Source: Candidatus Aenigmatarchaeota archaeon
Lineage (GTDB): Archaea > Aenigmatarchaeota > Aenigmatarchaeia > CG10238-14 > SpSt-28
Length of the DNA: 64,000 bases
Assembly: GCA_038997165.1 (NCBI GenBank)
Contig: JAWBAK010000001.1
Coordinates: 192,001-256,000, forward strand
Direction of reading: 5' to 3'
Positions 1 through 64,000 of this stretch are shown here, piece after piece; the stretch's first letter is position 1; every line of letters starts with the position of its first letter. The notes beneath the pieces were generated by a model. That model was not told where the DNA came from. It did not search any database and was given only the letters and a program-made list of their open reading frames with translations. The translations under genes were made by a program, and so were the position numbers.

Positions 1-335
1 TTAATAAACTCTGCTCTTAAATATCTATAAGTTGTTTCTTTAATTTTTCCAAAAGTAAAAATTATGTCGCCAATATCAACTTTAAAACTTTCGTTAACTA
101 ATTTTCCAAAACACTTTATTATAATGTCATCTGTATCATCGCATACATTTAATCTTGCATATGTCATTTCGCTATTTACGTATTTATCAACTAAAGTCCC
201 AACAATTCCTGCTCTAATAACTTTTTCTCCTAATTTAGTAACTATAAATGATGGTAATTTTTCCTCTTTGTTTCCTTCAAAATATGAAGAATTTTTTATT
301 TCTATTATTCTTAATGGTATTATAGGATATCTCAT
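1..335 (-). CDS. RPA32/RPA2-like OB-fold ssDNA-binding protein (partial, runs off window start; not in ORF track)
   Basis: Manual translation from ATG at 335: MRYPIIPLRIIEIKNSSYFEG...VIRAGIVGTLVDKY...ARLNVCDDTDDIIIKCF...VDIGDIIFTFGKIKE...YLRAEFI. The GxxV...DDT...GD...GK pattern fits archaeal RPA32. Confidence 0.7.
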   Translation of the reverse strand, partial: MRYPIIPLRIIEIKNSSYFEGNKEEKLPSFIVTKLGEKVIRAGIVGTLVDKYVNSEMTYARLNVCDDTDDIIIKCFGKLVNESFKVDIGDIIFTFGKIKETTYRYLRAEFI

Positions 336-381
336 AAATTTGAAAGAAAACAAAAAATAAATATGTGCAAATATATATAGA

Positions 382-454
382 GGGGAGGTAGTTTAGCTTG
401 GGAGAATGCAGGCCTTGGGAGCCTGTGACCTGGGTTCAAATCCCAGCCTCCCCA
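382..454 (+). tRNA. tRNA-Pro(TGG)
   Basis: Acceptor stem GGGGAGG/CCTCCCC, anticodon arm CAGGC-CTTGGGA-GCCTG, T arm CTGGG-TTCAAAT-CCCAG. CCA is not encoded. Confidence 0.95.
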
Positions 455-480
455 ATATTTTTGTTTAGAAAATATTATTT

Positions 481-1809
481 ATGAGAGAATTATTGGCAAA
501 CTTAGGTTTTTTATTGCAACTATCTGGATTTTTCATTTTTATTGTTGCGATAGTTTCGGTATATTTGAATGAAATAAGAGAAGCAATATCTTTTTTTCTT
601 ACAGCATCTTTGTTCTTTATACTTGGATTTCCTTTAAATGCTTTATCTGAAAGAAAAGAAATTAATTTTAGAGAAAGTTTGATTTTATTTTTTCTAACTT
701 TTTTATTTTTAGGAATAATTGGTTCTATACCTTATATATATTTAGATTTGTTTGAAAAAGAAGACTTAATTTCAAAAATAATTAATTCGATTTTTGAAAG
801 TGTTTCTGGATTTACAACTACAGGAATTTCTTTTTTGAATAGCTCTAACTTATCAACTTCTATGAAAATTTATAGAGCTTTTACTCAATTTATTGGTGGT
901 ATAGGAATAGTTTATTTATTATTAACTTTTCTATATTCTTCGAATTATAAAATTTCTAGAGTTTTTAATAAATTGTTGGGTTTTGATATTAAATCAGAAA
1001 TAAAAAAGAATGTACTTGAAATTTTAGTAATTTTTAGTTTGATTACTATATCTTTATCTCTTTTAATGTATTATTTTAACAAAGATATAATAAAATCTTT
1101 TTGCTTAGTAATGAGCGGAATTTCAACGGGTGGATTTTCTCACTATGATTTAAAAAGTTTAATTATAGAAGAAAAGATAATATTAATAGTTTCAATGATA
1201 TTTGGTTCAATTTCTTTATTTATTTTATCTAAATTCAAAAAAGAAATTATTCCATATATCATATTTATTTCGATTCTGTTTTTAATCCTAAGTTTTAATA
1301 ATATAAATTCTATAGACTCTTTATTCCACTCTGTATCTTTAATTTCTACAACAGGATATTCTTATATTAACTATAATATTTTTTCTCCTACAATACTTTT
1401 CATTTTTTCTATTTTAATGCTAATTGGAGGAATGGCAATTTCTACTTCTGGAGGAATAAAAATAATAAGAATTATAAATAGTATAAAATACATAGCAAAA
1501 TTTATAAAAAGTTTTACAAAAGAGGAAAAAATAGAAGTTAAAGATGAAGAGGTTATTTCATTATCTTACTTATTTTGTTATTTTTTTATTTGGATAATAG
1601 TCAGTATAATTTTTTCTTTTTATACGAATAGCTTGGAAAAATCTTTATTCGATACTGCATCAATTCTTTCAACAGGGGGATTTTCAAGCGGATTAATAAA
1701 TTCAGACTTAGCTTTGGAACTTAAAATTTTAATAATTTTTTTAATGATATTAGGAAGAATCGAAATAATACCTATATTTGCTATTTTTATATTTAGTAAA
1801 AATAAATGA
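481..1809 (+). CDS. trkH: TrkH-family potassium uptake membrane protein
   Basis: Multi-TM protein with four pore-loop motifs (SGFTTTG, ISTGG, ISTTG, LSTGG), STSGGIK and GRIEI. Confidence 0.93.
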   Translation: MRELLANLGFLLQLSGFFIFIVAIVSVYLNEIREAISFFLTASLFFILGFPLNALSERKEINFRESLILFFLTFLFLGIIGSIPYIYLDLFEKEDLISKIINSIFESVSGFTTTGISFLNSSNLSTSMKIYRAFTQFIGGIGIVYLLLTFLYSSNYKISRVFNKLLGFDIKSEIKKNVLEILVIFSLITISLSLLMYYFNKDIIKSFCLVMSGISTGGFSHYDLKSLIIEEKIILIVSMIFGSISLFILSKFKKEIIPYIIFISILFLILSFNNINSIDSLFHSVSLISTTGYSYINYNIFSPTILFIFSILMLIGGMAISTSGGIKIIRIINSIKYIAKFIKSFTKEEKIEVKDEEVISLSYLFCYFFIWIIVSIIFSFYTNSLEKSLFDTASILSTGGFSSGLINSDLALELKILIIFLMILGRIEIIPIFAIFIFSKNK

Positions 1810-1826
1810 TTTAAGAAAAAAATTAT

Positions 1827-3263
1827 ATGAGTAAAGAATTGGGAATTAAAGCAAAAAAAGAAAATTTAAGTGAATGGTATGAAGAGGTTATTTTGAAAAC
1901 TCAGTTAGCAGATTATTCTCCAGTTAAAGGCTGTATAATTTACTTACCTTATAGTTATGCAATCTGGAACTTAATTAAAGAAGAATTTACAAAAATTATA
2001 AAAGATGAAGTAAGCGAAGTTTATTTTCCATTATTTATTCCCAAAAGTATTTTAGAAAAAGAGGCTAAGCATTTCGAAGGATTTAGCCCAGAAGTTGCGT
2101 GGGTTACTAGAGGTGGAAATAGCGATTTAGATGAATGGCTAGCAGTTAGACCAACAAGTGAAACAATAATATATTCTTATATTTCCAAATTGATTAAAAG
2201 TTATAGAGATTTGCCACTAAGAATTATTCAATGGTGTAATGTTGTAAGATGGGAAACAAAAGCAACTAAACCATTTTTAAGAGGGAGAGAATTTCTATGG
2301 CATGAAGGTCATACCTTTCACGCAACTTTTGAAGAAGCTGAAGAAGAAATGAAAAAAAGAATTTATCAATATAAAGATTTTGTTGAAAAATATTTGGCGA
2401 TACCCGTAATAGTTGGATATAAAAGTGAATATGAAAAATTTGCTGGTGCACATACAACAACAACTATAGAAACTTTATTACCAGATTTTAAAGCATTACA
2501 ATGCGGTACATCACATAATTTAGCTGATAATTTTTCAAAAGTGTTTGAAATATATTTTCAAGATAAAGATGGAAAAAATAAATTAGTATTTCAAACCTCT
2601 TGGGGATTTTCAACTAGATTAATAGGTGCATTAGTAATGATTCATGGAGATGATAAAGGTTTAATTTTGCCACCAAAAATTGCCCCCTATCAAATTGTAA
2701 TTGTGCCTATTTACTATAATGAAGAAGAAAAAAACCTAGTATTTCAAAAAGTTAAAGAAATTGAAAATAAGTTAAAACAAAAATATAGAGTTATTTCCGA
2801 TTTAAGAGAAGAATATACACCTGGATATAAATTTAATGAATGGGAAATGAAAGGAGTTCCAATAAGAATAGAAATAGGAATGAATGAAATTAAAAATAAA
2901 ACTTTAGTTATTCATAGAAGAGATGAAATGAAAAAAGAAATAATTAAAGAAGAAGAATTAGAAAGTAAAATTAATACTCTTATCGAAGAAATTCAATCAA
3001 ACTTATTTAATAGAGCTAAAAAGTTTTTAGATGAACATATATATGTTGCAAACAATTTCGAAGAATTTAAAGAAAAAATTGATAAAGGTTTTGTAATAGC
3101 TAATCATTGTGGTGATCAAGGTTGCGAAGAAAAAATTAAAGAATTAACAAAAGCAACGTGTAGAGTAATAGAATTTGATAATAATAAACCTTTTGGAGAT
3201 GAAAAATGTGTACTTTGCGGAAAAAAAGCTAAATATAAAGCCTACTTTGCAAGAGCATATTAA
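1827..3263 (+). CDS. proS: Proline--tRNA ligase (archaeal/eukaryotic type)
   Basis: RPTSET, VRWE..FLRGREFLWHEGHT and QTSWGFSTR motifs; C-terminal Zn site ending ARAY. Confidence 0.98.
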   Translation: MSKELGIKAKKENLSEWYEEVILKTQLADYSPVKGCIIYLPYSYAIWNLIKEEFTKIIKDEVSEVYFPLFIPKSILEKEAKHFEGFSPEVAWVTRGGNSDLDEWLAVRPTSETIIYSYISKLIKSYRDLPLRIIQWCNVVRWETKATKPFLRGREFLWHEGHTFHATFEEAEEEMKKRIYQYKDFVEKYLAIPVIVGYKSEYEKFAGAHTTTTIETLLPDFKALQCGTSHNLADNFSKVFEIYFQDKDGKNKLVFQTSWGFSTRLIGALVMIHGDDKGLILPPKIAPYQIVIVPIYYNEEEKNLVFQKVKEIENKLKQKYRVISDLREEYTPGYKFNEWEMKGVPIRIEIGMNEIKNKTLVIHRRDEMKKEIIKEEELESKINTLIEEIQSNLFNRAKKFLDEHIYVANNFEEFKEKIDKGFVIANHCGDQGCEEKIKELTKATCRVIEFDNNKPFGDEKCVLCGKKAKYKAYFARAY

Positions 3264-3279
3264 AAAATAAAAAATAAAA

Positions 3280-4047
3280 CTAAATTAGCCAAGAAAACCA
3301 ACTTCTTACTCTTTTTAGATATGCTGTAAATGGTACTTTATAATCTTCTCCAGCTAAATAAGCGGCTAATTTCATAAATTCTATTGCCGCTTTGCTATAA
3401 TCGTTAATTTCTAAATATGTTTTACCTAAAGCTAATGCTTTTTCAAAATCTGAATCAAAAGGTATTGCAGCAATTACTGGCAAATTTGTTAATTCTTCTA
3501 TTTCTCCAATAGTCAATTCATGTACTCTTCCTGTAACTTTATTAACTACAACACCAAGTGGTTTTAATCCTAATTTTTCTGCTACTTCATTTATTTTAAT
3601 AACATCTGTTACTGCAGCTATATTTGGATTTGTAACATATAATATTTCTTTCGAAGCCTTCATAGCACTTACAGCTTCTCTTCCAATTCCAGGTGCGCTA
3701 TCTATTAATACAAAATCGCTATATGGAATTTCTTTTATTACTTTTTCTAATTTTGTAATATCTACATTTTGTAATTCATTAACATCTAATGAGCTTGGAA
3801 TTATTTTTAGGCCACTATCGTGAAAATATATTGCATCTATTACTGTTTTTGTTTCTTCTCTCAATACATGATTTAGAGTTGTTGGACTATAAAACATTCC
3901 AAAATTCATTGCTAGATGTGGAGTAGTTATATTAGCATCTATTATAGTAACGCTTTTTCCTAACTTCACTAAAGCTAAACCAAGATTTGAAGTTACTGTT
4001 GTTTTACCTACACCACCTTTTCCGCTAGCTATCGTTATTATCCTCAT
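3280..4047 (-). CDS. minD: MinD-family ATPase
   Basis: Deviant Walker A SGKGGVGKTT, DSAPG and a C-terminal amphipathic helix. Confidence 0.9.
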   Translation of the reverse strand: MRIITIASGKGGVGKTTVTSNLGLALVKLGKSVTIIDANITTPHLAMNFGMFYSPTTLNHVLREETKTVIDAIYFHDSGLKIIPSSLDVNELQNVDITKLEKVIKEIPYSDFVLIDSAPGIGREAVSAMKASKEILYVTNPNIAAVTDVIKINEVAEKLGLKPLGVVVNKVTGRVHELTIGEIEELTNLPVIAAIPFDSDFEKALALGKTYLEINDYSKAAIEFMKLAAYLAGEDYKVPFTAYLKRVRSWFSWLI

Positions 4048-4061
4048 AAATATTTACCATT

Positions 4062-4892
4062 TTAGTAATTTATATTTTTAATTTTTATCAATTTTTTAGA
4101 TAATTTAAATAACTCCTCTTCTATTATTTTTTTAGAATTCTCTATAAGATTTTCAGAAATATCATATCTATAATTTTTTTTAATTAATTTATTAATTTTT
4201 TCGTTAATTTTTTCATCTATAACTAACTTAGGAAAGTTTTTAAAATCTTTGATAGTTAAAATTGGTTTATTTAATAAAGCTGCATAAAGTAATTCTTTAT
4301 AAAATTTGTTTTTAGAAAAATCAATAACGATATCAACATACTTTAATAACTTTATTAATTCGTTTTTTTCCAATTTTCTTTTTAGGAAATAAATTCCTTT
4401 GGAATTTGATGTATTTAAATCTAAAATCCCATAAATATAAATTTCAAATTCCTTAGATAAAAGTGTCATTATTCCAACAACCTCTAGAGAAATTTTGTCA
4501 CATAAAAACAATACAACTTTTCTATTTTTATTTTCAAAAATTTTTTCTATTTTAACTTCAGGAATATTGTTACTAATAATATATGGAAAATAGATAACGT
4601 TATCAAAAAAGCTTCTTTCAATCCTATAAACATACATTTTCTCTTTATCAATTAAACTTAGTTCATCAATTTTATTTATAACTTTTTCTAAATCTAATTT
4701 TAAATCAGAAAGATTTAAAATAAAATCTAATTCTTTATAATATTTTTCTAATTCACTAAATGGTAATAAAAAAATATTATAATATCTTCTTCTCTCTTCT
4801 GAATCAAAAAGAAAATAGTAAAACTCGAAATTTAAAAATTTTAAAGTTTCAATTAAATCTATATCGTATTCGTCTATTATTCCTATTTTCAT
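4062..4892 (-). CDS. Degenerate GT-B (GT4-like) glycosyltransferase-fold protein
   Basis: MKIGII start and C-terminal ELIKLLKYVDIVID...ELLYAALLNKPIL. Appears paralogous to 5514..6365. Confidence 0.45.
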   Translation of the reverse strand: MKIGIIDEYDIDLIETLKFLNFEFYYFLFDSEERRRYYNIFLLPFSELEKYYKELDFILNLSDLKLDLEKVINKIDELSLIDKEKMYVYRIERSFFDNVIYFPYIISNNIPEVKIEKIFENKNRKVVLFLCDKISLEVVGIMTLLSKEFEIYIYGILDLNTSNSKGIYFLKRKLEKNELIKLLKYVDIVIDFSKNKFYKELLYAALLNKPILTIKDFKNFPKLVIDEKINEKINKLIKKNYRYDISENLIENSKKIIEEELFKLSKKLIKIKNINY

Positions 4893-4901
4893 AAATTAAA
4901 A

Positions 4902-5171
4902 TCATTCCCAAGAAATAAAACCTAACTCTGTAAGTTCCTTAAAAATTTCATCCAAAACTTTTTTAATCATTTCCTTATCCATTTGGGTTCTTTCAGATAG
5001 AATTTCTAATATTTCTTCATACTTTTTTTTACCATCACAATATTTTAATAAACCAACAGCAATGGGATCTATTTGATATAATTTTTCTTTATCAATAGTA
5101 GCATAATAGGTATTTAAATAATTAATTATAGTAAGATTTTCATTTTTTTTAGGCCTTTTTCCTTCAAACAT
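4902..5171 (-). CDS. PqqD / RiPP-recognition-element-like protein
   Basis: 89 aa with LYQIDPIAVGLLKYCDGKKKYEEILEILSE...VLDEIFKELTELGFI, matching the PqqD pattern (CDG, terminal L..GxI). Confidence 0.75.
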   Translation of the reverse strand: MFEGKRPKKNENLTIINYLNTYYATIDKEKLYQIDPIAVGLLKYCDGKKKYEEILEILSERTQMDKEMIKKVLDEIFKELTELGFISWE

Positions 5172-5172
5172 T

Positions 5173-5454
5173 TCACTTTCCTAATCTTTTTCTCAATTCT
5201 TCTAATATTTCTTCATCTGTAACTTTTTGTGCAAATTTCTGTTTTAAATAACATAATTTTGCCTTTCCTACTTTTCTTTGATATATTATTTCTGCTCCTA
5301 ATAATTCATGTAAATATTTTGCTACAGTTATTCTACTATATCCTAGCTCATCTGAAATTTGCTGTATTGTTAGACCTTCTGGATGTTTTCTTAACAAATC
5401 TATTATTAATTTTCTAGCATCTTCTTTTTTCTTTTTTTCCTCTCTTTCCTCCAT
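5173..5454 (-). CDS. Winged helix-turn-helix protein
   Basis: IIDLLRKHPEGLTIQQISDELGYSRITVAKYLHEL followed by the wing RKVGKAKLCY. Confidence 0.85.
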   Translation of the reverse strand: MEEREEKKKKEDARKLIIDLLRKHPEGLTIQQISDELGYSRITVAKYLHELLGAEIIYQRKVGKAKLCYLKQKFAQKVTDEEILEELRKRLGK

Positions 5455-5513
5455 AATATTAAGATAATAAAAAATATTTATATTTATTGTTTAACTTATT
5501 TGTTAACTAATTA

Positions 5514-6365
5514 TTAAATCCTTAATTTTATTTCTATTAATTCTCTTAATTCTTTTTCAAAAATTTTTGCAGAATTTTTATAATCATATTCTTTTGCAAT
5601 TAACCGATTTGCTTCATATTCTTCAAAATTTAGTAATCTTTGAATTTTAGCTAAAAAGTTTCCAAAATTTATATTTGGAGTACCCAAAAAACCATCATTA
5701 GTAATAACTATTTTTTTCATAGCCATTGCTTCTAATACTTCCTTTTTCATATTTTCAATTGCAATTATTAAATTGCTATTCAAATATAATTCTGCTCTTT
5801 CTTTTTTACTTAATTCTCTACTAATGAAAGTAATAAATGGATAAATTTTATTTGAAGTTGCTTGATAGACAATAAAATTTAAATCTTTAATTAATTTTTT
5901 CAATTCTAACATTTTTTCCAAAAATGAAACCAAGCCTGTATCAAAAGAATTTGCTAATATCGTAATTCTATTAATCTTATCAAATTTTTTAAATTTAGAT
6001 TTAAAATTACTAAAAAACTCAAAATCAATAAAATATGGAAAATAAATACAATTTTCTATTTTTTTATTTCTAATCGCATAAAATTCGTAATCAAAAACAT
6101 ATCTTTCTAATTCATTTTCTACAATTTTTATATTAATTGCATAATTGCTTTTAAAATTTATATTTCTATCTATAAAAAGTATTTTAACATCTTCTTGTTT
6201 TATTGCATTTTCAAAATTTAAAGTTTTTATTATTTTTATATTGTTTTCTGGAAAAAATTCTCCAGATTCTTTACTTTTTTCAAATATTACGATTTCATAG
6301 TTAATTAGACTTAAAAATTTTATTATGTCTTCATCTACTTTATCTAAAAGAAATCCTATTTTCAT
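5514..6365 (-). CDS. Degenerate GT4-like glycosyltransferase
   Basis: Likely start MKIGFL at 6365; acceptor-domain motif ELYLNSNLIIA...VLEAMAMKKIVITND. Confidence 0.6.
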   Translation of the reverse strand: MKIGFLLDKVDEDIIKFLSLINYEIVIFEKSKESGEFFPENNIKIIKTLNFENAIKQEDVKILFIDRNINFKSNYAINIKIVENELERYVFDYEFYAIRNKKIENCIYFPYFIDFEFFSNFKSKFKKFDKINRITILANSFDTGLVSFLEKMLELKKLIKDLNFIVYQATSNKIYPFITFISRELSKKERAELYLNSNLIIAIENMKKEVLEAMAMKKIVITNDGFLGTPNINFGNFLAKIQRLLNFEEYEANRLIAKEYDYKNSAKIFEKELRELIEIKLRI

Positions 6366-6378
6366 AAAAATTAAACTA

Positions 6379-6819
6379 TTGATATCAATAATATGTTTAG
6401 TATTAATCTTCATTCTTATTTTATTTATAAAAAATAATTCTGTAAATTATGAAATAAGATATGCTGCTTTTGTTATAGATGGTGATACATTTGTTGACGA
6501 AAAGGGAGAGAAAATAAGATTAATTGGGATCAATGCTCCAGAAATTGGTGAAAAATGTTATGAAGAATCTAAGGCAAAATTAAAAGAAATGATAGAAAAA
6601 AAGTATGTTAAAATAGTTTATGATGTTAAAAAAAGAGATAAATATAATAGGACTCTTGCGTACGTTTTTGTTAACGATTTAAATGTTAATTTAATAATGA
6701 TTAAAGAAGGTTATGCAGTTGTTTATCCAGATAATTTAAATACAAAATTTTTAAAGGAGTTCTATTTTGCAGAAAAATATGCAAAAGAGAATAAAATTGG
6801 TTGTTTATGGAAAGATTAA
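6379..6819 (+). CDS. Thermonuclease (SNase-like) with N-terminal membrane anchor
   Basis: VIDGDTF, IRLIGINAPE, DKYNRTLAYV, EGYA and GCLW motifs. Start is uncertain (TTG 6379 or ATG 6325). Confidence 0.9.
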   Translation: MISIICLVLIFILILFIKNNSVNYEIRYAAFVIDGDTFVDEKGEKIRLIGINAPEIGEKCYEESKAKLKEMIEKKYVKIVYDVKKRDKYNRTLAYVFVNDLNVNLIMIKEGYAVVYPDNLNTKFLKEFYFAEKYAKENKIGCLWKD

Positions 6820-7901
6820 TCCAAAAAATCTTCGTTTTTAATTTTCTCTGGTAAATATGTTTCTGTAACAAATTTTAAACCCTTGCCTGCTAAAGATTCT
6901 AATTCTGCTTTATATTTCTTTTCTATAAATTTATTAATTTCCCTTTGCCAATGTTTCTTCTTAAACCATTCATAATTCAACAATTCATATGCCCTTTTTA
7001 TGTCAACATCTTTAGCTTTTATTGTCCAATTTTTTAATTTATAAGTTTCTATATCTGTCATTGTCAAACCTATAAACTTTGCATCCTTAGTTCCTAATCT
7101 ATCTGAAATATGAGCTAAATTTATAGAACCATATTTTATTACAGAATATATATAAAATCCATAAGGATCGGAATCTGTAAAAACATATACAGGCAAATTA
7201 AACTCTTGATTTAATCTTTGAATCAATCTTCTTGCTCCTCTAGGAGCTTGGCCTTGGGTTGTTAATAATATGCACTTATGTTTTTTCCAAAATTTATCTT
7301 CATGCAATCTTTCCCAGGCAGCGTTTTTCTCAACTACTAAAATAAATTCTGCATCAACTTTTTTAAACTCTATTGCTTCTACATTACTAGGTATTGCCCA
7401 TCCACCACTACCTAATTTACTCCAATCTATTACATCTCCCCTATCCTCTATAATTACATCACCAACTACTCTTCCTCTCGTATCTGCATTTAAGTGAAGC
7501 TGCTCTCTTAATACATTTAAAGTAACTTCTAGATCAACTATACAATTATCACTTTCATCTTGCTCATCAAAAGTATTTTCATTGCTATTTGGTAAAGTTC
7601 TTTTCATCGCATAAAAAGCTTCTCTTAAGCTCGCATGTATATTTTCTTTTAGTAATTCTTTTGCAAAACTAGCAACTAGTAAAGTTTGCATGAATTTCTT
7701 AGCTTTATGTAAATTGAAAAAATCTCTTTCAATTTTTTTATCTCCTAATTTTAAGATAAACTCTTTTTTATCAAATATTACGTTTTTTAAACTTCTTGCA
7801 GGAATAAACATCTTCGGATTTTCCCCTCTATTTATTTGTTCAAGTAAATCTTTTCCTAAACTTTCCAATTTTTCTAATACTTTTTTAATATATTCTGTCA
7901 T
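6816..7901 (-). CDS. top6A: DNA topoisomerase VI subunit A
   Basis: SLREAFY (catalytic Tyr), VVEK and the TOPRIM motif FTDSDPYG. Confidence 0.97.
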   Translation of the reverse strand: MTEYIKKVLEKLESLGKDLLEQINRGENPKMFIPARSLKNVIFDKKEFILKLGDKKIERDFFNLHKAKKFMQTLLVASFAKELLKENIHASLREAFYAMKRTLPNSNENTFDEQDESDNCIVDLEVTLNVLREQLHLNADTRGRVVGDVIIEDRGDVIDWSKLGSGGWAIPSNVEAIEFKKVDAEFILVVEKNAAWERLHEDKFWKKHKCILLTTQGQAPRGARRLIQRLNQEFNLPVYVFTDSDPYGFYIYSVIKYGSINLAHISDRLGTKDAKFIGLTMTDIETYKLKNWTIKAKDVDIKRAYELLNYEWFKKKHWQREINKFIEKKYKAELESLAGKGLKFVTETYLPEKIKNEDFLD

Positions 7902-7907
7902 AATTAT

Positions 7908-9656
7908 TTAAACTTCAATTTCTATTTCTGGCAATTTTTTGTTTGCAATCTCTTCTAACTTTTTTCTTATTTCATTTTCATCATAATTTGATAGAATAGA
8001 AATGCTTCTAGCAACTTCTGGTAAATATCTTTCAAAAATATTTTTTTTAGTTTTTATTAGCTCTGCTTTTCTTTTTTTAGAAATATATAAATAAACTTTT
8101 CTTAAAGCCTCTTGAATTGACAATTCTAATTCTTTAATAATTTCTGGATATTCTGCAATTGCTTGCTTTCCTTCGCTTTTATATGGAATCCAAACAGAAA
8201 GGAAATCTATTAATATTAGCATGTTATCCGCTGGTAAATTAGAATTTCCAGATTGAATTCCATAATGATTCCAATTTATTGACATTAATACTTTTGTTAT
8301 TGCGCAGTCTCTAGCATTATAAAGTAAAGGAGTATGATTTGCAAATCTTAAAATTATTGATTGAGAAGATATTTCCTCTTCTTCTATTTTCTTTAATTCC
8401 TTTAATCCATAAGCTATAGCTACTTGAATTTGAAATGGAAAACCCCTATAAACTTTTGGCTTTCTTGTTATAGCTACATAATATTCAGCTGGATATAGTT
8501 TTTTAAGAGCATCTATTAAATACTTATTATCTATAGGACTTAAACAATCTGTTGGTGGAGCTCTAATTTTTATTTTTTGAAGTGAGTTAAATATTTTTTC
8601 TGCTTCTTGCAATGAAATTTCTTTTGGATTTTTAAACATATATTGCAGTATTTTATATGATAAGAATAATTTTCTTAATTCTTGTTCATTTAATTCGGTA
8701 ATTTTCTTGTTTTCATCTAAACCAATTTCTTCTAATGTTTTTTTTATTAAATAATCTTGCTGAAATTCTTTTTTTAAGAAATCAAAAACTTTTGATTCTT
8801 TGTTTTTAATTTCTATTTCTTCTGCTTTTAAACTTAATTTTAGAACTCTTATCACAGATATTAAACTTATTCTAGAAAATTCCTTAACTAAAAAATCTAA
8901 TAGTGTTTTTTTATCTGTTGTTTCTAACATTCTTTTAAATATTCCCAGCTCAATTCCATATGGATGTGGTTTAATTTCTTTAGGTTGTTTTGGTAATTTA
9001 TCAGTTACTCTATCTAAAATTACTTTTTCCCCATCTTTTTCGAAAACAATTTTTGTAAATGGATTAACTAACCAAATTAGTTTTAAATATTCTTCTATTT
9101 TACTAGTATATTTTCCTTCAACCTCTATTTCAATATCTAATCCATGCCAATTATCTTTGTTTTCTTCTTCACTATATTTTATAATTTTTGGTTCATTTCT
9201 GATTACATCTATCATTAACTCGAAATAATATATTTTTTTTGAATTTATAGTTGCTGTATATATTTTAGCTGGTTTTGAAGTTGTTAGTTGAGAATAAAGT
9301 ATAGCGCCTTTTGCTCCTATTCCTTGGGTTCCTATAGATTGCCTTAATCTATAAAATTTGCTTCCAACTAAAAATTTTCCTAGTGCAATTGGTAATTTTT
9401 TTGGATTAATTCCGGGGCCATTATCTATTACTCTAACTCTAAATCTATTTTCATCTAACTTTCTTAATTTTACTTCTATTGTTGGTAAAATATTTGCTTC
9501 TATACAAGCATCTATAGAATTATCTACAAATTCTTTTATTACAGTAAACAAAGATTTAGAGGGATTTTCATATCCCAAAAGATGTCTGTTTTTTTCAAAA
9601 AATTCTGCAATACTTACTTCTTTTATTTTTTCAGATATATCTAATTTTTGAGTCAT
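7908..9656 (-). CDS. top6B: DNA topoisomerase VI subunit B
   Basis: GHKL motifs EFVDNSIDA, DNGPG and GTQGIG; KPHP, RFANHTPL and YKSEGK. Confidence 0.97.
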   Translation of the reverse strand: MTQKLDISEKIKEVSIAEFFEKNRHLLGYENPSKSLFTVIKEFVDNSIDACIEANILPTIEVKLRKLDENRFRVRVIDNGPGINPKKLPIALGKFLVGSKFYRLRQSIGTQGIGAKGAILYSQLTTSKPAKIYTATINSKKIYYFELMIDVIRNEPKIIKYSEEENKDNWHGLDIEIEVEGKYTSKIEEYLKLIWLVNPFTKIVFEKDGEKVILDRVTDKLPKQPKEIKPHPYGIELGIFKRMLETTDKKTLLDFLVKEFSRISLISVIRVLKLSLKAEEIEIKNKESKVFDFLKKEFQQDYLIKKTLEEIGLDENKKITELNEQELRKLFLSYKILQYMFKNPKEISLQEAEKIFNSLQKIKIRAPPTDCLSPIDNKYLIDALKKLYPAEYYVAITRKPKVYRGFPFQIQVAIAYGLKELKKIEEEEISSQSIILRFANHTPLLYNARDCAITKVLMSINWNHYGIQSGNSNLPADNMLILIDFLSVWIPYKSEGKQAIAEYPEIIKELELSIQEALRKVYLYISKKRKAELIKTKKNIFERYLPEVARSISILSNYDENEIRKKLEEIANKKLPEIEIEV

Positions 9657-9691
9657 ATATATTATATGTGAACAATTAAATATTATTAATA

Positions 9692-10135
9692 CTATTGATT
9701 TTGTTTTGATAAATCCTTTTGATAAGGTAAGGGAATAATAATTTTTCCACCAATTTTTGAAATTCTATGCATTAGATCTGCAAATGTATTTATAATAGTT
9801 TGAACTGTTATTAAATCAAAATTAAATTTTTCTGGTTTAATTATTATTACACTACTTGGAGCATACATTATTGTAGCAAAAACCAAAGCATATATATTTT
9901 TTGCTAATATTTTTGCTTTTGCTGCTGCAGAATAACTTTTTTCTATATTTTTTATTTTTTTAGCTTTTAAATATTCTTCATCTATTACTATAATGTCATT
10001 AAACTCTCTTAGTTTTTTTATATGTTCTTTTAATGCATTTTCAGCAATATTTTTTTCTAAAGCAACTGCTTCAAACCACATTTCTGCCAAGATATATCCC
10101 TCTTTAATTTTGTTCTCTATTTCTTTCGCATCCAT
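9692..10135 (-). CDS. Hypothetical protein
   Basis: 147-aa ORF with normal codon use, co-oriented with its neighbours. Confidence 0.6.
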   Translation of the reverse strand: MDAKEIENKIKEGYILAEMWFEAVALEKNIAENALKEHIKKLREFNDIIVIDEEYLKAKKIKNIEKSYSAAAKAKILAKNIYALVFATIMYAPSSVIIIKPEKFNFDLITVQTIINTFADLMHRISKIGGKIIIPLPYQKDLSKQNQ

Positions 10136-10151
10136 ATTATACTAAAAAAGT

Positions 10152-11078
10152 CTATAATATTAATTCAACTTTTGCTAAACAATTTGGACATCTATATGAA
10201 GTATTTAAATTTATTGTTTTGTTTTCCCTATCAACTATAACACTTTTACAATTATAACATAAAACATTTTTTTCATCATTTATATAGACAAATCTTAAAC
10301 CTGTTCTTTCTGCCAAATCTTTTAATTCTAATAGTTCGTATATATTTTCATTATTTGGATAATAAATGTGAAACGGAATGGAAGAAGAAAGATCATTAAT
10401 TATAAATTCGCTAAATTCTAATAATTTCTCTTTTTTATATTCTTCATTAATTATATTTAATATTTCCATATGAAGTTTTTGCCTATAAAGATATAAGATT
10501 GTTTTTTTTAAAGTTTTAGTATCTTCTAAGCCTATTTTTTTATAGAAATCTTCATCTAAAAAATTATAAATTCTTAACTGAACTGCAGAAAAATATTTTC
10601 TAAAAAGTTTTGAAAGAATTGGTAAAAAATATGCATTAGTTGAAAAAATGTTTATTAAACCAGCTCTAAAAGCATATTTTGCAATTTTATACATAGTTTC
10701 AAAAAAAATTATTGGTTCTTGTTGATAAAAAAACAATATTTTATAATTCTTCTGTTTTATTTCATCAATAAATTTTTCTATTTCAATTTTTTTTAACTCA
10801 TTTTCAGTTATTTCTATGCTACAAAAATTACAATTGGTGCCAATAGAATTTATAACTAAAACCTTATTAAAAGGTTTGAAATGAAGAAAATGTAAGTTTT
10901 CTATTTCATCTTCAAAATATTTTATTTTCATATAATTTGTTACTATTAAAATATCTCCTTTTCTTTTTCTAACTTTGCAAAATCCGTTAGGATTTTTTTT
11001 AGTTATTAAACATTTTTTCAAGCATAATTTACATCTTATATTTTCTTGTGCCTCTATACTCCATAAAAACGCTCTCAT
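10152..11078 (-). CDS. Degenerate AmmeMemoRadiSam-type radical SAM protein
   Basis: N-terminal CKLCLKKC...GFCKVR and C-terminal CYNC...CPNC. The SAM cluster motif is reduced to GTNCNFC and GGEP has become QQEP. Confidence 0.7.
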   Translation of the reverse strand: MRAFLWSIEAQENIRCKLCLKKCLITKKNPNGFCKVRKRKGDILIVTNYMKIKYFEDEIENLHFLHFKPFNKVLVINSIGTNCNFCSIEITENELKKIEIEKFIDEIKQKNYKILFFYQQEPIIFFETMYKIAKYAFRAGLINIFSTNAYFLPILSKLFRKYFSAVQLRIYNFLDEDFYKKIGLEDTKTLKKTILYLYRQKLHMEILNIINEEYKKEKLLEFSEFIINDLSSSIPFHIYYPNNENIYELLELKDLAERTGLRFVYINDEKNVLCYNCKSVIVDRENKTINLNTSYRCPNCLAKVELIL

Positions 11079-11109
11079 AATATTTAATTACTTTGTTGAA
11101 ATAAATAAT

Positions 11110-11832
11110 TCAGAAAATTTTTCTAGCAATAATTAGAAATCCTGTATGAAGTATTCCTAAAGTCTTTGGTCTAAAATAAAATTCTACTTGCCATTCTCTT
11201 ATTATATTTTCAACTATGTTTATTTGAAAATTATACTTCTTTATTTCTTCAACATTTCTAACTAAACTATTTATAGTAGGATTAAAAATTGCTAAATATG
11301 CGCCATTTTTTAATAAATTAAAAGCATGCTTAATAAATTCATTTGAATTTTCAAAATCTAAAAATATTAGATCAAATTTTAAATTTTTCACATATTTTTC
11401 ATAATTAAATATATCATCATTTATTACCTCTATATACTCTTCTAAATTAGCTTTTTTTATATTTTCTTTAGCTATAGGATAAAATCTAGGATCTTTTTCA
11501 AATGAATATATTTTACAAGGTTTTAAATACCAAGCTAATTGTATTGAGAGAAATGCATTTCCTGTACCACCTTCTAATATTAAAGAATTTTGTTTTATTC
11601 CTGTATATGCCAATAAAAGCATAGCATCTTTTGGTAAAATTGCTTGAGGTCCTCTCTTTAACTTAGATAATATGTCTAATAAATTGGGTTCACAAATAGA
11701 AAATTTTTTTCCTAAATGAGATTCTAAAATTTCTTTTCCTTCTTCTATTTTTATAATTCCGTCTTTAGTATTAATTTCTTTTATATTATCCTCTATTACA
11801 TATTTTGAATCTTTAGATAACAAAACTTTCAT
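11110..11832 (-). CDS. trmI: tRNA (adenine-N1)-methyltransferase
   Basis: KRGPQAILPKD, LEGGTG, IFLD, RPKT and HTGFL motifs. Confidence 0.92.
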   Translation of the reverse strand: MKVLLSKDSKYVIEDNIKEINTKDGIIKIEEGKEILESHLGKKFSICEPNLLDILSKLKRGPQAILPKDAMLLLAYTGIKQNSLILEGGTGNAFLSIQLAWYLKPCKIYSFEKDPRFYPIAKENIKKANLEEYIEVINDDIFNYEKYVKNLKFDLIFLDFENSNEFIKHAFNLLKNGAYLAIFNPTINSLVRNVEEIKKYNFQINIVENIIREWQVEFYFRPKTLGILHTGFLIIARKIF

Positions 11833-11867
11833 AATTTGTATTTAAGTAGAAAACTAAGAATTTTTTA

Positions 11868-12266
11868 TTAAACTCTTCTTCCTCTTCTAGAACCTCTTCT
11901 CATATATCCATGGGGTATTGGTGTGACATCTTCGATCATTCCAATTTTTAATCCAGCCTTAATTAACGCTCTTAATGCCGCTTGCGCTCCCATTCCTGGT
12001 AGTTTAGATTTTATTCCTCCAGGACCTCTAATTCTTACGTGTACATATGTAACTCCTTTTGATATAGCCTCTTCTGCAGCTTTTTTTGCAGCTAACATAG
12101 CAGGATATGGTTTTCCACCTTCTCTATCTTTATCTGTCATCATTCCGCTAGAATATCTGGCAAAAGTATACGTACCAGTTAAATCTGTTATATGAACTAT
12201 AGTTGAATTTTTACTACTAAATATATGTGCTACACCAATTATTCCCTTTTTATCTGTTTTTTCCAT
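11868..12266 (-). CDS. rps11: 30S ribosomal protein uS11
   Basis: [27 protein letters not shown] and IEDVTPIPH. Confidence 0.98.
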
Positions 12267-12303
12267 TAAAATTATTTTTTATTAATATTAATTTAAATTT
12301 AGT

Positions 12304-13380
12304 ATGTATAATAGTTCTTTTAATTTAAATAACAAACTAAAATCAATAAAAAATGAATTCTATAAAGATTTAAGAAAAATTAAAATTGATGGTTTCTCTA
12401 ACATTAAAGAAGTTTCAGATATTTGCTTTCAAACAACAAAAATAGCAAAAGATTTTATAAAATCTTTTCATAAAAATACTATTGTATTTCCAGGAGCAGT
12501 CAAACCCATATATAATTTTTTAAAGTATAGTTGGATTTTAAACTTACTCGCTTTTAAATCAAAATATATTAAAAATTTTGAACATATAAGATCAAATATT
12601 ATACTTTATTGTATTCTAATGAAATATTACAATAAAAATTCTTTTCATGAATTATTAAAACATCTTGAAAACAAATCAAAAAGAAAAATTAGAGAATTTA
12701 AATTTCCAATACCAAGATATGTACAACATTATAATAGTTGTGGTGTTGTTTGTATGCTAAATGCTATAAAAGTTTATTTGCCTTTCATAAAATTAAATAA
12801 AAATTTAGAAAAAGAATTGTTAAGTAGAGTAATTTACAAAGATTATCCAGGAAATTTAGCTCCATTAATAGCAAAAACTAGTAAAGAAATTTTTGGAATA
12901 GAAGCAAAGGTTTTTATTGATATGAAATCATATTTATCAAAAATAGATGAAATTAAAAATTTTACTAAAACGTTTTATTCTGGAAATATTTCAGAAATAA
13001 TTACTTTCTTTTTAGAAAAAATTAAAGAGATAGAATATGAAGAAAGAGAAAAATTTACTTTCAATGAAATAAAAAAATTGATAAATAATGGTTGCATGAT
13101 TTCTTTTGTGAAAGAAGTTAATGAAACACTTCACTATAATTTAATTTTTGGTTATAAAAATAACAAAATTCTTGTTTTTGATCCATTGGGTTTTACTTAT
13201 GAAGTTAGTAAAAATGAAATAAATAATACAATAAGAAATAGAATTAGCTTGTGGGGATGTATATTTTATTCTCCTCTTAAAAAAATATTGGAGAAAATGA
13301 ATAAAACTACGAAAAAAATAGCAACGCTTGTAAAAAATTTAGAAAATATTAATTTAAATAATTTTTCTCAAAATCTATGA
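12304..13380 (+). CDS. Papain-like C39-family peptidase domain protein
   Basis: Q-x3-SCG ([12 protein letters not shown]) and HYNLIFGY...ILVFDP give a Q/C/H/D catalytic set. Confidence 0.75.
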
Positions 13381-13866
13381 TTTGTCACTAATAGATTTTA
13401 GACCTATCTTATTCGGATCCAATAATAAAGATATTTTATCCTCTTCTTCTTTTTTAACTAAATAAGATGGAAATGTTACTCTTCTATTATTAATTGCTAT
13501 ATGACCATGAACTATTAGTTGTCTTGCTTGTTTAATTGTATTTGCTAAACCTTTTTTATAAACTATTGTTTGTAATCTTCTTTCTAAAATATGTTCTGCA
13601 GTTAAATTTAATAAGTCATCTAGTTTTGTAGCATCTATAAAACCATACTTTCTAATTTTTTCTAAAATCTTTCTCTCTTCATCTTTATTTGGTTTTGCAA
13701 TTAATTTTCTTGCTATTCTTCTATATTTTCTCGCTATACTTTCAGCTTTCCAAACTTCTTTTTTTCTCCTTAATCCATATCTTTTCATTAATTCCTTTTC
13801 CCTTTCTATTCTGGCTTTATCCCATCTTTTTAATGGCTTTTCATATTTTCTTCTTAATCTTCTCAT
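13375..13866 (-). CDS. rps4: 30S ribosomal protein uS4
   Basis: [17 protein letters not shown] and [11 protein letters not shown]. Confidence 0.98.
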
Positions 13867-13874
13867 TTTTTATC

Positions 13875-14462
13875 TTATTTTTTTGATTGTTGTGCCTTCG
13901 CTTCTTTACTTCTTATAACACCAACAGTTTGACCTTTTCTAAAATGACTTCTAGTTCTTTGTCCCCTTACAGGTTGACCTAATTTATGCCTCCATCCCCT
14001 ATATGTTCCTAATTCTATTTCTCTTTTAATATCAAATTGCATTTTAATTTTTACATCATCACCAACAATATGATAATCTTTTCCATCATATATATCTTTT
14101 CTTCTATTATATAACCAACTTGGAATATTATATTTTTGTGGATTTCTAATTATATCTTCTAATATTTGAATTTGTTCTTCATTTAAATTTCCAATTAAAA
14201 ATTCTCTATCTATTCCTGTAACCTCTTTAAAGACTTTACAAACAGCGTTACCATAAGAAAAACTTACTCCCTTTATTTTCCATATAGCTCTTCTTATTGG
14301 TAGTGTACCATCAATATCTGTATCTATTAATCTAATAACGGGCCTTTCTACTTTTATCTCTTTTTCCTTTTTCTTTTTAACTTTAATTTCTTCTATTTCT
14401 TTTTTTTCCTCCTTTCTACTAATTGTTTCTTTTTCCTTTAATTTTAAAACTCTAGTTCCCAT
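13875..14462 (-). CDS. rps13: 30S ribosomal protein uS13 with charged N-terminal extension
   Basis: IPSWLYNRRKD and YRGWRHKLGQPVRGQRT. Probable ATG at 14462. Confidence 0.97.
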   Translation of the reverse strand: MGTRVLKLKEKETISRKEEKKEIEEIKVKKKKEKEIKVERPVIRLIDTDIDGTLPIRRAIWKIKGVSFSYGNAVCKVFKEVTGIDREFLIGNLNEEQIQILEDIIRNPQKYNIPSWLYNRRKDIYDGKDYHIVGDDVKIKMQFDIKREIELGTYRGWRHKLGQPVRGQRTRSHFRKGQTVGVIRSKEAKAQQSKK

Positions 14463-14510
14463 AATATTCTTCAAAATTTATATAAATTTGGTATATTTCT
14501 ATTAAATTTA

Positions 14511-15173
14511 ATGAAAAAAGGTGATGTAGTATACATAGATTATGTTGGAAGAATAAAAGATACTAACGAAATTTTTGATCTAACTATAGAAGAAATTGCT
14601 AAAAAAGAAGGAATATATAATCCAAATTATACTTATAAACCAATTCCTATAGTTGTTGGTTTTGGTTTTGTAATAAAAGGTTTAGATGAGGAAATTGAAA
14701 AAATGAATGAAGGAGAGGAAAAGATAGTTGAAATTCCACCAGAAAAGGCATTTGGAAAAAGAGATGAAAATTTAGTAAAAACTTTTAATCTTTCAGATTT
14801 TAAAAAACAAGATGTTGAATTAAAAGTTGGAGAATTTGTAAATATAAATGGTATTTTAGGAAAAGTTTTAAGTATAAGTGGTGGAAGAGTTATAATAGAT
14901 TTTAATCATCCTTTAGCTGGAAAAACCCTAGTTTATAATATAAAAATTTTGAAAAAAGTTGAGAATGAATTAGATAAAGTTAGAGCTGTTCTAGAGTTTT
15001 TTGTGAAAAAAGTTGAGAATTTTGAAGTTAAAGAAGATTTAGATAGCGATGCAATAATAATAGTTGATAAAGAAAAAAATTTAACTCCAGAACAAAAAAA
15101 GACCTTATTTAATATAATTTCGAAAATAATTAATAGAAAAAGAGTTATCTTTATGGATATTTTTGAAAAATAA
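14511..15173 (+). CDS. slyD: FKBP-type peptidyl-prolyl isomerase (SlyD-like)
   Basis: IPPEKAFG and IDFNHPLAGKTL. Confidence 0.95.
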   Translation: MKKGDVVYIDYVGRIKDTNEIFDLTIEEIAKKEGIYNPNYTYKPIPIVVGFGFVIKGLDEEIEKMNEGEEKIVEIPPEKAFGKRDENLVKTFNLSDFKKQDVELKVGEFVNINGILGKVLSISGGRVIIDFNHPLAGKTLVYNIKILKKVENELDKVRAVLEFFVKKVENFEVKEDLDSDAIIIVDKEKNLTPEQKKTLFNIISKIINRKRVIFMDIFEK

Positions 15174-15198
15174 AAAAGATAAAAAAAGAAAATTTAGT

Positions 15199-15663
15199 TT
15201 ACCTACTTTCTGATATCTTTATTTCTTTAACTTTACTAAAAGGAATTTGACAATTACCTAAAGGTTGAACTGTTACTTTTACTATGGATTCACTTCCACT
15301 AAAATATTGATTAATATTATCTATAGTATGTTCTAAAAATCCTCCTGGAAGTAATGAAGATGTAGTATTTGTAAATAATTTAATTGTTCCTTTATTATCC
15401 TCTACCCTAATAGAAAAATTCCCTTTTAATTCTACTTTACCTGTATTTACTGCTATTATTTTAAGTTTATTGTCCTCAATATAATAATCTACATCCATTT
15501 TTGCTCCTAAACATTCTGTTATTTGTTGTTGAGTTGTTTCTACAGTTCCCGTAAGACCTCCTAGATATCCTGAAAAATAGAGATAAACACCAAGACCAAT
15601 TCCTACTGTTAAAAGAAGTATGATTATTGTTGCAACATATGCTGATATTACCTTATGTCTCAT
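15199..15663 (-). CDS. Archaeal type IV pilin-like protein
   Basis: Class III signal-peptide-like N-terminus MRHKV|ISAYVATIIILLLTV; Ig-like NTG motif; two Cys. Confidence 0.75.
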   Translation of the reverse strand: MRHKVISAYVATIIILLLTVGIGLGVYLYFSGYLGGLTGTVETTQQQITECLGAKMDVDYYIEDNKLKIIAVNTGKVELKGNFSIRVEDNKGTIKLFTNTTSSLLPGGFLEHTIDNINQYFSGSESIVKVTVQPLGNCQIPFSKVKEIKISESR

Positions 15664-15666
15664 AAA

Positions 15667-16041
15667 TTATTTTATTTGTAGAAAATTTATTCTTTTAACT
15701 TTTTTAATACTTCCGCTTACTTTTAGTAATTTTAAAATACATTTTTTATTATTAATTTCGTTAATTTTTCCTAACGCAAAATAAACAAAATGTTTAGACA
15801 TATGATTGCACTTAACTACAATTGTTTTTTCTTTTTCATCAAAAGTATCTTTAATTATCTTAAACGAAAGTAAAAAACTTAATTTACCAAAAGTATTCAA
15901 AATACTATTCCAAAATTCCCTCTCAATTTCTTTATAATCTAATTTTTCTTCACAAATTATTTTAATTAATAAATATCTCTTTCTTTCTCTTAAAGTTGGT
16001 AAGAGTGCTTTTAATCTTTTAATTTTTCTATAACTTGTCAT
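15667..16041 (-). CDS. pop5: RNase P protein Pop5/Rpp14
   Basis: LPTLRERKRYL and KVSGSIKK. Probable ATG at 16041. Confidence 0.92.
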   Translation of the reverse strand: MTSYRKIKRLKALLPTLRERKRYLLIKIICEEKLDYKEIEREFWNSILNTFGKLSFLLSFKIIKDTFDEKEKTIVVKCNHMSKHFVYFALGKINEINNKKCILKLLKVSGSIKKVKRINFLQIK

Positions 16042-16727
16042 ATTAATTCTACTCCTGGCATTATCCATTTATTACTCCTTTTTTTCTTGCTTTCTATTAG
16101 TATTTTTTCTATTCTCTTCCAATTTTCTTTTATTTCATTTTCTTCGAAGCCCAAAATATACTTAAATGCCTCGAAAAACTTAAAATCTTTAACATCATAT
16201 TTTTCCTTTGCAAAGCTAGCAACAAAAAAAGCAACTTTATATTTTCTACATAATTTAGCTATTTCCAAAATTTTTTGATATTCCTTATTTTCTTCATATA
16301 AATTTTCGAATTTTAAAGAAGAAAAGTCAATAACTATTCCTGTATCATTTATTGCTGCTTTTTTAGCAAATATATGGTTAATACCAATATCATCTCTATT
16401 TTCAAATGGATTAATTAAAAAATCTGAAAAGACATTTTGAACAGCTTCTCTATTTAATTTCAAATTTCCACCTCTAACCAAAAGAATATCAAATTTTTTT
16501 CTTTTATTTACATTCATACGGATCAAATCCTTATAATTTTTTTCAGTAAAAATTAAACCGCTAAAAGTTTCTAAATTCGTATTTATCTTTTTTATCATAT
16601 TGTCGAACTCTTCAACGTTTTTTATTTTACTAAATTCCTCAACTATAATCACTTTTTTATAGTCTAATATTTCTAGTGTTTTTAATATTTCGACTATATT
16701 ATCTGAATAATAAACTATATCTATCAT
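16038..16727 (-). CDS. rpp30: RNase P protein Rpp30
   Basis: VRGGNLKLNREAV, GINHIFAKKA and C-terminal IMPGVELI; adjacent to pop5. Confidence 0.9.
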   Translation of the reverse strand: MIDIVYYSDNIVEILKTLEILDYKKVIIVEEFSKIKNVEEFDNMIKKINTNLETFSGLIFTEKNYKDLIRMNVNKRKKFDILLVRGGNLKLNREAVQNVFSDFLINPFENRDDIGINHIFAKKAAINDTGIVIDFSSLKFENLYEENKEYQKILEIAKLCRKYKVAFFVASFAKEKYDVKDFKFFEAFKYILGFEENEIKENWKRIEKILIESKKKRSNKWIMPGVELI

Positions 16728-17630
16728 TTAACAAAATACTTGAGTGACATAAATTTTACCATCATTAGTTATAAAAACTCCTATCCCTTCATTTTTCCAA
16801 TGCTCAAATAAAATATTTCTTCTATGTCCCTCACTATTATACCAGCTATTACTAACTTCGTAAGCAAATTCTTCTAAACTATAGAATTCGTAAGAAATTA
16901 TTTTTCCAGAAATTTTCTCATATATATAACTTTTGTAAATATATCCTAGAAATAAGTTTTCTGCGCCTTCATAAACATAATTTCCAGCTAAAATTTTACA
17001 TTCATAATTAAATTTTTTAAATCTATCTGCTAAAGTTTCTCCATTAATACTAACATGATCAAAATAATTCTTTTCTGCCATGTCTTTACTATGATATCTA
17101 GCTATTTCTCTCAATTTTTCATCAAAATTTAAAATAGTTAAGTTATAATCTGCTCTTATTTTATTTACATATTCATGAATTTTTAACTCTAAATATTCAA
17201 TACTCTGATTAAATTCTTTCAATTTTTCGTAAAAAACTTCTTCTGTTGTTTTATATCTCTGATAAATTAATGGATTTGATAATAAATTTATAATTTTAAT
17301 TTCTCCCTTAGAAAGTTTTTCAGAAAAACCATTTATACCTAAAACAAAGTCTAATTTTTTAAAATTTTCATAAGATGAAAAGAAATAAGTAAAAAATATT
17401 ATAAAAATTAAAAATAGAAAAAATTTTGTAGGAAAAAAATCTCTTAATTTTTTTTCAAAATAAACCCAAAATATATAAATTATAGAAAAAATTATCGACC
17501 TTAAAAATATTTGAAAATAGTTAATTGAATTAATTAAAAAACTTAAAATTAATAAAAATGAAAAAATTATAAATAAAAATTGAAAAAAATTATAAACTAT
17601 TTTTTTATTTATTTTTATATTTTTTTTCAT
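16728..17630 (-). CDS. Membrane-anchored CAP/SCP domain protein
   Basis: Three N-terminal TMs; VNKIR, ARYHSKDMA, AEN and WYNSEGHRRNIL. Confidence 0.9.
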   Translation of the reverse strand: MKKNIKINKKIVYNFFQFLFIIFSFLLILSFLINSINYFQIFLRSIIFSIIYIFWVYFEKKLRDFFPTKFFLFLIFIIFFTYFFSSYENFKKLDFVLGINGFSEKLSKGEIKIINLLSNPLIYQRYKTTEEVFYEKLKEFNQSIEYLELKIHEYVNKIRADYNLTILNFDEKLREIARYHSKDMAEKNYFDHVSINGETLADRFKKFNYECKILAGNYVYEGAENLFLGYIYKSYIYEKISGKIISYEFYSLEEFAYEVSNSWYNSEGHRRNILFEHWKNEGIGVFITNDGKIYVTQVFC

Positions 17631-17638
17631 AAAAATAT

Positions 17639-18166
17639 TTAAGCTCTTAAACCTCTTGCTTTTTTACCAGCGCTAGTTAATCCTCTAAATACTCTTCTTC
17701 TATGTTGTTTTTCACAAATCCAATTAATGTTTTTATCTGATTTAATTACAGGATGATATTTATCTACCATTATTACTTCATACCATTTATACATTCCATC
17801 TTCAGCAACATAATAACTATTTAAAACTTCTAAGTTTGGAAATTTTCTTTGAGCTTTTTCTTCAGCAATCCATCTTAGAGATTTTCTTGGTGTAAAATGT
17901 CTAATTCCTGCGCTACTTGGTTTTTTTCCAAAAATCCAAAGATATGCTCTTCTACTTCTTCCACCCTTTTTAACTCTAACTCTAACAATTACAAAACCTT
18001 GCTTAGCTTTATATCCTAATGCTCTTGCTCTATCTAATCTTGTTGGTTTATCGATTCTAACTATACTTGGCTCTTTTCTCCATTTTTTTAATCTTTCTTT
18101 AAATAATTCTTTCCTTAATTCTTTGTTTTTCCAAGTTTCCCTTAATGCTTTGTAGAGATTTAACAT
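17639..18166 (-). CDS. rpl15e: 50S ribosomal protein eL15
   Basis: [25 protein letters not shown] and [13 protein letters not shown]. Confidence 0.98.
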
Positions 18167-18209
18167 AAGATATTTTAAAGTTTTAAATATTTATCTTTGC
18201 ATCTATTTT

Positions 18210-19295
18210 ATGGCAATAAAACAACTATCAACAGAAGTAAAATTTTCCGAAGTAGATGAAGAATTAAGAAAAATTGTAGAAAAAAGAAAAACACAAATAA
18301 AAGTAGTTGGATGTGGAGGTGCTGGAAATAATACTATTTCTAGACTAATGCAAGTTGGTATAGTTGGTGCGCAAACAATAGCAGTAAATACAGATGCGAT
18401 GGATTTATTGTATACAGATGCCGATATAAAAATTCTTATTGGTAAAGAAATTACCGGCGGTTTAGGTGCTGGTGCAGATCCTAGAGTTGGAATGGAAGCA
18501 GCAAAAGAAAGTAAAGAAGAAATTAAAGCAGCATTAAAAGGTGCAGATATGGTATTTATTACTGGTGGTTTGGGTGGTGGTACCGGAAGTGGAAGTGCTC
18601 CTATAATTGCTGAAATAGCTAAAAAGATGGATGCTTTAGTCATAGGAATATTTACATTACCATTTAAAATGGAAGGAAAACAAAGATGGGATAATGCAAT
18701 GTGGGCAGTAGATTTATTGAAAGATACAGTCGATACCCTAATTTTAATTCCTAACGATAAATTATTAGAATTATATCCAGATGTTTCAATTGCAACTGCT
18801 TTTAAAATTGCAGATGAACTATTAGTAAACGCTGTTAAAGGTATAACAGAAATGATTACAAAACCTGGATTAGTTAATAGAGATTTTGCTGATATAAAAG
18901 CTATAATGAAAGATGGTGGATTAGCATTAATAGGCATGGGAGAAAGCGACAGCGAAAATAGAGCTGTAGAAAGTGTTCAAAGAGCAATAAATAATCCGTT
19001 ATTAAGTGTTGATATTTCAAATGCTAAAGGTGCTTTAGTATCGATTTTTAGCGGACCAGATATAACTCTAAAAGAAGTTAATCAAATACTAGAAGTTATT
19101 AGAAGTAAATTAGATGAAAATGCAAAATTGCTTTGGGGTGTTCAAATTGATAAAAATTTAGCAGAAACTATTAGAACAATGATAATAGTAACTGGGGTTT
19201 CTTCTCCATTTATTTTAGGTCCAACAAAAGAAGAAAAAGAGAAAAAAAGATATAAAAAACCTATAGAAAAAGATTTGGGAATAGAATTTGTATAA
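18210..19295 (+). CDS. ftsZ: Cell division protein FtsZ
   Basis: GCGGAGNN, tubulin signature GGGTGSG and NRDFAD. Confidence 0.98.
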   Translation: MAIKQLSTEVKFSEVDEELRKIVEKRKTQIKVVGCGGAGNNTISRLMQVGIVGAQTIAVNTDAMDLLYTDADIKILIGKEITGGLGAGADPRVGMEAAKESKEEIKAALKGADMVFITGGLGGGTGSGSAPIIAEIAKKMDALVIGIFTLPFKMEGKQRWDNAMWAVDLLKDTVDTLILIPNDKLLELYPDVSIATAFKIADELLVNAVKGITEMITKPGLVNRDFADIKAIMKDGGLALIGMGESDSENRAVESVQRAINNPLLSVDISNAKGALVSIFSGPDITLKEVNQILEVIRSKLDENAKLLWGVQIDKNLAETIRTMIIVTGVSSPFILGPTKEEKEKKRYKKPIEKDLGIEFV

Positions 19296-19301
19296 TAAGC
19301 T

Positions 19302-19475
19302 ATGATTAAAAAAATTATTGAATTTTTTAAAAAAATTATTTATATAATTAAAATTGCGAAAAAACCTACTTATAGTGAAATAAAAAGTATTTTAAAATTT
19401 CTTTTCTTTTTAACAATTTTTATCGGAATTATTGGTTTTATTTTTTATCTTTTCGGATTATTATTTATTTCTTAA
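19302..19475 (+). CDS. secE: Protein translocase SecE/Sec61-gamma (57 aa, not in ORF track)
   Basis: MIKKIIEFFKKIIYIIKIAKKPTYSEIKSILKFLFFLTIFIGIIGFIF...; KP..E plus a TM with GxxG; conserved ftsZ-secE-spt5 position. Confidence 0.9.
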   Translation: MIKKIIEFFKKIIYIIKIAKKPTYSEIKSILKFLFFLTIFIGIIGFIFYLFGLLFIS

Positions 19476-19485
19476 GGATAATATT

Positions 19486-19932
19486 ATGCCAATATATGTT
19501 ATTAGAACTATCGGTGGAAAAGAGGAAACTTTAGTTGAAATGATAGGAAATAAGGCTATTGCTGAAAATTTACAAATATATTCAGTTTTTAAAATAGAGG
19601 AATTAAAAGGATATGTATTTATTGAAGGTGAAGAAGATGATGTAATGAAAATTATAAAAGAAGTTCCTCATGTAAGAAGAGTTTTACAAACTACTATAAG
19701 TTTGGATGAATTAAAAAAGTATATAAAAATAGAAAAAGAAGAAAAAATAAAAATAGAAATTAATGATATTGTAGAAGTAATAGGTGGGCCTTTCAAAGGT
19801 TTAAAAGGTAGAGTTATAAAGATTGATGAAATAAAAAAAGAAGTTACAATAGAATTGCTCGATGTTACAGTAAGTTTACCAGTAACTATAAATGTAGAAT
19901 TAGTAAAATTAGTTGAAAAGAAAAGTCAATAA
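19486..19932 (+). CDS. spt5: Transcription elongation factor Spt5/NusG
   Basis: YVIRTIGGKE, LKGYVFIE and the KOW motif VEVIGGPFKG. ATG at 19486. Confidence 0.96.
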   Translation: MPIYVIRTIGGKEETLVEMIGNKAIAENLQIYSVFKIEELKGYVFIEGEEDDVMKIIKEVPHVRRVLQTTISLDELKKYIKIEKEEKIKIEINDIVEVIGGPFKGLKGRVIKIDEIKKEVTIELLDVTVSLPVTINVELVKLVEKKSQ

Positions 19933-19934
19933 TT

Positions 19935-20450
19935 ATGAATGAAGATAAAGAAATAATAGAATTTTTAGTAGAAGGGGGAAAAGCATCTCCAGGCCCAACT
20001 ACAGCTCCAAAATTATCTGCATATAAGTTAAATGTTGGAGAAATATTTTCAAAAATTAACCAACTAACAAAAGATTTTACTGGAATGGAAGTTCCAATAA
20101 AAATTATAATAGATAAACAAACAAAAAAGTATGAAATAGAAATAGGATTACCACCTACTGCAAGCTTACTAAAAAAAGAAGCTGGCATAGAAATTGCAAA
20201 AATAACAAAAGAAGAGGCTGAAAAAGGAAAAAAATATGTTGGAAATATTAGTTTTGAAAAAGTTCTTAAAGTTACAAAAATAAAAGAAAATGAATTAGAA
20301 GGAAATTCGATAAAATCGAAAATTAAACAAGTTGTAGGAACCTGTAAATCTTTGCACTTAACTATTGATGGAAAAGATCCGAAAGAAATAATAAAAGAAA
20401 TAGATGAAGGAAAATACGATGAAATAATAAATAAGTTTTTTAATCAATGA
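19935..20450 (+). CDS. rpl11: 50S ribosomal protein uL11
   Basis: VEGGKASPGP, PPTASLLKKE and VVGTCKS. Confidence 0.97.
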   Translation: MNEDKEIIEFLVEGGKASPGPTTAPKLSAYKLNVGEIFSKINQLTKDFTGMEVPIKIIIDKQTKKYEIEIGLPPTASLLKKEAGIEIAKITKEEAEKGKKYVGNISFEKVLKVTKIKENELEGNSIKSKIKQVVGTCKSLHLTIDGKDPKEIIKEIDEGKYDEIINKFFNQ

Positions 20451-20635
20451 AATTTTTTTGGTTTATATATGGATTGGGTTTATTACTTTATTTATATTTA
20501 ATATTCGTTCAAGAAATCTATAATTTAATTCCAAACTTATCTACATATTCTTTATTTGGAATTTTTGCATATTCCTTAGAAAAAAGTTTAATTAAAAAAG
20601 AAGAAAAAAGAAAAATTGAAATGTTTGAAGAATAA
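20447..20635 (+). CDS. Small hypothetical membrane protein
   Basis: 62 aa with hydrophobic segments; ATGA overlap with the rpl11 stop. Confidence 0.55.
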   Translation: MKFFWFIYGLGLLLYLYLIFVQEIYNLIPNLSTYSLFGIFAYSLEKSLIKKEEKRKIEMFEE

Positions 20636-20654
20636 CAATTTATAATTTAAATTA

Positions 20655-21278
20655 ATGGTATTTATGGATTACGAATTATTAAAAAATAAAATTGAAGAAG
20701 CAATAAAAACTGGGAAAAAAAGAAGATTTAAGCAAAGCTTAGAATTAATTATTGTTTTAAAAGATGTTGACGTTAAAGAATTAAAAAATAGCATCTCATT
20801 AATAACATTACCATACTTTAATGATTCGAAAGTTGTTGTTTTTAGTGAAATAAAAAGAAGCGATATAAATGCAGAAAGCATTTCATTAAAAGAAATTGAA
20901 AATATTTCTCAAAACAAAAGACTAGCAAAAAAATTTGCTAGAAGTTTTGATTTTTCACTAGCAGAAACAAAACTAATTCCAGTAATAGGTAAATTGCTAG
21001 GTAAATTTTTAGCACCGTTAGGAAAAATGCCAATACCAATTACCGATGAAAAAAAATTAAACGAAAATATTGAAAAACTAAAAAGAAGTAGAAGAATAAA
21101 TTTAAAACAAAATCAAATTCAAATAAAAATAGGAAAAGAAGATATGAAATTAGAGGAGTTGTTTGAAAATGCAAAGAGTGTAATAAATCAAATAGTTTCT
21201 AACTTACCAAATGGAGAAAAAAACATAAAAAAGATATATGTAAAACTTACTATGAGTAAACCTATAAGAGTTATATAA
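20655..21278 (+). CDS. rpl1: 50S ribosomal protein uL1
   Basis: KRRFKQSLEL, LAPLGKMP and YVKLTMSKP. Confidence 0.95.
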   Translation: MVFMDYELLKNKIEEAIKTGKKRRFKQSLELIIVLKDVDVKELKNSISLITLPYFNDSKVVVFSEIKRSDINAESISLKEIENISQNKRLAKKFARSFDFSLAETKLIPVIGKLLGKFLAPLGKMPIPITDEKKLNENIEKLKRSRRINLKQNQIQIKIGKEDMKLEELFENAKSVINQIVSNLPNGEKNIKKIYVKLTMSKPIRVI

Positions 21279-21281
21279 ATT

Positions 21282-22109
21282 ATGTTAACTAGAGAACAAA
21301 AGGCAAAAATAATCGATGAAATTTGTGAAATATTTAAGAACTATTCTACTATAGGATTTATAGATTTTTATAAATTACCTACAAGAGAGTACAGGGAAAT
21401 GAAGAGAAAACTTAAGGGAATAAATATAAAGTTTTTTAAAAAATCTTTAATAATTAAGGCATTAGAAAAGATAGGAAAAACAGAATTAATAAATTATTTA
21501 CCAAATCAAGTAGGAATTTTATTTTCAAATAAAAATCCTTTTGAAATTTATAAAGAAATTAAAAAACTGGTTTCATATAGATATGCAAAAGAAGGAGATT
21601 ATGCAGAGGAAGATATTGTAATTAAGCCTATGATAACATCAATTCCAGCAGGTCCTTCAATTGCTGAATTTCAAAGATTGAAATTTGAAGTGGGTGTAGA
21701 AGCAGGAAAAATAGCAATAAAAAAAGAAAAGAAATTGGTTTCTAAGGGAGAAAAAATAAATGCACAAATAGCCACTATATTACAAAAACTCGGAATTAAA
21801 CCAATAAAAATAAGATTAAACGTTATTGCAATGTACGATGGAAGAATAATCTATACAAAAGAAATTTTAGATTTAGATGAAGAATATTATAGTAAAAATA
21901 TTTTAAATTGTTTTTTAATTGCTAACGAATTAACAAAAAGAATAGAATATTATACTAAATATAATATAAATGAATTTTTAATAAAAGGTAGACTTAGCGC
22001 TATTATGCTAGGAAAGAAAATTCAATTTTTCGAAAAAGATATAGTTGAAGAATTAATAAAAGAAGCATATATATGTGCTAAATTCCTTTCACAAAAATTT
22101 AATGTTTAA
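21282..22109 (+). CDS. rpl10: 50S ribosomal protein uL10 (P0)
   Basis: TSIPAGP and LQKLGIKP; lies in the L11-L1-L10-L12 operon. Confidence 0.93.
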   Translation: MLTREQKAKIIDEICEIFKNYSTIGFIDFYKLPTREYREMKRKLKGINIKFFKKSLIIKALEKIGKTELINYLPNQVGILFSNKNPFEIYKEIKKLVSYRYAKEGDYAEEDIVIKPMITSIPAGPSIAEFQRLKFEVGVEAGKIAIKKEKKLVSKGEKINAQIATILQKLGIKPIKIRLNVIAMYDGRIIYTKEILDLDEEYYSKNILNCFLIANELTKRIEYYTKYNINEFLIKGRLSAIMLGKKIQFFEKDIVEELIKEAYICAKFLSQKFNV

Positions 22110-22130
22110 ATATTTTTTGCTAAATAAATT

Positions 22131-22442
22131 ATGGAATACATATATGCAGCTTTACTATTACATTCAGCAAAGAAAGAAATAACAGAAGAAAATTTAAGAA
22201 ATGTACTAACTGCAGCTGGAGTATCAATAGATGAGGCAAGATTAAAAAGTTTAGTAGAAAGTTTAAAGAATATTAATATAGATGATGTTATAAAATCTGC
22301 ATCCTCAGCTTCTATACCAGTTCAAGTTCAAACAACTACACAAACCACTACAGAAACAAAAACAGAAGAGAAAAAGAAAGAAGAATCAAAAGCTGCTGAA
22401 GAACAGGCAGTTGCAGGATTGGCTGCTTTATTTGGTATTTAA
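22131..22442 (+). CDS. rpl12: 50S ribosomal protein P1/L12
   Basis: [11 protein letters not shown]...GLAALFG. Confidence 0.98.
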
Positions 22443-22504
22443 TTTTTTATTGCGCGTAATAAAGGGTATTAGGACATATATTAGGCTATCATATTTTTTA
22501 GTTA

Positions 22505-22696
22505 ATGAAATGCATTAGATGTGGATCAAAAAGAATTGTAGATTTCATCGATGGATTTGGAAAAGAAAGAATGTTTTGTAAAGATTGTTTTTTAAGTTTA
22601 GAAAAAGAATCTTTCATAAAATTATCTCTTGAAAGAAAACTTCCAGAATTTTATTTCAAAATAACATTTAAAACATGGAATATGAAGCAATATTAA
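22505..22696 (+). CDS. Small Zn-ribbon protein
   Basis: CIRC...DGFG...CKDC. Confidence 0.7.
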   Translation: MKCIRCGSKRIVDFIDGFGKERMFCKDCFLSLEKESFIKLSLERKLPEFYFKITFKTWNMKQY

Positions 22697-22787
22697 GTAG
22701 AATAAAAAGAGGTAAAAATCTAGTATTAATAATAAGTGTTAAAAAAGGTAACAAAATGTTTGGATTTGTTAAACCTATTTATAGATA

Positions 22788-22805
22788 TTAATGTATATAC
22801 ATTAA
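22788..22805. promoter_or_regulatory. 18-bp perfect palindrome TTAATGTATATACATTAA (copy 1), putative operator
   Basis: Identical copy at 28504..28521; both are intergenic. Confidence 0.65.
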
Positions 22806-22838
22806 ATATTTAAATTGATTGTTTCTAAAAATTGAATC

Positions 22839-22889
22839 ATGCCAAGAAGAAAGAAAAAAGAAGAGCAATCTCAGCAATCTACACAGTAG
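22839..22889 (+). CDS. Putative 16-aa basic micropeptide MPRRKKKEEQSQQSTQ
   Basis: TATA-like TTTAAA about 30 nt upstream and a T-run downstream. A homologous sequence lies at 34419..34451 on the minus strand. Confidence 0.4.
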   Translation: MPRRKKKEEQSQQSTQ

Positions 22890-22910
22890 ATCAATTACAT
22901 TTTCCCTTTT

Positions 22911-24161
22911 TTATTTTTTTAAAAATTTTATATAACTATTTTTTAAAGCTTCTATTCCAGGCATTTTTTTGCCACTTAAATAATTTAAAAGAGCTCCACC
23001 ACCAATACTAATATAGGTAAATTTCTTAGGAATTTTTAATAAATTTATAGCTACAGAAGAATCTCCACCTCCGACTAAAGAAATTATATCTAAATTTGCA
23101 ATATATTCAAACAATTCTTTAGTTCCCTTTTCAAATCCTTGCTTTTCAAACATTCCCATAGGACCCTTTATTATTACACTCCTACAATGTTTCAAAATAT
23201 TTTTATATTTTTCTATTGTTTCTGAACCTATATCTAAAATTAATGCATCTTTAGGAATGTTTTCAATACTAATTTCTTTTCTTTCTCCATTATATTCTAT
23301 TGCAACATCATCTGGTAATTCTATTTCTTTATAATATTTATGATAAAGTTCCTTTGCTTTATCGATTAGCTTTATTAATCCCTTTTTTTCCAAAATTTCT
23401 TTACTTTTATTACCTATCTCATAACCTTTTGCTAATAGAAATATATTAGCTAATAATCCGCCACAAAGAACTTTTTCTATACTTTCTGGTCTGTTTTTAA
23501 ACATATAATCTAATATAGGAATTACATCATCTATTTTTGCTCCACCAATTAACCATGCATTAATTCCTAAAGGCATTAATACCTTATTTATACTTTCTAT
23601 TTCTTCTTGCATTACTCTTCCAATAATATTTGGAACTATTTCAGCGAATCCAACAATACTTGCATGAGATCTATGAGCAACAGAAAAAGCATCTAAAACA
23701 AAATAGTCTATAAATTTTGATAAAAATCTTACTAAAGAAGATTCTCTATGTTCTTCAAAAGTCTTTTCAATATCTTCATCTTCTAAAAATCTTACATTAT
23801 CTAATAATAATACTTCTCCGCTTTTTAATTTTTTTATTTCACTTTCAGCTCTTTCTCCTATTATATCATTAACAAATTTTATTTCAAATCTATCATCTTT
23901 CAAATATTCTTTAAGAATATTTGAAAGAATTTTTGCGTGTTGTTCTAAAGAAATAAAATCTGGTTCTCCTTTTCTAGATTGATGTGCTAATAAAATTACT
24001 TTTGCGTTCTTTTCAATGAGTTCTTTAATTGTTCTAGAGTGTCTTTCAAATCTTTCGTTTGGTATAACTTTGTTATTTATGACATCGGAATTTAAATCAA
24101 TTCTTACAGCAACATATTTATCTTCTAAATTAAAATCGTCTAAAGTAAAGAATTCTTTCAT
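22911..24161 (-). CDS. pgk: Phosphoglycerate kinase
   Basis: VRIDLN, LAHQSR, LLDNVRF, DAFSVAHRSHAS and SIGGGA. Confidence 0.98.
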   Translation of the reverse strand: MKEFFTLDDFNLEDKYVAVRIDLNSDVINNKVIPNERFERHSRTIKELIEKNAKVILLAHQSRKGEPDFISLEQHAKILSNILKEYLKDDRFEIKFVNDIIGERAESEIKKLKSGEVLLLDNVRFLEDEDIEKTFEEHRESSLVRFLSKFIDYFVLDAFSVAHRSHASIVGFAEIVPNIIGRVMQEEIESINKVLMPLGINAWLIGGAKIDDVIPILDYMFKNRPESIEKVLCGGLLANIFLLAKGYEIGNKSKEILEKKGLIKLIDKAKELYHKYYKEIELPDDVAIEYNGERKEISIENIPKDALILDIGSETIEKYKNILKHCRSVIIKGPMGMFEKQGFEKGTKELFEYIANLDIISLVGGGDSSVAINLLKIPKKFTYISIGGGALLNYLSGKKMPGIEALKNSYIKFLKK

Positions 24162-24196
24162 AAAATTTAAAAATATAAAAAATTAAGAAGAAGAAA

Positions 24197-25240
24197 TTAT
24201 TTCAAAATTCCTAAACTTTTATTTGTTTTTTCTATTGATTTCCACTTATCTTTTTCTATTCCTGTAATTGCTCTTATTGCATCTATATTTTCTGGAATAA
24301 CAACAGCTTCTTGATGAACTGCTTGAATATATCTTACTTTATTATTTTCAACATGTACTAAATCTTTTAATACTATAACTTCCCAAATATCATTTCTAGG
24401 TCTTAAATAATCTCTAAACTTTTCGATTATAACACTTGTAGCAGGATATTCTTTTCCTTCCAAAAAAATTATTCTAGTTTGTTTTTCAAAAGCGTCAATA
24501 ATCTCTTCATAGCTAACATTTCTTTTTAATGTTACATCTAGCATATGCACATGCATTTTTGTAGTTGGAACTTTAACTGCTAATGAAAAAATATTTAAAT
24601 GTTTTAATACTGTTTTAACATCTAAAGAATGATGAGATGGTACATGTAAATCATATTCTATAGCATCGATTGGTCCTTTTTTATATTCGTGAGGATCGTT
24701 AGCTCTTCTCGCTAAAGCAACAAAAACATATTCTACTCCAAATTTTTGATCTAATGTATATAAAGTTCTTATTAGGCTTGTAGTATTGCAACTAGGAACT
24801 CTAACATAAGTTTTATCGAATGCTTCCTCATAATTTACAAAAGAATTGAATGTCATTTCTGCAACATCTGCTTTTTCTCCACCTTGAAATATTACTTTTA
24901 CTCCATATTTTTCATACAAATTCTTTTTATTTTGGGCACCAACTCCTTCTGGAGTACAATCAATTATAACATCTACTGCACCATTTCTTAGCAAATCTTC
25001 TAGAGTTCCATTAACCCACATTCCTGCTTTTTTAAATTCATTATATGCTTCTAAATCGCTAGCATATAAATCTGTGCCATAAAGAAATCCATTAGGTTCT
25101 AAAACAGTTTTTATTACATAGTTTGGGTTTTTAGTCGATATTGCTACTAGATCTATATCATCTTGCAATTTTATTGCATGTGCTACTCTTTTTCCTATCG
25201 TTCCTATACCATTTACAACAACCCTTGGTTTTACTCTCAT
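24197..25240 (-). CDS. gap: Archaeal (type II) glyceraldehyde-3-phosphate dehydrogenase
   Basis: NGIGTIGKRVA, FQGGEK, catalytic SCNTT and HQEAVVIPENIDAIRA. Confidence 0.97.
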   Translation of the reverse strand: MRVKPRVVVNGIGTIGKRVAHAIKLQDDIDLVAISTKNPNYVIKTVLEPNGFLYGTDLYASDLEAYNEFKKAGMWVNGTLEDLLRNGAVDVIIDCTPEGVGAQNKKNLYEKYGVKVIFQGGEKADVAEMTFNSFVNYEEAFDKTYVRVPSCNTTSLIRTLYTLDQKFGVEYVFVALARRANDPHEYKKGPIDAIEYDLHVPSHHSLDVKTVLKHLNIFSLAVKVPTTKMHVHMLDVTLKRNVSYEEIIDAFEKQTRIIFLEGKEYPATSVIIEKFRDYLRPRNDIWEVIVLKDLVHVENNKVRYIQAVHQEAVVIPENIDAIRAITGIEKDKWKSIEKTNKSLGILK

Positions 25241-25261
25241 AAATATTTTTTAGTCCTAATG

Positions 25262-25960
25262 CTATATCTTTTTACCAAATATTATTAAATTCCTTTCAGT
25301 TAACATTTTATTATCGACTTTAAAATTTATATGGAAATTTCGTGATTTAGCATATTCCGCTAAATAAAAACACCACTTATAGTATTCGTTATTTATAGCA
25401 TTAAAGAATTTATTCGCAATTTCATTATATTTTTTCCATTTTTCGTAACTTTCGCTTCCTATACAACAAGGAACTAATATAAAAAAATTACTAAATTCAG
25501 ATGCTTTATCTATAACAACCTCGCTTAAATTATTACAAGCATGAATCGAAACAATAAAATCTGCCTTCTCTAAATCTTTAATTTCTAAAATATTTTTTTC
25601 TATAAAAAATATGTTATCAAAAAATTTACTTTTGTTATTAGATTTATAATCTTCACTAAACTTTAAATCGATAGCTACTATTTTTGAATTTGGAAAGTTT
25701 TCTGCTACAAAATGAGAAAATAATGCATCCCCGCTCATTAACTCATATAAAACGAACTTATCCATTTTATTCTTATTAATTAGATTTTTCAAAACGTTAA
25801 ATACACCAACAACTTCAGTTATTTCTTTTAAGATATAATTATATCTTTTTCCTTCTAAATGTGGTTTCATTAAAATATTAAAAATATCGAATGGAAACCT
25901 TTTAATGAAAAACCTTACATATTCGTGCTTAGAATTTAAAATTTCCTTAGGATAAATCAT
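25262..25960 (-). CDS. SAM-dependent methyltransferase (HAC/PCC type)
   Basis: YELMSGDA, VAID, SIHACNNLS and LVPCC. Confidence 0.75.
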   Translation of the reverse strand: MIYPKEILNSKHEYVRFFIKRFPFDIFNILMKPHLEGKRYNYILKEITEVVGVFNVLKNLINKNKMDKFVLYELMSGDALFSHFVAENFPNSKIVAIDLKFSEDYKSNNKSKFFDNIFFIEKNILEIKDLEKADFIVSIHACNNLSEVVIDKASEFSNFFILVPCCIGSESYEKWKKYNEIANKFFNAINNEYYKWCFYLAEYAKSRNFHINFKVDNKMLTERNLIIFGKKI

Positions 25961-26377
25961 TTATAAATTAATTTTTTCAGAAATTTTACTAACCAATTCT
26001 TCTATATTTTTTTCTAATTTAATTAATTCGTTTACATTTTTATTAATTTCTTCCACATTTTCATCTAATAAAGAGAAAAAAAGTTTATAAAGCTTTATAT
26101 CATATAAAGATTTTATTTTTCTTACTTCATCATACAATTCTCTACCAATTTGAAAGGCTAAAGGAGATAGGGTATCGAAAAGAATTGAAAGATAAATATA
26201 TTTCCTTTCAACATCAATTATTTTTTCTAAGTTTTTAACTATATCAACCTTATTTTCTTCGATTAGTTTTATTAGAATTTCCCTAAACATTTCTATTTTT
26301 CCAAACATTAATGCTATATCTAGCTTTAAATTCTTTTCTCTTACTAAACTTATTAGTTTTTGAGACCTATCCTCCAT
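25961..26377 (-). CDS. Hypothetical helical protein
   Basis: 138-aa ORF abutting the next gene. Confidence 0.6.
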   Translation of the reverse strand: MEDRSQKLISLVREKNLKLDIALMFGKIEMFREILIKLIEENKVDIVKNLEKIIDVERKYIYLSILFDTLSPLAFQIGRELYDEVRKIKSLYDIKLYKLFFSLLDENVEEINKNVNELIKLEKNIEELVSKISEKINL

Positions 26378-26386
26378 AAATTTATT

Positions 26387-27223
26387 ATGGAAACTGTTAA
26401 AAGAAGTATATTGAAAAAAATTTTATAAAAAAGGGATCCTTGATGCCATAAAGGAAATTTTAGAAAATTGGGAATAGTTTCTGGAAGTTATTATTATTAT
26501 TCTGGTTCTCCAATATTTGTTGAATTAGCCGCATTAAGAGCTGGAGTTGATTTAGTAAGAATTTTTGCTCCCGAACGTATTTCAAATGTAATTAGAAGTT
26601 ATTCATCAGATTTAATTGTTTTTCCTTATAAATCCAAATTTCTTAACATAAAAACTTTAAATTTTATTTTTGAAAATTCGAAAGATTTAGATGCCTTTGT
26701 TATTGGTAATGGACTAAGTAGAAAAATAGAAGTATTAAATGCTATAAAAGAGTTTGTTAAGAAAGTTAAAATTCCATGCGTAATAGATGCAGATGCTATA
26801 TATGCAATAAAAGGCATTAAGCTGAACAAAAATTTTATTATTACTCCTCATAGCTATGAATTCTTTGTTTTAAGCGGATATAAAGTTAAAAATAATTTAA
26901 AAGATCGAATTGAAAAAGTTAAGGAAGTGGCAAAAAAATATAATTGCATTATACTATTAAAAGGGCATATAGATGTTATTAGTAATGGGAAAAAAGTTGT
27001 AATTAATAAAACTGGTAGTGAATATATGACTAAGGGTGGTTTTGGAGATACATTGGCTGGAATTTGTAGAGCGTTGTTAGCTAGAAAAGTCGATCCTTTT
27101 ATATCAACGCAAGCAGCTTCATATATTAATGGAAAAGCCGGTGAACTTGCTGCAAAGATTTATAAAGAATCTCTAATTGCAAGCGATATTTTCGATTTCA
27201 TTCCAAAAATTCTAAAGATATAA
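26387..27223 (+). pseudogene. nnrD: ADP-dependent NAD(P)HX dehydratase pseudogene
   Basis: From ATG 26387: METVKRSILKKIL*KRDP*CHKGNF, with in-frame TAA at 26426 and TGA at 26441. Downstream VIDADA, TPHSYEF, LLKG and GGFGDTLAG are intact. Confidence 0.8.
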
Positions 27224-27230
27224 ATACTTT

Positions 27231-27971
27231 ATGAATGCTATACCCTATTCTGATTCTTTTGTACAAAATAAAAGGTTGGGTTGGAAATTGGATAAAAATT
27301 TAAGGAGTAGATGTGAAATTTATGAATATATTTACCGAAATTTATTACCTAAACTTTTTGAGGAGAGAAAAAGTTTTTCTATTGTAGTTGCTGGTCCTTC
27401 TAATGAAGAAACCAAAATTATTAAAAATCTTCTTAAAAAATATAAAAATGTCAACGTTAATATTTTTGAGCCCGACAAAAATAGGTCAGAAGAGTTAAGA
27501 GAAGTGCTAAAATATTTGGGAAAAAGGATTAATGTAATAGAAGATTACATATTTAATATAGGAAAATATCTTCCTAAAAAATCGATTGATGCTGCAATAC
27601 TTTTAAATGTTATTAATTGGGTCCCTACAAATATAAAAAAATTAGTAGAAGGTTTATATCTAACACTTTCCCCTGATGGAAAAGTTATCATTTCTTTCTA
27701 TATAACCTTATGGGATGATGGAAAAGATAAAAATTATATTATCGAAACACCAGAATTTTTTAAAACTTCTATGGAAAGAAATTCTATAAAGAGTTTAAAC
27801 GAACTTGATTTTAATAATCTTTATTACAGAGATGGAAATGGTATACTAAAGGTCTATGTATTGAGAAGAAGCAATCTAAAAGAAATATTAAAAGATGTGA
27901 AAAGGGAGTATGAAAAAGCTTGTATGATTTTAAACTTTATAGACTCGATCAAATTATTAATAAACTTATAA
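27231..27971 (+). CDS. Class I SAM-methyltransferase-fold protein (divergent)
   Basis: IVVAGP, IFEPD, SIDAAILLNVINWV and LSPDGKVII. Confidence 0.6.
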   Translation: MNAIPYSDSFVQNKRLGWKLDKNLRSRCEIYEYIYRNLLPKLFEERKSFSIVVAGPSNEETKIIKNLLKKYKNVNVNIFEPDKNRSEELREVLKYLGKRINVIEDYIFNIGKYLPKKSIDAAILLNVINWVPTNIKKLVEGLYLTLSPDGKVIISFYITLWDDGKDKNYIIETPEFFKTSMERNSIKSLNELDFNNLYYRDGNGILKVYVLRRSNLKEILKDVKREYEKACMILNFIDSIKLLINL

Positions 27972-27972
27972 A

Positions 27973-28425
27973 CTAAATTAATTTTTCTAATATAGATATT
28001 AATTCTCTAATCTTACTTTTTTTAATCGCTACAGAACCTATAGATCTATACTTATTTTTACTCCTTATTAAAATATCTTTTTTTGTTTGATTTATCCTAA
28101 CAAATTCTTCTTCTCCTTCATATACAGGCTTAAATAGATCAATCCAAAGAATGTTATCTTTTCCTTGCTCAATTTTTCCTATAAATTGCGATTTTCCAAC
28201 AAAATAAAAAACTTTTGCTGGGCCTCTTTCATCAAAATCGACTCTTTTTTCTATTAATAATCTTTCTAAAATTTTTGTTACAGTATGTCTGTTAAGATTT
28301 AAAAAATTAGAAATTTCTGTTATAGTCATTCCTCTAGGATTTTTTTCTAATAATTTTAATATTTTTTTAGCATTTTCACTATCATACTCTACTTGCTTAC
28401 TTTCAATTTCTTCATTTATCTCCAT
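27973..28425 (-). CDS. wHTH regulator with C-terminal beta-rich domain
   Basis: ILKLLEKNPRGMTITEISNFLNLNRHTVTKILERL. Probable start MEINEE at 28425. Confidence 0.8.
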   Translation of the reverse strand: MEINEEIESKQVEYDSENAKKILKLLEKNPRGMTITEISNFLNLNRHTVTKILERLLIEKRVDFDERGPAKVFYFVGKSQFIGKIEQGKDNILWIDLFKPVYEGEEEFVRINQTKKDILIRSKNKYRSIGSVAIKKSKIRELISILEKLI

Positions 28426-28503
28426 AAAAATATTAAAGTTATATACCAATATATTTATAAATTTTAATTTATACAATAAACTATAGAAAAAAATATATAT
28501 ATC

Positions 28504-28521
28504 TTAATGTATATACATTAA
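28504..28521. promoter_or_regulatory. 18-bp perfect palindrome TTAATGTATATACATTAA (copy 2), putative operator
   Basis: Ends 1 nt before ATG 28523, in the divergent region next to a wHTH gene. Confidence 0.7.
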
Positions 28522-28522
28522 T

Positions 28523-29209
28523 ATGTCAACAATAACGTTATTACATTTTAAAACAACACGAAATATTGAAGAAATAGAAAAAGAGTTAAATAAAATATCT
28601 GAAGAAAACTATTGGATAATTGCAAGTAAAGAAAACGAAAAACTTTTAAAAATTATATTTAACTATAAAGTAAGTTTAGAAGATGAACTAAGAAAAGTTT
28701 TAAGTATTTCTGAAATAAGAAACATTTTTAATGGAATTTCCTCTCAACTATTAACAAGAAGAATTGTTGCCTATATGCATTTTGATAAAGAAATTTTAGA
28801 AGTAGAAAGAGGACCAGATTATATTTTTTCTTTTTTTATAAGTGTTTTGGAAAAAAACCTTAAAATAAAATTTATTAACCTCTATATTTCATCAAATGCA
28901 TTACTTAAAATTATTGAAAGATATTCTATTTCACTAAATCAAATCTATTTTAAATTTGTTAATGGTCTCTTATTTGAAATGTATAAAGGAAAATTTTTGC
29001 AATATTCGGATTTTATAAAGAGAAAAATTGAAGAAAATAGAAAGAATATAAGAATTATAACAATATTACCGAAAATAAAGTTTAGAGGTGCACCAAAAAG
29101 TATTACAATTAATGGAGATAAAGGAACTATTAAATTTTATTCTAAAGAGATTTTTAGAGATGAAATTAGCCAAATAATAAATATAATCTTTGAATCAACA
29201 AAATTTTGA
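28523..29209 (+). CDS. Hypothetical protein
   Basis: 228-aa ORF with no recognised motif. Confidence 0.65.
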   Translation: MSTITLLHFKTTRNIEEIEKELNKISEENYWIIASKENEKLLKIIFNYKVSLEDELRKVLSISEIRNIFNGISSQLLTRRIVAYMHFDKEILEVERGPDYIFSFFISVLEKNLKIKFINLYISSNALLKIIERYSISLNQIYFKFVNGLLFEMYKGKFLQYSDFIKRKIEENRKNIRIITILPKIKFRGAPKSITINGDKGTIKFYSKEIFRDEISQIINIIFESTKF

Positions 29210-29265
29210 GAAGTACTAGAAATTTCTAAGCTATGGTAATTGTAATTTAAAATTAAAGGGAAAAT

Positions 29266-29967
29266 TCAAAAATACTTAGATAAATAAGATTTTAATAAAA
29301 TAATTTTTGTTTTTAGATCTTCTTCTTTTATTTTTTCAATATCTAAATTATAGCTTATCCAAATTAATGAATCTATATGTAATGGTGGTATCTTACATTT
29401 TTCTGATAATTTTTTCCAAAACTCCATATTTTTAGAAATCTTGCCTATTCTATAGTCTATTGGAATTTGGATATCAAAAGGAAAAATTATTTTATATCCT
29501 ATTATTCTCAATACATACCCCAAAATTTTTGCAGAAAAAACAATAGTTTTATCTGTTTGTTTTTGATTTAGTGTTTTTGAGAGATTTTCAACAAAGCGTT
29601 TCAAATTTAACAACTTTTCTATATCATTTTCGCTTTTGATCTCTTTATCTAAAAATTTTTTAACTTTTTTAAACCTTCTTAATTTAATTGAAAGAAAGAT
29701 ATTATTATAATTTTTCAAGAATTCCAAAAAATATTTGTAGTTCTTCTTAACTGAAAAAAACTCAGAAAATTTTTCCCAATATTCTTCACCTCTCATTTTT
29801 AACTTAAAAGAATTTACTGCATTAAGTATAGATAATTTTATAAACGTTTCCTTATTATTAAGATTTTTATATAGATTTTTTAGAGCTAAAAATTGTCTAT
29901 CGTAATTTTCTTCAAAATATAAGATTTCTTCAATTTTAAATTTTTTTAATATTTCTATTAATTCCAT
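29266..29967 (-). CDS. Archaeal 8-oxoguanine glycosylase/AP lyase (AGOG)
   Basis: DRQF, GEEYWEKF, KTIVFSAK, IPIDYRI and IPPLHIDSLIW. Confidence 0.9.
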   Translation of the reverse strand: MELIEILKKFKIEEILYFEENYDRQFLALKNLYKNLNNKETFIKLSILNAVNSFKLKMRGEEYWEKFSEFFSVKKNYKYFLEFLKNYNNIFLSIKLRRFKKVKKFLDKEIKSENDIEKLLNLKRFVENLSKTLNQKQTDKTIVFSAKILGYVLRIIGYKIIFPFDIQIPIDYRIGKISKNMEFWKKLSEKCKIPPLHIDSLIWISYNLDIEKIKEEDLKTKIILLKSYLSKYF

Positions 29968-29992
29968 TATTTAATTCTTTTTGTAAAATATT

Positions 29993-30370
29993 ATGGAAGA
30001 AAAAATTGCTTTAAATTTACAAATTGCTAAAGAAGAAATAAACAAGTTGATTTTGTATAGAGAAAGTTTATTAAATTATTACAGAAACATAAAATCTAGT
30101 TTAGATAGTTTAGAAGCTATAAAAGAAGAAAATGTGTTCTTACCATTAGGAAATGATGTATTTGTAAAAAGTAATATAATTGATAAAAATTTGATTATAA
30201 TTGGTATTGGTTCTAATATTTACATTGAAATGGAAATAGATAAAGCAAAAGAATTATTAGAAAAAAAGATAAAAAAAATAGAAGAAGAAATAGAAGAAAT
30301 AAATATATATATTCAAAATCTTCAAAATTATATATTGAGTCTATTAGAGGGGGTTAAGAAAAAAGAATAA
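29993..30370 (+). CDS. pfdA: Prefoldin alpha subunit
   Basis: Coiled coils flanking LPLGNDVFV and IGIGSNIYIE. Confidence 0.9.
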   Translation: MEEKIALNLQIAKEEINKLILYRESLLNYYRNIKSSLDSLEAIKEENVFLPLGNDVFVKSNIIDKNLIIIGIGSNIYIEMEIDKAKELLEKKIKKIEEEIEEINIYIQNLQNYILSLLEGVKKKE

Positions 30371-30394
30371 ATTTTTTATTGTATTATATTTCGT

Positions 30395-31210
30395 ATGATA
30401 GCAGAGCAGAAAGTTTTAGATGCTTTAAAAACAATAGGTTTAAATCTATATGAAAGAAAGTTATATTTAGCACTTTTATTAAAAGGAAATGCAACAGCAG
30501 GAGAATTAGCAGAATTAACTCAAGTACCCAGATCAAGAACCTATGATACATTAGAGAGTTTAGCAGATAAAGGATTCGTAATTATACAACAAACAAGACC
30601 TGTAAGGTTTATAGCAATAGATCCAGAAGAAGCATTAGAAAGGTATAAAAAAAGATATGAAGAAAAAATAAGAGAAATGCAAAGAAGAATAGATGAATTA
30701 AAAAATAGTGAAATAATTAAAGAATTAAAGAAAGTATTTTCTGAAAGAATAAAAACAATTTCACCAGAAGAATTAACAGGAACTTTGAGAGGTTTAAAAT
30801 CTTTTTTTGATGAAATAGAAAATTCTTTAAAAACTGCTAAAAAATCTATAGAAATAGTTGCTGGTAGTGAAGTAATAAAAGAATTGTATGAAAGATTTGC
30901 TGATTTATTAGTTAAAGCCAAAGAAAAAAATGTTGATCTAAGATTTTTAGTTACAGATACTAAAGAATTCGAAACATTAAATGTATTAAAAGTTTTTGGA
31001 GAAGTAAAAACTATTGAAAAAGAAAAGTTGCCAATAGAGGGAAATATAATTATTGTTGATGATGAAAATGTAATAATGAGCTTAACAGATTTGAAAAACA
31101 TACCACCAAATCAAACATTAGCATTATGGACAAAAAGCGAAGTTGTTACTAAAAATTTAATTAAACCAATTATCGAAGTTGCTTGGAGAGAATATTCTAA
31201 AAGCATTTAA
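30395..31210 (+). CDS. TrmB-family transcriptional regulator
   Basis: GLNLYERKLYLALL and VPRSRTYDTLESLADKGF; PLD-like C-terminal domain with IVD. Confidence 0.92.
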   Translation: MIAEQKVLDALKTIGLNLYERKLYLALLLKGNATAGELAELTQVPRSRTYDTLESLADKGFVIIQQTRPVRFIAIDPEEALERYKKRYEEKIREMQRRIDELKNSEIIKELKKVFSERIKTISPEELTGTLRGLKSFFDEIENSLKTAKKSIEIVAGSEVIKELYERFADLLVKAKEKNVDLRFLVTDTKEFETLNVLKVFGEVKTIEKEKLPIEGNIIIVDDENVIMSLTDLKNIPPNQTLALWTKSEVVTKNLIKPIIEVAWREYSKSI

Positions 31211-31216
31211 TTCTTT

Positions 31217-32173
31217 ATGTTTTCTTTTTTTAAGAAAAAAATAGAGGAATTTGTAAATAAATTTTCTAAAAAAGTTAAAGAAAAAGCTAAAAAAATAGAG
31301 GAAAAAATAAAATATATTGAAATTAAAGATGAAGATATAAAAGATTTTTTAGAAGAATTAGAAACTAATTTAATAGAAAGCGATTGTAACTATTCTGTAA
31401 CTCAAAAGATTATAAATGATATTAGAAAAAATTTAATAGGGAAAAAAATTGAAAGAAAAAATGTTAAAAAAGAAATTCTTAAACTTATTGAAAAAAGTTT
31501 AGAGGAAATTTTAAGTTACGGAGAATTAAAAGATTTTGAAAAAAGTTTAGAGGAAATTGAAAAGAAGCCTATATTAATTCTCTTTTTTGGATTTAATGGT
31601 AGTGGAAAAACAACAACAATTGCTAAGATTGCAAAAAGATTATCTAAAAAATATAAGGTTTTAATGGTGGCTGCAGATACATTTAGATCTGCAGCTATAG
31701 AGCAATTAGAAGAATGGGGCAAAAGATTAAATATAGAAGTTTTTAAAAAATCTTATGGAATAGATCCAGCAGCAGTAATTTACGAAGCAAAACAATATGC
31801 CATAAAAAATAATTTTGATATACTTCTTGCAGATACAGCAGGTAGAAGCCACACTAATAAAAATTTAATGGACGAGCTTTCAAAAATTGTAAGAGTAAAT
31901 AATCCAGATATTAAAATCTTAGTATTAGATTCATTAACAGGAAACGATATAGTAAATCAATTTGATTTTTTTAATAAAATTGCGAAAATAGATTATGTTA
32001 TATTTACGAAAATAGATGTTAATGAAAAGGGTGGAAATATTTTATCTATACTATATGAATTTAAAGTTCCAATTGCATATTTGGGGATTGGACAAAACGA
32101 AAACGATTTAGAAAAATTTGAAAAAGAAAAATTTATAAAAAATTTTTTAGAATTTAATTCCGAATCTTCTTAA
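31217..32173 (+). CDS. ftsY: SRP receptor FtsY
   Basis: GFNGSGKTTTIAK, ADTFRSAA, DTAGR, TKID and GIGQ. Confidence 0.96.
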   Translation: MFSFFKKKIEEFVNKFSKKVKEKAKKIEEKIKYIEIKDEDIKDFLEELETNLIESDCNYSVTQKIINDIRKNLIGKKIERKNVKKEILKLIEKSLEEILSYGELKDFEKSLEEIEKKPILILFFGFNGSGKTTTIAKIAKRLSKKYKVLMVAADTFRSAAIEQLEEWGKRLNIEVFKKSYGIDPAAVIYEAKQYAIKNNFDILLADTAGRSHTNKNLMDELSKIVRVNNPDIKILVLDSLTGNDIVNQFDFFNKIAKIDYVIFTKIDVNEKGGNILSILYEFKVPIAYLGIGQNENDLEKFEKEKFIKNFLEFNSESS

Positions 32174-33442
32174 AATATTTGCAAATTGCTTATTTTGCAT
32201 TAACTTTCCATAATTTTTAATCAATTTTTGCATTTTTTTAAATGTCGATATTAACTCTCTAACTTCTTGCTCAGTTGTTCCACTACCTCTAGCAATTCTT
32301 TTTATTCTGCTTTCATTTATTATTTCTGGGTTTCTTCTTTCTTCTATAGTCATACTATAAATTATGTGCTTCCATTTTCTCATTTTTTCTTCTTGAAATT
32401 CAAAAATTTCTTCAGGTATAGAAATGCCAAGAAATGGTATATGTTTTGCTATAGATGCAAAAGAACCTAAATTTTGAATTGTTTGAATTTGTTTAAGAAA
32501 TTCCTCAAAATTAAATTCTTCTATCTCTATTTTATCTTTATCTTTTATTTCATTTTTAATTTTTTGAAGTAAAGAATTTAAATCACCCAAACCAAGCATT
32601 CTTGAAACAAATGATTTTGGATCATATTCTTCTATTGCATTTATTTTTTCCCCAAAAGTTATAAATTTAACTTTAGCATTTGTTACGCTACATGCATTTA
32701 ATGCTCCACCTGCCTTTGCTGTGCTATCCACTTTAGTAACTATTACTCCGGTAATTCCAACTAATTTATGAAATTCCTCTGCTTGTTTTTTTGCTATTTT
32801 TCCTATCTCTGCAGGTATTACTAATAAAATTTCCTCTGGCTTAATAATTTCGGCTAGTTTTTTTAATTCATCTGCTAATTCTTTATTTAGAACATCCCTA
32901 CCAGCTGTATCATAGATTATAATATCATATTTTTTAAATTCTAAACTCTTTTTTGCTGTTTCGTATTGATCTTTATCAACAAAAAAATCTACATGAATAT
33001 TTTCTGCTAACTGTTTTAATTGATCAATAGCAGCTGGTCTATGAAAATCTAATGAAACTAAAAGGGGTTTCAAACCTCTTTTTTGAAAATAATAAGCTAA
33101 TTTAGCTGCTGTTGTTGTTTTTCCGCTACCATATAAACCGACTAACATTATTCTTTTCTTTCCAATTAAACTTGATTTTTCTTTACCTAAAATTTCAACT
33201 AATTTATCATATAGAACTTTTATTAAAAATTCTCTATAGGTTAAACCAGCAGGTATTTCAGATTTTTTAATTTCTTTTTTTATATCTAATAAAATTTTAT
33301 TAACGATACTTAAGTCAACATCACTTTCAATTAGAACTATTTTGAATTCATTTAATATTTCATCTATAGTTTTTTCATCTAATTTAGAAGAATATATTTT
33401 CTTAGCTATATTTTCTATTTTTTTTGCTAAAAAACCGAACAT
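32147..33442 (-). CDS. srp54: Signal recognition particle protein SRP54
   Basis: GLYGSGKTTT, DTAGR and TKVDSTAKAGG; M-domain SMTIEER...RIKRIARGSG. Confidence 0.96.
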   Translation of the reverse strand: MFGFLAKKIENIAKKIYSSKLDEKTIDEILNEFKIVLIESDVDLSIVNKILLDIKKEIKKSEIPAGLTYREFLIKVLYDKLVEILGKEKSSLIGKKRIMLVGLYGSGKTTTAAKLAYYFQKRGLKPLLVSLDFHRPAAIDQLKQLAENIHVDFFVDKDQYETAKKSLEFKKYDIIIYDTAGRDVLNKELADELKKLAEIIKPEEILLVIPAEIGKIAKKQAEEFHKLVGITGVIVTKVDSTAKAGGALNACSVTNAKVKFITFGEKINAIEEYDPKSFVSRMLGLGDLNSLLQKIKNEIKDKDKIEIEEFNFEEFLKQIQTIQNLGSFASIAKHIPFLGISIPEEIFEFQEEKMRKWKHIIYSMTIEERRNPEIINESRIKRIARGSGTTEQEVRELISTFKKMQKLIKNYGKLMQNKQFANILRRFGIKF

Positions 33443-33470
33443 AAATATTTATCTTTTACCTAAATTATTT

Positions 33471-33594
33471 GTGGGTGGCGACCAAAGCGGCTGGGAACCA
33501 CCCGTACCCATACCGAACACGGAAGTGAAACCAGCCAGCGTACTTCCGAGTACTGCAGCGTATGCTGCGGGAAAGGAAGTGCGTCGCCACCCAC
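33471..33594 (+). rRNA. rrf: 5S rRNA (stand-alone)
   Basis: Terminal helix GTGGGTGGCGAC/GTCGCCACCCAC and the conserved CCCGTACCCATACCGAACACGGAAGTGAA. Confidence 0.96.
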
Positions 33595-33761
33595 TTTATT
33601 CATATAATTTATAAACTAAATAAAAATTTTTGATTGTACTTTCATGTATTCGATATTGTATTTTTTTATAAAAGTTGTTTTTACAAATTAAGAGAATAAA
33701 AATTCAAAAATATATACTACTTAACTATCCTCTTGATAAAGATGTGAAATTATAAGAAGAA

Positions 33762-34163
33762 TTAAAAAAAGAAATTAATTATTTTCTTTTTTGGATTTTG
33801 ATAATGAAAGAACAAATGACTTTCACAATTACAATCACTACAACCAAATTTTGGAATAGATTCTAAACATATTTTACTTATCTTTTCTGCCAGTTTGCAC
33901 TCATCATTTTTAAACTTTATAACATCAATTATTTCTACTTCAGGACTTACTAATAAATAATCTATATGCCATTTTAATTTTCCTTTTTTCGTTCTATTTA
34001 AAATAAAATATCTTCTTATTCTATCTTCTATTTCTAAATTTTTTCCATTTGCACTACCAACATAACAGTAATATCCTTTTTTGAATTCCACTTCTCCCAA
34101 TTTTCCAACTCTAGTTTTAAAGTTATCTTTTACTTTTATAATTAGAACATATGAACCTTTCAT
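33762..34163 (-). CDS. DUF123 GIY-YIG-like nuclease
   Basis: KGSYVL, GYYCYVGSA, WHIDYL and FGCSDCNCESHL. Confidence 0.9.
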   Translation of the reverse strand: MKGSYVLIIKVKDNFKTRVGKLGEVEFKKGYYCYVGSANGKNLEIEDRIRRYFILNRTKKGKLKWHIDYLLVSPEVEIIDVIKFKNDECKLAEKISKICLESIPKFGCSDCNCESHLFFHYQNPKKKIINFFF

Positions 34164-34214
34164 AACTAAAATATTTTTAATATTTCGATTTTATATTATA
34201 ATGCCATAGTTATT

Positions 34215-34299
34215 GCCCCGGTCGTCTAGTGGTCTAGGATGGCGGCCTGTCAACTCATGCAGAACGCCGCAGACCCGGGTTCGAATCCCGGCCGGGGCG
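34215..34299 (+). tRNA. tRNA-Asp(GTC) with 12-nt intron at 37/38 (34253..34264)
   Basis: Acceptor stem GCCCCGG/CCGGGGC; anticodon arm GCGGC-CTGTCA[ACTCATGCAGAA]C-GCCGC; T loop TTCGAAT. Confidence 0.93.
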
Positions 34300-34487
34300 T
34301 TTAAACTCTAAACTTTTAAGGTGTTTTCAAACTCTAATTCTCAAAAAATAAAAATAAAGGAAAAATAAATCTAGCTTAATACTTTACTAAAATTTTTGAT
34401 ATATTATATTACTATTAGAATTGCTCTTCATTTTTTCTTCTTTCTTGGCATAATCATTTATTAATAAAAATAAATAAATATTTTTTA

Positions 34488-34703
34488 ATGATGAAATCAA
34501 AAATAAACAAATTAGAAAAAATTGAAGATCTTATTATTAAGTTAATTTTAATATTTGCAATACTTATTATAGTTGGTATTCTAATTTCATTAAACAACAA
34601 AACTGTTGCTTTTTGGATAACCTCTGTTAGCTCTATACTTTTATTCTTTTCTATTTTTGCACTAATGATTGTTATCTTCCTAAAAGAATTTAAAAGAAAA
34701 TAA
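34488..34703 (+). CDS. Small 2-TM membrane protein
   Basis: Two hydrophobic helices with basic termini. Confidence 0.65.
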   Translation: MMKSKINKLEKIEDLIIKLILIFAILIIVGILISLNNKTVAFWITSVSSILLFFSIFALMIVIFLKEFKRK

Positions 34704-34724
34704 ATATTTTTTTAATGAAATATT

Positions 34725-35129
34725 ATGAAATTCAAACCAAAGTACTCTAAAGAGGAAGTAGAAAAATTAGTTATAAAATTAGCTAAAGAAGGGTATATGC
34801 CATCAATGATTGGCCTAATTCTTAGAGATTCTTATGGAATTCCAAATGTAAAAGAAATTGTTGGTAAAAGTATTCTTCAAATTTTAGAAAAAAATGATAT
34901 AAAGTTAGAAATACCAGAAGATTTGTTAAATTTAATGAAAAGAGCAGTAAAACTTAGAGAACATCTCTCAATTCATAAAAAGGATAAGAGTTCCCAAAGA
35001 GGATTAATATTAATTGAATCTAAAATAAGAAGTTTAGAAAAATATTATAAAAGAGTTGGAAAATTACCAAAAGATTGGAAATACGAACCAGAAACAGCAA
35101 AAATTATTGTACAAAAATATTTGAAATAG
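34725..35129 (+). CDS. rps15: 30S ribosomal protein uS15 (N-terminally short)
   Basis: [31 protein letters not shown] and WKY. Confidence 0.96.
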
Positions 35130-35130
35130 T

Positions 35131-35694
35131 ATGAAAGAGAAAAAACAACTTTTTAGAGTAAAATTGCTAGCAAGTGAAGAATTTGAAAATAAAGAAATAT
35201 CAGATACTTTTTGTAGTGATTATTCTTTTTTAATTAATAGGAGATTTTGTCTAAATTTATCTGAATTAATAGATACAAATAAATTTCAATATAAAATTTG
35301 GTTCAGAATTTTTAAAGTAGAAAATGGAATTGCATATTCAAAATTTGATGGTGTAGAAACATTAAGAGAAAGAATATATAGTGCAATATTTCCTGGAATA
35401 AAAGTTATAAGAGTTTATGTAAATGCGATGACAAAAGAAAAAATACCATTTAGATTTAAATTTGTTCTAACATTTAAAAAGATAAAAGGAAAACAAGAAA
35501 AGGCTATAAGAAAAATTATTGAAGAGAATTTAAACAAAATTGTTTCAGAATTAACTATAAAAGAATTGATTAACAATATGATTATTAAAAACACTATTTT
35601 TAAAAAATTGGAAAAAGAAATTAAAAAGATTGCAATCCCACTATTTTTTGAAATAATAAAAATAGAAAGAAAAGAGAAGCCTATTACTTCCTAA
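35131..35694 (+). CDS. rps3ae: 30S ribosomal protein eS1 (S3Ae), divergent
   Basis: Follows rps15 as in the conserved pair; LINRR...LSEL, IRKII and IKKIAIPL..EIIK. Confidence 0.7.
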   Translation: MKEKKQLFRVKLLASEEFENKEISDTFCSDYSFLINRRFCLNLSELIDTNKFQYKIWFRIFKVENGIAYSKFDGVETLRERIYSAIFPGIKVIRVYVNAMTKEKIPFRFKFVLTFKKIKGKQEKAIRKIIEENLNKIVSELTIKELINNMIIKNTIFKKLEKEIKKIAIPLFFEIIKIERKEKPITS

Positions 35695-36813
35695 TCAGAT
35701 TTTTAAAATAAATTTAAAAAGTAAAATCATTATCAAAAAAATAGTAAAAAATGACAAAAAATTAAAAATTATTTCCCCTCTTTTTTTAAATTTGTTTTTT
35801 AGTAACTCTTCAAAAAACATTCCACCATCTAAAGGTTTAATAGGAAGTAAATTAAACATACCGATACCAACATTCAGCAAAAATAACCAAAAAAGAAATT
35901 CTCTAAAAACTATAAAAAATTGAATTATCCTCGATAAAAATTTTTCTGCAAATAAATTTTTTGGATAATATGCATTTTGAATGTTTTTTATTCCTATTTT
36001 TGAGTTTTCATCTAATGTAATGTTATAAACTCCTGTTGTTGTATGAATAGTTATGGTTTGATTTGGGTTGAATGTTTTAGAAACGCGAATTAAATCGTTT
36101 ACGTCATTAATTTCTATATCATTAATTTTTAATATTATACCTGTTAAGTTTGAATAAAATGCTGGAGAATTTTCTATAATTTCATATTTTATGCCCCGAA
36201 AATTAGAAATTATTATAAAATTAAATAAAAGTAAAAAAAGGTATGCAAATAGAGCAACCAAAAAATTTCCAAAAGATCCAGAAGAATATATTTTCAATTT
36301 CGTTTTTAATTCAGCTCTTCTCAATTTTTTTTCATCTATTTCAACGAAAAATGCTGGTAAAATTAGTAAAAAAGCATACCCCATTGATTTTACTTTTATT
36401 CTATTACTTAATGCTAATAATGCATGTGCCAATTCATGAGAAATTGCAATAATAGGAACTATTAAAAACCAAAAATAAGCTGGAACGCATAAAATAAAAG
36501 AGGATGAACATAAACCTGGTAATGATGGTAATACTACTTGAACTGGTGCAACTCTAATTGGTATTGTCAATTGATAAAAAATTGTATATAAAAAAATGGA
36601 AAAAGAAATAAAAACAGAAAATATTGCTATTAAACCTAGAATATTTAAAATTTTAGAATATTTTAAAGCAATGTTTTCTACTATATCATTTAATTTTTTT
36701 GTTCTTCTTAAAAATATTATTTTATTTTGTATTTCAATATTTTTTCTATCTAAAAATATAAAAATAGCTATTAAAATTATTAGACTTATACCTATTACTT
36801 CATTAATATCCAT
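35695..36813 (-). CDS. Site-2 protease (M50) with PDZ domain
   Basis: HELAH and NLLPIKPLDGG motifs with an internal PDZ-like segment. Confidence 0.94.
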   Translation of the reverse strand: MDINEVIGISLIILIAIFIFLDRKNIEIQNKIIFLRRTKKLNDIVENIALKYSKILNILGLIAIFSVFISFSIFLYTIFYQLTIPIRVAPVQVVLPSLPGLCSSSFILCVPAYFWFLIVPIIAISHELAHALLALSNRIKVKSMGYAFLLILPAFFVEIDEKKLRRAELKTKLKIYSSGSFGNFLVALFAYLFLLLFNFIIISNFRGIKYEIIENSPAFYSNLTGIILKINDIEINDVNDLIRVSKTFNPNQTITIHTTTGVYNITLDENSKIGIKNIQNAYYPKNLFAEKFLSRIIQFFIVFREFLFWLFLLNVGIGMFNLLPIKPLDGGMFFEELLKNKFKKRGEIIFNFLSFFTIFLIMILLFKFILKI

Positions 36814-36845
36814 AAACTTATCATAAAAATTTTTTAAATTATTAT

Positions 36846-36931
36846 GCGGGGGTCGCCTAGCCTGGACAATGGCGTCGGGTTTAGGCCCCGATGGCTTAGT
36901 GCCTTCGTGGGTTCAAATCCCACCCCCCGCA
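36846..36931 (+). tRNA. tRNA-Leu(TAG)
   Basis: Acceptor stem GCGGGGG/CCCCCGC, anticodon arm TCGGG-TTTAGGC-CCCGA and a long variable arm. Confidence 0.95.
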
Positions 36932-37026
36932 ATTTTATCAAATTTTACTATTTTTACTATTCGAAACCTAAATCCTATTGAAATCAATTAAAAATATTAG
37001 AAGTTTTTTTAGGTTACTTAAAAATT

Positions 37027-38079
37027 CTAAACTATCACACTATCTTTTTTATTATCTATTTTTTGTTTTTCAAATTTAAGTATTCTATGAATTTCCTCTA
37101 TAAAATCACAAACTTCTTTAACATGACAATATGGACAAACCACTTTTCTAAAATTTGGTAAACTACTCATAGGAGGTATTCTTCTTAAAAATAAATTTTT
37201 CTTAACAGATCTTAACAAACTCAAAATTAATTTTCTGTCTTCGTCAGTAATTTTAATTTTGAAAACTTTTCTATTATTTAAACTTAATAACATAACTTCT
37301 TTTATTTCTTTTCTAAAATATGCTTCAGCAACAAAAGCTTCTCCAGCAAGCTGAACTTTTAAGCCTTTTTTAATTTTTTTAACATTTGTTTTAATCTCAA
37401 TTGGTAATATTTCATTGTCTTGAGTAACTGCAATAATATCTGGAGTACCAATAATTCCATATTTAATAGAAATTAGTAGAGGTTCTGAAATTATATATTT
37501 AAGATTTAATTTTTTTATTAAATTATCAATAGAAAACAATATTTTTCTAATATCAGCACTATTAATCTTAACTTTTCCCCTATATTTTTCTAAAACGTTC
37601 TCACTTACTAATGAAATCAAAATATCTAAATTATAAGAATACTTATTGTAATTTTTTATAAAATCGCTAATAGATTTATGAAAAACCTCACCCTCATAAC
37701 TTTTTTGTTCTTTTTTTTGTTTGGAATGAACAACCTTCTCTAAAAAAAATCTTCTTTGACATTGAAAAAATTTAGAAATTTCTAAAGATGTTAAAAATAT
37801 CTTTTTTGAAAGTTTATTCAATTTATTTTTAGCATACTCAATTAATTCTTTCTTATATTCTTCGGAAAACAATTCATTTTTTTGAATTTCGTTAGCATTT
37901 GAAATTATTTTTTCGTCTTTAGATAATTTTTGTAAAAGCAAAAATAATATATCTGAAGTATAAATCTCGTTATTTAAAAACTCGAAAATAATTTCATCTA
38001 TTGTTTTTCTTCCGATAAAATTTAATATATCAACGCTTTTTTCTAAATCCTTTTCATTTATTTCTATTTTTAATTTCAT
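37027..38079 (-). CDS. Solo Cas4-like PD-(D/E)xK nuclease with N-terminal extension
   Basis: FQCQRR, G..H, GTPDII, PIEIKT, QLAGE and CPYC...C (four-Cys Fe-S set). Confidence 0.85.
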   Translation of the reverse strand: MKLKIEINEKDLEKSVDILNFIGRKTIDEIIFEFLNNEIYTSDILFLLLQKLSKDEKIISNANEIQKNELFSEEYKKELIEYAKNKLNKLSKKIFLTSLEISKFFQCQRRFFLEKVVHSKQKKEQKSYEGEVFHKSISDFIKNYNKYSYNLDILISLVSENVLEKYRGKVKINSADIRKILFSIDNLIKKLNLKYIISEPLLISIKYGIIGTPDIIAVTQDNEILPIEIKTNVKKIKKGLKVQLAGEAFVAEAYFRKEIKEVMLLSLNNRKVFKIKITDEDRKLILSLLRSVKKNLFLRRIPPMSSLPNFRKVVCPYCHVKEVCDFIEEIHRILKFEKQKIDNKKDSVIV

Positions 38080-38230
38080 TCTTTAACCACTTATGAACTT
38101 TTAATGATCTATTCATTAAAAAATTTTTTTCACATTTTGAAGAGCAAAAAAAGTAAATTTTTCCAAAAGAAGTAACATACATTTTTCCTGTTCCAAGTTT
38201 TATTTCTGAATTACAAAAACTACATTTCAT
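38054..38230 (-). CDS. rpl24e: 50S ribosomal protein eL24 (58 aa, not in ORF track)
   Basis: [19 protein letters not shown]...[12 protein letters not shown]...KW. Confidence 0.95.
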
Positions 38231-38433
38231 CTTTCTTCAATTTTTTCTTCGGATTCCATTTCAACCTCTTTTAATAATATTATATCTCCAATTCTTATTG
38301 GTCCACTAACATTTCTAATTACTATAGATCCTTTTTCCTTTCCTTCCAGTATTTTGCACTTAACTTGAGTAATTCCTTTTGAACTTGTCCTTCCTATAAT
38401 TTCAATAACTTCTGCTGGATATACCTCTGTCAT
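38227..38433 (-). CDS. rps28e: 30S ribosomal protein eS28
   Basis: [10 protein letters not shown] and [13 protein letters not shown]. Confidence 0.96.
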
Positions 38434-38442
38434 ATTTTAAAT

Positions 38443-38817
38443 TTATTTTTGATGTGTATTATTTTTTATCCAAGAAATTATTTCGTCAAATAATTTTTTT
38501 CCTTCACCAGCATCTATAATACATGCACTTGCTGCCGAAACTTGAATACCAGCAGCTCTTCCTAAATCCTCTTTATTTTTTACATATATGTATGGAACTT
38601 TTTTCTCTTCACATAATAATGGTAAGTGCATTACTATTTCTTCTGGATCTACATTCATAGCAATAATAACTAATTTTGCTTGTCCTCTTTCTATTGCTTT
38701 TGTAACTTCATTTGTTCCCTTCTTAATTTTTCCTGTTGATCTTGCTACTTCTACCAATTTTAATGTTTTTTCTTGCACTTCTTCTGGTACTTCAAACTTT
38801 ACATATTTAGGTGCCAT
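38443..38817 (-). CDS. rpl7ae: Ribosomal/K-turn-binding protein L7Ae
   Basis: [14 protein letters not shown] and HLPLLCEEK. Confidence 0.98.
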
Positions 38818-38860
38818 AGAAAATATAGAAAAACAAAAATATTTATAAATATTTAATTAT

Positions 38861-39427
38861 CTAATTAGTACTTGTATATCTGAAACAAGAAGAAGCATTT
38901 AATATATCATTTACAAAGGTTAGATATTTTGTTTGGTTCAATAAATCTCTGCACTTCCAAGCATCACTAATTAACTCTTTATAAATTCCATTTAATTTTT
39001 CATTAATAGAACCATTAATAATACTCCATTCATACATTCCATTTTTACTTTTTACTCTTAGTATTGAACCTTCAGGACTTTCTATTTTTTCACAAGCTCT
39101 TTCGCTAACTTGAATATAATTTCGAGAAATTTTATCATTTAATTCAAAAATATATGTAATATTTGGTAAGTTATATAAGATTTTAAAATAATTTACAGAA
39201 AATATTATTTCAATCTCTGTACCAGCATTATTTATCTTTTCTATACAATGTGTTGAATTTAGAATTTTATAATAAGTTGCTGGTTCTGTTCTTGTATAGT
39301 TTGTAAAATTAAAAAGTAGTCCTTGTGAAAAATAGTTAGAAATATTTTTATCTGCAGAAAAATAAATACCTGAAAGAGTTAGAGAAGATAAAATAACATA
39401 TACTAATAAATCTTTTAATGATATCAT
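38861..39427 (-). CDS. Secreted/membrane-anchored hypothetical protein
   Basis: N-terminal hydrophobic helix, many NxS/T sequons and four Cys. Confidence 0.65.
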   Translation of the reverse strand: MISLKDLLVYVILSSLTLSGIYFSADKNISNYFSQGLLFNFTNYTRTEPATYYKILNSTHCIEKINNAGTEIEIIFSVNYFKILYNLPNITYIFELNDKISRNYIQVSERACEKIESPEGSILRVKSKNGMYEWSIINGSINEKLNGIYKELISDAWKCRDLLNQTKYLTFVNDILNASSCFRYTSTN

Positions 39428-39487
39428 AAATGATTGATAAAGAATGTGCTATATTATTTATTAATTTCTATAAAAAACTATATATTC

Positions 39488-39706
39488 ATGAAAAAATTTT
39501 TTAGTATAAATTATTTTAAAAAACTTGCAAAAGATGTTGGTATAAAAAGAGTATCTTATGATGCTGCAAAAGAATTAGCTATAATTTTGCAAGAAAAAGT
39601 TAGTGAAGTATTAACTACTGCAAGCGAAATTGCAAAACATGCAAAAAGAAATACTATTTTTAAAGAAGATATAAAGATTGCACTAAAAAAACTAAATTTA
39701 AAATGA
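39488..39706 (+). CDS. Archaeal histone
   Basis: KRVSYDAA...AKHAKRNTIFKEDIKIA (R-T-D clamp). ATG at 39488. Confidence 0.92.
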   Translation: MKKFFSINYFKKLAKDVGIKRVSYDAAKELAIILQEKVSEVLTTASEIAKHAKRNTIFKEDIKIALKKLNLK

Positions 39707-40746
39707 AGGTTTTAATGATAACACCGGAATTTTCTATAAAAGAAACAAAAGGATTAGCAAGATATTCATACGAAATATATAAAAGATTAAAAAGTTTTGT
39801 TGAAATAGAAACTGTATTTAGAAAACATTTTCATAAAGGTTTTTTAGGTTTTATTTTTAGTATTTTCTATCCAAATTTTATAACTTTAGTAAAAGGGAGA
39901 AAATATGATGTAATTCATGCAACTTCTCCAGAATTAGCATTTATTGCATCAATTTTTTATAGAAAAAAACTTATTGTTACCTTTCATGACTTGTTTCCTA
40001 TTACACATTATAAAAAATTAAAATATAAAGTTGGGATATTAACACATTTATTCTCTTATATTATTTGGAAAATCGCAACAAGAGCAAAAATAATTGTTGC
40101 AAATTCATCATTAACAAAAGAGTATATCGATAAAGTTTTTCATAGAAAAAATAATATTGTAGTAATTAGCGAAGGTGTTAATGAAAATATCAAACAAATA
40201 ACTGAAAAAAACCATATATTAACTCTTTGTTTTGTTGGAAACTTATCATATAGAAAAAGAGTTGATGTTGCTATAAAACTATATAGAAAAATTAGCAAAA
40301 AAGAGAAATGTAAGTTAATAATTGTTGGTGGAAAATTAAAATCTTTATATCAAGTAAATTTTAACTTAGATAAAATTAATGAAGAAAATATTGAAATCTA
40401 TGATAAAGTTAATGAGGAAAAATTAATAGAAATTTACAGTAAATCTCATTTTTTAATTTTTTCATCGATAATAGAAGGTTTTGGTTTACCGATTTTAGAA
40501 GCTGTTAGATGCAAGACTTTGCCTATTACTTTTAAATTTTCAGAAATCCCAAAAGAAGTGAAAAAATTTTCTATAGAGTGTAAGGATTTAGATGATGCTG
40601 CAAAAAAAATAATTAATTTATGGAAAAATAAAAAAAGATTTGAATATATCGCTAATAAATTTTATAAATTATCTTTAAATTTTGATTGGGAAAAAACATG
40701 TAGCAAATACTTAAAAATATATAAAAAGGTTGCTAATTATGGGTAA
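39703..40746 (+). CDS. GT4-family glycosyltransferase
   Basis: TFHD, VGNL..RK, EGFGLPILEA and FDWE. Confidence 0.93.
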   Translation: MKVLMITPEFSIKETKGLARYSYEIYKRLKSFVEIETVFRKHFHKGFLGFIFSIFYPNFITLVKGRKYDVIHATSPELAFIASIFYRKKLIVTFHDLFPITHYKKLKYKVGILTHLFSYIIWKIATRAKIIVANSSLTKEYIDKVFHRKNNIVVISEGVNENIKQITEKNHILTLCFVGNLSYRKRVDVAIKLYRKISKKEKCKLIIVGGKLKSLYQVNFNLDKINEENIEIYDKVNEEKLIEIYSKSHFLIFSSIIEGFGLPILEAVRCKTLPITFKFSEIPKEVKKFSIECKDLDDAAKKIINLWKNKKRFEYIANKFYKLSLNFDWEKTCSKYLKIYKKVANYG

Positions 40747-41740
40747 AATTGAAGAAATTATAAAAATTTTAAAAGAGAGGTTTAACCTTAGTGAAGAAAA
40801 AATTAGAGAGGAAATTAAAGAAAAACTATATGAATTTGGTGGACTAATAAGCGAAGAAGGTGCTGCCATGTTAGTAGCAAGAGAATATGGAATTGACATT
40901 AGAGAAATTAAAACTTTTTCATTTTTAAGCGAATTGGTTAGTGGAATGAGAAATGTAAATGTAAGAGTTAAAGTCTTTAAATCATTACCCCTAAAAGAAT
41001 TTGAAAGAAAAGATGGAACAAAAGGATATGTTAAAATATTTTTAGTTGGAGATTCCTCAGATATTGCAAGATTAGTTTTTTGGAATGAATTTGCTGAAGA
41101 AGCAGAGAATATGAAAATTAAAGATGGTGATATTTTAAAAATATATAATGCAAGAACAAAAGAAAATATCTTTGGAGAAATTGATATAATAGTTGATAAA
41201 AATACTTATATCGAATTTGATAATAAAGATGATTTACCTAGCATAGATGTTTTATTAGAAAAATATTCAAAAGATAAATATCAAAGATTAGAATCTTCAT
41301 TAGATTCTATAGGTTATTATGAAGTTGTTGGAATTATCTCAGCAATATACGGAAGTAATTTTTTCTTTAAAATTTGTCCAATATGTGGAAATAAAGTTGG
41401 TAAAAAAGAAGAAAAATATTTTTGTGATTTACATGGTGAAGTAGAGCCAAAAAATTCGCTTTTTTTAAGATTTGAGGTAAATACTCTTAATGGAAATTTG
41501 AGAGCTGTAGCATTTAGGGAAGTTGCAGAAAAAATTGTAGAAATTAAGACAGAAGAGCTAGAAAAATTTGAAAATTTAAAAGAATTCTTAGAAAACTTAT
41601 TACTAGGTAAAATCATATTAATAAGAGGAAGAGCTAGAAAAAACAAATTTTTAAATGTTATAGAATTGGTTGTTAATGAAGTTGAAAATGTCAATATTGA
41701 AAAAGAAATTGAAAAATTAATTCAATCTATAGAAAATTAA
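40739..41740 (+). CDS. rpa: Replication protein A large subunit (OB folds + Zn finger)
   Basis: [22 protein letters not shown] and CPIC...CDLHG. Confidence 0.9.
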
Positions 41741-41745
41741 ATATT

Positions 41746-42702
41746 ATGGAAGAAGAGAAAATTTCGCTTAAAGATATTAAAGGTATTGGACCAAAAATTT
41801 TGAAAAGATTAGAAGAATTAAAAATTAGTGATCCTATGATTATAGCAATGAGTAATCCAAAAGAATTATCTGCGATATTAGATATTGGTGAAGAAAAAGC
41901 AAAAGAAATTATCGAAAATGTAAGAGAAGCTCTAGGTTTTAAGTTAGAAACTGCTGATAAAGTTTTAGAAAGAAGAATGAAAATGAAAAAAATTACAACT
42001 TCTTCAAAAGCATTAGATGAATTGCTTGGTGGTGGTATTCCTACACAAGCAATAACAGAAGCTTTTGGAATGTTTGGTAGTGGAAAAACTCAGCTTGCAT
42101 TTCAGCTTGCAATTAATGTTCAATTACCAGAAGAACAAGGTGGATTAGAAAGAGCTTGTTTGTTTATAGATAGTGAAGGTACATTTAGTCCAGAAAGAAT
42201 AGTAGAAATATCGAAAAATAGAGGATTAGATGCTGATAAAATTTTAAAAAATATTTATGTTGCAAGAGCTTATAGCAGTGAACATCAAATACTTTTAGTT
42301 GAAAAAGCCGCTGAAATTATTAAAGAAAAAAACATCGGATTAATAATAGTAGATTCTATAACATCTCATTTTAGAGTTGATTATATAGGAAGGGGGGAAT
42401 TAGCAGAAAGACAACAAAAATTAAACAAACACTTACATCAGCTACAAAGATTAGCAGATGCATTTAATTTGGCTGTTTATATTACAAATCAAGTAATGGC
42501 AAGACCAGATATTATATTCGGTGATCCGACACAACCTGTTGGTGGTCACGTTTTAGCACATATCTCCTTTTATAGAATTTATTTAAGGAAATCGAAACAA
42601 AATTTAAGAATAGCAAGATTGGTTGATGCACCTAATTTACCTGAAAGAGAAGTTGTCTTTCAAATAACTGAAAAAGGTATTGAAGATTATGAAGAAAAAT
42701 GA
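41746..42702 (+). CDS. radA: DNA repair recombinase RadA
   Basis: [28 protein letters not shown] and TNQV. No intein. Confidence 0.98.
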
Positions 42703-43304
42703 TTATATATAGAGGTGCTGAAGCCATAATAGAAAAGATAGATGAAAACACAATTGTGAAAAAAAGAATAGAAAAAAAATATAGATTAAGAGAAATAGAT
42801 GAAAAAATAAGAAAGGAAAGAACAAAAAAAGAAGTTAAGTTTTTAAGGGAAGTTAGAAGATTTGGAATTAATGCTCCTAAAGTTTTAGAAGTTAGTGATT
42901 TCGAGTTTAAAATGGAATATATAAATGGAAAAAAATTAAAAGATATTTTAAATAAAGAAAATTTTAATTTTTTTGCAGAAGAAATAGGAAAGATTGTTGC
43001 GAATTTACATTTACATAATATAGTTCATAATGATTTAACCTTATCTAACATGATTTATTATGAAAATAAAATTTATTTAATAGATTTTGGTCTAGCAAAT
43101 TATTCTGTTTCAATTGAAAATAAAGCAGAAGATGTTTTAACACTTTATTATTCAATAAAATCTCTTTTCCCAGAAATATATGAAGATTTTTTTAGAATTT
43201 TTAAAGATACTTACACTAAGTTATATCCTAATGGTAATAATGTTATAGAAAGAATGAAAGAAATATTAAAAAGAGGAAGATATTCGATAAGAAATGGTAA
43301 CTAA
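42699..43304 (+). CDS. bud32: KEOPS kinase Bud32
   Basis: GAEA, HNDLT.SN, IDFGL and RGRY. Confidence 0.95.
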
Positions 43305-43566
43305 AAAATCTCTTGTAGAAGTATTATTTAAAGATAAGCCTTTAAAAGTACTTTTAGTATTATCTGATGGTATTCCAAAAAATATTACACAAATATATAA
43401 AAAAGTAAGAACAACTTATTCACATACGTTGAACATTCTTAAAGTTTTTTATGAGTTAGAATTAATAGAATTTGAAAAAATGGGAAGAGATAAAGTTGTT
43501 AGATTATCAAAAAAAGGAGAAAAAATTATTGAAATTATTAAGAAATTTTTAGGATATTTAGATTAG
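43294..43566 (+). CDS. Winged-helix DNA-binding protein
   Basis: NITQIYKKVRTTYSH...LIEFEKMGRDKVVRLSKKG. Confidence 0.85.
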   Translation: MVTKKSLVEVLFKDKPLKVLLVLSDGIPKNITQIYKKVRTTYSHTLNILKVFYELELIEFEKMGRDKVVRLSKKGEKIIEIIKKFLGYLD

Positions 43567-43691
43567 TTTCCAATATTTTTTATGAAAATTCGGAATTTTT
43601 TTATGAACTTTCAAATATTTTTTATGAACTTTCCAATATTTTTTATGAAAATTCGGAATTTTTTTATGAACTTTCAAATATTTTTTATGAA
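43566..43691. repeat. Six tandem 21-bp repeats (ABC-ABC), iteron-like
   Basis: Units (G/C)TTTCCAATATTTTTTATGAA, AATTCGGAATTTTTTTATGAA and CTTTCAAATATTTTTTATGAA each occur twice. ATGAA recurs at 43582, 43603, 43624, 43645, 43666 and 43687. Confidence 0.95.
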
Positions 43692-43927
43692 ATCTCAGAA
43701 AGATATCAAAGTAATAAAGTAATAATAGGGAAAAAACTATAAAGAATAAATTTTTAATTAATTTTTAGTTTTTTAAATACTATAACAGTGTAATATTTTA
43801 GTTATAATTAAAAAGAATTTAACAAGAAAAATAAGAAGAGTTAAATAGAGTTATAAGAATATAAAAAATAATAAATTATTATAATAAAATTATTACTCAA
43901 AAAGAAATTGGAAAAATCATAAAAAAT
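43566..43927. other. Candidate replication origin (iterons + AT-rich tract + inverted repeat copy)
   Basis: Inverted 19/21 copy ATTGGAAAAATCATAAAAAAT at 43907..43927. This is the largest non-coding gap in the window and lies inside a replication gene cluster. Confidence 0.5.
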
Positions 43928-43945
43928 CAACTAATTTAATTATTT

Positions 43946-44212
43946 ATGAGGAGGGGAAGACCATCAAAAAGATTTGAGATATATAAATTAATAGAAGAAT
44001 ATTTTAAAGAAAATCCATTTCCTTCCAACATAAATAGAATTTTGAGGTATGTTTATGAAAAAACAGGACAAAAATATAGTTGGAACACATTTAAAAAGTA
44101 TTTAGAAGAATTGGCTAAGTTAGATAAAATTAAAAGAATAAAATTACCTCATTCTAAAATAAAAGATAAAGAAGGTTTAACATTATATTACTTAGAAATA
44201 AAAAATGAATAG
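43946..44212 (+). CDS. AT-hook + winged-helix protein
   Basis: N-terminal RRGRP; recognition helix SWNTFKKYLEEL and a wing ending LYYL. Confidence 0.8.
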   Translation: MRRGRPSKRFEIYKLIEEYFKENPFPSNINRILRYVYEKTGQKYSWNTFKKYLEELAKLDKIKRIKLPHSKIKDKEGLTLYYLEIKNE

Positions 44213-45179
44213 AATATTTGAGTTAATGAAAAAGGGTTATTTTGTTCAAGATCCTCAAATACTTTCATTAATGGATGATGAGGAATTCAAAAAATTTTTA
44301 CTTTTTTTACCAAAATCAAACGAACCAAGAATTTTAAAAAAAGAGGATGTTATTACTTTTTTGCAAAAAATAAGAAGAGAAATTTCTATTAGAATTTTCG
44401 AGCCACAAATAAAACAAAAAATATCGAACCTAGATTTATTAAATATTTTAAGAGAAAGATATAATTTTTTATCATCAATTATAAAAAAGAAGCTACTATT
44501 TTTTAATTTACTTTCTATAAATAAAATTTCAAAAAAATATAGAACATTTTCTCTTATAGGTATGGTTTACGAGATTAATGGTAAAAAAATTACAATAGAT
44601 GATTTATCATCGAAAATAGATATTTGGATAGAGGATGAAGAAAAATTAAAATTAATAGAGGAAGATTGCGTTATTGGGGTCAAATGTTATTGGAAAAACG
44701 ATGAAATTTATGTTAATGAAGTTATTTTTCCAGAGTTTGAAGAAAAAAACAATTTAGAAGAAGTAAAAGAGTTTAGAATAGGAATTTTTAATAAAGATAT
44801 TGATATTGATGTCGATATCGTTATACAGCTGGATAAAGAAAACAAGATTTTAAAAAATAAAGTATATGTAAACTCTTCATTTCCTGTTCACCAAATTTAT
44901 GTTAATAACTCATTAATATTGATAATAAATCTTAGACATGTAAAATTTAATATAAACAAATTCTTAAAGTTAAGATTAGTAACTTCTAAATCACAAGAAA
45001 TACTAAATTTTGGTGGAGATTTTTTCTTAATAAAAAATAAACCAAGTTTAATTATAACTTTAAATTCTAATAAAGAAGAAATAAATAAGATAGATGATAT
45101 TTTTTTAGTTAATTTAACTAATTTATCAGAAAACAACTATTTTATCGATTTAAAGGAAGAAAAAATTTTCAAAGTTTAA
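44205..45179 (+). CDS. PolD DP1-like / B-subunit-like protein with eroded phosphoesterase domain
   Basis: LRERYNFLSSII...SLIGMVYE...IDDLSSKI...EDCVIGVK...EVIFPE resembles the DP1 OB region. The SDxH, GNHD and GHxH motifs are absent. Confidence 0.7.
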   Translation: MNRIFELMKKGYFVQDPQILSLMDDEEFKKFLLFLPKSNEPRILKKEDVITFLQKIRREISIRIFEPQIKQKISNLDLLNILRERYNFLSSIIKKKLLFFNLLSINKISKKYRTFSLIGMVYEINGKKITIDDLSSKIDIWIEDEEKLKLIEEDCVIGVKCYWKNDEIYVNEVIFPEFEEKNNLEEVKEFRIGIFNKDIDIDVDIVIQLDKENKILKNKVYVNSSFPVHQIYVNNSLILIINLRHVKFNINKFLKLRLVTSKSQEILNFGGDFFLIKNKPSLIITLNSNKEEINKIDDIFLVNLTNLSENNYFIDLKEEKIFKV

Positions 45180-45234
45180 ATTAACTATAATAAAGGATAG
45201 AAAAAAATATTTGAAAGAAGAATAAAAAAATATC

Positions 45235-47949
45235 ATGAATACTAAAATTTTTCTTTTGGATGTTGATTATGATGTTGTTGATGATAAACCGATAATTAGA
45301 ATTTTTGGAAAAGATGAGAGTGGCAATTCTATAACTGTTTTTGTTAGAGATTTTTTCCCATATTTTTATGTAAAAGTTAAAGATGAAGAAAAGTTTTTAG
45401 AGTTCTTAGAAAAAAAATTTAAAAATTTAATAGTTAAAGTCGATACTGTAGAGAAATTCTTACCCATAGGTTACCAAGAGGAAAGAACAAAATTATTTAG
45501 AATATTTTTAAAGAATCCATCAAAAGTTCCACTAATTAGAGAGGAATTAATGTTACAAGATTTCGTTGAAAATACGTACGAAGCCGATATTCTTTTTAAG
45601 TATAGATTTATGGCAGATAAAAATCTTAGTGGCTGTAAATGGTATGAAGTAGAAGGAATTTTTGTTAATAATACAAATGTTGTATTTACAAATAAAAAAA
45701 TAGAGGCATCAAATATTAAAGAGATAGATTATCATGAAATTCCTAAGTTTAAGATTTTATCAATTGATATAGAAGTTGCCAATAAAGAAGGTATTCCAGA
45801 TCCAAAAATTCATCCAATTAGTATAATTTCATTAGCTTTTTATCCAGAATACAATGAAAAGAGAAATCTAGTTTTAATTTCTAAAAAAGTAAGCGTAGAT
45901 TTAGAATATGTTTTATCGTTTGAGAACGAGAAAAAAATGTTAGAAAGTTTTATTAATATAATTAAAGATTATGATCCAGACTTTATAATTGGATATAATA
46001 TTAACAATTTTGATATCCCTTATATAATTGAAAGATTAAGACAAAACAAAATAAAACCATATTTAGGAAGAGCAAAAAAAGTTGCAAAAAGTCAAAGAAT
46101 AAGCGAAGAGAGATATAAAAATTCTATTGTAGGGAGAGTAATCATAGATTTTTATGATATTTTAAAAGAATTTTCTAAAAAAGGTATGTTTAAGACAAAA
46201 AGATTAGGTTTAGGTGATGTAGCAAAAGTATTAATAGGTAGAGGAAAAGAAGATGTAGAACATAGTGAAATAATCAAACTATGGAATGGAGATGAAAAAG
46301 ATTTAGTAAGGCTTATAAATTATGCAAAAACTGATGCTGAATTAGTTTTAGAAATAATGCTTAGTAGAGATTTTATTTCTCAATATATAGAAATTTCTAG
46401 GTTAAGTGGTTTATTATTACAAGATACTTTATCTGGTTCTGAATCTTCCAGAATAGAACAATTTCTTTTAAAAGAATTTAACAAAAATAATTTTGTAATT
46501 CCTAACAAACCAAACAAAAGAGAATTAAAAGAAAGAGAAAAACAAGAAGTTAAAGGTGCTATAGTTTTAGAACCAAAAATAGGTTTGCACGAATTTGTTG
46601 CTTATCTCGATTTTAAATCTCTATATCCAAGTATAATAATAGAATATAACATTTGTCCAACAACTTATTTAAAAAATAGAAAAGAAGGAGTGGATTTAAT
46701 TATATCTCCAATTAACACATATTTTGTTTCAAAAAACGTTAGAGAGGGAATATTTCCAAGAGTTTTAAAGAGATTAATAGAAGAAAGAGATAAGATTAAA
46801 AAGATGATGAAAGATGAAAAAGATCCAAACAAAAAGATTTTATTGGAAGCAAAACAATTGGCACTAAAATTATTGGCAAACGCATTTTATGGATATACTG
46901 GATTTTTAAAAGCTAGATTTTTTGTAGCTGATATAGCAAATACTATAACAGCTTATGGAAGATATTGGATTACTAATGTTAAAAAATTTGCCGAAGAAAT
47001 GGGATATGAAGTTGTTTATGGTGATACAGATTCTATAATGGTAAAAACAAATGCAAAAAGTTTGGAAGAGGCTTTCAAAATTGGAACAGAATTAGAAAAA
47101 TTAATTAATTCAAAAACACCTCAAAACATTAAAATGAAAATAGAAGGAATAATGAAAAAAATTCTTTTTGTAACAAAAAAGAAGTATGTTGGTTATTTAT
47201 TTGAAAGTGAAAAAGAAGATGGCAAAATAGTAATGAAAGGAATTGAAACTATAAGAAGGGATTGGTGCGAATTAGTTTCGGAAACTTTATCAAAAGTTAT
47301 AGAAATTTTATTGATTACTGGAAGCGAAAAAGAAGCTTTTGAATATGTTAGAGAGGTTTTTAGAAAGTTAAGAAATAATGAAATAGATGTAGAAAAGCTT
47401 GCTATAATTAAATCAATTTCAAGACCTCTTAACAAATATAAGGGTCAGCAACCGCATATAGAGCTTGTCAAAAAAATGATACGAAGAGGGGATCCAAACA
47501 TTCCGGGAGTTGGAGATAGAGTTAGTTATATTATAGTCGCCGGTCCACAAAAAATTGTTGAAAGAGCAGAGAGCGTTGAATATGTAAAAAAATACAAAAT
47601 ACCAATTGATGCTGAATACTATATTTATCATCAGTTATTACCACCTCTAGAAAGAATATTTAATGCTATTGGAATAACATCTTCTCAATTTATTACAGGT
47701 ACTAAACAAAAATCTATTATTGGAATTTTACTTCAAAACGGAAATGGAGCTAATAAAAATCATTCTAATGCAGGTATTAAACAAGGATTTATTAATGAAA
47801 TAAATATAAAGGAGTTTGTTGGATTCGTGTGTAGTAATTGTAATAGCGTTTATAAAAGAATGCCATTAAGTGGAATATGTAATTTGTGTAATGGAGAAAT
47901 TGTTTTTTATTCTGCTAATGCGAAATCAAAGATTATTTCATTAGATTAA
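45235..47949 (+). CDS. polB: Family B DNA polymerase with C-terminal Zn finger
   Basis: Exonuclease motifs DIE, YNINNFD and YAKTD; polymerase motifs DFKSLYPS, KLLANAFYG and YGDTDS; C-terminal CSNC...CNLC. Confidence 0.98.
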   Translation: MNTKIFLLDVDYDVVDDKPIIRIFGKDESGNSITVFVRDFFPYFYVKVKDEEKFLEFLEKKFKNLIVKVDTVEKFLPIGYQEERTKLFRIFLKNPSKVPLIREELMLQDFVENTYEADILFKYRFMADKNLSGCKWYEVEGIFVNNTNVVFTNKKIEASNIKEIDYHEIPKFKILSIDIEVANKEGIPDPKIHPISIISLAFYPEYNEKRNLVLISKKVSVDLEYVLSFENEKKMLESFINIIKDYDPDFIIGYNINNFDIPYIIERLRQNKIKPYLGRAKKVAKSQRISEERYKNSIVGRVIIDFYDILKEFSKKGMFKTKRLGLGDVAKVLIGRGKEDVEHSEIIKLWNGDEKDLVRLINYAKTDAELVLEIMLSRDFISQYIEISRLSGLLLQDTLSGSESSRIEQFLLKEFNKNNFVIPNKPNKRELKEREKQEVKGAIVLEPKIGLHEFVAYLDFKSLYPSIIIEYNICPTTYLKNRKEGVDLIISPINTYFVSKNVREGIFPRVLKRLIEERDKIKKMMKDEKDPNKKILLEAKQLALKLLANAFYGYTGFLKARFFVADIANTITAYGRYWITNVKKFAEEMGYEVVYGDTDSIMVKTNAKSLEEAFKIGTELEKLINSKTPQNIKMKIEGIMKKILFVTKKKYVGYLFESEKEDGKIVMKGIETIRRDWCELVSETLSKVIEILLITGSEKEAFEYVREVFRKLRNNEIDVEKLAIIKSISRPLNKYKGQQPHIELVKKMIRRGDPNIPGVGDRVSYIIVAGPQKIVERAESVEYVKKYKIPIDAEYYIYHQLLPPLERIFNAIGITSSQFITGTKQKSIIGILLQNGNGANKNHSNAGIKQGFINEINIKEFVGFVCSNCNSVYKRMPLSGICNLCNGEIVFYSANAKSKIISLD

Positions 47950-47984
47950 TATATTAAAATTTTAAAACTAAATAATTTAGAAAT

Positions 47985-48548
47985 ATGAATATAAAAGAAA
48001 TAATTAGTCTAGTAGATGAAACAATTTTTAATTTTATTAGTTTTTTCGATTTTTCTAAAGTATATTTTTTATCATTTTTAAGTTATTATTTTTTTTATCT
48101 AATATTTTTGATTTTTGCAATTTATATTTATTTTTTTGAAAGAAAAACAAAAATTCTAAATTTGTTAATTTTTTTATCTATTTTTGGTTTTTTAATAATT
48201 TATCTTATAAAGTATGCAGTAAAAAGAGAAAGACCATATGGTATAATAGAAAAGATAGATTATTCTTTCCCTTCTTCTCATTCATATTTTGCGATTTTAA
48301 TTATTTTATTTTCATATTTCTATCTTCGAAACTATATTTTCAAATCGTTATTTATTCTCTTCGGTCTTTTTTCAATTTTTTCTATTATAATTCTTAAAAT
48401 TCATTATTTCTCTGATGTAATCTTTTCAATTTTTCTCTCTTTATTTTTATTCTATCTTTTTAATAATAAAGATTTTTTGATAAAATATATAGAAAAGCTA
48501 CAAGAAGTAAAGAAAAAGAAATTAAACTATTTGAAAAAAACAAAATAA
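47985..48548 (+). CDS. PAP2-family membrane phosphatase
   Basis: K...KRERP, SFPSSH and HYFSDV. Confidence 0.92.
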   Translation: MNIKEIISLVDETIFNFISFFDFSKVYFLSFLSYYFFYLIFLIFAIYIYFFERKTKILNLLIFLSIFGFLIIYLIKYAVKRERPYGIIEKIDYSFPSSHSYFAILIILFSYFYLRNYIFKSLFILFGLFSIFSIIILKIHYFSDVIFSIFLSLFLFYLFNNKDFLIKYIEKLQEVKKKKLNYLKKTK

Positions 48549-49896
48549 GAGAAATAGATACGTAAATTAATAATGCAATTACTTCAAAATTTTTAAATCT
48601 ATTTATAAACAGATTTATAAGAACAAAAAAACTTAAAGATAGGAAAAGAGCTGAGAAGGAAAAGTAAATTTTTTGAAGATAAAATAAGAAGAAAAGAGTT
48701 GAAATGAACGTATAAAATATAAGTCTAAAGTCAATAGTTTTTTTATTTAAAAAAGTAAAGAAAAAGAGTATTGAAAAAAAGATTGGTATAGTTAGCGGAA
48801 AGAATAAAGATAAAATTATAAAAGGTAAGAAATAAAACAAACTTAAATCTTTAGTTTTTAAAAAGAAAAAAATAAATAAAATAAGAAATGCAATTAAGAA
48901 AATAATATCTAATTTTAAAATTTTAAAATATCTTTCTATTTTTATTTCTTCAGTTTTTAGAACTTGTATAGCTATTGTTTTTTTTAGTTCATTAGGATTT
49001 TCTAAGTTTATTAATAAAATAGAAATATAATTTTCATAGTTTCTATATGGTAAGGGATAGCTTAAAATAGTTATATTGTTAATCTTTATAACTAATTTGG
49101 CATCATAATACTTCTCCAGTTGAACTAATTTAAAAGGAACTTCTTTAAGATTTTCTAATAATATTTTACTACCATTTTGATTTATTTTAAATGTTATGTT
49201 TACGAAGTTAATTGCAACAGGATAAAAATATCTGATTTTAAAGTCAAAATCTTCTATAAAATCTTGATTAAATAAATATTTTCTAACAGTTACATTTTTT
49301 TCTCCTATAATAACTTCATCAAAAATTTTATATAATTCATTTATATGAAGCTCTTTATCCATTAATTTTACAGTTTCGTTTTCTTTTTCTAAATCTCTTT
49401 CTAAATAAAAATCTAATTTTCCAGGAGTTGTTAATAACAAATATATTTTCTTATCGTATGGTAAAATTATTTTATCAAAATCTATAAGAAAATAATTATA
49501 ACCTAACAAATTAAGTATTTTTAAATTTTTTTCGTTATTTTCTAAAACAATTCTTTCTAGATTTATTGGTTTAAAATATGTTGTTTTTTCAATTTCTATT
49601 ACTTCTATGTCAAAATCTTCAAGTGCAGTACATCTAACAATTTTATTATCTACTATAATGAAAAATGTTTGATTTGGTTTTAGCTCTTTTTTTGCATTTT
49701 CAAAATCTTCAATAGTTTTTATATCTATATTGTTTATAGAAGATATTTTACTTCCAATTTTTATGATTTCTTCGCATTCAACATTTCTAAAATCTTTAAT
49801 TACAATTTCTGTTGTAGGTTTAGATAAAAAAAGAAAAAGTAATGGAATGATTAATGAAAGTACTAGTATTAAAATTTTTGATAAATTTTCTTTCAT
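48460..49896 (-). CDS. Membrane protein with PDZ-like domain, SecD-like topology (divergent)
   Basis: One N-terminal TM, PDZ-like IGSKISSINNIDIKTIEDF, a large external domain and about 5-6 C-terminal TMs. Confidence 0.45.
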   Translation of the reverse strand: MKENLSKILILVLSLIIPLLFLFLSKPTTEIVIKDFRNVECEEIIKIGSKISSINNIDIKTIEDFENAKKELKPNQTFFIIVDNKIVRCTALEDFDIEVIEIEKTTYFKPINLERIVLENNEKNLKILNLLGYNYFLIDFDKIILPYDKKIYLLLTTPGKLDFYLERDLEKENETVKLMDKELHINELYKIFDEVIIGEKNVTVRKYLFNQDFIEDFDFKIRYFYPVAINFVNITFKINQNGSKILLENLKEVPFKLVQLEKYYDAKLVIKINNITILSYPLPYRNYENYISILLINLENPNELKKTIAIQVLKTEEIKIERYFKILKLDIIFLIAFLILFIFFFLKTKDLSLFYFLPFIILSLFFPLTIPIFFSILFFFTFLNKKTIDFRLIFYTFISTLFFLFYLQKIYFSFSALFLSLSFFVLINLFINRFKNFEVIALLIYVSISLILFFSNSLISFSLLLVAFLYILSKNLYY

Positions 49897-49899
49897 ATT

Positions 49900-52239
49900 T
49901 TAGTTAAAACTAACCTTATATATTTTAACTTCTGGATTATCAAACACTAACTCAAATTTTTCTAAACCAATTCCATTAAGAAAGTACATTTTTGTAAACA
50001 TTGAATTCATTATTTTTTCATCAGCTAAAAATATATATCTAAAACTAGGATCAATAATAACCATTGCATTAACATCTGTTTTTCTTCCAAATTCTTCTTG
50101 ATTAATTATTATTGGTTTATTATCTTGGTAATAGACTAGATATTTTATTCTTTCTTTATTCATAAAATATGGTACTAATACAGTTTGATTGTTTATATTT
50201 TCTGTTTTTATACTTATATCTATTTCTATTATTCTTTCACCAACATTTGTTCTTGTAGAGTAAACTAATATACCCTTATTTATATCTGATTTCTGCGTAT
50301 TTAAAATAAAAATAGAATACATATTACCTTCACCTTTCTTATTTATATAAAAAAAGTTTTCAATTCCTTTTTGTGTATAGCATATTGAATTTTCTGGATA
50401 GTATTTTCTCAAACAAGAGGAAAAATAATATGGCCAATAATATTTAAATATTAAATCTTGGCTTGCAATAAAATAAATTTTATTAATTGTAATATTACAG
50501 ATACTTTCATTAAATAAATTTGGAAACCTTTCTTTTACTTTTTTACAATCTTCTTCAGAAATTCTAGTATATTTTTTTAATAATTCATATGCTTCTGTTT
50601 CATTAGAAGTTGTTAGGATTCTTCCCATATCTTGAATTCTTATATCGTGATTATAAGGAATGCACGAATCCCAACCACAATGGGCACCATCTGCATGAAC
50701 TTTAACATTTGCATATCCAGCAATTATATGACCAGGATCCCACCAGGTTGCAACTAATGTATATTCGTCTGAGTTATTTTTAATAAAATCAAGTGCAGCC
50801 CTCCAATTTTCATTTATTTCCATTCCTTTCATGGCGTTTGCGATTTTAAATGAATTATCTAAATAATAAAATATAAAAATAGCTAGAAAAGAAAAGAAAA
50901 ATAAATTAAATATTTTTAAAACTTTTTGTGATTTTTGAAGATTTTCGATTATTATAAAATGTAAAGTAAATATAGAATAGGGTGCAACAATAGCTAAAGA
51001 TGTTGCAAACAATAAAGAAAATCTAATTCCTTGAGAAATTAAATATAGAGAATATATAAACCAAGCAATTAAAAGAATTTCTTTCCAATTTAGAATTTTT
51101 TTAAAGAAAAAATTATAGACAAATGTCGGAAAAATTAAAAAGGATAAAAGAAATGGTATTAAACCTACTCTAGATGCCGCCTCTTTAATTCCTTCTATGC
51201 TAAACGTATTTAAAGGTTGTAGTTCTGCAACAGAAATATTTACTAATAAGGCGTATTTTAAACCACCTTTTATTGCTAAATAAATTTGCCATAACATAGT
51301 TGTTATTGGACGTGGTAAAGATGTATTAAAAATTCTCTCTATCAAAAATGTTAACAATTCAGTGAAAAATATTAACGCACCAATTACAATAGAAACACCT
51401 AAAATTTTTATTAAATAATTTTTAGAATTTGTTTTTTTTACTTTTCTTTCCTCATTTATATAGACATCAAAAACAACCGATAAAAGTATAAAACCTATAT
51501 ATAAAATTAAAAATAAACCAATTATAAAAATAAAGTAATATGCAGAATTCCAGTTCCATGCAAATAAAATGTAAGAAATCGAAGCAAAAATAAAATAAGG
51601 TGCTAGTTTTCTTATGGCAAGTAATGTACTTGGAATACTTATATTTATAAATTCAATTGTATTTAAACTCTTTTCTATTAATAAAATAGTTGAAAGTAAA
51701 ACTAAATAAGTATAAAAAACGTATACAACATCGCTATCTACATATCCTGCCATCGAGACAATTAAAAAAGCTGGACTAAATGTTATTAAAAACGCAGCGA
51801 GTAGTCCAGCTAAGTTATTTTTAGAAATAATTTTAGCTAAAAAAAATGCTGGAATTGCTGTTAAAGCTGAGAAAATTGCAATAAAATATACAGAATACTT
51901 TTCTAGAGAAATTTGTATAAAATTTCTTATTAATAGGTAAGTTAAGGCAATTGTATAACTGTATCCATCGTAATATATTGGTCTTCCTGGGGGAAAATAA
52001 CTTTTTTCATCCCAAGTAGATAGTACAAACTTTTTTTCTCTATCCCATCTTTCTACTATATCTTTTGCATGCCTAAAAAACCACCAAGGATCATAATCTA
52101 ATGGAATATCTACATATGCAGTTTTCAATCTTACAAAAAAAGCAAAATAGATAATTAAAATTAATAACAAAGGAATAACCAAATAGTTAATTTTTTTAAC
52201 TATATTTTCTTTGATTTTTTCTATATTTATCAGATTCAT
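49900..52239 (-). CDS. aglB: Oligosaccharyltransferase AglB/STT3
   Basis: DYDPWW, GYVDSD, SVAELQP and WWDPG. Confidence 0.95.
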   Translation of the reverse strand: MNLINIEKIKENIVKKINYLVIPLLLILIIYFAFFVRLKTAYVDIPLDYDPWWFFRHAKDIVERWDREKKFVLSTWDEKSYFPPGRPIYYDGYSYTIALTYLLIRNFIQISLEKYSVYFIAIFSALTAIPAFFLAKIISKNNLAGLLAAFLITFSPAFLIVSMAGYVDSDVVYVFYTYLVLLSTILLIEKSLNTIEFINISIPSTLLAIRKLAPYFIFASISYILFAWNWNSAYYFIFIIGLFLILYIGFILLSVVFDVYINEERKVKKTNSKNYLIKILGVSIVIGALIFFTELLTFLIERIFNTSLPRPITTMLWQIYLAIKGGLKYALLVNISVAELQPLNTFSIEGIKEAASRVGLIPFLLSFLIFPTFVYNFFFKKILNWKEILLIAWFIYSLYLISQGIRFSLLFATSLAIVAPYSIFTLHFIIIENLQKSQKVLKIFNLFFFSFLAIFIFYYLDNSFKIANAMKGMEINENWRAALDFIKNNSDEYTLVATWWDPGHIIAGYANVKVHADGAHCGWDSCIPYNHDIRIQDMGRILTTSNETEAYELLKKYTRISEEDCKKVKERFPNLFNESICNITINKIYFIASQDLIFKYYWPYYFSSCLRKYYPENSICYTQKGIENFFYINKKGEGNMYSIFILNTQKSDINKGILVYSTRTNVGERIIEIDISIKTENINNQTVLVPYFMNKERIKYLVYYQDNKPIIINQEEFGRKTDVNAMVIIDPSFRYIFLADEKIMNSMFTKMYFLNGIGLEKFELVFDNPEVKIYKVSFN

Positions 52240-52250
52240 TAAATAAATAT

Positions 52251-53951
52251 ATGGAAATAGAAATTAAAATCGATGAAAGATTTATAAAAAACATATATAA
52301 TATTTTTATAATTCTCTTCTTCTTTATTTTTTCTTTTCTAATTTTTTATAATAATTTAATTGTTGTTTGGAGATATCCAGTTGTTTTTGGAGACGAAGGT
52401 TATCATATGAGAATTTCTAAAGAGTTTGCATATAGAAAGGAATATTTACATTATTTAGATTTTATACAACCAAATCCTTCAGCATACGGATATATATCTA
52501 TTTTTCATTTTTTAAAAGCTTTTGGTTTTTTAATTTCGGAATCTTTTGCAAAATTTTTATTACCACTTACTATTTTTGTAACATCTTTTTCTATTTTTGT
52601 AATTTTCTGGAAAATATTTGATGAAAAAATCGCTTTATTATCTTCTATATTATTTCAAGCATTTCAATCAACAGTAATATATTCGGTAACTTTCTATGTA
52701 GATAGCTTATTTGTATTATTTACTTTTCTATCCTTTTCTTTTCTTTATTTGTTCTTAAAAGAAAATAAAAAAGAATATTATTTCTTGTCTTCAATATTTT
52801 TAGGTTTATCTTTTATCGTAAAACCAACTTTACCTTTTGCTATATCTTTTGGAATAATTTTTCTGGTTTTTTATTGTTGTTTTTTGAGGAAAATTAATTT
52901 TAAAGAACTTTTGATATTTTTTCTTTTTCCAATATTTACTATCTTATCATTAATAGTTTTTAATATATTAGCTTATAATAAAATTTGTGTTGGTTTTTGG
53001 ATAATTACAGAAATTTTAAATAAATATTTGAGTGGGAGTTGTGAAATTAAAAATATAGAATATAAAGATATATATAGCTTTGCTGGTAGAACAGAACAAG
53101 TAGGTAGCGAAGTAGATGTTTTTTCTTTTGGATTGAAAGAATATATTGATTTTGCGTATGGTCATTCATCTTTTATTATTTTTTCATCGATAATTGGAAT
53201 TTTTATTCTATTTTATTATAATAAATATGAACTATTATTTCCATTAATTCCATTAATTCTTTTAACTGTGATGTGGCTAATAATTATATATCCATTTAAG
53301 AATGATTTAGGAGTTCTTTATAGAGCAGAGGATACAGCAAGATATCTATATTTTCTTAATCCTTTTATTGCATTATATTCCTCTTTATTTTTATATTCTT
53401 TCAAAGAAATTTTAGATTTGATAAAAAACGCAAGAAATTCTTCGATAGTAAAAATAGCGTTTCTACTAATTTTTTTTATATCACTTTTTATAATAACTTA
53501 CTACTTTTTTATCTCATATTCCTTTAAGCTTGAAATAATGAAAAGAGTAAAAACTTTTTCGGAATATTTTTTTGAAGCTTGCAATTATATAAAAGAAAGA
53601 ACAGAAAGAAATACAACTATAATGAGTTTATGGGGATATAGAGTTTTATATGCTTGCGAAAGAAATATAGGAGGAACAGCCGATTTAAGATTGAGTAATA
53701 ATTCAACATTCATAAATGAGTTGGCAAAAAAATTTGGTATAGATTATTTTTTTGTTGAAAAATTTAGTATAGACCCGTTAAACAGAAATTTATCTGAAAT
53801 GTATAATTTAGAGTGGGTAAAATTGCTATTAAATTCGAAGGACTATTTTGAGATTTTCTATGAAAATGGGGTTCCAATAGATGATTGCATTAATAATTAT
53901 TTATTAAGAGGAATGCCATGTGATGGCGTAATAATTTTTAAGATAAAATAA
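52251..53951 (+). CDS. GT-C (ArnT/PMT-like) glycosyltransferase
   Basis: GDEGYH in the first loop, YVD, K at a TM end and ARY; multi-TM with a soluble C-domain. Confidence 0.8.
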   Translation: MEIEIKIDERFIKNIYNIFIILFFFIFSFLIFYNNLIVVWRYPVVFGDEGYHMRISKEFAYRKEYLHYLDFIQPNPSAYGYISIFHFLKAFGFLISESFAKFLLPLTIFVTSFSIFVIFWKIFDEKIALLSSILFQAFQSTVIYSVTFYVDSLFVLFTFLSFSFLYLFLKENKKEYYFLSSIFLGLSFIVKPTLPFAISFGIIFLVFYCCFLRKINFKELLIFFLFPIFTILSLIVFNILAYNKICVGFWIITEILNKYLSGSCEIKNIEYKDIYSFAGRTEQVGSEVDVFSFGLKEYIDFAYGHSSFIIFSSIIGIFILFYYNKYELLFPLIPLILLTVMWLIIIYPFKNDLGVLYRAEDTARYLYFLNPFIALYSSLFLYSFKEILDLIKNARNSSIVKIAFLLIFFISLFIITYYFFISYSFKLEIMKRVKTFSEYFFEACNYIKERTERNTTIMSLWGYRVLYACERNIGGTADLRLSNNSTFINELAKKFGIDYFFVEKFSIDPLNRNLSEMYNLEWVKLLLNSKDYFEIFYENGVPIDDCINNYLLRGMPCDGVIIFKIK

Positions 53952-53970
53952 TTTAATTTAAATTATAGAT

Positions 53971-54074
53971 AGCCCCGTCGTCTAGTGGCCAAGGATGCCG
54001 GGCTTTGGTCAAACCAAAGCTTTGAAAATAATGAAAGAAACCCGGAGACCCCGGTTCGAATCCGGGCGGGGCTA
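53971..54074 (+). tRNA. tRNA-Gln(TTG) with 31-nt intron at 37/38 (54009..54039)
   Basis: Acceptor stem AGCCCCG/CGGGGCT; CCGGG-CTTTGG[intron]A-CCCGG; BHB helix CTTT/AAAG with 3-nt bulges. Confidence 0.93.
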
Positions 54075-54722
54075 TTATTTTTTAAATATAACATAATAAT
54101 TGAATTTATCTTCAAGAATTTCAAAGTTCTGAATATTTAGTATTCTTAAATCTGATATTAATTCTTTTTTCGAATAAGTATGATAAAATCTTTTTAATTT
54201 TCTTCTTTTATAATTCCAAGTTAAGAAAATATCTCCAAAGTTATGTAGCTTAAGAAAATCTATAAACAAGCGAAAAAATGTTAAGGATGAATATCTTTTT
54301 AGTACAGAGAATAAGCACAAATCTTTAGAAACCCTTAAAATTTCTTTTATTGCTTTTATTCTTTCAATTCTTTTCTTAATATGATGAATTGTTGCAATAC
54401 TAAAAACAAAATCAAATGAATTTTTTTTAAAAGGTAAATATCTTGCATCTGCTAATATAAAATAAATTTTAATATTTCTTTTGTTTGCATATTCTTTTGC
54501 GTGTTTTATCATGTTTTTCGAAAAATCAATTCCAACCAAAAAATTATCTTTAAATTCGATTAGTTGGGTTGCTGTTCCACAACCAACTTCGAGTATTTTT
54601 TTGTTTTTTAAATTCTTTAATTTTTTTAATATTTTTAATATTTTAAATTTTTGTCTAATATTTATCCAACTATCTGCGACTTTTTCATAAAAATATTTTA
54701 CGTACTTTTTTTCTATATCCAT
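54075..54722 (-). CDS. Trm9/ALKBH8-like tRNA wobble-uridine methyltransferase
   Basis: LEVGCGT, SIATIHHI...R..AIKEILR and DIFLTW...RFYHTY...EL. Confidence 0.75.
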   Translation of the reverse strand: MDIEKKYVKYFYEKVADSWINIRQKFKILKILKKLKNLKNKKILEVGCGTATQLIEFKDNFLVGIDFSKNMIKHAKEYANKRNIKIYFILADARYLPFKKNSFDFVFSIATIHHIKKRIERIKAIKEILRVSKDLCLFSVLKRYSSLTFFRLFIDFLKLHNFGDIFLTWNYKRRKLKRFYHTYSKKELISDLRILNIQNFEILEDKFNYYVIFKK

Positions 54723-54819
54723 AATGAAAATTTTTGTTAATTATCTATATTTTTTACAATTATTGTTTATTACCAACGAATAGTAAAAAATATATAAGGA
54801 CATGTTCATATTATAAATT

Positions 54820-54999
54820 ATGGAAAGAGAAAGAAATTTAAATTTAATTCAAACTCAAAATATTAAAAAAATGTATCTTAAGGAAATTGAAAAAGCGAAA
54901 AAAGCTTTATTAACAGCAAAAAGCCCTAGAGAAATTAGGGCATTACAAGCTAGAATAAAATATTTGGAAAATTTATTAAGGAAAACTTCTGAAGAGTAA
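54820..54999 (+). CDS. 59-aa helical-hairpin hypothetical protein (not in ORF track)
   Basis: MERERNLNL...KEIEKAKKALLTAKSPREIRALQARIKYLENLLRKTSEE; fills the gap before elp3. Confidence 0.7.
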   Translation: MERERNLNLIQTQNIKKMYLKEIEKAKKALLTAKSPREIRALQARIKYLENLLRKTSEE

Positions 55000-55017
55000 T
55001 TTTTATTTAATAGATTT

Positions 55018-56592
55018 ATGGAAAAAGCTTTAAAAATAGATGTACCTATAGAATATTTAAAAGAATTATCGAATGCTAAAAATAAGAGCGAATTCGAAAA
55101 ATTAAAAATTCTTTTAGCAAAAAAATACGGAATACCTGTTTTAAAGACAATGGAATTAATAAAACTTATAAAAGAAAAAATAGGTATAGATATTACAGAA
55201 AATATAAAAAGTAAAACTATTAGAGCAAGTAGTGGAGTATTAATAATAACTCTGGCAACAAAGCCTGGAAATTGTGGAGGAAATTGTATATACTGTCCAA
55301 CTTTTTCAAATGTTCCGAAAAGTTACACACCTAATGAACCAGCGATTCAAAGAGCAAAAAGATTTGAATATGATCCATATTTACAAGTAAAGAATAGATT
55401 AATGCATTACGAATTAATGGGTTTATTAAAGGAAAACTCAAAAATAGAAGTAATAATTCTTGGAACTTTTTTAGCTTTGGATGAAGAATATAAAAAATGG
55501 TTCATAAAAAGAATTTTTGATGCTTTAAACGAAGAAGATAGCGATTCTTTAGAAGAGGCACAAACGAAAAATGAAAAAGCTAAATATAGATGTGTTGCAC
55601 TAACAATTGAAACAAGACCAGATTTATGCTTTGAAAAGCATGTTGATGAAATGCTTTCTTATGGAGTTACAAGAGTAGAAATAGGAGTTCAGAGTGTTTA
55701 TAATGATGTTTTAGAGTTTGTGAGAAGAAATCATACAATTGAAGATGTCATCAAGGCAACAAAAATTGCAAGAAACGCTGCGTTAAAAATTACTTATCAT
55801 ATAATGCTAAATCTTCCAAAAAGTGATATAGATAGAGATTTAGAAATGTTTAGAATCCTATTCGAGGATGAAAATTTTAGACCAGATTATTTGAAGATAT
55901 ATCCCTTACAATTATTTAAAACCACTGAGCTTTGGAAGTTATATGAAAGAAAAGAATTTAAGTTATATGAGTTTGAGGAATTAGTAAATTTGTTGGCAAA
56001 ATCTTTTAAATTTATTCCAAAATATGTTAGAATTCAAAGATTAGGAAGAGATTTGCCAAAAAATGATATAGATGCAGGATATACTTTTACTAATTTAAGA
56101 GAGTATGTAGAGAAAAAAGCTAAAGAAATGGGAATAGAATGTAAGTGTATAAGATGTAGGGAAGTTGGAATAAGAATTAAAAAAGGGATTAAACCGCATT
56201 TGGAAAGTATACATTTGGAAAGAATAGATTATATAGCTAATAATGGTAATGAAATATTTCTTTCTTTTGAGGATAAATTCGAAACTATATATGCATATTT
56301 GAGATTAAGAATACCAGATACATCTCATAGAAAAGAAATAGATTCTAAATCTGCATTAATAAGAGAGTTAAAAGTTCTTGGATTTCATCTACCAATAAAT
56401 TCTTTACCATTAGAATTTAATTTTCAACATAGGGGTTTTGGAAAAAAATTAATGAAAATTGCAGAAGAAATAGCATTAAACGAATTTGATAAAAAGAAAA
56501 TGGTTGTGATAAGTGCTATAGGAACAAGAGAATATTATAAAAAACTAGGTTATAAATTAGAGGGACCATATATGGTTAAAATGTTAAACTAA
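55018..56592 (+). CDS. elp3: tRNA uridine(34) acetyltransferase Elp3
   Basis: CGGNCIYCP, PKSY, ETRPD, EIGVQS and KIYP; KAT domain QHRGFGK and SAIGTREYY. Confidence 0.96.
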   Translation: MEKALKIDVPIEYLKELSNAKNKSEFEKLKILLAKKYGIPVLKTMELIKLIKEKIGIDITENIKSKTIRASSGVLIITLATKPGNCGGNCIYCPTFSNVPKSYTPNEPAIQRAKRFEYDPYLQVKNRLMHYELMGLLKENSKIEVIILGTFLALDEEYKKWFIKRIFDALNEEDSDSLEEAQTKNEKAKYRCVALTIETRPDLCFEKHVDEMLSYGVTRVEIGVQSVYNDVLEFVRRNHTIEDVIKATKIARNAALKITYHIMLNLPKSDIDRDLEMFRILFEDENFRPDYLKIYPLQLFKTTELWKLYERKEFKLYEFEELVNLLAKSFKFIPKYVRIQRLGRDLPKNDIDAGYTFTNLREYVEKKAKEMGIECKCIRCREVGIRIKKGIKPHLESIHLERIDYIANNGNEIFLSFEDKFETIYAYLRLRIPDTSHRKEIDSKSALIRELKVLGFHLPINSLPLEFNFQHRGFGKKLMKIAEEIALNEFDKKKMVVISAIGTREYYKKLGYKLEGPYMVKMLN

Positions 56593-56632
56593 TTCAATAA
56601 TTCAATATTAAATAATTAAAGTGAATTATTTA

Positions 56633-57226
56633 ATGGGAAAGTACATTGGAATAGAAGGAATTGATGGTGCCGGAAAAACCACTATTTCTAATATTTTAGC
56701 TAAAGAATTAAAAAATTCAATAGTAATTAAAGAACCATCAGATAATGAAATAGGGGAATTTATAAGAAATTCCTTAGAAAATAAAAAGGAGTTTATGAAA
56801 AGTTATTTAATTTCTTCCTTACTTTTTTTTGCTGATAGAATACAACTAAAAGAAAAAATAAAAAAATTAAGAGAAGAATATGATTATATAATTTCTGATA
56901 GATGTTTTTTGTCTACATATGCATATCAGAACGCTTTAATAAAAAATGAGGAAGAGAAAAAAACTTTTAATAAAATATTTAATATTTTACTTCGATTTGT
57001 TGAAATACCCGATGCTATAATTATTTTGGATGTAGATGTTGAAGTTGCATTAGAGCGATTGAAAGAAAAGAAAAAAAGTATTTATGAAGAAAAAGACTTT
57101 TTAAAAAAAGTTTTAGATAATTATAGAAATTTTGAATTAGATTTAAAAAATGTTTACTTAGTTGATGCTAATAGAAGCATTGAAGAAGTAAAAAAAGATG
57201 TAATCAAAATTATACAATTACTTTAG
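56633..57226 (+). CDS. tmk: Thymidylate kinase
   Basis: IEGIDGAGKTT, KEP, LFFADR and SDR..LSTYAYQ. Confidence 0.95.
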   Translation: MGKYIGIEGIDGAGKTTISNILAKELKNSIVIKEPSDNEIGEFIRNSLENKKEFMKSYLISSLLFFADRIQLKEKIKKLREEYDYIISDRCFLSTYAYQNALIKNEEEKKTFNKIFNILLRFVEIPDAIIILDVDVEVALERLKEKKKSIYEEKDFLKKVLDNYRNFELDLKNVYLVDANRSIEEVKKDVIKIIQLL

Positions 57227-58304
57227 CTTCTACATTTAGCAATTCTTTTAAACAAGTTTCAAAAAATCTAATGTTTACTCCTTTATTACCTATAATTATT
57301 GGTCTTTGTTCTTTTGTTGCATATATATACAAGTAAGGACCTTTTAATTCAATATCTTTTAATTCTTTTGCTAGCTTTCCACTTGGATGAAAAACTCTAA
57401 AATATTCCCTTAAATCTAATGTAATTTCTAAAACTCTTAAATTTAAGTTTAATTTACTTTGTAAGCTTTGAATTGTTTGACCTTGTTTACCAACTAATTT
57501 TCCGGCTTGATTCTCTTTAACAATAATAACAACATCTGGAACAGTTTTAGATTTTATTCCAACTTCTTCTTTTATTTTTCTTAAATCTAGAACATTTATT
57601 ATATCTATATTTTCTACTTCTTCCATTATTAAGTTTGCTATTTCTTTTTCCTCTTTACTCATTTCTCTTTTTCTTAATCTAGTTTCTAATAGTAACTTTA
57701 ATCCCAATTTTGCACCTTCTCTAATAACATCTTTTAATCCCAATTCTATAATATAAGAATTTGATTGGTTCGATAAAACTTCTTTAAGAATTTTTATTGT
57801 TTGATAATATTCTGCTTGTAATAAAGGATCGCCAGCAATTATTAATCTAGAATTGCTTCCTACTCTCATTAAAATTTCAATAATTCTTTCTGGTTTAACT
57901 AATTGAACATCATCAACAAAAATTATTGAATCATCGAAGCTTCTTCCAGATAAAGAAGAAAAATCAGATATTATAATTCTTTTTTGATTAATAAATTCTT
58001 CTATTTCTTTCCAATCTTCTTTTAAAGAATCTACAATATCTTTTAAATATTGCTTGATATTTTCAAAGTATAAATTACCTAACTCAGCAATTGTAAACTC
58101 TTTTTTAGTAGAAGGATCAATTAATGGTTTAATTAATATTAATTTTTTATTTTTAGATTGCCTTAGAGTTTTTATAACATAATCTATAACAAAAAAGGTT
58201 TTTCCTGTTCCTGTTGGTCCAAAAATCGCTAAATAAGTTATTCTTTCATTATTTAATGCATTATATAATTCTTTCTGGTTTTCAGTTAAGGGTTTTGCTG
58301 GCAT
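57210..58304 (-). CDS. PhoH-like ATPase with C-terminal KH domains
   Basis: GPTGTGKT, GRSFDD, DDVQ and IAGDPLLQ; KH loops LVGKQG and IIGNKG. Probable start MPAKP. Confidence 0.85.
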   Translation of the reverse strand: MPAKPLTENQKELYNALNNERITYLAIFGPTGTGKTFFVIDYVIKTLRQSKNKKLILIKPLIDPSTKKEFTIAELGNLYFENIKQYLKDIVDSLKEDWKEIEEFINQKRIIISDFSSLSGRSFDDSIIFVDDVQLVKPERIIEILMRVGSNSRLIIAGDPLLQAEYYQTIKILKEVLSNQSNSYIIELGLKDVIREGAKLGLKLLLETRLRKREMSKEEKEIANLIMEEVENIDIINVLDLRKIKEEVGIKSKTVPDVVIIVKENQAGKLVGKQGQTIQSLQSKLNLNLRVLEITLDLREYFRVFHPSGKLAKELKDIELKGPYLYIYATKEQRPIIIGNKGVNIRFFETCLKELLNVEAKVIV

Positions 58305-58331
58305 AATACATAACATTTCTAATTTAAATTT

Positions 58332-59519
58332 ATGAAGATAGAGATTAATCAAATTGAAAAATTTTTAAATTTTATTTGTAGTGGATATGAGAAAGAAATT
58401 TTTTGGGAGATAAGAATTTTTCAAAAAGATAAAATATATTCTCAAAAATTTTTTAAAAGAAAAGAAGAAATAATTTCATATTTAAAGAGGGAAATAGAAA
58501 ATTTAAAGGATAAAGATTGTTATATAGGATTGTTACCTAGAACAAAAGAAATTGGAACTAAAGATTCAATAAAGTTTGGAAATACATTTGTAATAGATTT
58601 AGATAGTGAAAAAGCAATTTTTGATTATGAAATTATAAAAAATAGTTTATTTAGTCTTAATTTTCCAGCTAGTTTAATAGTTAATTCTGGTAATGGTTTA
58701 CATATTTATTATAAAATAAATAAAATTGTTGAAATCGAAAAGTGGAGTATTTTTCAAAATGCATTAATTAACTTCTTTTTAGAAAAATTTGAAAACTATA
58801 ATGTAGATAGAGTTGTTAAAGACGAAGCAAGAATAATAAGAATAGCTGGAACGATTAATAATAAAAAAGAACCAAAAGAAACAAAAATTTTAAGTGAAGG
58901 TAATATTTATGATTTTGAGTATTTTAGCGATTTTTTAAAAAACTTTTTAAAACTAGAAAATATTAAACAAGAAAGTAAAAAAATTGGAGGAAAAGTTGGA
59001 AGGTTTGAGGTAATGGCACTATTACAAGCAGCAAGATATTATTTACTTAAAGGAGATTTAGATAAAGCAAAATCTTTTGGATTAAATAGAGCAATTTTTT
59101 ATGCTTGGGCTAAGTATTATGGGTCACAATATAAATTTAGAAGTAAAAGGCAATTGTTTAAAAATTTAATTTTTGAAAGTAAAGAAGAAAGTGGAGAAAA
59201 GTATGAAGAATGGGAAATTGTAGGAAATGAAAAAGCACCTATAGATAGAAGAACAAAATTCTTTATTATTGGTAATAAAGTACAATTACCAAAAGATTTT
59301 GATATTAATATTGCTAGAAAATTTGAGAGAATTGATAGTTTTGAAAAAATTTGGAATTTTACTATTGAATATTTAAAGAAGTTTGATAGAAATATATTAG
59401 AAGATCAACAAAATTTTTTCGAAAAAATTTATAAACCAATTAGAGATAATTTTGATAGTTTTTATAAAAATGAAATTAAAAAAGATAGAAAAAATATATT
59501 AGAATATTTTAAAAATTAA
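58332..59519 (+). CDS. RepB-primase-like AEP domain fused to an uncharacterised helical domain
   Basis: VIDLD, NSGNGLHIYY and D..RIIRIAGTINNK; C-terminal domain GRFEVMALLQAAR...SFGLNRAIFYAWAK. Confidence 0.75.
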   Translation: MKIEINQIEKFLNFICSGYEKEIFWEIRIFQKDKIYSQKFFKRKEEIISYLKREIENLKDKDCYIGLLPRTKEIGTKDSIKFGNTFVIDLDSEKAIFDYEIIKNSLFSLNFPASLIVNSGNGLHIYYKINKIVEIEKWSIFQNALINFFLEKFENYNVDRVVKDEARIIRIAGTINNKKEPKETKILSEGNIYDFEYFSDFLKNFLKLENIKQESKKIGGKVGRFEVMALLQAARYYLLKGDLDKAKSFGLNRAIFYAWAKYYGSQYKFRSKRQLFKNLIFESKEESGEKYEEWEIVGNEKAPIDRRTKFFIIGNKVQLPKDFDINIARKFERIDSFEKIWNFTIEYLKKFDRNILEDQQNFFEKIYKPIRDNFDSFYKNEIKKDRKNILEYFKN

Positions 59520-59559
59520 ATTAATTTCAAAATATATTTTTTAAAAAATATATAGTATT

Positions 59560-59590
59560 ATTGCAAATCTGATTAGTGATGATTTGCAAT
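59560..59590 (+). promoter_or_regulatory. K-loop (L7Ae-binding) hairpin upstream of TRAM gene
   Basis: ATTGCAAAT-CTGA-TTA-GTGATGA-TTTGCAAT: box D and box C closed by a perfect stem, ending 7 nt before the ATG. Confidence 0.75.
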
Positions 59591-59597
59591 CTGTAAT

Positions 59598-59786
59598 ATG
59601 GCTAAACCTGTAAAAGAAGGTCAAATAGTTGATTTAGAAATAAAAGATATTAGTAAGAGAGGCGATGGAATAGCAAGAATTAACAATTTTATTATTTTTG
59701 TAAAGGGCGCAAAGAGTGGAGAAACTGTAAAGGTAAAAATAATTAAAGTTATGCAAACCTTTGCTATAGGGGTAGCAATGAGATGA
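59598..59786 (+). CDS. Single-TRAM-domain RNA chaperone
   Basis: PVKEG...GDGIARI..FIIFV.GA..GE.VKVKI...FAIG. Confidence 0.93.
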   Translation: MAKPVKEGQIVDLEIKDISKRGDGIARINNFIIFVKGAKSGETVKVKIIKVMQTFAIGVAMR

Positions 59787-59807
59787 CCCCTATTTTTTCT
59801 TTTTTTA
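59766..59807 (+). terminator. Hairpin + T-tract terminator overlapping TRAM stop
   Basis: ATAGGGGT...ACCCCTAT followed by TTTTTCTTTTTTT. Confidence 0.6.
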
Positions 59808-59841
59808 TTAATATTTAAATACTTTTTTAAATAATAACTTT

Positions 59842-61119
59842 ATGACAAGGAAACCACATCTAAACATAGTAATTGTAGGACATGTAGATCAAGGAAAATC
59901 AACACTAGCCGGTAGGTTATTTTATGAAACAGGAGCGATAAGAGAAGATGAGTTAAAGAAGCTAAGAGAACTTGCACAAGAATTTAAAATAGAAGGAGGA
60001 GAATTTGCATATATTTTAGATAGAGAAATAGAAGAAAGAAAAAGAGGAATGACAATAGATATAGCTCATAGACCATTTGAAACGCAAAAATATTTCTTTA
60101 CAATAATAGATGCACCAGGTCATAGAGATTTTGTTAAAAACATGATTACAGGAGCTTCTCAAGCAGATGCTGCAATATTAGTTGTAAGTGCAAAGCCTGG
60201 AGAAGGAATTCAGGCTCAAACAAGAGAGCACGCATATTTAATAAGATCTTTAGGAATTAATCAGTTAATTGTTGCTATTACTAAGATGGATACAGTAAAT
60301 TATGACGAAAATGTTTATAATAAATTAAAAGATGAGATTTTAAATACGCTTTTAAAACCATTAGGATATCCAATAGATAAAATACCTGTAATACCTGTAA
60401 GCGCACAATATGGTGAAAATATAACTAAAAAGAGTGAAAAAATGCCATGGTATAAAGGACCTTGCTTAGTTGAAGCATTAGATATGTTACAAGTACCACC
60501 AAGACCTGTTGATAAACCATTAAGAATTCCTATACAAGATGTATTTAGCATTACAGGTGTAGGTACTGTACCTGTTGGAAGAGTTGAAAGTGGAAGATTA
60601 AAGGTAGGAGATACAGTAATTTTTGAACCAAGTGGAATAAAAGGTGAAGTAAAATCTATAGAAATGCATCATCAACCAATGCAAGAAGCATTACCTGGAG
60701 ATAATATTGGTTTTAACGTTAGAGGTGTAGCAAAAACAGATATTAGAAGAGGGGATGTTGCTGGACATCCTTCAAATCCACCAACTGTTGCAAAAGAGTT
60801 TATAGCTCAAGTAGTTATTTTAGAACATCCAACATCTATTTCAGTAGGTTATACTCCAGTATTTCATATACATACAGCTACAGTAGCAGGAAAAATAGTT
60901 GAAATTATTGCTAAAATAGATCCAAGAACAGGACAAGAAATAGAAAAAAATCCACAATTTATTAAAAAGGGAGATGTTGCAAAAATAAGAGTTCAACCAT
61001 TAAAGCCAGTAGTTGTTGAAAAGTTTTCAGAGTTTCCAGCTTTAGGAAGATTTGCAATGAGAGATATGGGAATTACAGTTGGAGCAGGAATAGTTTTGGA
61101 TGTAGTAAAAGCTAAATAA
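59842..61119 (+). CDS. tuf: Elongation factor 1-alpha
   Basis: [33 protein letters not shown] and GRFAMRDMG. Confidence 0.99.
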
Positions 61120-61136
61120 TTCTTTTTTTATTTTTT

Positions 61137-61832
61137 ATGTGGTTAAAAAGATTAAATGCACCAAAGTTTTGGAAACAAGAGCCAAAAAAGTATAAATATT
61201 CTGTTAATCCATCTTGTGGTCCTCATCCAAAAGATTATTGTATACCGTTAGCAATTATTGTTAGAGATATATTAAAATATGCAGAAAATTTAAAAGAAGC
61301 TAAACAAATTATTAAACAAAGAAAAGTTCTTGTAGATCAAAGAGTTGTAACAGATTATAAGTTTCCATGTGGATTATTTGATGTGATTTCTTTTCCAGAA
61401 ATTAATGAGCACTATAGAATTACTGCAAATAAATATGGATTGTATTTAATAAAAATAAAAGAGGATGAGGCTAATTTAAAAATAGTTAAAGTAAAAAGAA
61501 AAACAAAAATATCTAATGATACTTATCAATTAACTTTTCATGATGGAAAAAATATTTTAACAAAAAACAATTCAATTAAAACTCACGATAGTTTATTGAT
61601 AGAATTACCTTATTTTAAAATTTTAGATCATCTAAAATTTGAAAAAAATTTTTTAGCTTTTGTTTTTAGAGGAAACAATAGTGGAAAAATAGGTAAAATT
61701 ATTAATATAACTGAAGGAGGTTTTAATAGAGCATGGTTAGTAGAAATAGAAGCTGAAAATGAAAAAATCTCTACAATAAGGGATTATGTAATTATAGTTG
61801 GAAAAGAAGATTCTTTAATAACATTGCAATAA
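61137..61832 (+). CDS. rps4e: 30S ribosomal protein eS4
   Basis: LKRLNAP..W, GPH, FPCGLFDV and HDGKN. Confidence 0.97.
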   Translation: MWLKRLNAPKFWKQEPKKYKYSVNPSCGPHPKDYCIPLAIIVRDILKYAENLKEAKQIIKQRKVLVDQRVVTDYKFPCGLFDVISFPEINEHYRITANKYGLYLIKIKEDEANLKIVKVKRKTKISNDTYQLTFHDGKNILTKNNSIKTHDSLLIELPYFKILDHLKFEKNFLAFVFRGNNSGKIGKIINITEGGFNRAWLVEIEAENEKISTIRDYVIIVGKEDSLITLQ

Positions 61833-61833
61833 A

Positions 61834-62334
61834 ATGGAAAAAGAAAATATAATGAGAAAAAAAATATTTTTAGAGAAAGTAGTTATAAATATAGGTTGTG
61901 GAGGCGATATGGAAAAAATAGAAAGAGCTAAAAAATTATTAGAAAAAATGTTTCCAAATAGAAAAATTGCTATTACTTATTCTAAAAAAAGATCTACATT
62001 TGGTGTTCCTAAGGGAAAACCTATAGGAGTTATGTTGACATTAAGAAGAAATGAAGCAATAGAATTTGCAAAAAAAGTTTTTAAGGCATATGAAAATAAA
62101 ATTCCTTCGAGTGTTTTTGATGATTATGGAAATTTTAGTTTAGGAATTAAAAAATATATTGATTTAGGAATTAAATATGATCATACTATTGGATTATTGG
62201 GTATGGATGTTTGCTTTTCATTAAGAAAGCCAGGATATAAATTAAAAGACGGAACAATTTCTAAAAAACAAAGGGTTACAAAAGAAGAGGCAATAAAATT
62301 TGTAAAAGAATTCTTTAATGTTGATGTTGTTTAG
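61834..62334 (+). CDS. rpl5: 50S ribosomal protein uL5
   Basis: EKVVINIG, PIGVMLTLR, FDDYGNFSLGI and GMDV. Confidence 0.97.
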   Translation: MEKENIMRKKIFLEKVVINIGCGGDMEKIERAKKLLEKMFPNRKIAITYSKKRSTFGVPKGKPIGVMLTLRRNEAIEFAKKVFKAYENKIPSSVFDDYGNFSLGIKKYIDLGIKYDHTIGLLGMDVCFSLRKPGYKLKDGTISKKQRVTKEEAIKFVKEFFNVDVV

Positions 62335-62363
62335 ATAAATTTATAGATTTCTACTTCTTTATT

Positions 62364-62564
62364 ATGGTTTTTGAAGATGAAATAATAAAAGAAGAAATAG
62401 CAGGAATAGTAAATGCTTTTTTAATGTTAAAAATAAAAATAGAGGGAAAAGTAGTTTTTGATAAAATATCGAAAAATCTAGAAAGTGTAATTTATAACGC
62501 TTTAGAAAAGGGATTTGTTGATGAAATAGATGCACTAAGTATTTTTGGATTTGTAGCATATTAA
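62364..62564 (+). CDS. Small hypothetical protein
   Basis: 66-aa ORF between rpl5 and rps14, co-oriented with both. Confidence 0.55.
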   Translation: MVFEDEIIKEEIAGIVNAFLMLKIKIEGKVVFDKISKNLESVIYNALEKGFVDEIDALSIFGFVAY

Positions 62565-62566
62565 TT

Positions 62567-62746
62567 ATGGATCCATCATTAAGAGTTCCATTTCAACCAA
62601 AAAAGAAAAGAGCACATGGAAGAGAAAATTTTAGATGTAGAAAATGCAATTCAACAAGAGGAGTTATAAGAAAATATGGAATAATGCTTTGTAGGAAATG
62701 TTTTAGAGAAGAAGCGAAAAGATTAGGATTTGTAAGATATAACTAA
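62567..62746 (+). CDS. rps14: 30S ribosomal protein uS14, Zn type (59 aa, not in ORF track)
   Basis: RCRKCNSTRGVIRKYGIMLCRKCFREEAKRLGFVRYN. Confidence 0.96.
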   Translation: MDPSLRVPFQPKKKRAHGRENFRCRKCNSTRGVIRKYGIMLCRKCFREEAKRLGFVRYN

Positions 62747-63000
62747 TCTTCTATTATAACTTTTTTCATTAATGCATAACCACTTAAACCTTCTCTAAAT
62801 CTTACTAAAACTCTTCCTCTATTTCCATGAGCTCTTATAATTTTTCCAATCTTCTTTTTATTATTAATCTCTAAAATTACTTTTTTTCCTATTAATTTTA
62901 ATGCATCTTTTCTATTATTTATCCCATCTATTTCTACAATTACTTGATTTCTGTTTTTATTGTGATTGCTTAATCTAAAATTTAATATTACTCCTTCCAT
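62743..63000 (-). CDS. rpl35ae: 50S ribosomal protein eL33 (L35Ae)
   Basis: GVILNFR, LIGKKV and GKIIRAHGNRGRVLVRF. Confidence 0.95.
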   Translation of the reverse strand: MEGVILNFRLSNHNKNRNQVIVEIDGINNRKDALKLIGKKVILEINNKKKIGKIIRAHGNRGRVLVRFREGLSGYALMKKVIIED

Positions 63001-63004
63001 ATTT

Positions 63005-63277
63005 TTAGATTAATCCTTTTGATTTTAATAAAGTTTCTAATTTATCTAGTTTTGAATTAATCATTTCTAAATAAATTCTTAAATTTTCAATTTTTGTTTC
63101 TATTAAAGAAAATTTATCTTGTGTTTGTTGTGATTGTGATTGGATTGGTAAAGAAATTTCTGAAGGTTTTTGAATATTTTCAATAGGTTTTGATAATTCA
63201 GATTCTTTAAATTCTTTCTCGATAATTTTTAAATCTTCTCCTTTTTCTTTTTTCTTAAAAATATTAAATAAGGCCAT
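63005..63277 (-). CDS. Hypothetical protein with C-terminal coiled coil
   Basis: MALFNIFKKK start; LIETKIENLR...INSKLDKLE. Confidence 0.65.
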   Translation of the reverse strand: MALFNIFKKKEKGEDLKIIEKEFKESELSKPIENIQKPSEISLPIQSQSQQTQDKFSLIETKIENLRIYLEMINSKLDKLETLLKSKGLI

Positions 63278-63298
63278 AAATTATATATTAAAATATTA

Positions 63299-64000
63299 TT
63301 ATTCTTTTTTTCTTTCTAAATTTTCTAAAACTTTTGCAACATCTCTAATCATTAATCTAACACTTTCTCTTAATTTATATACTTCTTCAAAATTTACTTT
63401 ATGAGTTTTTCCTTCTAATATTAAAGAATAAATTTCATCAATTCTTTTTAATATTTCTAAATAATCTGGAGAAATATATTCATTCTTAATGAACTTTTCA
63501 ATAAAGTTTTGAACTAAATTTTCTTCGTTAAATTCTACATTTAAAGTTTTTAAAGCTCTTCTCATTAGTTCTCTTGAAACTTCTCTGGTTTTTGAAGCAA
63601 TACTTTCAATTTTTTTAATTTCCAAAACACTTAATAATAATATCATTTTTTCTACAAATTTTTGAGCTCTTTCGATCCATAAATCAACTTCTTCACCTTT
63701 TATATCTCTTATTTCTTGATGTTCAATTTTTTTTCTTAATTCTACAATTTCTCTTATCCATTCTGCATATTCTTGCTCTACTAAATTTTTATCAACTAAT
63801 TCTTTTTTAAATTCTTCATATAATTTTGATGGTGCGGGAGGAGCTTTTCCTAAAAACATTAATAGTGCTTGTGCTGAATTAACAATTGCATAATAACAAT
63901 CTTCAGCTATTTGTAATAATTTTACTGATTTTGCTCTGAGAATTTTTTTTGGTGCATCTTCTATATATTTTTCTATTGCTTCTCTAGTTAATGGTATTTT
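63299..64000 (-). CDS. HEPN-domain protein (5' part outside window)
   Basis: Frame is open to the window edge: ...AEDCYYAIVNSAQALLMFLG..PP.P...ELRKKIEH (R-x4-H). Confidence 0.7.
   Translation of the reverse strand, partial: KIPLTREAIEKYIEDAPKKILRAKSVKLLQIAEDCYYAIVNSAQALLMFLGKAPPAPSKLYEEFKKELVDKNLVEQEYAEWIREIVELRKKIEHQEIRDIKGEEVDLWIERAQKFVEKMILLLSVLEIKKIESIASKTREVSRELMRRALKTLNVEFNEENLVQNFIEKFIKNEYISPDYLEILKRIDEIYSLILEGKTHKVNFEEVYKLRESVRLMIRDVAKVLENLERKKE

Follow-up and report, generated by a model that had tools for sequence, protein, structure and literature searches.

A phased repeat element in place of ORBs: a candidate chromosomal replication origin in Aenigmatarchaeota without canonical Orc1

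The 64,000-nucleotide stretch of DNA analysed here, referred to as the window, carries an element of six phased repeats, an AT-rich tract and one inverted repeat copy that is very probably a chromosomal replication origin. We propose, with a probability of roughly 63%, that 21-22-bp repeats and a small winged-helix protein, predicted to bind these repeats, took the place of the ancestral Orc1 and its ORBs at this origin. The layout in the window is repeats(+), AT-rich tract with a central palindrome and repeat(-), directly ahead of wHTH_B, DP1 and PolB, and at the same site sister families carry ORB(-), palindrome and ORB(+), followed by orc1, DP1 and PolB. Due to this synteny with ORB/Orc1 origins, the retained central palindrome and a switch of the codon-corrected strand skew in 4/4 stretches, the idea of a non-ORB origin, put forward in a preliminary description of the window, is supported.

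The left arm of the element (43567..43692, + strand) consists of six units at the exact 21-bp spacing described before, in the order A-B-C-A-B-C', and TRF reports a 63-bp period at 100% for 43567-43691. The core TTTTTTATGAA, described as invariant, is present in 6/6 units. The units are predicted wHTH_B sites, and the arm occupies the position of the left ORB in sister families. An independent assembly (run X7) contains one contig that spans the stretch and differs in several letters of the array, so that the array itself is real but the perfect form of the reported ABC-ABC arrangement is a strain-level feature. The AT-rich tract that follows (43693..43906), the predicted DNA-unwinding element, was likewise described correctly; it measures 214 bp with 14.0% GC, a content this low being found in 0.8% of the 214-bp windows of the genome, and its poorest 150 bp have 10% GC, which 0.1% of the genome matches. 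In the Orc1-type relatives, such a tract lies between the ORBs. The right arm (43907..43927, - strand) is a single inverted repeat copy ending 18 bp ahead of the wHTH_B start, and its reverse complement agrees with 43617-43637 at 19/21 positions, as had been claimed. While the repeats and the inverted copy were thus recorded early on, the palindrome TATAACAGTGTAATA at 43781..43795 was overlooked; it has one mismatch to TATAACAnTGTTATA and is common to the ORB/Orc1 origins of the phylum.

The reported lack of an ORB holds, with zero ORB-like matches in the element at up to three substitutions, and a genome-wide ORB scan found no strong ORB pair anywhere in the genome. In a genome-wide ranking with a matrix built without the sites of the window's own genome (G000), the seven repeat copies are the top seven among 21 matches, and the element reaches a cluster score of 145 versus 41 for the next independent cluster. 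A search for the 21-mer elsewhere leaves the element as the sole such cluster in the 652-kb genome, which is 94.5% complete and carries the element on a 549-kb contig among core genes. Rfam gave no match. The 46-aa ORF noted earlier in the array is present, and five genomes of the genus have a frame that stays open across the array, which would fit the caveat that the array is a coding VNTR for a short repeat peptide. We reject this explanation as extremely improbable, because relatives space their copies not only by 21 bp (13 times) but also by 22 bp (12 times) and 44 bp (9 times), by which the helical phase is kept and the reading frame is not. Copies moreover occur in both orientations, and the length and ends of the ORF vary, with G053 having no ORF at all.

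The locus was compared between the window and 54 loci of relatives, which are labelled Aenigmatarchaeota. In families f5 and f7 (16 loci), the gene order is metallophosphoesterase, intergenic region, canonical orc1, DP1-like and PolB, with orc1-DP1like in 16/16 loci and the upstream metallophosphoesterase in 15/16. In families f2, f3 and f6 and in genus g2 of f1, the order is metallophosphoesterase, wHTH_C, intergenic region, wHTH_B, DP1-like and PolB. The order wHTH_B-DP1like-PolB is found in all 38 wHTH_B loci, and both upstream genes are visible in 23 of the 38, the metallophosphoesterase being the same as at Orc1-type loci. In the window, wHTH_B (43946..44212, + strand) encodes an 88-aa winged-helix protein with an N-terminal RGRP motif at the orc1 position of sister families. 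The following degenerate DP1 (PolD small subunit)-like gene (44205..45179, + strand) is a conserved downstream anchor in both origin types, and PolB with a C-terminal Cys4 motif (45235..47949, + strand) is another conserved downstream anchor. The DP1-PolB pair and the degenerate DP1 are already known as a feature of the lineage from the accessible parts of PMC7544198 and PMC12680538; DP2 was not found in the 94.5% complete G000, as is known for the phylum.

In the window's genus the left flank is rearranged, the element being flanked by RPA-RadA-Bud32-wHTH_A on one side and wHTH_B-DP1like-PolB on the other, and wHTH_C has moved to G000:C1:23591-23956, where it stands without repeats. The 90-aa winged-helix gene wHTH_A (43294..43566, + strand) adjoins the element in this genus only (6/6 loci with upstream sequence) and is likely a bystander after the rearrangement. 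Of the two flanking winged-helix proteins considered in the preliminary description, the downstream one travels with the repeats and the upstream one does not. Because the repeats remain with wHTH_B where wHTH_C has moved away, this pattern points to wHTH_B as the predicted repeat binder. Several loci show further genes. An extra gene of ~200 aa, which by eye looks like a nuclease plus a winged helix, is located between element and wHTH_B in G047 and G035 (L049, L060); similar intervals of 800-1000 bp are also seen at several of the loci L250-L312. In G051, G035, G127 and G120 (including L052 and L060), wHTH_B is preceded by another, diverged wHTH_B-like gene, and within the window a 93-aa HTH protein (5173-5454, - strand) weakly resembles the wHTH_B profile (E 3e-5) and has no repeats.

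All 16 Orc1-type intergenic regions carry an ORB on the orc1 side and TATAACAnTGTTATA at 0-1 mismatch between the ORBs, with the far-side inverted ORB present in 9/16 at the threshold used. A matrix scan found the 21-bp repeat in 0/16 Orc1-type regions of the order. In other families, the palindrome lies upstream of orc1 in 9/10 genomes (≤2 mismatches) and ORBs in 10/10. Since both recur there, the layout ORB / palindrome / ORB-orc1 is, judged by these sequences, the ancestral one; this ORB layout of the phylum matches the ORB(-)/DUE/ORB(+) pattern given in the accessible part of bioRxiv 10.64898/2026.08.15.744077. The ORB origin of G204 (L237) has four palindrome copies, and in G044 more ORB-like sites are located on the downstream side of PolB, ~5 kb away from the origin (G044:C8:306667-306746).

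The scan of the synteny set detected no ORB in wHTH-type regions. Outside the window's genus the repeat was matched in 21/30 wHTH-type regions, two short regions being skipped, with a matrix derived from the sites of this genus and picked after iterating on all wHTH-type regions, which makes this count not fully independent. A separate set of 63 wHTH_C loci comprises 52 with wHTH_B downstream; of these 52 intervals, 46 contain the repeat and 27 convergent copies, 18 the palindrome at ≤2 mismatches and two a loose ORB match. In many relatives the inverted copy is found ~23-48 bp upstream of the wHTH_B start. The final codons of wHTH_C, stop included, are often shared with the first forward repeat (L055-L058 and others). 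In genus g4 (G009, G011), wHTH_B has no upstream gap and no clear element stands beside wHTH_B or wHTH_C.

Strand skew had been suggested earlier as a check. Raw cumulative GC and AT skew gave no clean switch, coding-strand bias dominating the curves, and for the most part little could be learned from gene orientation or from the skews at first and second positions. Among four codon-corrected measures tried per genome, third-position G-C with coding-strand and amino-acid effects removed was the consistent one. It was applied to the 549-kb contig of G000 and to 400-kb stretches of G005, G055 and G039, a fifth wHTH-type genome (G012) being left out, and its extremum was located at -2.5, +5.4, +0.4 and +3.6 kb from the element, respectively, hence within 5.4 kb in 4/4. 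The change-point has p=0.0005 in each of the four, and the chance of such closeness under shuffled gene order is 0.016, 0.044, 0.016 and 0.031. In each stretch the repeat cluster is top-ranked, and the result survives dropping the 5% extreme genes. With the strands taken apart, the extremum lies within 6 kb on both strands for G000 and G005 but on a single strand for G055 and G039; in G055, GC3 without correction has its extremum 37 kb away from the element. The corrected curve reaches a minimum in G000 and G005, whereas G055 and G039 show a maximum, and the arms are unequal. The two Orc1-type controls also differ, as the A-T skew of G030 switches at its ORB origin (0.4 kb) with a polarity like that of G039, while G044 gave only a weak, opposite signal; thus, even ORB origins seem to differ in polarity. 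The differing polarity, the missing element in g4, the nine of 30 regions without a repeat match and a retained divergent Cdc6 paralogue count against the proposal.

Besides the central site, G000 has only one further palindrome site at ≤1 mismatch, two in total. This perfect copy is located outside the window at G000:C1:532616-532630, in a short gap between divergent SUF-like genes and towards the distal end of the skew curve, whose maximum is at 496-530 kb; the origin and these genes may share a regulator site. In G005 a palindrome copy stands ahead of a putative regulator gene. The palindrome in front of the SUF operon, the inverted copy ~23-48 bp ahead of the wHTH_B start and fold matches of wHTH_B mostly to transcription regulators would all fit repeats that are only the operator of the wHTH_B-DP1-PolB operon, with replication starting elsewhere or at no fixed origin and the skew being a fossil. 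We regard this as unlikely, as it leaves unexplained why both ORBs were replaced exactly while the palindrome between them was retained, and why arrays occur 250-380 bp upstream. Furthermore, the g4 operon has no repeats, the cassette of a distant family lies away from PolB, and the opposite polarity in two Orc1-less genera suggests that the skew was renewed after their split.

For the proposed replacement origin, we hypothesize that wHTH_B binds the repeats at two-turn spacing and so would coat one DNA face on either side of the AT-rich tract. It would also repress its own operon via the inverted copy, which likely doubles as an autoregulatory operator. More tentatively, wHTH_C and/or the retained, unlinked Cdc6 paralogue might recruit MCM, the gene of which is present in the genome, and replication might proceed both ways. 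wHTH_B is a candidate origin-recognition protein, and we consider it somewhat probable that wHTH_B and wHTH_C are the recognisers of the repeats. The AlphaFold models of wHTH_B (pLDDT 86) and of the ~130-aa wHTH_C (pLDDT 84) each show a single winged helix. A named family was found for neither protein in a PDB sequence search, Pfam or NCBIfam, and an Atlas feature search with wHTH_B returned unnamed Aenigmatarchaeota/Nanobdellota clusters and no named family. Descent of either protein from a winged-helix fragment of Orc1 was rejected, the profile-profile probability being <1%.

The fold list of wHTH_C includes several Orc/Cdc6 domains (best Z 9.7, rmsd 3.5, 102 aligned) and TubR (Z 8.6-9.0, rmsd 2.3-3.3, 86-94 aligned), whose scores tie with those of unrelated winged helices and serve as a lead only. 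TubR proteins bind centromeres, so that the repeats could be a centromere-like or chromosome-organising site beside the origin, bound by wHTH_B/C. Centromere-like sites are often near origins, and skew cannot separate the two. We give this explanation little credence: the TubR scores tie with those of Orc1/Cdc6 winged-helix domains and others, the convergent copies occupy the ORB positions, and among the genes directly adjacent to the element in the window and the 54 relative loci, many of which have unannotated neighbours, no partition motor gene (ATPase or GTPase) was recognised.

The phyletic pattern is consistent with an exchange of initiators. In 274 genomes, each ≥80% complete, canonical Orc1 was assigned at E≤1e-100, a cut-off placed in the observed score gap, and was found in 0/74 genomes of families f1, f2, f3, f4 and f6 versus 185/200 others. 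wHTH_B is present in 64/74 genomes of the five families versus 8/200 others, and wHTH_C in 64/74 versus 4/200; since related genomes are not independent, these counts describe a pattern and are not a test. The four outside genomes with wHTH_C belong to family f33 and all four also have canonical Orc1. Their wHTH_B-wHTH_C cassette (L209-L212) has a reversed order and is situated among genes for membrane or secreted proteins, away from PolB; a different 21-bp tandem repeat precedes wHTH_B in 2/4 of these loci, and an ORB origin is present in G255. Because it coexists with a normal Orc1 origin, the f33 cassette is not the main origin there; it is possibly a second origin or the relic of a donor module. 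In a PolB tree (46 rows, quick method), nine Orc1-bearing outgroup genomes split off with a support of 99, so that Orc1 is, on this tree, ancestral. The same quick tree gives two replacement changes and is also compatible with one. No relative of wHTH_B or wHTH_C was found in the viral contigs searched, and a mobile donor from this source was dismissed.

A Cdc6-like protein has been retained. All 61 genomes of the order that were searched have a TIGR02928 match, most of them to a full-length paralogue, and the sole Cdc6-like gene found in G000 is a divergent one on contig C2 (G000:C2:46402-47442) with intact Walker A/B motifs and a winged-helix-like C-terminal region. PF09079 gave no match in G000 despite this gene, a blank that reflects limited sensitivity. 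Due to these properties, the paralogue could be the true recogniser: the element would still be an origin, but a switch of paralogue with a changed box would have taken place, and wHTH_B/C would be accessory or regulatory. We consider this improbable. The divergent paralogue is unlinked to the element, has neither intergenic space nor repeats of its own and is also encoded by families whose ORB origins are normal. wHTH_B and wHTH_C turn up in the genomes that miss Orc1, and a distant family has 21-bp repeats ahead of its wHTH_B.

The replacement origin combines traits of several systems. Plasmid iteron replicons of the RepA/RepE/pi type have 17-22-bp phased direct repeats beside an AT-rich tract. 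The element resembles them in its 21-22-bp phased direct repeats beside such a tract and in a winged-helix gene whose promoter is covered by an inverted site, and differs in being chromosomal, clade-wide and syntenic across families. Neither the family and PDB-sequence matches nor the top 50 fold matches included a Rep initiator; the term iteron-type, used in the preliminary description, thus fits the architecture, but homology to Rep was not found. With archaeal oriC1, as portrayed in the accessible parts of PMC4010727 and bioRxiv 10.64898/2026.08.15.744077, it shares the locus, the AT-rich core, flanking sites that converge and, immediately downstream, a gene for a DNA-binding protein. It also shares the central palindrome with the ORB origins of this phylum, and its AT-rich unwinding element lies between oppositely oriented sites. 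In contrast to oriC1, the element has no ORB or G-string, its sites form phased arrays, its neighbour is an 88-aa winged-helix protein without ATPase domain instead of orc1/cdc6, and canonical Orc1 was not found in the 74 genomes.

Sulfolobus oriC3 is an Orc1-independent origin at which the product of the adjacent winged-helix gene, WhiP, binds AT-rich repeats (accessible parts of PMC3607249, PMC4010727 and PMC5333045), with the layout IR(+)/central motif/IR(-) (PMC3607249, PMC4010727 and the Ori-Finder-Arch preprint, each in its accessible part). Orc1 independence, an adjacent winged-helix gene and inverted flanking repeats around a central motif are common to both. However, these sources describe WhiP as a single Cdt1-related protein with tandem winged helices that serves a third, added origin, whereas two separate single-domain proteins are encoded here, at the ancestral oriC1 site. 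The IR TACTACTACTAC and the ucm TTATACAAAC, as given in the accessible part of the Ori-Finder-Arch preprint, are absent from 43567-43945, and Pfam and NCBIfam gave no match of wHTH_B or wHTH_C to a WhiP-like family, the separation from WhiP being made by description. The palindrome recalls Sulfolobus ucm/UBP, a conserved motif between flanking boxes that also occurs elsewhere in the genome (PMC12141716, accessible part), in its central position and further genomic copies; its sequence is different and palindromic, and the likeness is positional only. By analogy, the element would work like a WhiP-type or iteron origin while being a member of neither. We found no description of it in the literature, including the accessible parts of PMC11880632, PMC7544198, PMC12680538 and the Ori-Finder-Arch preprint; the supplements lay outside this search and may bear on its novelty.

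Archaeal initiators named in the accessible literature are Orc1/Cdc6, including divergent methanococcal forms, and WhiP at an added origin only. If our proposal is true, a further type of initiator acts at the ancestral origin, and a new archaeal initiator system would have arisen by a rare joint swap of initiator and origin boxes at an essential locus, in a phylum already known, from the accessible literature, for swapping PolD for a eukaryote-like PolB-DP1 pair. With about even odds we extend the proposal to the whole five-family clade (74 genomes), which would run its main origin without Orc1, two ATPase-less winged-helix proteins and iteron-like repeats having displaced Orc1 and the ORBs in place while the unwinding element and the phylum-wide palindrome were kept. 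This palindrome, central to the ORB origins of the phylum, is apparently undescribed. Origin finders based on ORBs would miss these genomes, and the element explains why. With 360 bp of DNA, proteins of 88 and ~130 aa, one Cdc6 paralogue and MCM, the system is minimal and testable, and it opens the questions of how recognition of an origin may be separated from the AAA+ loader and by what route an initiator-origin pair that is essential can be exchanged.

Follow-up and report, generated by a model that had tools for sequence, protein, structure and literature searches.

The question raised by this locus is whether an archaeal family B DNA polymerase (PolB) and the product of the gene placed immediately upstream of it form a pair of the kind found in eukaryotes. 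In Pol alpha, delta and epsilon (4y97, 5vbn and 6tny), a PolB is tied by a C-terminal metal module to a nuclease-dead homologue of DP1, known as the B subunit. The locus lies in a window of 64,000 nucleotides (the whole stretch of DNA that was analyzed) from the genome of Candidatus Aenigmatarchaeota archaeon (GCA_038997165.1), which consists of 4 contigs and is 94.5% complete; Candidatus Aenigmatarchaeota is also the name that close homologues carry at NCBI. The original prediction described a heterodimer formed by a PolB with a DP2-type zinc finger and an inactivated DP1, encoded beside a candidate replication origin. Considering the evidence as a whole, we find it highly probable that this archaeon, apparently devoid of PolD, uses a PolB with a DP2-derived Zn-III ribbon together with a dead DP1 that acts as its B subunit.

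Gene order and the two proteins

The locus includes the following features, given by their positions in the window:

43567..43700, no strand assigned: phased repeat array of about 6 copies of 21 bp, core TTTTTTATGAA, located 5' of the operon; candidate operator or iteron array
43900..43927, no strand assigned: single inverted repeat copy, about 20-45 nt before the start codon of the 88-aa gene
43946..44212, + strand: gene for an 88-aa winged-helix protein with an N-terminal, AT-hook-like MRRGRP stretch
44205..45179, + strand: shrunken and inactivated DP1/B-subunit homologue of 324 aa, comprising a helical domain at the N-terminus, a long helix, an OB fold and a phosphoesterase-like beta sandwich of reduced size that lacks metal ligands
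45235..47706, + strand: PolB body, residues 1-824, with the exonuclease and polymerase motifs intact
47707..47730, + strand: PIP-like motif QKSIIGIL, residues 825-832, placed by alignment of the tail
47731..47820, + strand: linker of about 30 low-complexity residues that differs in length and sequence from one homologue to another
47821..47949, + strand: Cys4 ribbon resembling DP2 Zn-III (C866, C869, C882, C885; loop YKRMPLSG), short C-terminal strand and stop codon

The complete PolB ORF (45235..47949) encodes 904 aa and begins after a 55-nt gap that follows the DP1-like ORF, whose start is in turn overlapped by 8 nt by the stop of the 88-aa gene (ATGAATAG). The order DP1-like gene then PolB gene, on the same strand, is found in 29 of the 30 related loci, and the DP1-like family is present in 93 of 121 genomes sampled across the phylum. 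The sequence and coordinates reported originally were confirmed, with QKSIIGIL at 47707 and the segment FVCSNC...GEIVF (residues 864-891) at 47824..47907.

As described, PolB is intact: it matches PF00136 (E 9.3e-119) and the exonuclease domain PF03104 (E 6e-40), and the residues of what we take to be motifs Exo I-III and polymerase motifs A/B/C are all in place, without variation among 31 aligned homologues. Comparison of its tail with the DP2 C-terminus also bore out the zinc finger of DP2 type. In a profile search, the tail matches positions 1041-1069 of the 1125 positions of the DP2 model NF003103 (E 2.1e-4), and when it was used to search the PDB the matches at E <= 0.01 were three distinct DP2 sequences only; for instance, residues 1120-1149 of 6hms_B, which correspond to the DP2 Zn-III module, were matched with an E value of 5.8e-4. 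The tail has a single CxxC...CxxC motif, whose four cysteines are invariant in 31 sequences together with L878 and G880, and it keeps the DP1-contacting basic K-R-x-P-L loop. It had been cautioned that the helices flanking the zinc finger in DP2 looked absent or short in this protein, and correctly so, given that the ribbon is preceded by the low-complexity linker of about 30 residues and followed by 13 residues, with no helices. The tail was also examined for the CysA and CysB modules and the helical bundle of eukaryotic replicative PolB CTDs; it has four cysteines only, and its segments are too short for a bundle.

In position, the motif QKSIIGIL coincides with the end of canonical archaeal PolBs, and the second PolB of this genome, a canonical protein of 814 aa, carries the C-terminal PIP box QKSLHQFF at the equivalent place. 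The canonical PIP box follows the consensus Qxx[ILM]xx[FY][FY], which QKSIIGIL does not meet, given the aliphatic residues at positions 7 and 8. Binding of PCNA by this motif may be possible, since its place in the alignment is that of the C-terminal PIP in other archaeal PolBs.

Pfam gave only a sub-threshold OB match for the 324-aa protein, with no match to PF04042 or Metallophos, and the PDB sequences searched with the family profile yielded only a chance-level match to ribosomal protein S8 (E 0.049). Since the sequence alone falls short of the solved DP1 structures, fold searches and an hhalign comparison with canonical DP1, taken from a profile search of representative sequences, were needed. 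The family profile aligned with canonical DP1 at 99.1% (E 1.3e-18) over 125 columns that cover only the helix and OB region and end at column 201; across the OB region the ORF is also matched by the NCBIfam DP1 equivalog NF003120 (E 9.7e-6). The profile search with the DP1-like family recovered 399 representatives at E <= 1e-3; among the 52 scanned of the 150 representatives listed, members of 385-415 aa often carry Metallophos/PF04042, and all four members of 527-596 aa are canonical DP1. The AF2 model of the protein (pLDDT 89) has an OB fold and a phosphoesterase-like fold core. Its best Foldseek match is DP1 of P. abyssi (E 7.3e-13), followed by eukaryotic B subunits, and in an independent search of 48,161 chains with VIA-align each of the top 10 matches was a DP1 or a B subunit (Z 12.4-16.9; 236-261 aligned residues, covering residues 55-324 of the model); the eukaryotic B subunits, with Z values of 14-16.5, rank with the best of these matches. 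Among 8 members of the family, down to 39% identity, 55 columns are invariant. Through hhalign, NF003120 and the predicted fold, the proposed kinship of the upstream gene with DP1 was thus substantiated.

The five phosphoesterase metal-ligand motifs of active DP1 are all lost in the 324-aa protein. When it is aligned with canonical DP1 by MAFFT, it shows substitutions in motif I, deletion of motifs II and III, and no histidine in motifs IV and V; the whole protein has only two histidine residues. From this motif alignment, which agrees with the short C-terminal domain free of metal ligands that had been described, the protein is judged to be catalytically dead. Its phosphoesterase (PDE) domain is about half the usual size, and neither hhalign nor Pfam detected sequence similarity of this C-terminal domain to PDE domains, so that its PDE origin is deduced from the predicted fold and from intermediate members of the family. 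Frames matching PF04042 across the phylum comprise forms of about 460-520 aa with a full match to the phosphoesterase domain and forms of about 350-440 aa with a partial match; the 324-aa form, without any PF04042 match, stands at the short end of this size series, and the metal motifs are partly kept in the aligned forms of intermediate length.

The shrinkage of the PDE domain accompanies the loss of the CTD helices that touch this domain in PolD.

The upstream winged-helix gene and the repeats

The AF2 model of the 88-aa protein (pLDDT 84) has a winged-helix topology (three helices followed by two strands). Foldseek matched it to PadR/Fur-type regulators and to the Hop2 winged helix, all more weakly than E 1e-3; a PDB profile search with the protein gave nothing below E 0.6, and Pfam matches to the TBPIP winged helix were obtained for 12 of the 14 members of its family (best 1.3e-5). 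The predicted fold is a generic winged helix, and its matches do not tell a role as polymerase subunit from one as regulator. The gene immediately precedes the DP1-like gene in 22 of 30 loci and occurs at 31 of 32 strong genome matches when two genome surveys are read side by side. Within the sample it belongs to one sub-clade, comprising families f1, f3 and f5; in f2, and in most of the remaining families that retain the DP1-like/PolB pair, its signal is weak or missing.

The repeats of family D1 in front of this gene occur in 6 copies with a spacing of 21 nt (TRF: period 21, 6.2 copies), and the inverted repeat I3, of 28 nt, is 86% complementary to 43617-43644. Of 21 related loci, 11 have arrays with a period of 19-23 in front of the homologous small gene, and in relatives 8 of the 21 upstream regions contain the word TTCATAA no more than 50 nt before the start codon. 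No RNA family was identified by Rfam in positions 40000-50000.

The candidate origin that had been placed beside the polymerase pair is unestablished. The best Orc1/Cdc6 match of the genome is on another contig (C2), away from the operon, and the GC skew in the window tracks the gene strand with no clear switch at 43.6 kb; for these reasons an origin is not endorsed here. The repeats look at least as operator-like as origin-like, and together with the 88-aa gene they probably represent a regulator and its operator.

An alternative to this assignment is that the 88-aa winged-helix/AT-hook protein, translationally coupled to the DP1-like gene, is a third, DNA-binding subunit. The sub-clade would then have gained a three-subunit, eukaryote-like holoenzyme in which the 88-aa protein sits on the B subunit, with the operon placed after its own phased 21-bp sites. 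The protein would be comparable to the winged-helix N-domain of the third subunit of Pol delta on p50 or, alternatively, to the Rpa2 winged helix on PolD; structures combining a winged helix with p50 (3e0j) and with PolD (9f2a) are among the fold matches of the DP1-like model, and the 8-nt stop/start overlap and the frequent association of both genes (22/30 loci; 31/32 strong genome matches) point in the same direction. Nonetheless, the gene is confined to a sub-clade, its fold matches are mainly transcription regulators, and the conserved phased repeats with a promoter-proximal inverted copy in front of it fit an autoregulator; we consider the third subunit unlikely, as we do the gain of such a holoenzyme by the sub-clade.

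The predicted complex and the fate of PolD

The proposed heterodimer was put to complex prediction, in which PolB and the DP1-like protein reached a score of 0.88 and the best control 0.01. In the calibration, carried out with no zinc ion, 116 of 157 solved complexes attained the 0.88 mark, as did 2 of 215 mismatched pairs; the present model includes zinc and a shallow DP1-like alignment of 8 rows. Contact agreement among the runs was at least 98%, and the partner pLDDT at least 82. In the model, the Zn ribbon sits on the DP1-like protein where its OB fold meets its C-terminal domain, and the interface on PolB is formed by residues 874-880, 888-891 and 899-904. The score may reflect likeness to known structures, because DP1-DP2 and B-subunit/CTD complexes have been solved. 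With this reservation, the model supports the binding of PolB to the DP1-like protein through the Zn ribbon. For PolD, it is described in PMC6355029 that a 20-residue Zn-III peptide binds DP1 at nanomolar affinity and that the docking site of Zn-III is the OB/PDE interface.

A separate active DP1 or DP2 was also searched for in the genome, and no DP2 and no second DP1 were detected. PF03833 and PF04042 gave 0 matches in the 94.5%-complete assembly, the full-length DP2 model recovered only the PolB tail, and the full-length DP1 model no gene outside this pair; the same searches were positive in three control genomes that bear PolD. Given that the genome is in 4 contigs and not fully complete, the absence of DP2 is very likely, short of proof.

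Both homologies, the loss of the active site, the lack of DP2 in these searches and the conserved adjacency are matters of observation. In the mechanism that we propose, the pair would be the replicative (or co-replicative) polymerase of a DPANN lineage that lost DP2, the catalytic subunit of the usual archaeal replicase PolD. The proofreading PolB would have kept only the minimal DP1-docking module of DP2, that is, the Zn-III ribbon with its basic K-R-x-P-L loop, placed after the PIP-like motif and a flexible linker. This ribbon would dock in the groove that separates the OB fold from what remains of the phosphoesterase domain in the 324-aa DP1 descendant, a protein that has lost all its nuclease ligands and about half of that domain. 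We infer that the dead DP1 may serve as a B subunit devoid of catalytic activity and connect other parts of the replisome as a scaffold or adaptor, as in Pol alpha, delta and epsilon.

It could be argued instead that the DP1-like protein is a decaying relic of PolD that binds nothing, and that the Zn ribbon of PolB is a generic one, for example for DNA binding, since in PolD the minor groove of the DNA is also touched by Zn-III. The phosphoesterase domain is indeed strongly eroded and lacks a Pfam match, Zn-III also lines the nascent duplex in PolD according to PMC6355029, and HHpred is reported in PMC7544198 to find many other Zn-finger proteins similar to the PolB metal motifs. However, the DP1-like protein is under clear constraint (55 invariant columns in 8 members; 93/121 genomes), it neighbours PolB in 29/30 loci, the tail retains the K-R-x-P-L loop with the invariant L878 and G880, and the interface prediction is strong relative to the controls, all of which makes a relic improbable. 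Even less credible, and in our opinion scarcely worth retaining, is the idea that the dead DP1 pairs with a DP2 encoded elsewhere, in a normal PolD with which the PolB ribbon competes or to which it is unrelated: the genome is unclosed (4 contigs, 94.5% complete), but the search for the DP2 N-terminal family came back empty, the only match of the full-length DP2 model is the PolB tail, DP2 is reported absent in most of the phylum in PMC7544198 and PMC12680538, and a nuclease-dead DP1 would deprive PolD of proofreading.

Relationship with known polymerases

The preferred pair of PolB and dead DP1 shares with archaeal PolD (P. abyssi 6hms/9f2a) the architecture of the small subunit, with its N-domain, OB fold and PDE-like domain, and the docking, predicted here, of a Zn-III ribbon with a basic loop at the OB/PDE junction. 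It differs from PolD in that the genome lacks the DP2 double-psi-barrel core, the DP1 nuclease is dead, the PDE domain is about half size, and the PolB tail lacks the helical bundle of the DP2 CTD. The resemblance to the eukaryotic enzymes lies in the PolB joined through a C-terminal metal module to a nuclease-dead DP1 homologue; in contrast, the eukaryotic CTDs comprise CysA, CysB and a helical bundle where a single Cys4 ribbon without helices is found in this protein, and the B-subunit homologue is about 100-150 residues shorter than the eukaryotic ones.

It had been left in doubt whether this pairing was new; as PMC7544198 and PMC12680538 already have it in print, it is not. Kazlauskas et al. 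(2020, NAR; PMC7544198) described the B6-aenigma1 PolBs of Aenigmarchaeota, in which DP2 is absent and DP1 inactive. As characterized there, these share with the present pair the phylum, one C-terminal Cys4 motif nearest to DP2 Zn-III, the lack of DP2 and the inactive DP1. In Table S4 of that work, one contig carries a 336-aa DP1 (3687-4719) and, 60 nt further on, an 887-aa B6 PolB (4779-7476); the short DP1 form and the adjacency are the same as observed here (324 aa and 55 nt). Relative to that description the present pair differs in nothing essential, and by its features, rather than by phylogeny, the PolB would fit B6-aenigma1. The winged-helix gene and the repeats are absent from the main text of PMC7544198, in which the term "winged helix" has 0 occurrences. 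More recently, a "degenerate", shorter DP2 CTD was described on the PolB of Aenigmatarchaeota, a phylum that keeps DP1 without DP2 (Nat Ecol Evol 2025; PMC12680538), and AF3 together with yeast two-hybrid assays indicated in that study that DP1 binds PolB-DP2CTD and not canonical PolBs in this phylum. Compared with that pair and its two-hybrid data, binding in the present one is predicted by an in silico model. The eukaryote-like pair is thus real and, going by these two papers, already described for the phylum.

Since its significance was also argued in print in 2020 and 2025, the present locus is a further clean example in a nearly complete genome and no discovery. Its additions are modest: the gradient of DP1 length and PDE domain, the shrinkage of the PDE domain along with the loss of the CTD helices, and the sub-clade winged-helix gene and repeats that precede the operon. 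A PolB with a DP2-derived zinc module and a dead DP1 represents a present-day archaeal counterpart to the way eukaryotic replicases are built, and this arrangement bears on the origin of Pol alpha, delta and epsilon.

The polymerase operon and its two products

The 324-aa DP1-like ORF and the 904-aa PolB lie in a window of about 24% G+C, in a genome of 652 kb and four contigs (completeness 94.5%) whose close protein relatives carry the NCBI name Candidatus Aenigmatarchaeota. The features of the region are:

40730..41740, + strand, RPA-like protein (Rep_fac-A_C, 4.2e-9)
41746..42702, + strand, probable RadA-like recombinase (sequence read by eye)
between the recombinase gene and the 88-aa ORF, + strand, two small ORFs, then a 380-nt AT-rich spacer
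43567-43700, about six phased 21-bp repeats, core TTTTTTATGAA, upstream of the 88-aa gene
43900-43927, single inverted repeat copy just before the 88-aa gene
43946..44212, + strand, 88-aa ORF
44205..45179, + strand, 324-aa DP1-like ORF
45235..47949, + strand, 904-aa PolB, 55 nt past the DP1-like ORF

Read by eye, the ORF at 42699-43304 resembles a small kinase of the Bud32 type; a winged-helix gene of 90 aa is also found within 40730-43566 (+), before the operon. These two genes, those of the RPA-like and RadA-like proteins, and the operon form a compact replication/recombination neighbourhood on one strand (+).

The original prediction held that the gene preceding PolB is related to DP1, the small subunit of archaeal PolD, and that it has lost the metal ligands of the phosphoesterase domain (PDE); both points are borne out. 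In Pfam, the 324-aa protein yields an OB fold below threshold and nothing else, and the DP1 equivalog NF003120 covers its residues 77-201 (E 9.7e-6). A family profile of 8 members, searched against 1.84 billion representatives, retrieved 399 proteins at E <= 1e-3, of which 127 reach E <= 1e-10. Pfam was run on 52 of the 150 listed representative matches: those of 300-360 aa mostly lack any Pfam match, many of 377-415 aa match DNA_pol_E_B and/or Metallophos, and all four of 527-596 aa are canonical DP1s with an OB fold and a full DNA_pol_E_B. The family aligns with these four in hhalign at 99.1% probability (E 1.3e-18, 125 columns), over the long helix and the OB fold. With the AF2 model of the protein (pLDDT 89, pTM 0.78, 8-row alignment), Foldseek returned first P. 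abyssi DP1 (E 7.3e-13) and then the B subunits, dead DP1 homologues, of Pol epsilon, delta, alpha and zeta. Independently, a VIA-align comparison with 48,161 representative chains has DP1 or B-subunit chains in all of the top ten places (Z 12.4-16.9, rmsd 3.8-4.8, 236-261 residues aligned, model range 55-324), followed by isolated OB folds at Z of about 10. A MAFFT alignment of 18 family members shows PDE motif I substituted in the 324-aa protein, the stretch with motifs II and III deleted, and motifs IV and V devoid of histidine. Given these losses, and the two histidines that the entire protein contains, it is a shrunken, nuclease-dead DP1.

The PolB was described as intact, with a PIP-like motif, a linker and a zinc finger of the type found in DP2, the catalytic subunit of PolD, and the domain matches agree (DNA_pol_B 9.3e-119, exonuclease domain 6e-40; Pfam). 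The protein carries the residues of the Exo I-III motifs and of polymerase motifs A, B and C, and these do not vary among 31 aligned homologues. The PIP-like QKSIIGIL stands where canonical archaeal PolBs terminate, and is followed by a low-complexity linker of about 30 residues, a CxxC-12-CxxC ribbon and 13 further residues. The ribbon matches positions 1041-1069 of the 1125 of the NCBIfam model of DP2, in its C-terminus (E 2.1e-4); a PDB search with a cutoff of E <= 0.01 matched it to three distinct DP2 sequences and nothing else, for example to residues 1120-1149 of P. abyssi DP2 (E 5.8e-4), and in the PDB profile alignment YKRMPLSG, the loop that joins the two cysteine pairs, is paired with the DP2 loop FRRPPLNG. 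These alignments identify the ribbon, at the level of sequence, as Zn-III, the DP1-docking zinc module near the DP2 C-terminus. Work cited in PMC6355029 found nanomolar affinity for DP1 in a Zn-III peptide of 20 residues, so that the ribbon, which lacks helices, is plausible as a self-sufficient docking module. The second PolB of the genome, of 814 aa (L002:1426-3870, minus strand, contig C1 of genome G000, about 16 kb before the window), terminates at the corresponding position in a canonical PIP box, QKSLHQFF, with neither a zinc tail nor an extension.

Predicted complex and the search for PolD

The full DP1-like chain (own-family alignment) was modelled together with PolB residues 840-904 (PolB alignment) and a zinc ion. 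The pair scored 0.88 (runs 0.88, 0.88 and 0.87; best control 0.01), a mark that mismatched pairs reached in 2 of 215 cases and solved complexes in 116 of 157; because similar complexes have already been solved, the score indicates likeness to these and falls short of proof of binding by this copy. Agreement in contacts between the runs is 98% or more, with partner pLDDT of at least 82. The predicted interface comprises residues 70-86 (strand and long helix), 119-137 and 153-154 (OB) and 263-270 (C-domain) of the DP1-like chain; on the PolB side it takes in the K-R-M-P-L-S-G loop (residues 874-880), residues 888-891 and the six C-terminal residues, which would pair with DP1-like residues 72-76. 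This placement is the same as the docking at the OB/PDE junction described for PolD.

That the dead DP1 might instead serve a DP2 encoded elsewhere is ruled out within the 94.5% completeness of the genome, where the DP2 N-terminal and DP1 phosphoesterase families have no match; the sole matches of the full-length DP2 and DP1 models are the PolB tail and the 324-aa ORF, respectively, and the identical searches were positive in PolD-bearing control genomes.

Conservation in the phylum and the winged-helix gene

Across 121 sampled genomes of the phylum, this one among them, PF04042 was detected in 18; the organism's own family contributes 7 other genomes, all without a match. The matching open frames are of about 460-520 aa with full-length PDE matches, or shorter, of about 350-440 aa, with partial ones. 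The short-form DP1-like profile matches 93 of the 121 genomes, and in 29 of the 30 best loci a PolB lies directly downstream on the same strand; at the exception, L025, the contig ends about 250 nt past the DP1-like match. At loci L036 and L039 the position was taken from the profile match, since tblastn with a single sequence missed them. Forms of about 380-415 aa retain parts of motifs I, IV and V, and in those of about 300-360 aa, the 324-aa protein among them, PDE sequence is undetectable; judged by these sequences, DP1 decay is graded across Aenigmatarchaeota, from about 460-520 through 380-415 to 300-360 aa.

The 88-aa ORF shares its last 8 nt with the start of the DP1-like gene (ATGAATAG). 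Its product begins with MRRGRP, which we take to be AT-hook-like, and is modelled as a winged helix (pLDDT 84); the TBPIP/Hop2 winged-helix Pfam model matches 12 of 14 family members (best 1.3e-5), and fold matches are to PadR/Fur-type regulators and Hop2, every one weaker than E 1e-3. In 22 of the 30 loci the gene immediately precedes that of the DP1-like protein. At E <= 1e-20 the family occurs at 32 places in 31 of the 121 genomes, covering all of sample families f1 (7/7 plus this genome), f3 (23/23) and f5 (1/1); when the two match lists were compared by eye, 31 of the 32 places adjoin a DP1-like match, the exception being genome G090, which has none. Family f2, of the same order, shows matches in 3 of 10 genomes, at E 0.002-0.008 only, and f2 and most other families keep the DP1-like/PolB pair without the 88-aa gene. 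The gene is translationally coupled to the DP1-like gene and conserved there in one sub-clade. One genome, G013, carries the winged-helix/DP1-like pair in two copies, on different contigs. Autoregulation of the polymerase operon is one possible role of the protein; a second, improbable one is that of a third polymerase subunit.

The 21-bp repeats and their inverted copy could serve as an array of operators or as an iteron-type origin. Of 21 regions upstream of homologous 88-aa genes, 11 carry arrays that reach 2.5 or more copies at a period of 19-23 in TRF (one region without a TRF record is counted in the 21). Four related loci, L012, L013, L017 and L023, which represent more than one genus, repeat the core word TTATGAA every 21 nt. 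The best Orc1/Cdc6 match is on a different contig from the operon.

The pair in published work

The observation of a PolB paired with a dead DP1 is confirmed, and its interpretation as a polymerase of the two is supported. The inference was right and is not new, since the arrangement is already in print (PMC7544198 and PMC12680538) and hence known. Table S4 of Kazlauskas et al. (PMC7544198) has a 336-aa DP1 (3687-4719) and an 887-aa B6 PolB (4779-7476) on a single contig, a short DP1 with an adjacent PolB as in our pair. PMC12680538 (2025, Nat Ecol Evol) terms the Aenigmatarchaeota C-terminal domain (CTD) degenerate and shorter, and reports by AF3 and yeast two-hybrid that DP1 binds the CTD-bearing PolB in both clades and that canonical PolBs are not bound in those assays. 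In these archaea, as Kazlauskas et al. propose, PolB may have taken the place of DP2.
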